Virus record (IMG/VR): IMGVR_UViG_3300032167_000073
DNA: 37,548 nt
Strand: one strand, 5' to 3'
From: a virus
Taxonomy: Duplodnaviria > Heunggongvirae > Uroviricota > Caudoviricetes
In this document: piece after piece, positions 1 through 37,548 of the stretch
Numbering within the stretch: the first letter of the stretch is position 1
Layout: each line of letters begins with the position of its first letter
Made by a program: the position numbers and the translations under genes
Notes under the pieces: model-generated
What the model saw: only the letters and a program-made list of their open reading frames with translations
What the model was told of the DNA's origin: nothing
Database searches by the model: none

Positions 1-2
1 AG

Positions 3-977
3 TCTCTCAATGAGATTATCGCAAAATGCTATTCGCCGGATTACGACCTCGACAAACTCAACAACGCCGTATACAGCGATCTTGACCGTTTAACGCAAAA
101 GTATATGGTCAGCGATGACATCCAAACGCTCGGCAATCAGATTGACGACATTTGGAGCGAGATTGAAAACAGGCGAACAACGGATGGAAACTATGGAATT
201 CCGTCCAAATATAAGAGCTTCATGGATTATTACACCTATGAACCCGGCGAGCTTGTCGTCATTCAGGCCAAGTATAAGCAAGGCAAGTCCGTATTCCTCA
301 TGAACGAGGTTGTCCATAAGCTCAAGAATGGCATCCCGACATTGGTTGTCGATAGCGAAATGCCGACAAGACTTTATGTAGAACGTCTGCTTGCGCATCT
401 GACAGGCATTGAAATGAAACGCATCAAAAACGGCCACTACACCAATGAAGAGGCCAAACGTATTGAGCAGTGGAGACAGTGGCTCAAGAAGCAGCCGTTT
501 GTCCATATCTATGAGACAAACGTGAGCAATGAAAAGCTATATGCGATTTGCAAAATGCTCAAGCGTAAGATGGGTCTTACGTTTATGGTCTTTGACTATC
601 TGAAGAGCAATGAAACTTCTACGGGCGATAACTACAATGTGCTTGGCGCAAAGTGTGATTTTCTGAAGAACAACATCGCCGGAGAGCTTGATCTTGCCGT
701 GCTTGCAGCCTGTCAGCTTAATCGAAATGGCGAGGTTGCCGATAGTATCAAGATCAATAGGTATTTGTCTGTTGGCATCAAGTGGGAGTATAAGAGCCAA
801 GAGATGATCGCAAGGGATGGCATGCAATGCGGAAATGCATTTGCCAAAATCTACGTCAATCGCCTTGGTCAGCAAATGGCAGAAGATGATGAGATGGACT
901 ACATCGATTTTGTCTTCGATGGCGACAGAATGACCATCGTGGAAGCAGAAAAGCACGACAGAAATGTTGGCTATTGA
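3..977 (+). CDS. dnaB: DnaB-like (SF4) replicative helicase, 5'-truncated by the window edge
   Basis: Frame is open from base 3. Walker A-like QAKYKQGKS, VDSEM, Walker B FMVFDYLK and motif AACQLNR; directly upstream of the primase. Confidence 0.88.
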   Translation, partial: SLNEIIAKCYSPDYDLDKLNNAVYSDLDRLTQKYMVSDDIQTLGNQIDDIWSEIENRRTTDGNYGIPSKYKSFMDYYTYEPGELVVIQAKYKQGKSVFLMNEVVHKLKNGIPTLVVDSEMPTRLYVERLLAHLTGIEMKRIKNGHYTNEEAKRIEQWRQWLKKQPFVHIYETNVSNEKLYAICKMLKRKMGLTFMVFDYLKSNETSTGDNYNVLGAKCDFLKNNIAGELDLAVLAACQLNRNGEVADSIKINRYLSVGIKWEYKSQEMIARDGMQCGNAFAKIYVNRLGQQMAEDDEMDYIDFVFDGDRMTIVEAEKHDRNVGY

Positions 978-997
978 TGATCTGGGAGGGGTATATC

Positions 998-2020
998 ATG
1001 CGACAAGACAAAACCAAATATGACGATGGTATGCTCTTGCAAATCAATGAAAACGCGGATCTGCTTGGCTATGTAAGTCAGCATATGGAAATGAAAAAGA
1101 AGGGAAGGGATTATTGGGCAAGCTGCCCGCTTCATACGGACATCACCCCTTCTTTTTCCATTACTCCTGAAAAGAATTCATACTATTGTTTCTCATGTGG
1201 TCGTTCCGGCGGAATTATCGGCTATCTGATCGATTATGAGAAGATGGGATTCGATGAAGCCGTAGAAAAAGCGGCAAAGATCGCAAACATGGACTTGAGC
1301 AAGATGTGCCGATCTGAAACGGTAATCTTTCTTCGGAAGCTAAAACTCTTTGCTCAAAAATCAAAACAGGAGAAATTCGTTCATGAAGTTTTTCCTGAAT
1401 CTGAAATGAACAAATACTACGATCAGCCAGCGAAAGAATGGGTTGACGAAGGTATCGAGCAAAGTGTTATGGACTTGTTCGGCGTGAAAATCGATGCATG
1501 GCAAAACCGCATTGTATATCCTGTCCGCGACATTCATGGAAAGCTCATCAATGTAAAAGGAAGAACGCGCTATCAAAATTATAAGGCGCTCAATATGCCC
1601 AAGTATATCAACTATCATCCAGTCGGTGTGGTCGATTATTTTCAAGGGCTTGACATTACGCTCCCATATGTCAAGGAAAAGGGCGAAGTGATCATTTTTG
1701 AATCTGTCAAGTCTGTCATGAAAGCATATGGCTGGGGATATAAGAATGCTGCGTCAGCAGAAAAGCACTCATTAACGCCAGAACAGATTTCCCTTCTGGT
1801 TAAGCTCAGAGTAAATGTTGTTTTCGCTTACGATTCTGATGTGAGTTATAAGCAGAAAGATGTTCGTGAAAACATCGAATACCTGAAACGAGTAACCAAT
1901 GTATTCGTCATCGAAGACCGTAAAAAGCTTCTTGGCGGTACAGAAGCGAAGAATGCCCCCGTTGATCTTGGCCGTGACATATGGGAGCAACTATATCAAT
2001 CGAGGAAGAAGGTGGTGTAA
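998..2020 (+). CDS. dnaG: DNA primase (CHC2 zinc finger + TOPRIM)
   Basis: CPLH...YCFSC zinc finger; TOPRIM IIFES and FAYDSD motifs. Start moved to ATG 998 after SD GGGAGG (984-989). Confidence 0.92.
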   Translation: MRQDKTKYDDGMLLQINENADLLGYVSQHMEMKKKGRDYWASCPLHTDITPSFSITPEKNSYYCFSCGRSGGIIGYLIDYEKMGFDEAVEKAAKIANMDLSKMCRSETVIFLRKLKLFAQKSKQEKFVHEVFPESEMNKYYDQPAKEWVDEGIEQSVMDLFGVKIDAWQNRIVYPVRDIHGKLINVKGRTRYQNYKALNMPKYINYHPVGVVDYFQGLDITLPYVKEKGEVIIFESVKSVMKAYGWGYKNAASAEKHSLTPEQISLLVKLRVNVVFAYDSDVSYKQKDVRENIEYLKRVTNVFVIEDRKKLLGGTEAKNAPVDLGRDIWEQLYQSRKKVV

Positions 2021-2021
2021 A

Positions 2022-2831
2022 TTGAATGACTACGAAGACAAGATCAACCAAATGGTCTGGTCTTATTCTCGTTTAAGCACATTTGAGCAGTGCCGCTATT
2101 CCTTCTATTTGAAGTATATCGTAGAAAACGACGACGAATATCTGGCTGAAGGAAACTATTGGGCAGAAGTTGGCAGTTTCATGCATGAAATCCTTGAACG
2201 TGTTTTCAAGGGAGAAATGTGTATCGATGATGCTGCGGAGTATTTTGTCAATCATTATGACGACTATGTGCTATATGGCACAAAGTCTTCGATCATGGAG
2301 AAAACATACGATGCATGTTTGTCTTATCTTGAAGAGGAAGACCTGTCTTGGCTTGATGAATACGAAGTAATTGGCGTAGAGCTTGAAGTGGAGTTTAAGA
2401 TTGAGGGGCATCCGTTTAAGGGATTCATTGATCTGCTTTTAAAGCATAAGGAAACAGGCGAACTTGTCGTTCTTGACCATAAGTCTGCTGCATATCCGCT
2501 TTCAAGTAAAACGGGAAAACTTCTAAAGGCCAACGAAAAAAGCTTCATGTCCTATAAAAAGCAGATGTATCTGTATTGCAATGCAGTCAACCAGCTTTAT
2601 AAAAGATTTCCCAAGTGGATAGTTTGGAATCATTTCAAGGCTCAGAAATTCGTCACGATTCCGTTTGATCAAAAGGAATACGATCAGGCAATCGCATGGT
2701 TTGTCGATACGATTCAGTGTATCAGAAAGGAAAAGGATTTCCCGGAAACAATGGATTATTTCTATTGCCACAATCTATGTGAATTTAGAAATAGCTGCGA
2801 ATACAAACTTTACGAAGACAGTGAGAGGTAA
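2022..2831 (+). CDS. PD-(D/E)XK nuclease, Cas4/AddB/RecB-like, probable Fe-S cluster
   Basis: WSYSRLSTFEQC N-terminus, GFIDLL and LDHKS motifs, C-terminal CHNLCEFRNSC (1+3 Cys pattern). TTG start at 2022 after AAGGTGG. Confidence 0.85.
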   Translation: MNDYEDKINQMVWSYSRLSTFEQCRYSFYLKYIVENDDEYLAEGNYWAEVGSFMHEILERVFKGEMCIDDAAEYFVNHYDDYVLYGTKSSIMEKTYDACLSYLEEEDLSWLDEYEVIGVELEVEFKIEGHPFKGFIDLLLKHKETGELVVLDHKSAAYPLSSKTGKLLKANEKSFMSYKKQMYLYCNAVNQLYKRFPKWIVWNHFKAQKFVTIPFDQKEYDQAIAWFVDTIQCIRKEKDFPETMDYFYCHNLCEFRNSCEYKLYEDSER

Positions 2832-2834
2832 GCC

Positions 2835-5800
2835 ATGAGAATACCGATGCAGTATGTGCTGTATCATCTGCACTCACAATTGTCAAATGGCACAACCAAT
2901 ATCGATTCTATTACATTTCCAGATTTGTACGTCGAAGCGGCAAAAGCTTGCGGCATGAAAGCGATGGCGTTTTCAGAGCACGGCAATCTGTTTTTCTGGA
3001 AACATAAAAAAGAAGAAATCGAAAAGGCTGGTATGAAGTATATTCATGCCGTCGAAACCTATTTGACATCCACCATCACAGAAAAGGTGAGGGACAATTA
3101 CCACTGCGTTCTGATCGCAAAAAACTATGATGGTGTAAAAGAGCTGAACAAGCTCATTTCCAAATCGTTTGGAAGAATCGACGATAATCATTTTTACTAT
3201 ACGCCGCGAATTACATTTGAAGAGTTGTTTGCAACGTCAGATAACATCATTGTAACAACCGCTTGTCTTGGTGGCGTGCTGCATAACGGTTCTGTCATCG
3301 AAAAAGAAAAAATGCTTGGATTCCTTGCCATGAACAAGCATCGCTGCTTCTTGGAGATCCAGCATCATAACTGCGAAGAACAGATTGAGTATAATCGCCT
3401 GCTGTATGATTTGAGCAAAACGACGGGCATTCCGCTGATCGCCGGAACTGATACACATGCTCTTAATGACGAACATATGGACGGCAGAGCGTTGCTCCAA
3501 AAATCAAAAGGTGTTCGTTTTGCGAATGAAGATGCTTGGGATTTGACTTTTAAAACCTGCAAACAACTGATTCGCGCTTATGAGATTCAGAAATCACTTC
3601 CTATGGATGTGGTATATGAAGCTATTGAAAACACGAATGTTCTTGCAGATATGGTTGAACCGTTCAAACTGGATTACAGCGCTAAGTATCCAAAGCTGTA
3701 TGACGATTCGGAAGGTGTATTCAAGAAGAAGATCAACGAGGGCGTTGTCCGTCGCGGTATCATGAAATACCCGGACTACGATAGATACGTAAAGCGAATC
3801 CATCAGGAATTTGATACGTATAAGCATAATAATGCCATTGATTTTATGCTGCTTGAAGAGGATTACAAGTCCGAAATGCGCCGTAGGAATATCAAATTTG
3901 GTTACAGCCGTGGTTCCGTGTCTGGCAGCATCATTGCGTACCTGCTTGGCATCACGGAGGTTGACAGCGTTCGCCTGAATCTGAACTTTGAGCGATTCAT
4001 GAACAAGGAGCGTGTCAGCCTTGCCGATATCGATACGGACTGGCTATCCGAAGATAGAAAGGTTGTCAAGGATTACCTGTATAGCAAGCATGGCCTGTAC
4101 TGCTGTGATATCGTCACTTTTAATACCATTGCGCTGAAAGGCGCGATCAAAGATGTATGCCGTGGCCTGTACAGAGAACTCGATCCGCGATCAAAGCTCA
4201 GTCCAAAGTGGCAAAAGGTATACGATGAGTACAAGCGGACTGCTGATGCGCTCAATGGTCAAGGTACAGAATTTACCATGCCGGAAGACCTGAAGGAAGA
4301 GATTGAAAGGGTTTCTGGCGGCAATTACATGAAGATTGCAGACGAGATTATTGCGCTTGCAGAGGTTGACGAGCAGGCGGCAAGAAAGAAGCATCCCAAA
4401 GTCTTCAAGTATGTTGATCTGGTGAAGGATTGTATCGTGTCCGTTGGCAATCACCCTGCGGGCTGCGTGGTCTCTCCGATCCCGGTTGATGAGTGGTTCG
4501 GCACGTTTACCACGTCCACGGATGAGTACCCAATTTCCATGCTCAACATGAAAGAGATTGATTCTCTGAATTTTGTTAAGCTGGATATTCTTGGTCTGGA
4601 TAACATCGGCCTGATTTATAAAACGTGCGATTTAGCAGGAATTCCATTCCTCACACCAGATAACACGCCGTCTGATGATTTGGCCGTTTGGAGGAGCATT
4701 CGTGACGATACAACAATGATCTTCCAATGGGAATCTGGAAGCGCTACAGCATACTTAAAGCAACTCATGAGCGATAAGACCATTGAAGCCATTAAGGAAA
4801 AGAACCCTAACTTCTCCTATATGGACTTGCTTTCAATCGGTAATGGTGCAATTCGCCCTGCTGGTGAATCATATCGTGACAAGCTTGCTCAGGGAATCTA
4901 TCAGGATAATGGTCATGAAGCGCTTAATAACTTCCTTGCACCGACGCTTGGATATCTGGTCTATCAGGAACAAATTATCGAATTCCTGCACTCGTTCTGC
5001 GGCTATACAATGGGCGAAGCAGACGTAGTGCGACGCGGTTTTGCCAAGAAAACAGGAACAGAAAAATTCATTCCAAAGATTAAATCCGGCTTCTCTAAGA
5101 CGATGAAGGAAAAGTACGGCGTATCTGAGGATGAAGCGGAAAAGCTTATTGTTAATTTCATCAAGGTTATCGAGGATGCAAGTTCATATCTTTTCTCAAA
5201 GAACCATTCAGATCCGTATTCTTGGATTGGCTATATCTGCGGCTATCTCAGATATCATTATCCGCTTGAATTCATTACAACTGCGCTCAACATCTTTGAA
5301 ACCAAGGAAGATAAGACGCTTGCGATCATCGCATATGCAAAGAGTGTAGGTATTAAGATTTCGCCAATCAAGTTCAGGCATTCTATTGCTCAGTATAACT
5401 TTGACAAGAGTGGCAATCAAATCTTTAAAGGAATTTCTTCTATTAAATATATGAATGCTGCCGTTGCCAATGAGATGTATGAGCTGAGGAATAACCAGTA
5501 TAAGAATTTCATGCATCTTCTTTATGATCTGCGCGAAAAGACAAGTCTGAATTCAAGACAGATCAAGATTCTGATTGAGCTTGACTTCTTTGAAGAATTC
5601 GGCGATGCAAACTTTCTGATGGCGCAATATGAAGTGTTTGACACTCTTGATGGAAAGCGTCAGTTCAAGAAGCAGGCGCTTGAAAGCATGGGTTTCCCGA
5701 TTGACCTAATCAGACCGTATGCAGAAAAAGAAACAGAAAAGATGTTCACCGGAGTCAATATCCGCATGGTTATGCTTTCCTGTGTTGATCATATCCGGTA

Positions 5801-6143
5801 TCAAAAGCGAAGTCTGAAAGAAAAGCTGAACGCTCAGACGATGCATCTTGGCTATCTGGATGTTGTCGGCGAGCAATATGCTGGAATTCTCGTTGTAATG
5901 AGCGTAGATGCAAAGTATTCTCCTAAGATGAAAATGTACTCGCTCAAAAATGGTACGACGCTTGATTTCAAGATTGACAAGAAACTGTTTGCAAAAAACA
6001 AACTGTCTGCTGGCGATATTGTAAGAATTCTTTCAAGCAAGACCAAGCCGAAAATGAGGCGCTGCGAAGATGGAACATTTGAAGAGGTGCCAAATACAGC
6101 GGAGCGCTGGATAACCAACTACAGAAAGGTGGAGAACTTGTGA
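2835..6143 (+). CDS. dnaE: DNA polymerase III alpha subunit (family C, PHP + Pol3 core)
   Basis: PHP motifs HLHS, SEHGN, GTDTH; core motifs SRGSVSGS, ADIDTD, HPAG, KLDILGL, YQEQ, FSKNHS. Confidence 0.96.
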   Translation: MRIPMQYVLYHLHSQLSNGTTNIDSITFPDLYVEAAKACGMKAMAFSEHGNLFFWKHKKEEIEKAGMKYIHAVETYLTSTITEKVRDNYHCVLIAKNYDGVKELNKLISKSFGRIDDNHFYYTPRITFEELFATSDNIIVTTACLGGVLHNGSVIEKEKMLGFLAMNKHRCFLEIQHHNCEEQIEYNRLLYDLSKTTGIPLIAGTDTHALNDEHMDGRALLQKSKGVRFANEDAWDLTFKTCKQLIRAYEIQKSLPMDVVYEAIENTNVLADMVEPFKLDYSAKYPKLYDDSEGVFKKKINEGVVRRGIMKYPDYDRYVKRIHQEFDTYKHNNAIDFMLLEEDYKSEMRRRNIKFGYSRGSVSGSIIAYLLGITEVDSVRLNLNFERFMNKERVSLADIDTDWLSEDRKVVKDYLYSKHGLYCCDIVTFNTIALKGAIKDVCRGLYRELDPRSKLSPKWQKVYDEYKRTADALNGQGTEFTMPEDLKEEIERVSGGNYMKIADEIIALAEVDEQAARKKHPKVFKYVDLVKDCIVSVGNHPAGCVVSPIPVDEWFGTFTTSTDEYPISMLNMKEIDSLNFVKLDILGLDNIGLIYKTCDLAGIPFLTPDNTPSDDLAVWRSIRDDTTMIFQWESGSATAYLKQLMSDKTIEAIKEKNPNFSYMDLLSIGNGAIRPAGESYRDKLAQGIYQDNGHEALNNFLAPTLGYLVYQEQIIEFLHSFCGYTMGEADVVRRGFAKKTGTEKFIPKIKSGFSKTMKEKYGVSEDEAEKLIVNFIKVIEDASSYLFSKNHSDPYSWIGYICGYLRYHYPLEFITTALNIFETKEDKTLAIIAYAKSVGIKISPIKFRHSIAQYNFDKSGNQIFKGISSIKYMNAAVANEMYELRNNQYKNFMHLLYDLREKTSLNSRQIKILIELDFFEEFGDANFLMAQYEVFDTLDGKRQFKKQALESMGFPIDLIRPYAEKETEKMFTGVNIRMVMLSCVDHIRYQKRSLKEKLNAQTMHLGYLDVVGEQYAGILVVMSVDAKYSPKMKMYSLKNGTTLDFKIDKKLFAKNKLSAGDIVRILSSKTKPKMRRCEDGTFEEVPNTAERWITNYRKVENL

Positions 6144-6457
6144 TGAGCTATGAAGAGTTTGAAAAATACATGAGCAAAATCACGCGACTGCTTGATTTTG
6201 AAGACAGTATTCAGAATACTTGCAGAATATCCGGCTTTGATTGGTGCGAGATCAAACATCCAACGCTGATTGATGAATGTGTTGCGCTGCTTTCAATAAT
6301 CATGGAAGATACGCAGGATGAATGGATCAGCTATTGGGTGTTTGAGCTGGATTGCGGAAAGAAATATACGCAAGGCAGCGTGAAGGATGAAAATGGGAAT
6401 GCAATTCCAATGAAGACTATCCGCGATTTGTATGACTATTTAACCTCTGAAAAATAA
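6140..6457 (+). CDS. Hypothetical phage protein (105 aa)
   Basis: Overlaps the dnaE stop (GTGA) and fills the gap to the promoter. Confidence 0.75.
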   Translation: MMSYEEFEKYMSKITRLLDFEDSIQNTCRISGFDWCEIKHPTLIDECVALLSIIMEDTQDEWISYWVFELDCGKKYTQGSVKDENGNAIPMKTIRDLYDYLTSEK

Positions 6458-6472
6458 AGCAGAAAAACTATT
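6455..6472 (+). repeat. 18-bp intergenic motif, copy 1 (TAAAGCAGAAAAACTATT), upstream of thyX
   Basis: 15/18 identical to the copy at 8428-8445; abuts the -35 box. Confidence 0.55.
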
Positions 6473-6499
6473 GACATCATCAATAGATGGATGTAGAAT
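6471..6499 (+). promoter_or_regulatory. Sigma-A/70-type promoter for thyX and downstream genes
   Basis: TTGACA (6471-6476), 17-nt spacer, TAGAAT (6494-6499); then SD GAAAGGA and ATG 6518. Confidence 0.85.
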
Positions 6500-6517
6500 A
6501 TAGAAAGGAACAGATAT

Positions 6518-7195
6518 ATGGGCAAGATTACAATTCTTCCAGAAACAACAAAGAAACCCATTACGCTCATCGGTCATAGAGCTGGCGTGTGCTGGGGTGC
6601 AGATGTCACAAACGAAGAGAAAAATTATAAGCGAGGTCTGGACTGCTTAGAGTCCGGCCATGGCAGAACGATTGAGTACCCAAATATCGAGATGATTATT
6701 GAGGGATATTCAGCTCGTGTCATCCGCGAATGGTATACGCATGTTGGCGGCAGTCCGTCTCGCCTTCAGGCAAGCACGCGCTATATCAATTACAAAAACT
6801 TCGAGTATGTTACGCCGCATACCATTGAGCGCAACGAAAAGGCCAAAGCGATTTACGATGGCATTATGAAAGCGATCAGCGACGGGTGCCAGCAGCTTGA
6901 GGAAGAGAAGATTCCGCGTGAAGATAGCGCTATGGCTTTGCCGCTGGGCATGACCACGAAGATTGTGGACAAGCGAAATCCGAGAAATATGATTGACATG
7001 TCTCGTCAGAGGATGTGTACTCGCGCGTATTGGGAGTATCGAGAACTGTTCAATGATATCTGTGAAGCGCTGAAGGCTTATTCTGATGAATGGGCGTATA
7101 TTGTTGATACGCAAATGGCTCCGAAGTGCAAAGTGCTTGGATACTGCCCGGAAAAGAAGTCTTGTGGTAAGATGCCAAAGAAGGTATCCTCATGA
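6518..7195 (+). CDS. thyX: FAD-dependent thymidylate synthase
   Basis: GH..TIEY motif, ThyX-signature variant REWYTHVGGSPSRLQASTRY, R-CTRA-WE-R, C-terminal Cys motif. Confidence 0.9.
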   Translation: MGKITILPETTKKPITLIGHRAGVCWGADVTNEEKNYKRGLDCLESGHGRTIEYPNIEMIIEGYSARVIREWYTHVGGSPSRLQASTRYINYKNFEYVTPHTIERNEKAKAIYDGIMKAISDGCQQLEEEKIPREDSAMALPLGMTTKIVDKRNPRNMIDMSRQRMCTRAYWEYRELFNDICEALKAYSDEWAYIVDTQMAPKCKVLGYCPEKKSCGKMPKKVSS

Positions 7196-7431
7196 AAACC
7201 AAAGAGAGCTTGTGTGTCGATTGTGGTTTGCCATGTTTGAAAAGCGGATGCCCGTATTATAGCGTAACCGTCGTCTACTGCGATGAATGCGGCGATTACG
7301 CTATGCACGCCATGGATGGTCAGGACTTGTGCGAAGAGTGCGCAAAGAAGTATGTTGATGGGGCATGGGATGATCTTTCTGTTTCAGAAAAGGCCGAAAT
7401 GCTGAAAATTGAACATAGTACATATGAGTAA
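7192..7431 (+). CDS. Small Cys-rich (CxxC-containing) hypothetical protein
   Basis: ATGA overlap with thyX; three CxxC pairs suggest metal binding. Confidence 0.7.
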   Translation: MKTKESLCVDCGLPCLKSGCPYYSVTVVYCDECGDYAMHAMDGQDLCEECAKKYVDGAWDDLSVSEKAEMLKIEHSTYE

Positions 7432-7444
7432 GGAGAGTGATCAT

Positions 7445-7996
7445 ATGATTGTTATCATCGGTGAATCTGCAAGTGGTAAATCCACTTTGCAGAACATGCT
7501 GATTGAATCTGATCCAAGTTATCAGAAAATTGTAACGTATACGACAAGGCCGATGCGTGATGGAGAAGTGAATGGCATTGACTATCACTTTGTCACAGAC
7601 GCAGCATTTGAGGAATTGTCAAAGCGCGGATTCTTTGTTGAGCAGAATGCTTACAGAGAATGGAAGTATGGCACGGCAAAGCAAGACTGCATGAACGCAA
7701 AGAAGAAGATCGCAGTTATGACTCCCGCTGGCCTTAGAGCCTTAAAGCGCGAGAACATCGATGTGGTATCAATCTATCTGATGGTCGATAGGCGCTCAAG
7801 GTTGATTCAGATCCTGAATCGCGGAGACAACATCGAAGAAGCTTATCGCAGAAGTCTTTCCGATGTGGGGCAGTTTGATGGCGTTGTTGATGAAGTGAAT
7901 TACGTAATCGACAATACCAACTATCACATGACGATGGATCAAACGCTGATGTGCCTGAAAGCGATTCTTAAAGCAGCCGAAAAGGAGAAAGAATGA
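7445..7996 (+). CDS. gmk: Guanylate kinase-like nucleotide kinase
   Basis: P-loop GESASGKST, TYTTRPMRDGEVNGIDYHF, YGT motif. ATG 7445 after SD AAGGAG. Confidence 0.9.
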   Translation: MIVIIGESASGKSTLQNMLIESDPSYQKIVTYTTRPMRDGEVNGIDYHFVTDAAFEELSKRGFFVEQNAYREWKYGTAKQDCMNAKKKIAVMTPAGLRALKRENIDVVSIYLMVDRRSRLIQILNRGDNIEEAYRRSLSDVGQFDGVVDEVNYVIDNTNYHMTMDQTLMCLKAILKAAEKEKE

Positions 7997-8427
7997 AGAA
8001 GATTTATACGGCAGGGAAAATGAGCGGTTTGACGCGCGAAGAGCAGCTTGGCTGGCGCACAGAGTTTGCTTCTTTGCTCGATGACGTTATGGGCATTAGC
8101 GTCAAAGTAGTTAATCCTCCGCTGTTCTATGACCCAAACGACCCGGATGCATCTAGCGTGGAGGCAGAGGCAAAAGAATGGGATCTTGCGCAGATTCGTG
8201 ACAGCGATGTCGTCGTTATCAATCTGGATGGCATTGAAGATAGCATTGGCACACATTACGAGCTTGGCTACATCAATGCAATCAACTCCTTCGGCAATAA
8301 ACATATCTATGTTGTCGGCTTTGGCGGGAAGCGCGATCTTCATCCGTGGATTAAGCTCTCTTTGTTCAGGTGGGAGCCGAATGTCATTGCGGCAGCAGAT
8401 TTTGTTGCTAAATTTTGCCTTTATTAA
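7993..8427 (+). CDS. Nucleoside 2-deoxyribosyltransferase / dNMP N-glycosidase family protein
   Basis: IYTAG, NP, DL..IRDSD.V and SIGTHYELGY motifs typical of the NDT fold. Confidence 0.8.
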   Translation: MKKIYTAGKMSGLTREEQLGWRTEFASLLDDVMGISVKVVNPPLFYDPNDPDASSVEAEAKEWDLAQIRDSDVVVINLDGIEDSIGTHYELGYINAINSFGNKHIYVVGFGGKRDLHPWIKLSLFRWEPNVIAAADFVAKFCLY

Positions 8428-8445
8428 TAATGCAGAAAAAGTATA
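8428..8445 (+). repeat. 18-bp intergenic motif, copy 2 (TAATGCAGAAAAAGTATA), upstream of nrdD
   Basis: 17/18 identical to 15988-16005; lies between the upstream stop and the nrdD SD. Confidence 0.7.
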
Positions 8446-8460
8446 TTGAGGTGTAGTTTG

Positions 8461-10665
8461 ATGAAGATTATCAAAAGAGACTGTACAGAAGTAGAGTTTG
8501 ACAAGTCAAAAATCTATGAAGCGATCATGAAAGCGATGCAGTTTGGCAGTGGTATTGTTAAGCCCGTCGTCGCAAAAGAAATTGCCTCCGAGATTGAAAC
8601 AGAGGCAAGGTATATTGAGGATTTGGATATCCACGCCGTAGAAGCTATGGTTTTTGAAAAGCTGATTGGCAAGGGTGAAACACTCACAGCAAAGGCGTAT
8701 GAGGGATATCGCAGCGTCCGTGAATTCCAGCGCGACGTGAAGAATTCAACTGACGATTCAATCATTGAATTGCTCAATGGTCAGAGCGAATACTGGAATG
8801 ACGAAAACTCAAACAAGAACGCCGTTCTGGTCACTACTCAACGTGATTACATGGCTGGAATTGAAAGCGAGGATATCAGCAAGCGCATGCTGCTGACACC
8901 GGATGTCATTCAGGCAAACGATGAGGGCATCATTCATTTCCATGATATCGACTATTTCGGTCAGCGCACACTTCATAACTGCGATCTGGTTGATCTCGAC
9001 GATATGCTGCAAAAAGGCACCGTCATCAGCAATGTTATGATTGAAAAGCCGAAGTCATTCTCTACGGCTTGTAATATTGCCACGCAGATTATTGCTCAGG
9101 TGGCAAGCAGTCAGTACGGTGGACAGTCCATCTCCCTTACACATCTTGCTCCGTTTGTTGAAGTTAGCCGTCAGAAGATCCGCAAGGAAGTGGAATCTGA
9201 GCTTTCCTGCATCGACGAAATGAGCATGGATAAGGTTGCATTGATTGACAGCATTGTTGAAAGCCGGCTGCGCGAGGAGATTAAGCGCGGCGTTCAGACC
9301 ATTCAGTATCAGGTTGTGACGCTCATGACCACCAATGGTCAAGCCCCATTCCTTTCTGTTTTCATGTATCTTGGGGAAGCCAAAGATGAAAAGACAAAGG
9401 CAGACCTCGCGCTGATCATTGAAGAAGTCCTGCGTCAGCGCATTCAGGGCGTGAAGAATGAAAAGGGTGTATGGACAACTCCGGCGTTCCCGAAGCTCCT
9501 GTACGTACTTGAAAAGGATAACACATACGAGGGCAGCAAGTATTTCTACCTGACCAAGCTCGCTGCTGAGTGCTCTGCAAAGCGTCTTGTGCCAGATTAT
9601 ATTTCTGAAAAGAAGATGCTTGAGTACAAGATTGACAAGAACGGCAATAGCCATTGCTATCCGTGTATGGGTTGCCGTTCCTTCTTGACACCGTATGTCG
9701 ATGAACAGGGCAATCCGAAGTATTATGGCCGCTTCAATCAGGGCGTTGTTACAATCAATCTGCCCGATATCGCATTGTCTTCTGGCGGAGACATGGACAC
9801 CTTCTGGAAGATTTTCGATACGCGCACAGAGCTTTGCCATAAGGCATTGCAGCTTCGACATCAGCGTCTTGAGGGAACCCCATCTGATGTCGCTCCAATC
9901 CTTTGGCAGCACGGCGCAATTGCCCGTCTTGAAAAGGGAGAGAAGATCGACAAGCTCCTCCATAATGGCTATTCTACCATTTCCCTTGGTTATGCTGGAC
10001 TTTATGAATGCGTCAAGTTTATGACTGGTCATAGCCATACGGATAAGGGGGTTGGCGAAGCATTTGGCCTCAAGGTGATGCAGGCGCTCAATGACAAGTG
10101 TGCTGAATGGAAGAACTCTGAGCATATCGATTACAGCCTGTATGGAAGCCCGATTGAGTCTACAACGTATAAGTTTGCCAAGTGTCTGAAGAAGCGCTTC
10201 GGAATCATCCCCGGCATCACGGATAAGGATTATATCACTAACTCCTATCATGTGCCTGTATTTGAGAAGATCAACGCATTTGATAAACTGGCGCTGGAAA
10301 GCAAGTTCCAGAAGCTTTCTCCGGGCGGCGCAATCAGCTATGTTGAGATCCCCAACATGAACGACAATCTTGATGTTGTTGTCCAGCTCATCCAGTTCAT
10401 CTATGAAAATATCATGTATGCAGAGCTGAACAGCAAGAGCGATTATTGCATGGCTTGCGGATATGATAAGGAAATCAAGATCATTACCGATGAAAGCGGC
10501 AAGCTCGCATGGGAATGCCCGTCTTGCGGAAATCGCAATCAGGCAATGATGAGCGTTGCTCGTCGCACATGCGGATACATCGGAACGAACTTCTGGAATC
10601 AGGGGCGCACACAGGAAATTGCAGAGCGCGTCCTGCATGTGGATGATATGGATCTCTGCGAATAA
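8461..10665 (+). CDS. nrdD: Anaerobic (class III) ribonucleoside-triphosphate reductase with ATP cone
   Basis: IIKRD ATP cone, MGCRSFL finger loop, CxxC...CxxC zinc site, glycyl-radical RRTCGYIG. ATG 8461 after GAGGTG. Confidence 0.97.
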   Translation: MKIIKRDCTEVEFDKSKIYEAIMKAMQFGSGIVKPVVAKEIASEIETEARYIEDLDIHAVEAMVFEKLIGKGETLTAKAYEGYRSVREFQRDVKNSTDDSIIELLNGQSEYWNDENSNKNAVLVTTQRDYMAGIESEDISKRMLLTPDVIQANDEGIIHFHDIDYFGQRTLHNCDLVDLDDMLQKGTVISNVMIEKPKSFSTACNIATQIIAQVASSQYGGQSISLTHLAPFVEVSRQKIRKEVESELSCIDEMSMDKVALIDSIVESRLREEIKRGVQTIQYQVVTLMTTNGQAPFLSVFMYLGEAKDEKTKADLALIIEEVLRQRIQGVKNEKGVWTTPAFPKLLYVLEKDNTYEGSKYFYLTKLAAECSAKRLVPDYISEKKMLEYKIDKNGNSHCYPCMGCRSFLTPYVDEQGNPKYYGRFNQGVVTINLPDIALSSGGDMDTFWKIFDTRTELCHKALQLRHQRLEGTPSDVAPILWQHGAIARLEKGEKIDKLLHNGYSTISLGYAGLYECVKFMTGHSHTDKGVGEAFGLKVMQALNDKCAEWKNSEHIDYSLYGSPIESTTYKFAKCLKKRFGIIPGITDKDYITNSYHVPVFEKINAFDKLALESKFQKLSPGGAISYVEIPNMNDNLDVVVQLIQFIYENIMYAELNSKSDYCMACGYDKEIKIITDESGKLAWECPSCGNRNQAMMSVARRTCGYIGTNFWNQGRTQEIAERVLHVDDMDLCE

Positions 10666-10670
10666 TCATC

Positions 10671-11105
10671 ATGAATACTTTGAAAGTTGAAGCGCTGCTT
10701 GCGCAAAAGTATAAGTATAAACCGCTTTCAAAGGACTTGTCTCAAAAGTACCGTCAGTATTTCAGGGAGAACATTCCAAATGGTCTCTCTGAATCTGGCG
10801 GGAAAGAGACCCTGCTTACCTTGAATGACAGCCCGATATGTGATGGATATGACCGCATTGTTATCGGAGATTATGGCGCTTTTATCGAATTTTCTTCGAT
10901 GCCTTATCTGAATTTTGCCATCAAGCAAGGGCAGGAATACAGGGTATTTGATGAACGGTACAGCAAGAACTGCAAATATATCTGGCTCACAATAGAAGAT
11001 GGAAGCGATATCAAGATTTATAAGCAGAAAAAGACTGTTGCATACGCAGACTATAAACCAGACAAGTTTTACGTCAGCGTACACGAAGTAAAGGTAGGCG
11101 AATAG
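10671..11105 (+). CDS. Hypothetical protein between nrdD and nrdG (144 aa)
   Basis: Tightly packed ORF on the coding strand; no domain recognised. Confidence 0.75.
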   Translation: MNTLKVEALLAQKYKYKPLSKDLSQKYRQYFRENIPNGLSESGGKETLLTLNDSPICDGYDRIVIGDYGAFIEFSSMPYLNFAIKQGQEYRVFDERYSKNCKYIWLTIEDGSDIKIYKQKKTVAYADYKPDKFYVSVHEVKVGE

Positions 11106-11109
11106 AAAT

Positions 11110-11655
11110 ATGCGATATGCAAAAATTCGAGAAATGGATATCTCAAATGGAGAGGGTGTCGGCGTTTCACTCTTTGTTCAGGGGTGCCATTTTCATTGTC
11201 AGGGCTGCTTTAACCCGGAAACATGGGATTTTAGCGGCGGGAAAGAATGGACAAAGGATGTAGAAAGAAAGTTCATCGATCTTGCAGGCAAGCCGTATGT
11301 AAAGCGTATCTCCATCCTTGGCGGCGAGCCGCTTGCCGATGAAAACATTGTTGGCACATTTGATTTGTGTATAAAGCTTAAAAACCAGTATCCAGAAAAA
11401 AAGATTTGGCTATATACCGGGTATACCATTGAGCATATTCTTCGCCATGCTTCCACGCTTGCCGATCACGGCAGACGTTATATCCTAGATCATATTGATG
11501 TTCTGGTAGACGGCCAATTTGAGCTTGGCAAACAGGACTTGCTCAACAAGGAAATCGTGTTTGCTGGCAGCACAAACCAGCGTGTAATTGATATGAAATC
11601 TACATTTAGAGAAGAAAGGATAATTCTTCTTAATGACACGAAAGTTGTGGAGTAA
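11110..11655 (+). CDS. nrdG: Anaerobic RNR activating radical-SAM protein
   Basis: LFVQGCHFHCQGCFNPETW (CxxxCxxC), ILGGEP, YTGY, GSTNQRVID. Confidence 0.96.
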   Translation: MRYAKIREMDISNGEGVGVSLFVQGCHFHCQGCFNPETWDFSGGKEWTKDVERKFIDLAGKPYVKRISILGGEPLADENIVGTFDLCIKLKNQYPEKKIWLYTGYTIEHILRHASTLADHGRRYILDHIDVLVDGQFELGKQDLLNKEIVFAGSTNQRVIDMKSTFREERIILLNDTKVVE

Positions 11656-11659
11656 TCGT

Positions 11660-11818
11660 ATGAAAGATGGTTTGTATGTTCAGTTTTTTGTCGTCAAAGA
11701 CGGCGTGTCATATCCTTGCAAAGTTGTAAGCATGCAGGACATGACAAGAACACTTGTCAATACGATGATGGATGGCGTTGAGAAAATTGTAACGTCGAAT
11801 GATACGAATGGTGATTGA
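11660..11818 (+). CDS. Small hypothetical protein (52 aa)
   Basis: ATG 11660 after TGGAG; fills the gap between nrdG and the MTase. Confidence 0.55.
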   Translation: MKDGLYVQFFVVKDGVSYPCKVVSMQDMTRTLVNTMMDGVEKIVTSNDTNGD

Positions 11819-11819
11819 A

Positions 11820-12392
11820 ATGCAAGGGAATATACTCGCAAACAGATCAGTATCAGGCAGAAACAAGAGTGACTATTATCCAACACCAGAGGATTGTACG
11901 ATCACTCTTGTTGACTATCTGAATATCCCCAAAGGGTCAACAATTTGGGAACCTGCATGTGGGCAGGGACATATGTCAAGAGCGCTTGAGCAATGTGGAT
12001 ATCGTGTCATCAGCACAGACATTGAGGACTATGGATGCGGATATGACGTAGAAGACTTCCTGCAAAGCTCAGGAAAAGAATGCGATTGGATCATAACGAA
12101 TCCGCCATTTTCGCTCTCATCACAGTTTATCGAAAAAGCAATAAGCCTCAAAAAGCCTTTTGCGCTTCTTCTGAAATCGCAGTATTGGCATTCAAAGAAC
12201 AGAATGTCCTTATTTAACAAGCATCGTCCTATGTATGTACTACCTCTTACATGGAGGCCAGATTTTGAATTTGGCAAACGCGGCGGATCTCCTACGATGG
12301 AATGCGCATGGACTGTGTGGGGCGAAAACCCGTCTGATAAAACCATATATAGGCCACTCCGTAGAATAACAAAATTGCTTGGTGAACAATGA
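11820..12392 (+). CDS. Orphan amino (N6-adenine type) DNA methyltransferase
   Basis: YYPTP, motif I WEPACGQG, DFL and catalytic motif IV ITNPPF; no restriction endonuclease adjacent. Confidence 0.88.
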   Translation: MQGNILANRSVSGRNKSDYYPTPEDCTITLVDYLNIPKGSTIWEPACGQGHMSRALEQCGYRVISTDIEDYGCGYDVEDFLQSSGKECDWIITNPPFSLSSQFIEKAISLKKPFALLLKSQYWHSKNRMSLFNKHRPMYVLPLTWRPDFEFGKRGGSPTMECAWTVWGENPSDKTIYRPLRRITKLLGEQ

Positions 12393-13519
12393 AAATTTAT
12401 AAAGAAAAACAATTCCTCATTTTTGAGTATGAGGACGGAAAAACATGTAAGTATGATTTTGCCACAAAAACCGCTTATGGCAGAAGTGGAATGAAAGTAA
12501 AGGATCTTCGTACACAGCTTCGTAATTTATCAGTTAGCGACATGATCGAAAGCTGCGAGAGTGCAAGTTATGGAAGATTCATTCGCTTCGTGGCAAGACA
12601 CGCATCTCCGAATTGCAGGCCGCTAGAGAATATCGGCACAATTCTGAGCAGATTGCCGAAATATTCAAATTATGAACAGATATTTTCTGCCGGAATTGAA
12701 GATATCGTCGGATCTGGGTTCAAATATAGCATTAATGATATTCCAAAGGCGCTTATCAAAATATGTAAAACAAGGAATATCACGTTATACAATGACTTCT
12801 TGGAATACTATAAGGAGATCCCCGACGCATACCAGATTGCTTATAAATTGGAATACATTTCTCTGACTGACAGAGATATAAATCGTGTTCTTCAAGAATC
12901 TAGGTATGTAAATGGAAGAAATAGACCATATTTTAATGATCTAATTCTGAACTATGGATACAATGCAAAATCCCTTATGAAGTATATTGATACGCTAAAA
13001 ACACTCGAAGCAATGGATGATACAAGGTATGTCGTCAAAGAGCTATATGATTATGCACGAATGGCATTACAAATTAGCCCAAAGTATGATCGACATCCAA
13101 AGCATTTCTTGACAACCATGAAGATTGCTTCAAGAAACTTTAATCGATTGTCTACGACATATGATGAGAGTAAGTTCGCACAACGTATTGATACGTCCAT
13201 GGAGCGCACAATCGGAGATTATGTATTCATTTATCCAAAGTCAACGCAGGATATTAAAGATGAAGCAGTTCAGCAGAATAATTGCGTATCCTCGTATATC
13301 AACAGCGTGATCAATGGACATTGCCATATTCTGTTTATGAGAAGAAAGGCATTCCCTGAAGTCAGCCTTATCACCATAGAGGTTAGAAACGGTCAGATTG
13401 TTCAGGCGCTAAAGCGATTCAATCATGAAATATCAGATGGGCAGCGCGACGTTGTAAACAAGTGGAATGAATGGTATGCAAATGTACTAGAGCAAAGAGA
13501 AAAGGAGAAAGTGACATGA
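12389..13519 (+). CDS. PcfJ-like domain protein
   Basis: C-terminal PKSTQDIKDEAVQQNNCVSSY...ILFMRR...ITIEV...IVQA resembles the PcfJ domain. Confidence 0.75.
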   Translation: MKIYKEKQFLIFEYEDGKTCKYDFATKTAYGRSGMKVKDLRTQLRNLSVSDMIESCESASYGRFIRFVARHASPNCRPLENIGTILSRLPKYSNYEQIFSAGIEDIVGSGFKYSINDIPKALIKICKTRNITLYNDFLEYYKEIPDAYQIAYKLEYISLTDRDINRVLQESRYVNGRNRPYFNDLILNYGYNAKSLMKYIDTLKTLEAMDDTRYVVKELYDYARMALQISPKYDRHPKHFLTTMKIASRNFNRLSTTYDESKFAQRIDTSMERTIGDYVFIYPKSTQDIKDEAVQQNNCVSSYINSVINGHCHILFMRRKAFPEVSLITIEVRNGQIVQALKRFNHEISDGQRDVVNKWNEWYANVLEQREKEKVT

Positions 13520-13968
13520 AGGTAAATAAGGGCGATAAGATTAAGCTTGTCAAACCCATGGGCGCATTTCAGAACATCGGAGAAATCTGTGATGTTGTCG
13601 ATGTAAACGAAGAGACGATTAGTTTCCGATTTGGCCGGGTGCATTTGGGCTTTATGTCTCATGATGAGTTTGAGAAGTATTTTGTCAAGCATATGGACAA
13701 GCCAGTAATTAAACCCGTCGATATGGAAGAAATCGAACGTATGATCCAGAGAGCAGATATCAATGTTGAAAAGGTTTTTGATAGAACAACCGTCGTAACA
13801 CTGAATCTGCCAAATGGTTTTCAGATTACAGAATCCTCTTCTTGCATTGACGCAAATAGCTATAATGAAAAGCTTGCAATTGAAATCTGCAAACGCAATC
13901 TGACAAAGAGGCTTGCGGAAATGGAAGCTTATCATAAGATGCAGTCGGCATATGAAATGAGCGTGTAA
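13516..13968 (+). CDS. Phage protein with Gp49/Gp66-like C-terminal domain
   Basis: TTVVTLNLPNGFQITESSSCIDANSYNEKLAIEIC pattern. ATG 13516 after AAAGGAG, overlapping the upstream stop. Confidence 0.7.
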   Translation: MKVNKGDKIKLVKPMGAFQNIGEICDVVDVNEETISFRFGRVHLGFMSHDEFEKYFVKHMDKPVIKPVDMEEIERMIQRADINVEKVFDRTTVVTLNLPNGFQITESSSCIDANSYNEKLAIEICKRNLTKRLAEMEAYHKMQSAYEMSV

Positions 13969-13971
13969 CGC

Positions 13972-15153
13972 ATGAACACATCCATATTCGTCCCGAAAAA
14001 ACTGTGTGTCGGGTATTGCAATAGAAAAGATACGTATACGGGGAAACTGGCTTATGTTATCTATTACGACGCACAAGGGAAACTCAGAAAAGAAACGTCA
14101 TGGCAGAATTGGCGAGATAATACAATTGAGCCGCAAGAATTTGATAATGAGCCAACGGAAGGTTTTGTCATTAACAAGAAGGTCGGCGGCGTTGGGTATT
14201 ACAACGTTCGTCAAACGTATGCCCGCGTTTACGATCCAAGAGGTTTTGAATTTGAGATCACGATTCCGAACCTCTTATGGATTCTTGAAAACTGTGATTG
14301 TATCAAGGGTAAGGGTTTGGTCGGCCAGTTTGTTTACGGATGGGATAACAAGGATCTTGTGCTTGTTCCGGTTGAATCACCTGATTATAAAGAGATTCAA
14401 GAAAAGGCAGATATTGCATTTGACAATGGGTTCATCAAAGCCAGCCAACTCATCATCGGAGCTACTTATGAAAAAATGAATGGGCAGCGTTTTGTGTATA
14501 TGGGCAAAGCCCCTCATTGGACGATAGAGTTCAACCATGAGCAGCAGTCAGATGGATGGTTCTGGAATAGGAGATATCTTGGAACATACGAAAAACCAGT
14601 CAACGATCATAATAAATGGTACAACGCAGATCATTTTAGACTCGGATACAATCTTCATCGCCTTGAGCGGAATGTGAAAGGCAAAGATAGATTCTGGTTT
14701 ATCAACCTTGGCGAATCACGTTCAGAATACCTAAAAGGGCATGACTACGCAGAAAGCATGTCGTCCGTTTCCAAGAAGTTTATTAAGTGTGTAAGTACCA
14801 ATACAGAAGAGTATGAAAGATATCTCAGCATTTTAAAAAGTGATAGTTCATACTGCCCGATAGATTACGAAAATAGCGGCATCAGAAAACTGTCATTTGA
14901 AGATTTCAGACACCTCTATTCCAAATCTGTAGAACAAGAAGTTGGAAAATCATTTCACGCTTACAATGGCAAAGAAAGACCAGATAGTTACCGTTTTTAT
15001 TACAAAAACGGACAGTGGCACATCGACTGTACAAAGTATAGTAACGTGACATATGAAAACTTGGAAAAAATCTATACAGAACTTGTTCCGGTATATGGCG
15101 AGGAGATTCTTATGAATGGAAGCATCAGTAGGAGGTATGGTTACTATGTCTAA
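13972..15153 (+). CDS. Hypothetical phage protein (393 aa)
   Basis: Long ORF on the operon strand with tight spacing; no function recognised. Confidence 0.8.
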   Translation: MNTSIFVPKKLCVGYCNRKDTYTGKLAYVIYYDAQGKLRKETSWQNWRDNTIEPQEFDNEPTEGFVINKKVGGVGYYNVRQTYARVYDPRGFEFEITIPNLLWILENCDCIKGKGLVGQFVYGWDNKDLVLVPVESPDYKEIQEKADIAFDNGFIKASQLIIGATYEKMNGQRFVYMGKAPHWTIEFNHEQQSDGWFWNRRYLGTYEKPVNDHNKWYNADHFRLGYNLHRLERNVKGKDRFWFINLGESRSEYLKGHDYAESMSSVSKKFIKCVSTNTEEYERYLSILKSDSSYCPIDYENSGIRKLSFEDFRHLYSKSVEQEVGKSFHAYNGKERPDSYRFYYKNGQWHIDCTKYSNVTYENLEKIYTELVPVYGEEILMNGSISRRYGYYV

Positions 15154-15544
15154 TAATGATGAACGAATTCTAGCGCTTAAAAAGCAAATCGATGAAAAGA
15201 GGAAGATTGTTGGTCGCGCATCACGTTTTGCGCCAATCACAAACTGCATCCTACAAATGGATGGGCAGACCTATAATCTGCATGTATGCTGTGATGAACT
15301 GCTGCTGGTCAAACTCAATGCATTGGCGATGTCAGCAAGCGATCTTGGTCTAAGCATTTATAAGCTCACAATCTCCGGTTTCAGTCTTGCAGACTGGATT
15401 GAAGACGTGAAAGGCTTGATTGAAGCGAAGATGATTAAGGAAGAAAAAGCGAAGCTTGATAAGCTTGAAAAGCAACTGGATTCTCTTCTTTCCAGCGATA
15501 AGCGCACAGAGCTTGAGATTGATGCAATTGCTTCGCTCATCTGA
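15146..15544 (+). CDS. Hypothetical coiled-coil protein
   Basis: ATG 15146 after AGGAGG; heptad-like termini. Confidence 0.75.
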   Translation: MSNNDERILALKKQIDEKRKIVGRASRFAPITNCILQMDGQTYNLHVCCDELLLVKLNALAMSASDLGLSIYKLTISGFSLADWIEDVKGLIEAKMIKEEKAKLDKLEKQLDSLLSSDKRTELEIDAIASLI

Positions 15545-15558
15545 CGGAGGCGATAAAA

Positions 15559-15747
15559 ATGTTCAAGGTTGTAACAATCAAGAAGAGCAATAAATTCGAC
15601 TTTCAGGAAGAATGTGAGCTGTATCTGAATAACGGATACAAGATGGCCTCTTCGGGCTACGCGCAAAACGCCTTTGAAAAAGCGGTTTCTGCCAACGATA
15701 AACATTGCTGGTGGGCGGTTTTCACGCTTGAAAAGCCTGAAGGTTAA
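15559..15747 (+). CDS. Small hypothetical protein (62 aa)
   Basis: SD GGAGG upstream; operon strand. Confidence 0.65.
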   Translation: MFKVVTIKKSNKFDFQEECELYLNNGYKMASSGYAQNAFEKAVSANDKHCWWAVFTLEKPEG

Positions 15748-15780
15748 GATAAAAGATGGGTTTTATTGGAGGTAAAAACA

Positions 15781-15990
15781 ATGAATCACAAGAGAATGAA
15801 ATGGTTTGTCACGTTTGTCGTTGTGCTGTGGGTGATCATGTTTGCATGGTATGGACTTGAAGTTGCTCTTTGTGGAGCCAAGATGTACAGTGAAGTCGAT
15901 TCTGTTCTTGCAGCAGTCATCTCAGTGCTGATCACGGATTCCATTGCATGCAAGAAGTGCAAGGATGAAAACACTATCGAAAACAACTAA
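15781..15990 (+). CDS. Small membrane protein (two hydrophobic segments)
   Basis: SD GGAGGT; WFVTFVVVLWVIMFAWYGL and VLAAVISVLI hydrophobic stretches. Confidence 0.7.
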   Translation: MNHKRMKWFVTFVVVLWVIMFAWYGLEVALCGAKMYSEVDSVLAAVISVLITDSIACKKCKDENTIENN

Positions 15991-16005
15991 TACAGAAAAA
16001 GTATA
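15988..16005 (+). repeat. 18-bp intergenic motif, copy 3 (TAATACAGAAAAAGTATA), upstream of dut
   Basis: 17/18 identical to 8428-8445. Confidence 0.7.
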
Positions 16006-16021
16006 AAGGGGACTGATTGAT

Positions 16022-16453
16022 ATGCTTACGATCCAGATTAAGTATTTCTCAAAGGACATTGATAAGGTTGCCAAGATTGATAAGGGTGACTGGATTGATC
16101 TTCGTGCAGCTAAGGATATGAAGCTGAAAGCGGGAGATTTCGCGCTTGTCCCGCTTGGCGTTGGTATGATCCTGCCCGATGACTATGAGGCGCATATTCT
16201 GCCGCGCAGCAGTACGTATAAGAATTTCCTCGTCATTCAGACAAACAGTATGGGCATCGTCGATGAGTCTTATTGTGGAGACGATGACGAGTGGAAGCTT
16301 CCGGTATATGCTATGAAGGATACTTCCATCAAGAAGAACGAGCGCATTTGCCAGTTCCGCATTGAGAAAAAGCAGCCGGAAGTTGGCTTTGTAGAGGTTG
16401 AACATCTCAAGGATAAGAGTCGTGGTGGATTCGGTTCAACAGGTAAGGTTTAA
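16022..16453 (+). CDS. dut: Trimeric dUTPase
   Basis: Motifs [26 protein letters not shown] and RGGFGSTG. Confidence 0.95.
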
Positions 16454-16455
16454 TT

Positions 16456-16905
16456 ATGGATAAGATTGATGTATTTGATGGGCAGTATAGATTCCTGAGC
16501 AACTTCTATCCAGCAACAGTTGTCTATGAAGGTATCAAATACGCAAGCTCAGAATGTGCATTTCAAGCTGCAAAGTGTAAGGATATAGGGGAGCGTGAGC
16601 AGTTCGCCTCCCTAAATCCAAGCGCTGCAAAAAGGCTTGGCAGGCATATTGAACTAAGACCTGATTGGGAATCCGTAAAGGATTCTGTTATGGAAGAGAT
16701 CGTCAGAGATAAATTTTTCCGTCACAAAGATTTGGCAGAAAAACTGCTGGAAACTGGCGACTCAGAGCTTGTCGAAGGTAACACATGGAAGGATATTTAT
16801 TGGGGAGTAGACCTCAAATCTAACTATGGGCAAAACAAGCTAGGCAAGATCCTCATGAAGATCAGAAACGAATTGCAGGGAGAGAAAGATTATGACAAAA
16901 CTTGA
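16456..16905 (+). CDS. NADAR (YbiA-like) ADP-ribosylhydrolase family protein
   Basis: FLSNFY, SECAFQAAK, AKRLGR, VRDKF, LVEGNTWKDIYWG and GQNKLGKILM motifs. Confidence 0.9.
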   Translation: MDKIDVFDGQYRFLSNFYPATVVYEGIKYASSECAFQAAKCKDIGEREQFASLNPSAAKRLGRHIELRPDWESVKDSVMEEIVRDKFFRHKDLAEKLLETGDSELVEGNTWKDIYWGVDLKSNYGQNKLGKILMKIRNELQGEKDYDKT

Positions 16906-17152
16906 AAAGGTTATTGCTGTCCTTGAAAATGTGGGACATCACGGGCAAAGTTACGGCTATATTGAGCTGACGATCCCCGGTCAGGATGGTACAGAATTCA
17001 TCGTCAACAGCCATGCGTCCATGCCAAACAAGATTGAGTATTACAAGAAGACGTATGACGAAGACGGTGTTCATAAGTTCTGCAAGGAAATCCGAATCGT
17101 GTCTGCTGGCACTATGGAACAATTCAATGCCGTCGCAGATGTTGAGGTTTGA
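16892..17152 (+). CDS. Hypothetical protein (86 aa)
   Basis: SD upstream; overlaps the NADAR stop. Confidence 0.7.
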   Translation: MTKLEKVIAVLENVGHHGQSYGYIELTIPGQDGTEFIVNSHASMPNKIEYYKKTYDEDGVHKFCKEIRIVSAGTMEQFNAVADVEV

Positions 17153-17541
17153 TGATTATGCGCAGAATTGCAGAAAAGCTGCGAACCATGATTGATCTTC
17201 AATCATGCTCGGAAATGAATGAAAACCAAACATATTATGTTGCTGGTTTAGCAGATGCGTTGCAAGTGGTGGAGGACTTCATGGATAAAGAGTTAGTCCT
17301 AAATCGTGTGTATTTCGTGATTATGTTCAAAGAAGATAATAAAAATTATCCGTATATTACAAAAATGCGCCTGTATAAGATCAGCAGAAAATCAAAGCTG
17401 TGCTACTGCTTTACTGAATACCTGAGTGGGCGAACTACGTCTCCTGATCTGATACTGTATAGTATTGGCGGATTATCCACTAGGGTATTTAGTACGCAGG
17501 AGGCAGCGGAACAGGCACTCAAAAGCTATGTAAGACAATAG
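17149..17541 (+). CDS. Hypothetical protein (~130 aa)
   Basis: Overlaps the upstream stop; ends at a hairpin. Confidence 0.65.
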   Translation: MMIMRRIAEKLRTMIDLQSCSEMNENQTYYVAGLADALQVVEDFMDKELVLNRVYFVIMFKEDNKNYPYITKMRLYKISRKSKLCYCFTEYLSGRTTSPDLILYSIGGLSTRVFSTQEAAEQALKSYVRQ

Positions 17542-17546
17542 AGCTT

Positions 17547-17578
17547 GCCCCGTCCCATCTCAGGGGCGGGGTTATTTA
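17547..17578 (+). terminator. GC-rich hairpin, probable terminator separating early genes from xis
   Basis: GCCCCGTCCC-atctca-GGGGCGGGGT (with G-U pairs) followed by TATTTA. Confidence 0.55.
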
Positions 17579-17597
17579 ATAGGAAGGAACAGCAGAT

Positions 17598-17780
17598 ATG
17601 AAAATTGGAAAGCGTTTTGTGCGTTACAAAGAGGGTGCAGAGCTATACAGTATGAGCCAGAGCAAGTTTGAAAGAATGGCGAAAGATGCAGAGGCCACAT
17701 ACAAGCTTGACAAGCTCGTTCTTGTGAACTGCGATATTTTTGAAGAATACCTAGAAACATTTAGGATCAAGAAGGAGTAA
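17598..17780 (+). CDS. xis: Putative excisionase / recombination directionality factor (DUF6462-like)
   Basis: 60-aa basic protein RFVRYKEGAELYSMSQSKFERMAK...KLVLVNCDIFEEYL, immediately upstream of int. Confidence 0.75.
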   Translation: MKIGKRFVRYKEGAELYSMSQSKFERMAKDAEATYKLDKLVLVNCDIFEEYLETFRIKKE

Positions 17781-17782
17781 AC

Positions 17783-17811
17783 TTGACTATGAAGCACATA
17801 AGTGGTAAAAT
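17783..17811 (+). promoter_or_regulatory. Sigma-A promoter for the integrase, with extended -10
   Basis: TTGACT (17783-17788), 17 nt, TAAAAT (17806-17811), TG at 17803-17804; SD GAAAGGAG before ATG 17869. Confidence 0.8.
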
Positions 17812-17868
17812 AACAATGTCTAACAAGAGTTTACAATTCTTTTCTTTTTATGAAAGGAGAGGATTGTA

Positions 17869-19107
17869 ATGCCGAAGTCCAGAAAAGACAGCAAAGGCCG
17901 TGTTCTCAGAGCCGGAGAAACAGAGCGCAGAGATGGCCGTTACGCCTACATGTACACTGACAAATACGGCGAACGTCGATCAATTTACGCAAAAACCCTT
18001 CAGGAGCTTCGCAAAAAGGAAGAATCCCTTGCAAAAGATGCTCTTGACGGTATCGACTCTTACACGGCACGGAACCTAACACTCAATGACCTTTTTGATC
18101 GGTACATCAAAACAAAGACCTCGCTGAAAAACACAACCCGGACAAATTACATCTACATGTACGATACGTATGTCCGGCAGTCCTTTGGAAAGCTTCAACT
18201 TGATACAATCAAGTATTCTGATGTGATGACCTTTTACAAGGATCTTCTGGCTGAAAAGCTCAAGGTTAATACGCTTGATGTCATTCAGACTGTTCTGCAT
18301 CCGACATTTACCATGGCGGTGCGAGACAATATCATCAGATCGAATCCAACTGATAGAATTATGGTTGAGCTAAAAAAGGATTTTGATAAGTGGGCGGGAG
18401 TCAGAAGGGCGCTTACGCCAGATCAGCAGCGTGCTTTTATGAATTACTGTAGGAAAAGCCGAACCTATTGGAGATGGCATCCATTGCTTACAGTAATGTT
18501 TGGAACTGGCTGTCGAGTTGGCGAAATCGTCGGCCTCACTTGGCAAGATATCGACATGGAAAATCGTTTAATCAGCATCAACCATACAGTGAGTGATCAT
18601 TCTGTGATTGATGAAAATGGCAAACGCTGTAATCCGTTGAAAGTATCTACGCCGAAAACTGAGGCGGGAACCAGAATTGTTCCCATGACAGACAAGGTGT
18701 ACGAGGCATTTGTCGAGGAAAAGGAATATCAAGATCGGTTTGGCTCCAACACTGCTGAAGTGGACGGGATGACTGGTTTTGTGTTCCAGAATCGAAATGG
18801 CAACGTATATCGCGCCTGTACAATCAACTTGGCTATTGACAGAATCAGAACCAGCTACAATGCAGAGGAAGAGGCTTGCGCAGCCAAAGAGGGTAGGGAA
18901 CCGATCATCGTTCCATATTTCACCTGCCATCACATGAGGCATACGTTCTGCACAAGATTGTGTGAGCACGTATCTGATATTAAGGTGATTCAGGAAATTA
19001 TGGGGCATGCGGATGCTCAGACTACGTTGGATATCTACGCAGAAGTCACTACCGAAAGAAAGGTAGCAACGATTAAATCGCTGTCTATGAGTTTGGACTT
19101 GTGCTGA
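17869..19107 (+). CDS. int: Tyrosine integrase, Tn916/lambda type with N-terminal arm-binding domain
   Basis: N-terminal RKDSKGRVL..GE..R.DGRY; catalytic GCRVGE, HHMRHTF, MGHAD..TTLDIY. Confidence 0.96.
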   Translation: MPKSRKDSKGRVLRAGETERRDGRYAYMYTDKYGERRSIYAKTLQELRKKEESLAKDALDGIDSYTARNLTLNDLFDRYIKTKTSLKNTTRTNYIYMYDTYVRQSFGKLQLDTIKYSDVMTFYKDLLAEKLKVNTLDVIQTVLHPTFTMAVRDNIIRSNPTDRIMVELKKDFDKWAGVRRALTPDQQRAFMNYCRKSRTYWRWHPLLTVMFGTGCRVGEIVGLTWQDIDMENRLISINHTVSDHSVIDENGKRCNPLKVSTPKTEAGTRIVPMTDKVYEAFVEEKEYQDRFGSNTAEVDGMTGFVFQNRNGNVYRACTINLAIDRIRTSYNAEEEACAAKEGREPIIVPYFTCHHMRHTFCTRLCEHVSDIKVIQEIMGHADAQTTLDIYAEVTTERKVATIKSLSMSLDLC

Positions 19108-19142
19108 AATACTAAACTTTGTGTTTAGTTAGAAGACCAGTT

Positions 19143-19402
19143 TTTGACTACAGTTTTACTGCAAATTAGTGTCGGGTAGTACGCGATAATACCTGATAAT
19201 ACTTTTTTGAAGAAAATTTAGATTTGAGGAATACTTGATAAAATATGATGGTACTTAATCTTAGGGACTTGCTCACAGATTTCCCGACGATGAAGAGCAT
19301 CAAGTGATTTATCTAGCTATTACTAGAAAAATCAAGGGTATACATGAGCATTTGACTACAGTTTGACTACAGATTATAAGCCATTCAGTATTATCAAGTA
19401 TT
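19143..19402. other. Putative intact attP: arm-type direct repeats and a second repeat family flanking a central core
   Basis: TTTGACTACAG at 19143-19153, 19351-19361 and 19362-19372. AATACTTGATAA at 19230-19241 has an exact inverted copy at 19391-19402 and a 1-mismatch copy at 19188-19199. Non-coding and next to int. Confidence 0.75.
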
Positions 19403-19483
19403 TAGAGAAAACAGTTTTTCTGAGGAAGAGAAAGTGTAAACTCTTGGACAGACAATGCTTTGAAATTCAAAGCGCAAAAATAT

Positions 19484-19514
19484 AAGGACTGCGATTTGCA
19501 GTCCTTTATTTTTT
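19484..19514. terminator. Intrinsic terminator, probably bidirectional, between the convergent arms
   Basis: AAGGACTGC-gattt-GCAGTCCTT with a T-run on the + side and an A-run upstream. Confidence 0.8.
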
Positions 19515-22092
19515 AGAGGGTTAAGATGATATCTCGTATCTGCTGAATAACACTTGCGGTTGGCCTGTTTACAGTTATACTGTACCAATCCGAATGGTTT
19601 GTGCTAATCAAATCAATAGCGTTTCGAATTTCAGTAACATGTTTTGTCCAATCTTTCAAATCTGTGCTGTTTGATACAATTGAAGAAAATGTTACTTTGG
19701 AAAGACCATAGTATTCGAGTAAAGAATTAATTCGATCATGCAATTCTGTCATATGAACAGCTTTTACATGTGTCGTTCCACTAATTAGCTCTTCATCTGT
19801 AAAACTAGATAGTGGGGCATGATTTCTTCTTAAAGTGTTCGTACTTATTTCTCTTCCAGAATAATAATCTTCTCCTGCACTTCCGTTTACTATAACAGAG
19901 GCTTGATAGTAGTTCCCATATGTAGATGGTGGGTTTACACTGCATGCATCAGATGTACTTGTCGATCCAACAATAAGATATTGTTGCCAATCGCCCCAAC
20001 TTAATCCATCTGAACTTTCTCTGACATAAACTGTATACTGTGTAATTGAGTTATTTGTTCCTCCAGAAGCACCAGTCCACGATAGTGTAACGGGTTCTCC
20101 ATCAGACACTGTTTTAGCAAATGATAATGTGGTTGGAGCCGAACAAGATGTATACGTTTTTGCAGTAACGGTTGCATATACACTCGATATAGCACTGTTG
20201 CTTCTTGCACCCTTTGTGTAAACCTTATAGTAATAACTAGATCCCATCGTAGACGGAGCTGTAACCGTACAACTGCCGCTTGTTGATGTTGATTCTATCT
20301 CAGTTAGCTTTGAATAAGATCCAGATGCAGAAGTTGCTCTATAAATGAGATATCCAGAAATAGAGTTGTAGCTTCCCGCAGCCGCACCACTCCAAACAAG
20401 CGTTACGCCAACTCCAGCATCCGGCGTTGAATTTGTAACAGATATTGCAGTAGGCGCTGTCGGATTACCATATGTATATACGTTCCGCCCAGCAGACGCA
20501 CCGCTGTTTGAGTGAGCGCCTTTCGTATACACCGTGTACGTGTACTTGCTTCCCGCAGTCGCGTGCGCAGGTACGCTGATGCTCGTTGATGTTGTGGTTG
20601 TATAACTTACTCCGTCTCGATAAATCAGGTATCCGGTAATTGCATTGTTTGTACCGGCACTTGCACCACTCCATGCTAATGTAACATTTGCCCCAGACGC
20701 TGCATAAGCAGAAGAACTTCCGCCAATCGTTATGGTCGTTGGTGCTGTTGGCGCTGTGTACGTACAGGTGAGCGTCGCATATACGGTTGATTGTTCGCTG
20801 CTGTACCCGGATACAGAACCGACCGTAAGCACCTTATAGTAGTATGAAGATCCGTTCGTTGTCGGTGCAGTAACGCTTGTCGAGCCGGATGTTGCGCTGC
20901 TGGTGACAGTCGTAAGCTTTGAATATGTGCCGGTTGCAGAAGTTGCGCGATAAATCTCATATCCACTGATTGCATTGTTTGTTCCTGCGCTTGCGCCGCT
21001 CCATGACAGAGTGATGCTTGCGCCGGGAGCAACGTTGTTGGATGCAACCGTTACGCTTGTCGGTGCGGTACACGCGGTTGTGCTTGGAACGTATATAAAC
21101 GTTTTTCCGCTGCTTGTCTTAGAGAGACTTGTGCCGGAATATGTGTTCGTCAGGCTTGAAGCGGTTGCCGTCACCTTGATCGTCATCGGGCTTGTCTGAT
21201 TCGCCAAGTCGCTTTCTGCAATCGTCAGTGTCCTTGTAGTCTGCGTTTTGAATAATGTGTTGTTAATATAAACGCCATACGAGATAGATCCGCCTGTATA
21301 TGAAAGTGATGCAGCAGTCCATGATAAGCTAACACTTGAGCCAGATGTAGAACCAAGAGTTAGCGTTGGCGTGCTAATGCTCGGCGGGTAAAATGTCTTT
21401 GACGCACTAGAAGACCATGATTCTACGCTTACGCTCCAATAATCTGAGCTTCCATAATATGCAACAATTTTGTAAGTTCTAGAGGAGCTATATACGCCGA
21501 TACTACGGGTTACAGAAGTCCCTGTAATACCTCCTTGAACCAACCCTCCGTCGTCTACGCTCCATAAACCATAGTAAACTGTTCCAGATGCTCCGGACAA
21601 AGTTGATTTAGTCCACGTAGCTGTAAATGTGCCATCGTTGTTCTGAGTAATGCTTGGCGTACCCGGTGCGCTAAGTGATGGTGCTGTATAATTAACCGTA
21701 ATTGTACATGTACCGGAATTTCTTACTCCATATGTATCTCCAGTTGATGAGTTGTTGTTATAACAATGGATCTCAATTTCGCCAGTAGCAGTCAAAAGGG
21801 CTGCTTTGAGCGCTTCCATTTCGACCTCAACCGTTGTTGTTGATCCATTACCGTAATCTTCCCCATCCATTTCGATTGTTTCGCCAACTTTGGTTCCACC
21901 AACATAAATGGACATATAGCAACTTCCTGAATACACTCTGAAATTCGTAAAAGTAACATACGCGCTATTTACAGTACCATTAGAAACAACACCGCTATGG
22001 CTTGTTGAACTAGAATAGTATATATAATCGCCATCAGTAAGTGTTGTATAAGTAGGACTTGTAAGACTGGCTGATATTGTTCTTGTTGCCAT
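19513..22092 (-). CDS. Ser/Thr-rich virion-associated protein with ~6 fibronectin-III/Ig-like repeats
   Basis: Repeated P(T/S)APT...LxWSGAxAGxNNxIxGYxIYR...YYYKVxT units; lies in the tail block. Confidence 0.8.
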   Translation of the reverse strand: MATRTISASLTSPTYTTLTDGDYIYYSSSTSHSGVVSNGTVNSAYVTFTNFRVYSGSCYMSIYVGGTKVGETIEMDGEDYGNGSTTTVEVEMEALKAALLTATGEIEIHCYNNNSSTGDTYGVRNSGTCTITVNYTAPSLSAPGTPSITQNNDGTFTATWTKSTLSGASGTVYYGLWSVDDGGLVQGGITGTSVTRSIGVYSSSRTYKIVAYYGSSDYWSVSVESWSSSASKTFYPPSISTPTLTLGSTSGSSVSLSWTAASLSYTGGSISYGVYINNTLFKTQTTRTLTIAESDLANQTSPMTIKVTATASSLTNTYSGTSLSKTSSGKTFIYVPSTTACTAPTSVTVASNNVAPGASITLSWSGASAGTNNAISGYEIYRATSATGTYSKLTTVTSSATSGSTSVTAPTTNGSSYYYKVLTVGSVSGYSSEQSTVYATLTCTYTAPTAPTTITIGGSSSAYAASGANVTLAWSGASAGTNNAITGYLIYRDGVSYTTTTSTSISVPAHATAGSKYTYTVYTKGAHSNSGASAGRNVYTYGNPTAPTAISVTNSTPDAGVGVTLVWSGAAAGSYNSISGYLIYRATSASGSYSKLTEIESTSTSGSCTVTAPSTMGSSYYYKVYTKGARSNSAISSVYATVTAKTYTSCSAPTTLSFAKTVSDGEPVTLSWTGASGGTNNSITQYTVYVRESSDGLSWGDWQQYLIVGSTSTSDACSVNPPSTYGNYYQASVIVNGSAGEDYYSGREISTNTLRRNHAPLSSFTDEELISGTTHVKAVHMTELHDRINSLLEYYGLSKVTFSSIVSNSTDLKDWTKHVTEIRNAIDLISTNHSDWYSITVNRPTASVIQQIRDIILTL

Positions 22093-22472
22093 TACGCATA
22101 CACCGCCCCAACAACTTTATCTGCCGTAATCGTTCCTGTGGCTGTCACAGAGGCGAAGGTTGGCCTGCTTGTTGTTAATAACCCTTGATTGACACGACTA
22201 AGCAACGAATTCAGATTGTTTTTATCGGTTTTGGACATAAAGCCAGCAGCCGATGTAGTTGCGACATCATGAGTGTGAACCGAAATAGCTGCGCCAATAT
22301 CATCTGGTGTAATAGTGATATTGCCGTTTTCGTCTGCAACTAGCGTTTTATTAATCGTTAAAACAACATAATACTTTTCGCCCTGAGTTATACTATCCAG
22401 CTTTTCTCGTGCAGTATCATCAACAACCTCGTATGTCTTATTACCAATAGTAAGCGTCTTCATTTCTGTCAT
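22092..22472 (-). CDS. Small tail-fibre-like structural protein
   Basis: HTHDVATTSAAGFMSKTDK tail-fibre-type motif; its stop overlaps the start of the FN3 gene. Confidence 0.65.
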   Translation of the reverse strand: MTEMKTLTIGNKTYEVVDDTAREKLDSITQGEKYYVVLTINKTLVADENGNITITPDDIGAAISVHTHDVATTSAAGFMSKTDKNNLNSLLSRVNQGLLTTSRPTFASVTATGTITADKVVGAVYA

Positions 22473-22501
22473 ATTTTTTCACCTCTGCTTATCTCAAAAT
22501 G

Positions 22502-22530
22502 AAAGAGCCACGTAATGTGGCTCTTTTTGT
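22502..22530. terminator. Intrinsic terminator hairpin
   Basis: AAAGAGCCAC-gtaat-GTGGCTCTTT perfect 10-bp stem with flanking A/T runs. Confidence 0.75.
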
Positions 22531-22566
22531 ATTTTTTGTTCCCAATCCCATATACTTTTCGGGACA

Positions 22567-23244
22567 TTACTCATGATGCATCATATCCTCAACAAACGAA
22601 TGGCTGATCGTTCTCTTCTCATAGGCCGATCTCACAATATCCATATTCATGTCAATCTCGCCGTTCTCCATGTCATTCTCTGCAAGCAGTTTTTCATATG
22701 CATCATACAGCTTGAAAATCCTGTTGAACTCCTCGCGCGTAAGTGGAACACTGTCATCTGCTGCCATCCTCGCAAAATTGATGATCGCATTTCTCATCTG
22801 TTCCACGCGCACCATCACAAGCTGGACTCTGAGCTTTTCAATCAGCTCTGCGAGGCTCTCCCAAATGACGTGAATCTCAGCGCGATCTTTCTTGCTTTCC
22901 GCAAGATCATCGTCTACACTGTGCATCCAGTTATTGCGCTTTTGCAGGCTTTCCTGACTGACATGCGGCCTAATCTCGACAAACAGCGATTTAACATCGC
23001 GCATTTCATTCACAAGATCATCGCATGTTTCAACGATCTCTGCCGCCTTGAGCAATGCTTCTCGTTCCTTTTTCTTTCTCGCAAAGTATTTGCGCACCTT
23101 CATAATCTCAGGCACGGCGATCTTCGTCTTAAACTCCACAAGTTCACCGATTGCCTGCATTAAAAGGAATACGCCAATCAGAAATGTCACCCAAGCAGCA
23201 GGCATTCCGATATGCCCGCTCAGGTATTCAATGAATTCAACCAC
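22567..23244 (-). CDS. Membrane-anchored coiled-coil protein, possibly lysis/holin-associated
   Basis: N-terminal hydrophobic AAWVTFLIGVFLLMQAIGEL followed by a coiled coil; GTG start after SD AAGGAGG. Confidence 0.6.
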   Translation of the reverse strand: MVEFIEYLSGHIGMPAAWVTFLIGVFLLMQAIGELVEFKTKIAVPEIMKVRKYFARKKKEREALLKAAEIVETCDDLVNEMRDVKSLFVEIRPHVSQESLQKRNNWMHSVDDDLAESKKDRAEIHVIWESLAELIEKLRVQLVMVRVEQMRNAIINFARMAADDSVPLTREEFNRIFKLYDAYEKLLAENDMENGEIDMNMDIVRSAYEKRTISHSFVEDMMHHE

Positions 23245-23270
23245 GTCCCCAAACCTCCTTATAGTAGGGA

Positions 23271-23300
23271 GGCGGGGAAGAGATCCCCGCCGTATTTTTT
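23271..23300 (+). terminator. Hairpin with U-tract in + (antisense) orientation
   Basis: GGCGGGGA-agaga-TCCCCGCC followed by GTATTTTTT. Confidence 0.55.
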
Positions 23301-23309
23301 GTTGTAATT

Positions 23310-23334
23310 AAAAAGACCGGCAATTAACCGGTCT
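23310..23334 (-). terminator. Intrinsic terminator after the retropepsin gene
   Basis: AGACCGG-caattaa-CCGGTCT with a T5 run on the minus strand; overlaps the stop codon. Confidence 0.75.
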
Positions 23335-23764
23335 AAGTTTCAGCGCAAAAATCTATCGCACCTTTGGACGGATATCTAATTGAAAAGAACACACGCCCAT
23401 TTTCTGAACTGATTACAGAATCGAAGTGTCTTATCACATCCATACCAAGAATCATATCCTCAGTATTTTCAGGACTCAGTTTTCTAACCAAAACGTCTTC
23501 AAATATAGCGAAGTCGAAAACCTGTATTGTTACAATGTGCCTCGTTGTAGAATAACAATTGGACGCACTTGTACACATAGAAACACCATAATCTTTGAGC
23601 AATAAGGCGTTGACGGCTGTCTCTGATATATGAGACGATCCTGCGCCTGTGTCCCATAAAGCTTTCGCATCATAATACCTTTCACCTGCATACAAGCGGA
23701 CATCTACATAAATTCTATCCGCCTTTCCGGGCAAGACAAGCGTACAAGCATTGCTTTGAGACAT
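23333..23764 (-). CDS. Retropepsin-like (clan AA) aspartic protease
   Basis: Catalytic ALWDTGA and downstream ILGMDVI motif; 143 aa single-lobe size. Confidence 0.88.
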   Translation of the reverse strand: MSQSNACTLVLPGKADRIYVDVRLYAGERYYDAKALWDTGAGSSHISETAVNALLLKDYGVSMCTSASNCYSTTRHIVTIQVFDFAIFEDVLVRKLSPENTEDMILGMDVIRHFDSVISSENGRVFFSIRYPSKGAIDFCAET

Positions 23765-23779
23765 GGTTTTCTCCGATAA

Positions 23780-23917
23780 TTAGTCTTCGGTGTAAATCCT
23801 GTAATCGTGATCTATTTCTGGATACTCCCATTGACTGCAATCAATTACAGGTATGTTTTTCCATGATGGATCAAGATCGGCAATCAAGCCAGTTTTAGCA
23901 ACTTCTTCTTTCTTCAT
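23780..23917 (-). CDS. Small acidic ORF (45 aa, MKKEEVAKTG...RIYTED), not in the ORF track
   Basis: Translated by hand; AAGGG SD-like sequence upstream; ends 15 nt before the protease start. Confidence 0.45.
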   Translation of the reverse strand: MKKEEVAKTGLIADLDPSWKNIPVIDCSQWEYPEIDHDYRIYTED

Positions 23918-23947
23918 AGCATACACCCTTCTCAGTTGGTATGTCAA
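23918..23947 (-). promoter_or_regulatory. Sigma-A-like promoter of the protease moron
   Basis: Minus strand TTGACA (23947-23942), 18 nt, TATGCT (23923-23918). Confidence 0.55.
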
Positions 23948-23991
23948 TTGAATTTTACATAGCCTGTAAATGCCGGAATGAAAAGAATGTT

Positions 23992-24105
23992 TTATTGCGC
24001 CTTAATTTCATCCCCGCGTGTCGCCGCTGCACACATGCATGTCGCAAGCACTCCGGCAAATGCTCCCACAAGAAATGCGGGAATCAAAAAGCTCCAATGA
24101 ATCAC
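23992..24105 (-). CDS. Small hydrophobic membrane peptide (37 aa, MIHWSFLIPAFLVGAFAGVLATCMC...), not in the ORF track
   Basis: GTG start 6 nt after AAGGTG; one TM-like segment; directly follows the CBM gene. Confidence 0.6.
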   Translation of the reverse strand: MIHWSFLIPAFLVGAFAGVLATCMCAAATRGDEIKAQ

Positions 24106-24133
24106 TGGAATCACCTTGCCTTATCTGTGCGGA

Positions 24134-24541
24134 TTATTCCTTCACAGTCCACAGCGCTTCAGTGCCGACCGCACCCGGCTCCCATACGTTGTTGTCAACA
24201 GCGCTCTCATAGGTCACGCCATTATGCGTCACAACGTCGCCCTTCATATACGGGTTTGTGCTGCCCGGCTGCTCCCACTCAGGAACAATATTCTCGTCCG
24301 GAATGAGCACCTTCGCCCAAAGGCTCGGCGCAGCATCCGGAGTCCATGTCTCCTGAGACGTATGCGCCGTCAGGCAACGATAAAGGACGCCTGCGTACTT
24401 CACGCGAGCGTCCACCGCGTATTCAGTTTCGTTTGCCCATTCTGGGAAAAGTGTTACGGCGGTCAGTGCAATCTTGTCTTCAACGGATTGCATCGCCTGT
24501 TCAATAATTCTGCGGTAGTGCAGTGCCTGTTCTCTTGTCAT
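24134..24541 (-). CDS. Carbohydrate-binding protein (CBM5/12, chitin-binding type aromatic repeats)
   Basis: Two repeats of W...Y..G/D.V.Y/H.G..Y......W.P....LW. Confidence 0.78.
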   Translation of the reverse strand: MTREQALHYRRIIEQAMQSVEDKIALTAVTLFPEWANETEYAVDARVKYAGVLYRCLTAHTSQETWTPDAAPSLWAKVLIPDENIVPEWEQPGSTNPYMKGDVVTHNGVTYESAVDNNVWEPGAVGTEALWTVKE

Positions 24542-24544
24542 AGC

Positions 24545-24868
24545 TTACTCCTTTTCGCCCATGAGGACGGCCAGCGCTTCCTTGGCGTTGTGACCTTCCT
24601 GCAGCATTTCTGTCGTAATCTCAATATCCGCTTCAAGGGATACGCAGACGGATTCCGTGCCGTGCATAGCACCCTGCGTAAAGACGAATACGCTGTCGTC
24701 CAGCACCATGCCAACCTCGTCCATCTCCTCGTGCACCTTGGCGCAGATACCCTCTGCCTGCTCCTGCGGGCATGCGACGTAGCAGCCGTTCTTGTGCAGT
24801 CGGATGTATCTGATCGCATCCGTGTAAAGTGTCTTGTCTTCTGTCATAATCCTGAACATGCTGATCAT
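24545..24868 (-). CDS. Small tail-associated protein (possible fibre chaperone)
   Basis: Operon strand with tight spacing; weak resemblance to 29741-30085. Confidence 0.65.
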   Translation of the reverse strand: MISMFRIMTEDKTLYTDAIRYIRLHKNGCYVACPQEQAEGICAKVHEEMDEVGMVLDDSVFVFTQGAMHGTESVCVSLEADIEITTEMLQEGHNAKEALAVLMGEKE

Positions 24869-25278
24869 CCTTTCATAATTAGTTTTCTGATATATTCAAG
24901 ATCGCTGATTTCAGCGTTGTAAAAATCGTAGTTCCAAACCCAGTCGTCTTCATGCTCCGGGCGCTTGTATTTAAGGCACGTTTCGTCCTCCCAAATCTTG
25001 CCCCATACATGAGCATACCTGCTGTCGCCGACTTTAAGCTTCCTGAGTCTTTTCAAAATGTCCTGCGTCAGTTCGCCGCGTTTAAGGCCGCTTCCGTCAT
25101 CATTCTGCGCGAAGTAGTCGTAGGCATTCTGGCTCGTAACGCTGCAAATGCGTCCCTGCGGGAACAGGATGAATCCGTTTACGGCATGCACCTTTGCCCC
25201 ATAGGGCAGGGCAATGTCGCCGCAGATGGCTCGTCCTTCAAATTTCTTGATGACAATATAAGTATCATATTGTTTCAT
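24865..25278 (-). CDS. Hypothetical protein overlapping the 3' end of the DGR RT (137 aa)
   Basis: Start overlaps the RT end by 14 nt, with SD CAGGAG inside the RT. Confidence 0.75.
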   Translation of the reverse strand: MKQYDTYIVIKKFEGRAICGDIALPYGAKVHAVNGFILFPQGRICSVTSQNAYDYFAQNDDGSGLKRGELTQDILKRLRKLKVGDSRYAHVWGKIWEDETCLKYKRPEHEDDWVWNYDFYNAEISDLEYIRKLIMKG

Positions 25279-26665
25279 ATTGTTCTCCTGTGTGATAATC
25301 TCTGCGAATTTCCCGCAGTTTGTCGTATGCTCTTGCGCGTCTGCTTCTCGGTCTGCATCCTTCTCGTTTAATCACCGGGATAAATGATGCGGTTTTCTGG
25401 CTTTGAAGCTGCCTGATCTTGTCAAGTAGATCCTGTTTGGAATCGGAATATACCCATCCGAATTCATTGTGCCATGTTCCGCGAAGCGTACACTTGAAAG
25501 CAAGTCTGTATTCTGAAAGTTCTTTAGCGAAGATAGAGCAAAACAATTGGTCTGTTGAATGAAGCGTGCGAAAGCTGTTGCATCGTCTGGCGTGGGCTCT
25601 CCATGATTGATAAGAGGCAAAGCAGTCATCTGTGTCGAATCTTCCTGCGTCCATCCATCCTCTGAAAATGTGAAGCTTTCTGCGTATAGCGCGGATGCTT
25701 TGCCTGCTCAGTTTCATCGTCACTTTGCCGTTTTCCTCAAGCCGTATGCGCAGCTTGAGAAATCGGAAACTGTGGCTTTTCAGCGGAGTGATTTTGCACT
25801 TCTTTTCGTTCAGCTCCATGCCGATGGACTTTGTAAATTCCGTCAGCCTACGATGAAGCTCTTTGAGCTTATCGATGGATTCGCAGATCACATATCCGTC
25901 GTCCATGTATCGCGCATAATGCTTGAACCCAAGAACGTCTTTGATAAAGTGATCGACCGGACTGGCGTAATCAAGTGCAATATTCTGCGATACCTGACTG
26001 CCAAGCCCAACGCCGCATGACTGTCCATCGATATAAATCACGTCGCTCATCTCCCTGAAATCGTCGATGAGCTGACAGCCGAGCTTTTGCAGCCGCTCGT
26101 CCCAAATGTGTTCTTTGAGTCTTTCCTTTGCATGCTCATGGGGAATAGAGCCGAAATAGTTCTTGAAGTCAAACTGATAAATGCCGCCGTTAAGTCCATG
26201 CTTGCGGTAGTGCTTTTGCAGATGACTTTTGAGCCTGCGCAGCGTCATGTCCATACCCTTACCGGGCAGGCTTGCGCTGTTGTCGTAGATGAAGCTTCTG
26301 GAATATGCCTCCGTCATAATCTGGTCACAGAAGCATTTCTGCACCGTGCGATCCTGTATCGTCAACGCATTGATGCTTCTCAGTTTTCCGTGTTCAACGG
26401 TGTTAAAGTGCTTGAATCCTTTGAATTTGTAGGTATCATTGTGCAGCGCGTCATAAAGCTTCTGCGTCTCGCGCACAAGATGGGTTTCAAAGTGGATCGT
26501 CGATGCTTTCCATCTGACGCCCTTGCAGCATCCCCTTGCTGCGTCCAGCAGGTTTTCAAATGTGAATACTTCGTCAAATGTTTTCCCGCAGACTGTTGCT
26601 GCCTTTTTCATTCGTTTTGCTTTTCGCCGCTGATAGCGGCGCTCATGTCTCTCTTCGCTGTTCAT
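25265..26665 (-). CDS. DGR reverse transcriptase (466 aa) with C-terminal extension
   Basis: FDFKNYFGSI, GVGLGSQVSQ (SQ motif characteristic of DGR RTs), catalytic YARYMDD, FLK; adjacent TR and avd. Confidence 0.96.
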   Translation of the reverse strand: MNSEERHERRYQRRKAKRMKKAATVCGKTFDEVFTFENLLDAARGCCKGVRWKASTIHFETHLVRETQKLYDALHNDTYKFKGFKHFNTVEHGKLRSINALTIQDRTVQKCFCDQIMTEAYSRSFIYDNSASLPGKGMDMTLRRLKSHLQKHYRKHGLNGGIYQFDFKNYFGSIPHEHAKERLKEHIWDERLQKLGCQLIDDFREMSDVIYIDGQSCGVGLGSQVSQNIALDYASPVDHFIKDVLGFKHYARYMDDGYVICESIDKLKELHRRLTEFTKSIGMELNEKKCKITPLKSHSFRFLKLRIRLEENGKVTMKLSRQSIRAIRRKLHIFRGWMDAGRFDTDDCFASYQSWRAHARRCNSFRTLHSTDQLFCSIFAKELSEYRLAFKCTLRGTWHNEFGWVYSDSKQDLLDKIRQLQSQKTASFIPVIKREGCRPRSRRARAYDKLREIRRDYHTGEQYETI

Positions 26666-26925
26666 ATATAAAGTAATCTTCCTGTATAGCTGTATTCTGG
26701 CTTGTAACTACGTAACTCAGCGCCCATGAAACCTAAGCCGCCAGTGGCATAAGGCCATGCAAGAAGCGTCCGGACGCTGGTATCAGAAAGCTGTTTTAGG
26801 GTTGCCTTTCGGCAAGCGCCAAGGTGTATGCCCTCCCTCTGTCAAAGGATATGGTTTTCGCTCATCGCTACTCAGTCGAATCCTCGGTCTGTATACCATA
26901 GACACAGGCCGTGCCAAGAGTCTGT
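26666..26925 (-). ncRNA. Structured spacer (3' part of the DGR template RNA) between TR and RT
   Basis: 260-nt non-coding gap with perfect palindrome AGCGTCCGGACGCT (26765-26778) and minus-strand hairpin TTGCC-GAAA-GGCAA (26802-26815). Confidence 0.65.
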
Positions 26926-27039
26926 CGCCACGCCATTGCAATTGTTCGCGTTGTTATTGTTCGCACTGCCGTTGGTGTTCACATTGCAGAAATTGTTCGA
27001 GTTGGTCGCATTCGTCGAACGCAGCCACCAGTTAGCGGT
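26926..27039 (-). repeat. DGR template repeat (TR), 114 bp
   Basis: Minus strand reads TANWWLRSTNATNSNNFCNVNTNGSANNNNANNCNGVA with 15 AAY codons and 35 A; gapless match to VR. Confidence 0.97.
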
Positions 27040-27061
27040 AACAGGGCATAACCTGAAGAAG

Positions 27062-27508
27062 TCATTTCGTGTATTGTCTGTATCTTTCGATATCGGAGGT
27101 CATGACGGCTTTGATCAAAACAGATTCCTTGTTGAGATATTCAGCCCATGCTTCAAACACCTTCGCAGCGTCTTCCTTGCTTCCAAAGAAATTGTTTCCT
27201 TCAAGCAGGAATGTCAGCGTCACGGTAAGCAAACTGCTCATTGAGAAAATTGCCGAACGCGCTTTGATCAGGTGTTCTCTTCGCATGTTAAATTCCATTT
27301 CGGATATGCCCTTGTGGACATAGATGGAATTGGCACGCATAATATTGTCGTGTATTTCAATAGATAGCCGCAGGATTTCATCTGCAAAGATAAATCGCTG
27401 CGCTTTGGGGAATTTCTTGATTTGCCTTGCCGTATATACGGTTAAATCCTGTGCAACTTTCAGAAATTCCACCTTGGATTCTTTTCGTTTGGATGCATAA
27501 ACCGACAT
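27062..27508 (-). CDS. avd: DGR accessory variability determinant (bAvd-like four-helix bundle)
   Basis: 148 aa with FPK..RF...EI.....I...I..AN pattern; lies between target and TR. Confidence 0.88.
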   Translation of the reverse strand: MSVYASKRKESKVEFLKVAQDLTVYTARQIKKFPKAQRFIFADEILRLSIEIHDNIMRANSIYVHKGISEMEFNMRREHLIKARSAIFSMSSLLTVTLTFLLEGNNFFGSKEDAAKVFEAWAEYLNKESVLIKAVMTSDIERYRQYTK

Positions 27509-27533
27509 GATATTTTCCTTTCGTTCATGTCCA

Positions 27534-27574
27534 CATCCCTCCCGGTACAGGCTCCCGCCTATACCTTCGGGATG
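27534..27574 (-). promoter_or_regulatory. Hairpin/cruciform downstream of VR (candidate DGR homing element)
   Basis: Minus strand GGTATAGGC-GGGA-GCCTGTACC (27565-27544; 9-bp stem with one G-T pair, GNRA loop), extended by CATCCC/GGGATG. Confidence 0.75.
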
Positions 27575-27589
27575 GGGTAGATCAGTAGA

Positions 27590-29026
27590 TTAGACACAGA
27601 AGGCCGGCGCCACGCCAAAGCAACCGGTCGCGCCGGTAGCGGACGCACTGCCGGCGGTGTTCACAAGGCAGAAATAGGACGAGTAGGTCGCACGCGTCGA
27701 ACGCAGCCACCACGGAGCGGTCGATGTATTCGCGCTGTGTCGATAGAACACTCTGCTGTTACCATTTGCGTAGTACGCATATCTCTGCTGATAGTTTTGT
27801 TCTGCGCTGTTTGCATAAGTTCTAGCACCTTGTACTTCCCATTCGGAAAGCAGCCAGAGATAATCGGTCGTCGCCGTTACATAGGAAGCAGTATCCTTAC
27901 CGCCGCCTGTATTGTCGGAATACTTGGTGCATCCACGCATGACGCCACGCAGTTCTACGGGGAGTGCGGCCAGCAGGCTTCCTTCAAGCGGTTCAGATGG
28001 GAGATAATTGCTGCCCAGAAGGACAGTGCGCATCTTACTTGCATTCCATCCGCCGCTATTGGAGTTGGTGTAGTTCATATTGAAGTAACCAGCCGTGTTG
28101 CTGACGGAAGAATTGTATTTGGAGTCGATCAGGCACAGATTCTTACCGGAAGTCTGCGCAGACTTGCCGATCTGGAAGTGAATTGTTCCCTCACCCTCAT
28201 AGGTCGGATTATGATCAAAACCAAGGATGAACGCCCAGATGGACAGATTATCAAATGTCGTCAGGCCAACAGTTCCGTTGATGATAATCTCCTTCGTATC
28301 GCCGACTGCAAAATAGTTCGCAGCAAGACTGGAAGCGGACAGAACGGAAATGGTTGTCCAGTCGTTGTCGTTGAGAACGGGCTGAACCTCACCATTGAAG
28401 ATTTCAATATACTTTGCTTTGTGCGTCTGAACGCCAGCATTGTACGTCCATTCCTGACCGTCAATCTCGCAGCTCACAGTCCACGTGCCGCGCTCATAAA
28501 CGGTGAAATAATGTGCGCCCGTGCCTGTAGATGTGTAGGTCTTCGTGCCATTGGTACACGTAACCGTGGTGGAAACGTCGCCCATCACGTAGCAGCCAAC
28601 GGTCGCTTCAAAGAAGATGAGCTTCACGTTGTCAGCGCCCTTCAGGTTGCCCGTACCCTCGTCTGCAACACGATCTCCGCTTGTACCGTTTACCGTCCAA
28701 GTGCCGTCGCTTGGCACGCTCAGGAATACTTCGCCATTTGACAGTGTACCCGTCACGGTATCCGTACCGTTCGTCGCGGTAACAGAGCCAGTCTGAAGGT
28801 TAGAGGAAACAGACAGCAGCAGGCTATCCGTGTGATGCGGCCTTGTGCCTGTTACGCCAAAAATCTGTACGCCGTCAGCGATGTTGCTTGGGATGAAGTC
28901 TTCGTCGCCAGCTTCAAGGATGGCGTTCATCTCTACCGGCGTCATTTCATCCGTTGTGCCAGTCAGCTTCCTCATGCCGTCCGCCCATGCGGTCAGGGTA
29001 TCTTTCTGAATCAGATAAGCATCCAT
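27590..29026 (-). CDS. DGR target: tail-fibre / receptor-binding protein with C-terminal DUF6273/CLec-like variable domain
   Basis: N-terminal DTLTAWADGMRKLTG fibre-attachment-like segment, two beta-rich repeats, NDWTTI...FAVGD start of the C-terminal domain, WWLRS...GVAPAFCV end containing the VR. Confidence 0.92.
   Translation of the reverse strand: MDAYLIQKDTLTAWADGMRKLTGTTDEMTPVEMNAILEAGDEDFIPSNIADGVQIFGVTGTRPHHTDSLLLSVSSNLQTGSVTATNGTDTVTGTLSNGEVFLSVPSDGTWTVNGTSGDRVADEGTGNLKGADNVKLIFFEATVGCYVMGDVSTTVTCTNGTKTYTSTGTGAHYFTVYERGTWTVSCEIDGQEWTYNAGVQTHKAKYIEIFNGEVQPVLNDNDWTTISVLSASSLAANYFAVGDTKEIIINGTVGLTTFDNLSIWAFILGFDHNPTYEGEGTIHFQIGKSAQTSGKNLCLIDSKYNSSVSNTAGYFNMNYTNSNSGGWNASKMRTVLLGSNYLPSEPLEGSLLAALPVELRGVMRGCTKYSDNTGGGKDTASYVTATTDYLWLLSEWEVQGARTYANSAEQNYQQRYAYYANGNSRVFYRHSANTSTAPWWLRSTRATYSSYFCLVNTAGSASATGATGCFGVAPAFCV
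27608..27721 (-). repeat. DGR variable region (VR), 114 bp
   Basis: Encodes TAPWWLRSTRATYSSYFCLVNTAGSASATGATGCFGVA; 25 mismatches to TR, 24 at TR adenines. Confidence 0.97.
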
Positions 29027-29604
29027 CAGAAGCTCACCTCCTCAGCATTTTCAAGCGCCTGCGCAGCCCACGCGCCGGAGCTGTTCACGCACAGGAACTT
29101 GCCTGCGTCGCTTGCGGTAACGCTTGGCAGCAGTTTTGCGCGGATGTCGCTGTGCGCACTGGTATTTGTGTTGTGCGCGGAAACAGCAGAAGATGCCGTG
29201 CCGGATGCATCAGCGCCGACTTCACTTGCTGTATAGCTCGGCTTGCTCGCCGCTTTCGCCCAAGATGGAACGGTCGGGTCGGTTTCCGTGTGCCCCGTAA
29301 TAAACCCGCTGTCGTTTGTAAGCTGGCTCGTTTTGCTTGGAATCGTCGGCAGGTTTTTAAGATCGCTGTATTCGCCGCTCAGTGCAACCTCGGCAAGAGC
29401 CGCCATTACAGCGTCATCGCAGAACGGAAGCGCATTCACGTTCTTTGTTCCGTCGCCGATCTTCATACGCTCGTAGTCGTAATCGGCATCGATATCATAG
29501 ATGATCACTTCGCCCTTGAGCGGCGTGAAGTTCGTGGCCTTTGCCCAGTTTGCAGCGGTGTCATGCTTGCAGACCAAGCGGCCATAGATTCGTTTTTCAC
29601 TCAT
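29026..29604 (-). CDS. Tail-fibre protein with Mtd_N/hyaluronidase-N-like N-terminal domain
   Basis: KHDTAANWAKA...LKGE...MKIGDG...LPF motif plus fibre motifs SGEYSDLKNLP and DPTVPSWAKAASKP; TGATG overlap with the target gene. Confidence 0.8.
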   Translation of the reverse strand: MSEKRIYGRLVCKHDTAANWAKATNFTPLKGEVIIYDIDADYDYERMKIGDGTKNVNALPFCDDAVMAALAEVALSGEYSDLKNLPTIPSKTSQLTNDSGFITGHTETDPTVPSWAKAASKPSYTASEVGADASGTASSAVSAHNTNTSAHSDIRAKLLPSVTASDAGKFLCVNSSGAWAAQALENAEEVSF

Positions 29605-29740
29605 AGAATATACTCTCCTGTAAATCTTTCTTTTTCAAAACTGAGGAGAAAAGCGTGCCGTCATTTCAGGCACTTCTTTTTCACATAGAGAAAGAGGAGG
29701 GAGGATAAGACCCCTCCTCCTGTGCGATAAAATTGGTCTT

Positions 29741-30085
29741 TTACTGAAGCTTCAAAAGGATCGCTTCAAGCATGGTTTTCATGGACGCCATCTCATTGCG
29801 CAGACTCACGTTTTCCTGCTGCGCGATGGCGAATTCCGTTGACAGCCTGCCAAACTCCTCTTCGGAAATCTTGATCACTTCAACGGATTTAAGCTCGGTG
29901 TCAAACGTATACGGCCTGCCGACAAGGTGATAGACAGTGTTGTGATCGCTGCCCATCACGCCGTTGGCACTCTGGCTGTCCGTCTTGATCATTCGCTTTT
30001 GCTTCGGAAGATACCTGACCCACTGAACATCGGTCAGCAGGTCAAGCAGCATATTGTTGTGTAGCACCTTGTAAAACATGTTCAT
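29741..30085 (-). CDS. Small tail-associated protein with C-terminal coiled coil (possible fibre chaperone)
   Basis: SD GAGGTG; directly follows the giant gene. Confidence 0.72.
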   Translation of the reverse strand: MNMFYKVLHNNMLLDLLTDVQWVRYLPKQKRMIKTDSQSANGVMGSDHNTVYHLVGRPYTFDTELKSVEVIKISEEEFGRLSTEFAIAQQENVSLRNEMASMKTMLEAILLKLQ

Positions 30086-30100
30086 TCACCTCATTACGCA

Positions 30101-33100
30101 TCAGATACAGAATCCAAAGGCGATGCCAAGGTTCTGAGCAGACGCGCCAATGTTGCTCGGATCGCCCATAGAACCGATGTACCTATAATAGTGCATCATT
30201 TCAAGTCCCGTTGAGCGCGTCCAGTAGCTCTTCAGTCCGCCGCCTGCATTCTGCTTCTTGCGGCTTTCTGCGTTGGTGTATACTGGATACGGTTCACCCT
30301 GTCCAACCATAACGGAGTTGGCAACTTCCGCATTCAGCTCTCGGTCGGATGGGAGCCACAGCGTATCCGTGGTTTCGTTAAGCGCCTTGTCATAGAAGCC
30401 AAGGTCGCTGACCTTGATGACGGGCTTAATCACCTGCTGCAGTTCCGCTGGCATTGCGGCAAACAGCGTCTCCTGCATCCATGTGCGAAGGTCTGCGCTT
30501 CCCCAGCCGCCGACGTTCAGCGCCTTGGAACCCGTAGCCTCAGAGACATGCTGCGTCTGGTTCATGATGCGTGCCGTGTTGCCCATGATCTTGCAGATAA
30601 ACGTCAGCGCAGCGGTATCTTTGCCGCCGTTGTAGCTGTCGCTCACGGTCGCCAGCTTGTCGTGGTTGTGACCGACAATTTCCATCTCAACTTTGTTTTC
30701 AACGCCGCCCACGGTGTAAGTCATTACCTTGCGTCCGCCAAGGCCGTATGCGCTCACATCGCCGTTTTGCGCAGCCGCCGCAATGGTCGCCCAATCATCG
30801 TTAATGTAGCCGTCAAAGGCAAACTGCGCATAGTAATACGTAATGCCCGTGATCGGCACGTCGGGGGATGGAGACCAGCCGGAGAATTCATGATACGGAG
30901 AAGCGGTTTCACCGATCATCTTGTAAATCTGCGTCGTGTCGCCTACAAACACCGGGCATTCTCCGTAGAATGTCATGCACTCCTGCTCAAGCTTGTTATC
31001 GTTGTAGAAATAGCACTTGTAGCTGCGCAGAATCTCTTCAAATACCGGCTTGAGGACAAGCGGGGTAGTGACAACGCTGAAATCGCGATCCCACTTGGTA
31101 TACTCGTAGGTATATTGAGCAGTCTCCTTCTTCGTCGGCTTTGCCATCGTTCCAGCAAGAATCGGGTCGGTAGCCGCATTTCCTTCGACAATCCATTGAG
31201 ACTCAGCAATCTCGCCGTCATTGTCACAGAAATCAACGCGATATGTACCGGTGTACTTGGCGACAATGTGATACGGCTTGGTGACACTTGACGGCATCTC
31301 AGACCAACCGGCATACACATACGTTGCCGTCTCCGTATCCGGACGAACAGGCTGCGTAATGTGACCAGCGGTAATCGGGTTAATCGCCGCATCGCCCTCA
31401 TTACAGATGTAGCGATACAGAAGCTTGTTGTCGTAGTTCACATAGCGAACAAAGAACTTCGCTGTGCCTCCGGCAACGACAACCAAAGCGGGGAATACGT
31501 CGTTGATCTCTTCAAGCAGCGCATCGGAAATGCTGTCCACATATACACGTCCTTCGACCACGGCGAGATCCGTGTTGTTGCCGATAGCGTCCATACCGAT
31601 GCATTCCTTGAGCTTTTCATACGTTGTGCGCAGTGTTTCTTCGCTTGTCGCGTTCCATTCAACGCCGGACAGACGTACGCGGTCGAGGAGAGGTGCGTTG
31701 CATACAATGCTCTCAATGTCAATTCCCGGCGTATTCTCAATGCGAAGCGTCGTCAGGTTATCGACACCTTCAAGCACGACGGTTTCAAGATTCTTCTGGT
31801 TCTGGATCGTCAGGTTCGCCAGCGTCGCCGGAAGCTCGATGCGCTTGAGGTGTCCGCCGTTTGGCAGGCTGATGCCCGTCAGCTTCGTTCCTTTTGCCAG
31901 AATGGTTTCAAGGCCGTGGCATCCAGAGGCGTCGATTGTCGTCAGCTTTTCGCTTGTACAGTTCTGGATGTTGATCAGCGTCAGCAGTTCGTTGTTGCCG
32001 ACATCAAGGGAATAGAGGTTCGGATTTTCATATCCTTCTGCATCGGAGCCAAGAATGATTTCCTGAAGCTTTGTTGCAGAGGAGAAGACGGCGAGACCTA
32101 CCATGAGATGAGAAAGGTCGCCAACGGAAGCGATGCGGTCTGCGGAATAGATGTAGACTTCAGTATCGTTCATCTGATCCAGCGGACATTCCATCGTGTA
32201 GGTTTCGTTGCGGTATCCTCTGTTGGTTACGGTCGCGCTGCCGAACTTGATGCGCGGCCAGATGTGGCTGTATGGGGTAACATCGATATTGCCCGTATCA
32301 TAGCAGCGCAGGGTGATGTAGTTGGTATTTGCTTCACCCGCCTGATGTTTGCTATCGCGGAACTTAAAGCCATTGAAGAGCCAGAAATCACGCTGCGCAT
32401 CCTTGTCGCCCTGAAGCATTTCGAGGTAGTTTTCGCCTTTGACAAGGAACGGCTCAAGCCACTTCTTGTAGGCATCCTCGTTCCAGATTGCCTGCGGCCA
32501 AGTCTGCTGATGGTTGCGCATCTTGTCGCGGATCGTTTCATAACTCAGCGTTCCGGCATTACGAAGGGTCTGATACATTTCGGTGATTTCGTTCTTAAAC
32601 GCATCGCGCACGTTGCACCAAAGAGCGCTGTGCTGTCCGTTGAAGACGTCTTCACCATTCACGGTATCTGTGTCTTCGAGGTTGTAGTCAAAGACAAGCT
32701 GTCCTTCGTTGTTGATACCAATTGCGGTATCCCAGTCGTAGGGGATAGGGAACCAGTGCTGACCGTCGAATGTGGTCAGGAACATGTTCTTCGCGCGGTT
32801 GTCAACCATCAGGAAGATTTCTGTGAAAAGGTAGTAGAACACGCAGGCGTCCTTGATCAGATACTGATCGAATTCATCCTTGAACTTCGCAAGACGCGCG
32901 GCCTTTTCTTCTTCGCTGTCCACCAGCTCGCGGTTGCATTCAACCAGCCAATCGGTCAGGCGCTTAAACTGCGCGTAATCGCGGTACGGGTCGTCGAGGT
33001 CGGGGAAGCGTGCTTCAAAGTCGTCCGTCCAAGCCGGATATTCTTCACCCTTTTCGTCAATCGCCATCTGCTCGAATTCAGATTCCTTGAAGATCACGCG

Positions 33101-35941
33101 GTTGCTCGTATTGTTGCAGAATTCCCAGCATTCGCAGTTTGGATATACGTCGCGGTCAAAGCCGAATACGTTTTCGTTGCTCTTGTCGTCATTGAAATTG
33201 TACTTGGCGATGAACGTCACTTCGCCAGTGTTCGTATTCTGCCAGAATACGCAGCACGGGAAACCACGAACACCCTGACGCACACGATCATCAAGCTCCT
33301 GCGGCGGCGTCTTGTATGGGCAGTTCTGCTCGTAGTAGTCAACCAGCATAACGTTGTTCGCGCTCTCGCTGGAAGCGAAGTCTGCCTTCAGACAGATCGT
33401 CTCTCCCGGAAGACCGCCCTCAAAAATCGGGAACCCGTCTGTACTTTCTCCGGAGTTGGTATAAATCAGTCCGCTCTTGAGCGATACCTTATAGTTCTTC
33501 ACCGGATACCCAGCAGAAGACGTGCCCTGAACGTCAAGCTGAACGCCGCTCGCAGTAAAGCTTCTTTCTGGATTCATCTGATCCACGAACGTCACAGATT
33601 TATTCTTTTTCTTGTCACCCTTAAACTGCGGAAGCTCCTCACACTCGATAATCATATAGGGGATGTTCATCGGAAGAGCACCAACCGTCACGTTCTTGTT
33701 TTCATCAAGGACGTCGTTGCGCTCATGCAGCGCCTTGCGCTCCGCCAGCGTAGAACGGTCGCAGATATAGTTATTGAGCTGTTCGTGACGGGTCAGACCC
33801 TTGTTGTAAATGCGCAGCACATACAGGTCAAGACCGCAGCTCTCCGCACCAATAGTGATACCGACCGGGTTGCTCTGTGCAAAGTTGTCCGTGTCGGTGT
33901 ACTGCGTCACGCCGCACATCACGCCGTTGATGTACACATACACAAAGCGGGAAAGGCTCTTCTGCTCAACGACAAACGTAATGCGTACCTTACTGTCTTC
34001 CTTAAACTGAACGGATACGCTGGACTGCTCGGAGGAGAGCATCGCCTGTTGGCTCTTGATCATAAAGCCACGTCCACCGTTATAGGAAGTTGCCACGATA
34101 GAATCGTAGTCGCGCACGTTATGCGTCGCAAATTCTGCTTCAATGGTGTAACCGCTGGTGCGGAAGTCCTTTTCAAACGGCTTGTACGGAATAGTCATGA
34201 AGTCGTCTGGCAGGAAACGAAGCACGGTATGTCCGTCCTTGTCTTCTACCCATCCGTCAGCGCCAGCCCAGCCAAATCCGCTGAATTCCGCTTCAATGTC
34301 GCCCTGAACCCAGCTATCCGGATTGGCTTCGGAATTGCTGCGCCCAGCAGCAGTGAATTCAAGTGTCATGCTGTCCGTCAGAATCGTGCGGTCAAAGCTT
34401 GATTCGGACACCTGAACAACGATGCTTTCCTTGGCATTGCCGCAGGAAATCTCAAATGTCGTTGCGCCGACAGGATAATCCTGTGTCACCCAAGTCTTTG
34501 GCGTTTGATCAATTTGAATTGTCTTTTCGCTGTATACAATACTGCCCTCGCGCAGAATCTTGAGCGTTACGTCCATGTTCTGTGAGAACGGATCATAGCA
34601 CATGTAAGGGATAGTCAGCGTTTCTCCCTGTTGGATGCTTCCGCCGTCATGGTTAATCAGAACGGCCTGATCTGTCATCGTAGAAGAGTAGTACATCATG
34701 CCAATTCTCAAACGATTGGATTGAATGGTCAGCCCATCCGTCGTTACCTCAGCGTACATTTCAAAGATGTGTCCGCCGTCATATTGTGCGGGAATCGTAT
34801 ATGTACGACTTGAGTCAACAGCAGAAACGCTTTCTGTGCCAAGCTCATAACCGTCCATAATAAAATGAACTGTCTTCACACCTTGACCAGTCAGAACATA
34901 GGGGAGATAGACCGTTCCGGTATACAGATCCATATCGGCAGCGGTCGTGGTGATCGCCAGCGCAATAACGGTAACTTCGTATACCAGCGTCTTGCTCGTT
35001 CCCTCAGAGTTTTCAACGGTCAGCCTTACGTTATTAAGGCCATTGGAAAGATGGTTGGTGATGTCAATGGAGCTGCGTCCCTGTGCCACAGAAATAGATG
35101 CTTTCTTGACAGAGTTGACGGTAATCGTACCAATACCGGCTCCATCGTCGATACCTTCGCTGTCGGTAGAAATATACTGAACATCCAGCACAACGTTTTC
35201 ACCTTGAGCAACGGAAATGATACGACTGTCCAGCATGTTTGTCAGCGTAACTGCATACATGCCGTCAGATCCCGTTCCGCCACCGCCGCCAGTGATCGTC
35301 ACCGGATCGCCAACAGTCTCGCCTCCGCTTGTCAGCCATAGCTGGCTGTTTTCATATTTAAGACCGTCAACCATCTCGCCGACAAGGAAATCGCCAAGAT
35401 TGTCTTTCAGGTCTGAAACTTCTTCGCCGATTGCGCGTACAGCGTCACCGGCAGTTGGATATGTCGTCCCGTCATGACCTGTGCGGATGTCAATCAGCTC
35501 AACATTGTCAGCAGGCGTACTTCCTTCAATCAGGGACTGTAAACGAGCTTCAAGCAGCGCAATATCGTCTTCAAGCTCAATTGTTTTCGTGTCAATCAGG
35601 TCTGCATTGGCGTTCAGGATTGCAACGTCAATCACGTCAGTATAGGCGGGCTTGGTCAGCATAAGCCTTTCCGTCGTTCCTGCGGCATCTCCCTCAGTCT
35701 TTCCGGAAATCCCGCCCCAAGTCTGAGCGGCGCTTTGTGCAGCGCTTCCGGCAGTCACATAAGCAAGGTCTTTCCAAGGAGTTTCGCCGTCGCCCACCTT
35801 TACTTTGGTCATATCAGAAGCAAACTCAACGCCAATTTCGCCCCTCATCAGAACGACGGTTTCTTCAACCGCAGCCCAATTCGCACTTGTGTCATTGCGC
35901 ACAATAATGCGAGTGGCTAATTCATTGATATTCATCGGCAT
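30101..35941 (-). CDS. Giant multidomain tail-region protein: Mtd_N-like, LamG-like, CotH-kinase-like, LRR, InlB-B-like repeats, DUF6273/CLec-like (start may be 35935)
   Basis: RNDTSANW..GEIGVE..KVGDG; QGTSS..YPVKNY, LKADF, DNRAKN, PIPYDWD; LxxLxL repeats; YxxxGW repeats; YWTRS...GIAFGFCI end. SD AAGGAG spacing favours ATG 35935. Confidence 0.85.
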   Translation of the reverse strand: MPMNINELATRIIVRNDTSANWAAVEETVVLMRGEIGVEFASDMTKVKVGDGETPWKDLAYVTAGSAAQSAAQTWGGISGKTEGDAAGTTERLMLTKPAYTDVIDVAILNANADLIDTKTIELEDDIALLEARLQSLIEGSTPADNVELIDIRTGHDGTTYPTAGDAVRAIGEEVSDLKDNLGDFLVGEMVDGLKYENSQLWLTSGGETVGDPVTITGGGGGTGSDGMYAVTLTNMLDSRIISVAQGENVVLDVQYISTDSEGIDDGAGIGTITVNSVKKASISVAQGRSSIDITNHLSNGLNNVRLTVENSEGTSKTLVYEVTVIALAITTTAADMDLYTGTVYLPYVLTGQGVKTVHFIMDGYELGTESVSAVDSSRTYTIPAQYDGGHIFEMYAEVTTDGLTIQSNRLRIGMMYYSSTMTDQAVLINHDGGSIQQGETLTIPYMCYDPFSQNMDVTLKILREGSIVYSEKTIQIDQTPKTWVTQDYPVGATTFEISCGNAKESIVVQVSESSFDRTILTDSMTLEFTAAGRSNSEANPDSWVQGDIEAEFSGFGWAGADGWVEDKDGHTVLRFLPDDFMTIPYKPFEKDFRTSGYTIEAEFATHNVRDYDSIVATSYNGGRGFMIKSQQAMLSSEQSSVSVQFKEDSKVRITFVVEQKSLSRFVYVYINGVMCGVTQYTDTDNFAQSNPVGITIGAESCGLDLYVLRIYNKGLTRHEQLNNYICDRSTLAERKALHERNDVLDENKNVTVGALPMNIPYMIIECEELPQFKGDKKKNKSVTFVDQMNPERSFTASGVQLDVQGTSSAGYPVKNYKVSLKSGLIYTNSGESTDGFPIFEGGLPGETICLKADFASSESANNVMLVDYYEQNCPYKTPPQELDDRVRQGVRGFPCCVFWQNTNTGEVTFIAKYNFNDDKSNENVFGFDRDVYPNCECWEFCNNTSNRVIFKESEFEQMAIDEKGEEYPAWTDDFEARFPDLDDPYRDYAQFKRLTDWLVECNRELVDSEEEKAARLAKFKDEFDQYLIKDACVFYYLFTEIFLMVDNRAKNMFLTTFDGQHWFPIPYDWDTAIGINNEGQLVFDYNLEDTDTVNGEDVFNGQHSALWCNVRDAFKNEITEMYQTLRNAGTLSYETIRDKMRNHQQTWPQAIWNEDAYKKWLEPFLVKGENYLEMLQGDKDAQRDFWLFNGFKFRDSKHQAGEANTNYITLRCYDTGNIDVTPYSHIWPRIKFGSATVTNRGYRNETYTMECPLDQMNDTEVYIYSADRIASVGDLSHLMVGLAVFSSATKLQEIILGSDAEGYENPNLYSLDVGNNELLTLINIQNCTSEKLTTIDASGCHGLETILAKGTKLTGISLPNGGHLKRIELPATLANLTIQNQKNLETVVLEGVDNLTTLRIENTPGIDIESIVCNAPLLDRVRLSGVEWNATSEETLRTTYEKLKECIGMDAIGNNTDLAVVEGRVYVDSISDALLEEINDVFPALVVVAGGTAKFFVRYVNYDNKLLYRYICNEGDAAINPITAGHITQPVRPDTETATYVYAGWSEMPSSVTKPYHIVAKYTGTYRVDFCDNDGEIAESQWIVEGNAATDPILAGTMAKPTKKETAQYTYEYTKWDRDFSVVTTPLVLKPVFEEILRSYKCYFYNDNKLEQECMTFYGECPVFVGDTTQIYKMIGETASPYHEFSGWSPSPDVPITGITYYYAQFAFDGYINDDWATIAAAAQNGDVSAYGLGGRKVMTYTVGGVENKVEMEIVGHNHDKLATVSDSYNGGKDTAALTFICKIMGNTARIMNQTQHVSEATGSKALNVGGWGSADLRTWMQETLFAAMPAELQQVIKPVIKVSDLGFYDKALNETTDTLWLPSDRELNAEVANSVMVGQGEPYPVYTNAESRKKQNAGGGLKSYWTRSTGLEMMHYYRYIGSMGDPSNIGASAQNLGIAFGFCI

Positions 35942-35957
35942 TGCTCCTTTTACAATG

Positions 35958-35993
35958 AAAAAATAGGCCGACCGGTATTGCTACCGATCGGCC
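35958..35993 (-). terminator. Intrinsic terminator-like hairpin between two tail genes
   Basis: GGCCGA-c-CGGTA-ttgc-TACCG-a-TCGGCC with a T6 run on the minus strand. Confidence 0.65.
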
Positions 35994-36026
35994 ATAAATG
36001 GATTCAGTTTTGTTTACTCAACCACA

Positions 36027-37547
36027 TTAGATGGCAGAAGTGCCGCAGTCAAAGACCAGCGTCAGAGCGCCCTGCTGGATATGGTCGGTGGTCACAGCGC
36101 CGCGAGAAACAGTTACAAGGCCGTTCTCCTCGGAAACAGCGGTCACAAACTGACCCTCAACAGCAGCGTCAGCCTTGTCAAGCGCCTCGATAGCGGAAGT
36201 CACGGTGCCAACGGTAGCGGCCTTGTTGCTCTCAGCGTTGTACTCGCCGTCGAACACAACATTGTCCTGCTTCGCAGCATCCATATCCTCAATCGCCTCG
36301 TCGATAGCGTCTAGTTCAGCCTGCAGGCCGGAAATGTCCGCGATCACCGGCTGAGCGTACTCAGCGGCGACAACGCCGTTCTCCTGAGTCACCTTGGTAG
36401 CAAACTTGTGCTCCGCAGCGTCACCGCCGGTGTACTTGAGCGCTTCGTTGTTACCGGCAATCTCAGTAGCGACGGCTTCCTTGGTCATGACCGGGTTCTC
36501 ATCAGACGGAGTGCCGGAAATCGGCAGGTTGTCCTGCTTCGCAGCGGCAACGTCGTCAATCGCCTCCTGCAGCGCAGCATGCTCGGACTCGGCGTCAGCC
36601 TTGAGCTGATAGAGCTTGGTGTTGCCCAGCTCCAGCCAAGCGTTGCCGTCGTAGACGTACTCATAGTCGCCCCACAGCACAACGTCGCCAGCGGAGTATG
36701 CGCCATTCTGCTCGGCAGTCCAAGTCAGCGGATCGCTCTCAGCAGCGCCAACAAAGTGCATCGCGCCCTCAAGGTCGGCAACAGCAGCGGCAACGGAAGC
36801 CTTGGTCGCAACCGGGTTCGTCTCCGGGTTATACTCACCATCGAAGACAAGGTTCTCCTGCTTGCCAGCCAGCGCGTTCTCAAGGCCGTTGACCTGATTC
36901 TGCTCGATCACCGGAATGTCGGCAGCAACAAGAGCACGGCGGGAAACCTCGACAATGCCGTTGGTCTCCTTAACGCCGGTCACGAACTGCTTCTCAGCAA
37001 CCTCATCGGCGTTGTTCAGCGTATTGATCGCATTGGTCACGGTAGCCTGAGTCGCAACCTTGTTCTCCTCAGACGGCTCGCCGTCAATCGGCAGATCGTC
37101 CTGCTTGGCGTCAAGGGCATCCTGCAGGCCAGCAACGTCAGCGATACCCAGATCACGGGTGGTCACGGTGACAATACCATTCTCCTGCTTGATAGTATTG
37201 AACACCTTGCCAACACCTGCAGTCTGCTCAGCCAGCACGATAGCGCCAATGGCGTCGGAAATCTGCTTGGCAACAGAGCCGCCCTCGCCAAGAGCCGCTT
37301 CGACGGTCTTCAGACGGGTATCAAGGGTGGTCAGGTCGATGGTTGCAACCAGCGTATCATAGGTCAGATCGTCCTTCGCCGGATCGGTCGCCATGAGCTT
37401 GATCACGTAAGGAGCGGACTCCTCAGCCATGATGGTGTAACGGGTATCAGTGTCCTGAATAGCGGTATTGATGTAGTCCTCAAGACCCTCAATCTCGCCA
37501 GCGAGGTACACGGGCTTATCCTTCGCCTTAGCCCAGCCGTAAACGTC
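36027..37547 (-). CDS. Acidic repeat-containing tail-fibre-like protein, 5'-truncated by the window edge
   Basis: Frame is open to the window end (DVYGWAKAKDKPVYLAG...). Four KQ(D/E)..L/V..(D/S)G....N..AT repeats, three followed by F.T.V.E.NG.V segments. Confidence 0.8.
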   Translation of the reverse strand, partial: DVYGWAKAKDKPVYLAGEIEGLEDYINTAIQDTDTRYTIMAEESAPYVIKLMATDPAKDDLTYDTLVATIDLTTLDTRLKTVEAALGEGGSVAKQISDAIGAIVLAEQTAGVGKVFNTIKQENGIVTVTTRDLGIADVAGLQDALDAKQDDLPIDGEPSEENKVATQATVTNAINTLNNADEVAEKQFVTGVKETNGIVEVSRRALVAADIPVIEQNQVNGLENALAGKQENLVFDGEYNPETNPVATKASVAAAVADLEGAMHFVGAAESDPLTWTAEQNGAYSAGDVVLWGDYEYVYDGNAWLELGNTKLYQLKADAESEHAALQEAIDDVAAAKQDNLPISGTPSDENPVMTKEAVATEIAGNNEALKYTGGDAAEHKFATKVTQENGVVAAEYAQPVIADISGLQAELDAIDEAIEDMDAAKQDNVVFDGEYNAESNKAATVGTVTSAIEALDKADAAVEGQFVTAVSEENGLVTVSRGAVTTDHIQQGALTLVFDCGTSAI

Positions 37548-37548
37548 A

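Follow-up and report, generated by a model that had tools for sequence, protein, structure and literature searches.

A genuine and recently active diversity-generating retroelement with a DUF6273 target in a large gut phage

In the window (the whole stretch of 37,548 nucleotides of Caudoviricetes DNA that was analysed), we detected a diversity-generating retroelement (DGR) that is genuine and recently active. We are highly confident that the cassette is a complete DGR of a large gut phage and that it works by mutagenic retrohoming on the DUF6273 domain of its target protein. Its parts are intact, its two repeats differ in an adenine-specific manner, only the variable repeat (VR) is hypervariable in otherwise identical genomes, and a polymorphism of the template repeat (TR) reappears in the VRs. 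By homology to the system of BPP-1, we infer that the intermediate is a cDNA. The phage probably comes from a ruminant; this host environment is presumed from the sample names of the XIEF21 records. All features described below are on the minus strand.

The TR (26919 to 27039) and the VR (27601 to 27721) align without gaps over 121 nt, and 27 of their 28 mismatches fall on TR adenines (p ~4e-17). The original prediction had given this pair as 114 bp (TR 26926-27039, VR 27608-27721), and the homology runs 7 nt further 3'. Within the shorter alignment, recomputation returned exactly the predicted values, namely 25 mismatches of which 24 fall on adenines of the TR on the minus (coding) strand (A to C 10, A to G 7, A to T 7), with a C to G change near the 5' edge as the sole exception; the hypergeometric p for at least 24 of 25 mismatches on 35 adenines is 3e-15. 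Every other number in the prediction that could be checked was reproduced as well, and a recount again gave 15 AAY codons of the TR in frame with the VR. Nearly all of the 38 TR adenines (37) are at codon positions 1-2, and no stop codon can be reached by substituting a TR adenine. The VR is in frame with the target gene, at its 3' end (codons 436-475 of 478, with the diversified core at 27618-27715), and no other VR-like copy was found in the 37.5-kb window.

For a population test we turned to independent assemblies of this phage from public data, consensus sequences in which minor variants are hidden. They contain nine VR alleles at the nucleotide level and ten at the peptide level. The expectation of adenine-specific VR polymorphism beside an invariant TR was borne out, on assemblies rather than on reads: among the nine alleles, 33 of the 38 TR-adenine sites are polymorphic versus 4 of the 83 other sites (Fisher p 5e-20). 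The TR allele accounts for one of these four, and three non-adenine changes remain in the VRs. All variable residues belong to TR codons that contain an adenine; each of the 15 AAY codons varies, and adenine-free codons never do. Seven proteins share an identical backbone and each carries a different VR. Pairwise differences per site among the six genomes of a sister lineage (lineage B) amount to 0.19 within the VR core and to 0.001 over the remainder of the target, with 0 differences in avd, TR and spacer RNA. The TR is invariant within each lineage. Overall it has two alleles that differ at 26968/26967, CA or TG at TR nt 72-73 (C/T at nt 72, A/G at nt 73), and these are mirrored in the VRs of their own lineages. 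As read from the alleles, this mirrored two-base polymorphism is a natural trace of copying from TR to VR, and it is indirect evidence for RT-dependent transfer by way of cDNA.

The lineage is also mosaic, with clustered SNP patches in assemblies L015, L017, L018, L020 and L021, and L021 combines a TG-type TR with a CA-type VR. This visible mosaicism could be taken to indicate that the VR diversity arose by recombination or gene conversion among older, diverged alleles, and not by reverse transcription of the TR. We regard that explanation as hardly credible: it is already contradicted by the adenine specificity, since it leaves the confinement of polymorphism to TR-adenine sites unexplained, as it does the constancy of adenine-free codons and the presence in the VRs of the non-adenine allele of their own TR.

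Retrohoming from the TR, the reading we prefer, also appears to have been recent. Between assembly L022 and the window there are 25 base differences, every one of them within the VR, against 0 in the 1,526 positions elsewhere; the rewriting is hence more recent than any point mutation over 1.5 kb. The VR allele of the window itself is identical in 11 assemblies (the window and L012-L021) that differ at 1-32 other positions. At the level of consensus sequences, the dominant population in those samples shows no visible diversification, and diversification is therefore episodic or masked by consensus assembly. The same identity would be expected if the cassette in this genome were now dormant, with the present allele fixed and the VR differences left over from past activity of the lineage. 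This seems quite improbable to us in view of L022, which has the backbone of the window, and because the assemblies with the window allele have RT, TR, RT-2 RNA, hairpin and IMH-like end intact and without differences, while minor variants are hidden in consensus assemblies.

At its 3' end, the VR closes with a G+C-rich, IMH-like segment (27601 to 27616), the first 9 nt of which are identical with the TR and are followed by fixed differences. Past the shared 9 nt, the VR has C, G and C where the TR has A, A and A; these positions (TR nt 115, 117 and 119) have a monomorphic counterpart in all nine VR alleles. The last three adenine mismatches are thus fixed in every allele and point to an IMH-like boundary, not to diversification. 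The G+C-rich end is compatible with an IMH/IMH* arrangement, but in detail it is unlike the (GC)14 + 21 bp of BPP-1 (PMC3240598).

The hairpin that had been predicted downstream of the VR was located at 27565-27544, where a hairpin or cruciform with a 9-bp stem and a GGGA (GRNA-type) loop lies 35 nt beyond the end of the TR/VR homology. An outer helix extends it to approximately 27532-27576, and such a hairpin occurred in only 23 of 2000 shuffled sequences. Relatives have an equivalent hairpin at equal distance, with GCAA and GAAA loops and compensatory changes in the stem. The window hairpin agrees with the rule for DGR targets, a stem of 7-10 bp with a 5'-GRNA loop (Guo et al. 2011, PMC3240598), while its stem, with 5 of 9 pairs G-C, is less G+C-rich than usual.

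The reverse transcriptase (RT, 466 aa, 25265 to 26665) matches Pfam RVT_1 (5e-18) and PHROG 1423 (5e-82). Its ORF reads through intact and contains both motifs that had been claimed for it, LGSQVSQ (the SQ motif) and YMDD, which align to IGSLTSQ and YMDD of 8ub7_A. This RT of a DGR ribonucleoprotein is the closest solved relative (E 2.4e-17), other RTs scoring 9e-5 or worse, and the window RT had no match to specific defence-RT or retron families. Judged by RVT_1, the [I/L/V]GxxxSQ and YxDD motifs and the nearest solved relative, the enzyme would be of the DGR type. Even its nearest counterparts, in IMG/VR and the species-genome collection, share just ~56% identity with it.

The predicted avd gene was likewise found, as an avd-like gene (148 aa, 27062 to 27508) between the target and the TR, a position kept in relatives. 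The encoded protein is assigned by PHROG 3206, "Avd protein of DGR" (3e-9), and matches NCBIfam DivGenRetAVD and Pfam 23S_rRNA_IVP only below their cut-offs. Solved Avd was found with neither its sequence nor its profile. Its predicted structure is a four-helix bundle (pLDDT 87); structurally it is closest to the IVP-family proteins 2gsc and 2rld (TM 0.77-0.80), and its match to Avd (8ub7_B) is weak.

Between the TR and the start codon of the RT, we identified a structured RNA of Rfam family RF03077 (RT-2 RNA, 26657 to 26885), which is matched over its full length (1-222) with 106.7 bits compared to a gathering score of 40. RT-2 is placed likewise in the related loci L001, L002, L003 and L006, and presumably it constitutes the spacer/priming domain of the DGR RNA in this cassette. 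The family was reportedly described in 2017 near RT genes, with no function given.

The protein encoded by the target gene (478 aa, 27590 to 29026) begins with a helix, continues with two Ig-like beta-sandwiches and ends in a DUF6273 domain. In the structural model, the Ig-like part spans residues ~64-213 and DUF6273, with the VR, residues ~214-478. Pfam DUF6273 (PF19789) is above its gathering score and the VR falls at the C-terminal end of this domain; DGR targets of this lectin-like type, with DUF6273 and a C-terminal VR, have already been published from gut phages (PMC10743442, PMC11792537, bioRxiv 2024.10.15.618418). The searches made did not directly show a C-type-lectin fold of the target. 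Neither the protein nor its 44-sequence profile gave a credible match among solved chains; the profile search listed a single row, nitrous-oxide reductase 1qni (E 0.92), which we regard as noise. Among viral structures, the target most resembles a protein with the automatically assigned name "Tail-collar fiber protein" (E 4e-48).

The start of the target gene overlaps by one base with the gene of a 192-aa protein (29026 to 29604) whose N-terminus has a motif of Mtd_N-like or tail-fibre type (Pfam Mtd_N at 3.6e-4, under its cut-off; PHROG 19976 "tail assembly", 1.5e-5). The same N-terminal motif is present in a giant fibre-like protein (1946 aa, 30101 to 35941) with PHROG matches, the C-terminal 157 aa of which form an undiversified DUF6273-like domain 31% identical to the C-terminus of the target; no TR-like sequence is present at this gene. 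This tail-fibre neighbourhood, together with structural look-alikes that carry automatic tail-fibre names, suggests that the target binds a host-cell receptor and that its diversification would serve host-range adaptation, in line with the switch of host receptor proposed in the original prediction.

Alternatively, the DGR may be real and the target an accessory adhesin for another ligand (animal mucus glycans or other bacteria), with host range set by the undiversified giant fibre. For DGR targets of the Hoc-like and tentaclin types, binding of such other ligands has been suggested. The adjoining 1946-aa fibre with its own DUF6273-like tip and the two Ig-like domains of the target would fit this role, and the ligands of DUF6273 targets have been left open (PMC10743442; bioRxiv 2024.10.15.618418). 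We nevertheless consider it unlikely, though worth keeping in mind, as the VR is at the C-terminal tip, like in Mtd-like receptor binders, the gene belongs to a fibre module in which it overlaps the preceding fibre-like gene, and the best viral structural matches are (automatically) named tail-collar fibre proteins.

The layout had been equated with mtd-avd-TR-brt of Bordetella BPP-1. The gene order target-avd-TR-RT and all defining parts stand, but the target is no Mtd homologue: it has no Mtd Pfam match and ends in DUF6273 instead, and we rejected an assignment to the Mtd family. The two systems share the gene order, the adenine-specific differences with an AAY-rich TR, a 3' boundary rich in G+C past which VR and TR show fixed differences, the GRNA-loop hairpin after the VR (PMC3240598) and a structured RNA between TR and RT, and the BPP-1 RT (8ub7_A) is the closest solved relative of the window RT. 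They differ in the C-terminus of the target (that of Mtd in BPP-1, DUF6273 here, in a protein with no sequence match to any solved chain), in the RT (466 aa here, with a C-terminal extension, versus 328 aa), in an Avd-like protein too diverged for a sequence or profile match to solved Avd, in the spacer RNA (RT-2 here, RT-10 in BPP-1; PMC5737381) and in the shared G+C-rich stretch (9 nt versus (GC)14). In addition, the weak Mtd_N-like motif is found in the upstream 192-aa protein and not in the target.

The kind of system is already known, and the window cassette is a further member of the DGRs with DUF6273 targets described in gut phages. These include the nd4/nd12 "target2" proteins of human-gut phages (Baykov et al. 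2023, PMC10743442), the Faecalibacterium prophages Lelie, CP11, Roos and Pioen (PMC11792537) and a Toutatisvirus hotspot (bioRxiv 2024.10.15.618418). As in the human-gut systems, DUF6273 is the last domain of the target and its C-terminus carries the VR, the cassette encodes Avd and RT, and near-identical genomes have VR alleles that differ at TR adenines. In contrast to them, the window has a single target, which is longer (478 aa) with two Ig-like domains before DUF6273, and the host environment appears to be ruminant. Tentaclins also combine a DUF6273-type hypervariable domain with Ig-like beta-sandwiches in a phage DGR target; there, the C-lec/DUF6273-like hypervariable domain is N-terminal, Ig-like domains come next and an anchor Ig closes the C-terminus (PMC10743442). 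In the modelled target the order is reversed, with the Ig-like domains first and DUF6273 with the VR C-terminal. Since it lacks the defining N-terminal VR and C-terminal anchor Ig, we rejected its assignment as a tentaclin.

In the mechanism we propose, the TR would be transcribed together with the RT-2 spacer RNA, and RT and the Avd-like protein would copy the transcript into cDNA, misreading template adenines. The G+C-rich IMH-like end, together with the GRNA-loop hairpin that follows the VR, would direct the retrohoming. As an outcome, up to 20 codons (15 AAY and 5 ANN) could be randomised in the lectin-like DUF6273 domain of a tail-fibre-like protein, which in principle allows ~10^20 variants.

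Thousands of DGRs have already been catalogued in gut phages, and one more well-documented, evidently functional DGR alone changes little. The value of this one is as a clean natural example, with nine VR alleles in near-identical genomes from different samples and a TR polymorphism that amounts to a natural marker-transfer experiment. Moreover, its defined RT-2 RNA makes the role of RT-2 in DGRs testable. In a whole clade of DGRs with DUF6273 targets in gut phages, RT-2 probably serves as the spacer/priming domain of the DGR RNA, as the unrelated RT-10 does in BPP-1. In that case, there would be at least two different RNA scaffolds with which DGR RTs have co-evolved, and DGR templates could be searched for by way of RT-2 matches.

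The DGR (diversity-generating retroelement) cassette lies on the minus strand and comprises a target gene (29026-27590, 478 aa), a small avd-like accessory gene (27508-27062, 148 aa), the template repeat (TR; 27039-26919, 121 nt) and a reverse transcriptase (RT) gene (26665-25265, 466 aa), in the same gene order as the DGR of Bordetella phage BPP-1, as originally predicted. The largest direct repeat returned by a repeat finder in this region pairs 26919-27039 with 27601-27721, the latter being the variable repeat (VR) at the target gene's 3' end. Over the full 121-nt pair, 27 of 28 mismatches fall at TR adenines (hypergeometric p 4e-17). A recount of the shorter alignment used in the original prediction (26926-27039 against 27608-27721) gave identical figures, with 25 mismatches over 114 nt, 24 of them at coding-strand TR adenines (C 10, G 7, T 7) and the other a C to G change; this stretch has 35 adenines, which puts the hypergeometric probability at 3e-15. 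Read in the VR frame, the TR contains the 15 AAY codons counted earlier, and the figure of 15^15 variants from these codons alone is correct; TR codons 1-35 together permit about 10^20.6 peptides. Adenines occupy codon positions 1 or 2 in 37 of 38 cases, and codon enumeration of the TR in the VR frame found no stop codon reachable by any adenine substitution. No further VR-like copy was detected within the 37.5-kb window, and a promoter and terminator scan gave matches at chance level. The cassette had no megablast match among 50,697 phage records, and neither the exact TR nor an A-to-N degenerate TR pattern matched viral and metagenome contig collections.

We collected variant loci through assemblies encoding exactly the same RT or Avd and through members of the target's 90% protein cluster, and then compared their DNA; the evidence comes from assemblies and is therefore of consensus type. 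The window is matched at 99.4-100% identity by ten loci, which come from at least nine samples and include L013, the window's own record; all ten carry exactly its VR. This allele occurs in JGI samples 3300024270, 3300018475, 3300018494, 3300022753, 3300023371, 3300024268, 3300024272, 3300024303 and 3300019378, and in ENA ERZ27248306. A 1,647-nt contig from another sample (L022) shows 25 differences from the window, every one of them inside the VR, and none in the other 1,526 bases. Six loci represent a sister lineage (lineage B) that is about 6% diverged; this lineage was sampled in SAMN15829892, -893, -896, -898, -928, -929 and -932. Pairwise differences per site among the six amount to 0.19 in the VR core, compared to 0.001 across the remainder of the target and 0.0002 in the RT, and are zero in avd, the spacer and the TR, which had been predicted to be invariant. 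Seven proteins are identical in backbone, and each of them has a different VR. The predicted concentration of polymorphism at TR-adenine sites was also found: across nine nucleotide alleles from assemblies, 33 of 38 such sites vary versus 4 of 83 other sites (Fisher p 5e-20). In ten peptide alleles, the variable residues all correspond to TR codons with an A, the 15 AAY codons each vary, and no variation was seen at A-free TR codons; the residues that most often result are Tyr, Asn and Ser.

The TR occurs as two alleles, with CA or TG at its nt 72-73 (window 26968/26967). In each lineage the VRs match the allele of their own TR and therefore indicate that non-adenine information moves from TR to VR. 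The sole exception is L021, one of the assemblies sharing the window's VR allele, in which a TG-type TR is paired with a CA-type VR. This locus is mosaic in structure: SNPs of lineage-B type begin at the TR and continue into the RT gene (27045 to 25943). Clustered SNP patches were also observed in two other assemblies (28250-28289 in L015 and 24671-24749 in L017). Together, the mosaic and the patches suggest that co-circulating strains recombine frequently, or else that assemblies are chimeric. From the comparisons of stable and rewritten VRs, the A-specificity and the copying of TR alleles, taken together, we conclude that the last activity of the DGR is more recent than the interval in which 1.5 kb would gain a single substitution, a statement about lineage history as recorded in consensus assemblies. 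The original observation is confirmed and its interpretation supported: the DGR is genuine and complete and was recently active.

Three non-adenine VR changes are unexplained by the TR allele, at window 27713 (TR nt 9) and in the VRs of L022 and another locus, L031 (TR nt 69, 84). Each puts G at the third position of an AAY codon, immediately following an A-to-C change, and the resulting codons are CCG, ACG and CCG. A context-dependent RT error might account for this recurrent change, as might later silent drift towards CG.

The hairpin predicted downstream of the VR was recovered as a 9-bp stem with a GGGA loop at 27565-27544, 35 nt beyond the end of the TR/VR homology; a 9/9 stem with a 4-nt loop arose in just 23 of 2000 shuffles. 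Relatives with an RT about 56% identical to that of the window carry the same element 28-36 nt past the VR, with GCAA or GAAA loops and compensatory changes as the stem differences. A stem of 7-10 bp with a 5'-GRNA loop is needed for BPP-1 homing and also lies behind other phage VRs (Guo et al. 2011, PMC3240598), and the window hairpin fits this element. The 3' end of the VR is a G+C-rich stretch with 9 nt in common with the TR, beyond which the TR has A at three positions where every VR allele has C, G and C. This arrangement resembles the distinction between IMH, the 3' boundary element of the VR, and its TR counterpart IMH*, although its form is not identical to that of BPP-1.

The gap that separates the TR from the RT start is 253 nt. 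A full-length match to the Rfam RT-2 RNA (RF03077; 106.7 bits, gathering score 40) covers 26885-26657 on the minus strand, and RT-2 occupies the same position in related DGR loci whose RTs are about 56% identical (L001 4696-4996, L002 3537-3837, L003 1427-1727 and L006 4680-4935). The motifs RT-1 to RT-19 were described near RT genes, with RT-10 located between the TR and brt of BPP-1 and a DGR role merely speculated for other RT motifs (Weinberg et al. 2017, PMC5737381). Our literature search found no paper assigning RT-2, an orphan 'RT motif', to DGRs. The RT-2 RNA is probably the priming/spacer domain of the DGR RNA.

The RT carries Pfam RVT_1 and matches PHROG 1423 (5e-82). Among all solved chains its closest relative is 8ub7_A (2.4e-17), from the entry titled 'Diversity-generating retroelement (DGR) ribonucleoprotein reverse transcriptase', with the next RTs at 9e-5 or worse. 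The intact SQ and YMDD motifs noted earlier align with those of 8ub7_A (LGSQVSQ with IGSLTSQ, YMDD with YMDD). Because NCBIfam and PADLOC gave sub-threshold or generic matches only, we place the RT in no retron or defence-RT family. Two assemblies sharing the window's VR allele (L018 and L020) show about 30 clustered changes at 25300-25589, the C-terminal ~100 codons of the RT, including a compensated +1/-1 indel pair, and substitutions among RT variants in the protein cluster gather at residues 342-458. The C-terminal extension of the RT is a variable or exchangeable segment. A 137-aa gene that overlaps the RT stop was considered as a possible DGR accessory and discarded, since it lies beside the RT in just one related locus.

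RT and Avd are a textbook binding pair. The presence of avd was borne out by a match of the 148-aa protein to PHROG 3206 'Avd protein of DGR' (3e-9); its matches to NCBIfam DivGenRetAVD and Pfam 23S_rRNA_IVP fall below the cut-offs of those models. Its predicted structure is a four-helix bundle (pLDDT 87) with the IVP-family structures 2gsc and 2rld as top matches (TM 0.77-0.80) and the solved Avd 8ub7_B as a weak match. Searches of solved structures with phmmer and an 8-sequence profile gave nothing meaningful and did not reach the solved Avd.

Pfam DUF6273 was detected at residues 369-478 of the target (43 bits, cut-off 23.5). The model built from a 44-sequence alignment (pLDDT 88 overall, 94-98 across the VR) begins with an N-terminal helix, followed by two Ig-like sandwiches (~64-213) and then by a C-terminal domain (214-478). 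Its top match among predicted viral structures is a 'Tail-collar fiber protein' (E 4e-48), and several DUF6273 proteins come next, all of these names being automatic. Neither phmmer nor a 44-sequence profile matched the target to solved structures, and Foldseek with the whole model against PDB and Swiss-Prot listed no CLec structure, its matches being dominated by the two Ig-like domains, so that this outcome does not count against such a fold. The target is not a tentaclin, because its domain order is reversed relative to those DGR targets, in which a C-lec/DUF6273-like domain precedes Ig-like domains. In one assembly (protein P0014, ENA ERZ27248436 contig) the target is truncated at 424 aa; gene spacing attributes this to the loss of 1 nt upstream of the VR, and the target is either pseudogenised or wrongly assembled.

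A nearby 1946-aa protein combines a tail-fibre-type N-terminal motif with its own DUF6273-like C-terminus (30101-30883, minus), which is 31% identical to that of the target, including the VR-equivalent stretch. This C-terminus has no TR similarity, and the protein is therefore an undiversified paralogue beside the diversified one. A 192-aa protein overlapping the target start by one base shares the N-terminal motif (DT-ANWA ... GDG; 29400-29604 and 35740-35941, both minus), which matches PHROG 19976 and, weakly and below threshold, Pfam Mtd_N. The motif is absent from the DGR target and may be a common attachment module. Downstream of the RT, a 135-aa protein (24134-24541, minus) has PHROG tail-fibre matches and a precomputed Pfam CBM_5_12 domain; adhesin or fibre genes therefore flank the DGR on both sides. 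Because the cassette sits in a fibre module, it is reasonable to regard the target as a receptor-binding protein diversified for host-range adaptation; it may instead be an accessory adhesin, as may DUF6273 targets described elsewhere.

Other genes of the window encode a large DNA polymerase (2835-6143, plus; PHROG 405), an NrdD-type anaerobic ribonucleotide reductase (8446-10665, plus) and a tyrosine-type integrase (17869-19107, plus; PHROG 1), a set consistent with a large phage that infects an anaerobe and is possibly temperate. The RTs closest to that of the window (56% identity) come from contigs assigned to Oscillospiraceae/Oscillibacter MAGs and one Desulfovibrio MAG, an assignment that may point, weakly, to the host.

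The DGR of the window probably works like that of BPP-1, but its target is not an Mtd homologue, its RT has a C-terminal extension, its Avd-like protein is strongly diverged and its spacer RNA belongs to another Rfam family. DGR targets that combine DUF6273 with a C-terminal VR are known from human-gut phages (PMC10743442), Faecalibacterium prophages (PMC11792537) and Toutatisvirus (bioRxiv 2024.10.15.618418). The window adds a further member to this known kind of DGR, with modest added value in the natural evidence for marker transfer, in the odd recurrent non-adenine change and in the location of an RT-2 RNA in a DGR with demonstrated VR diversification.
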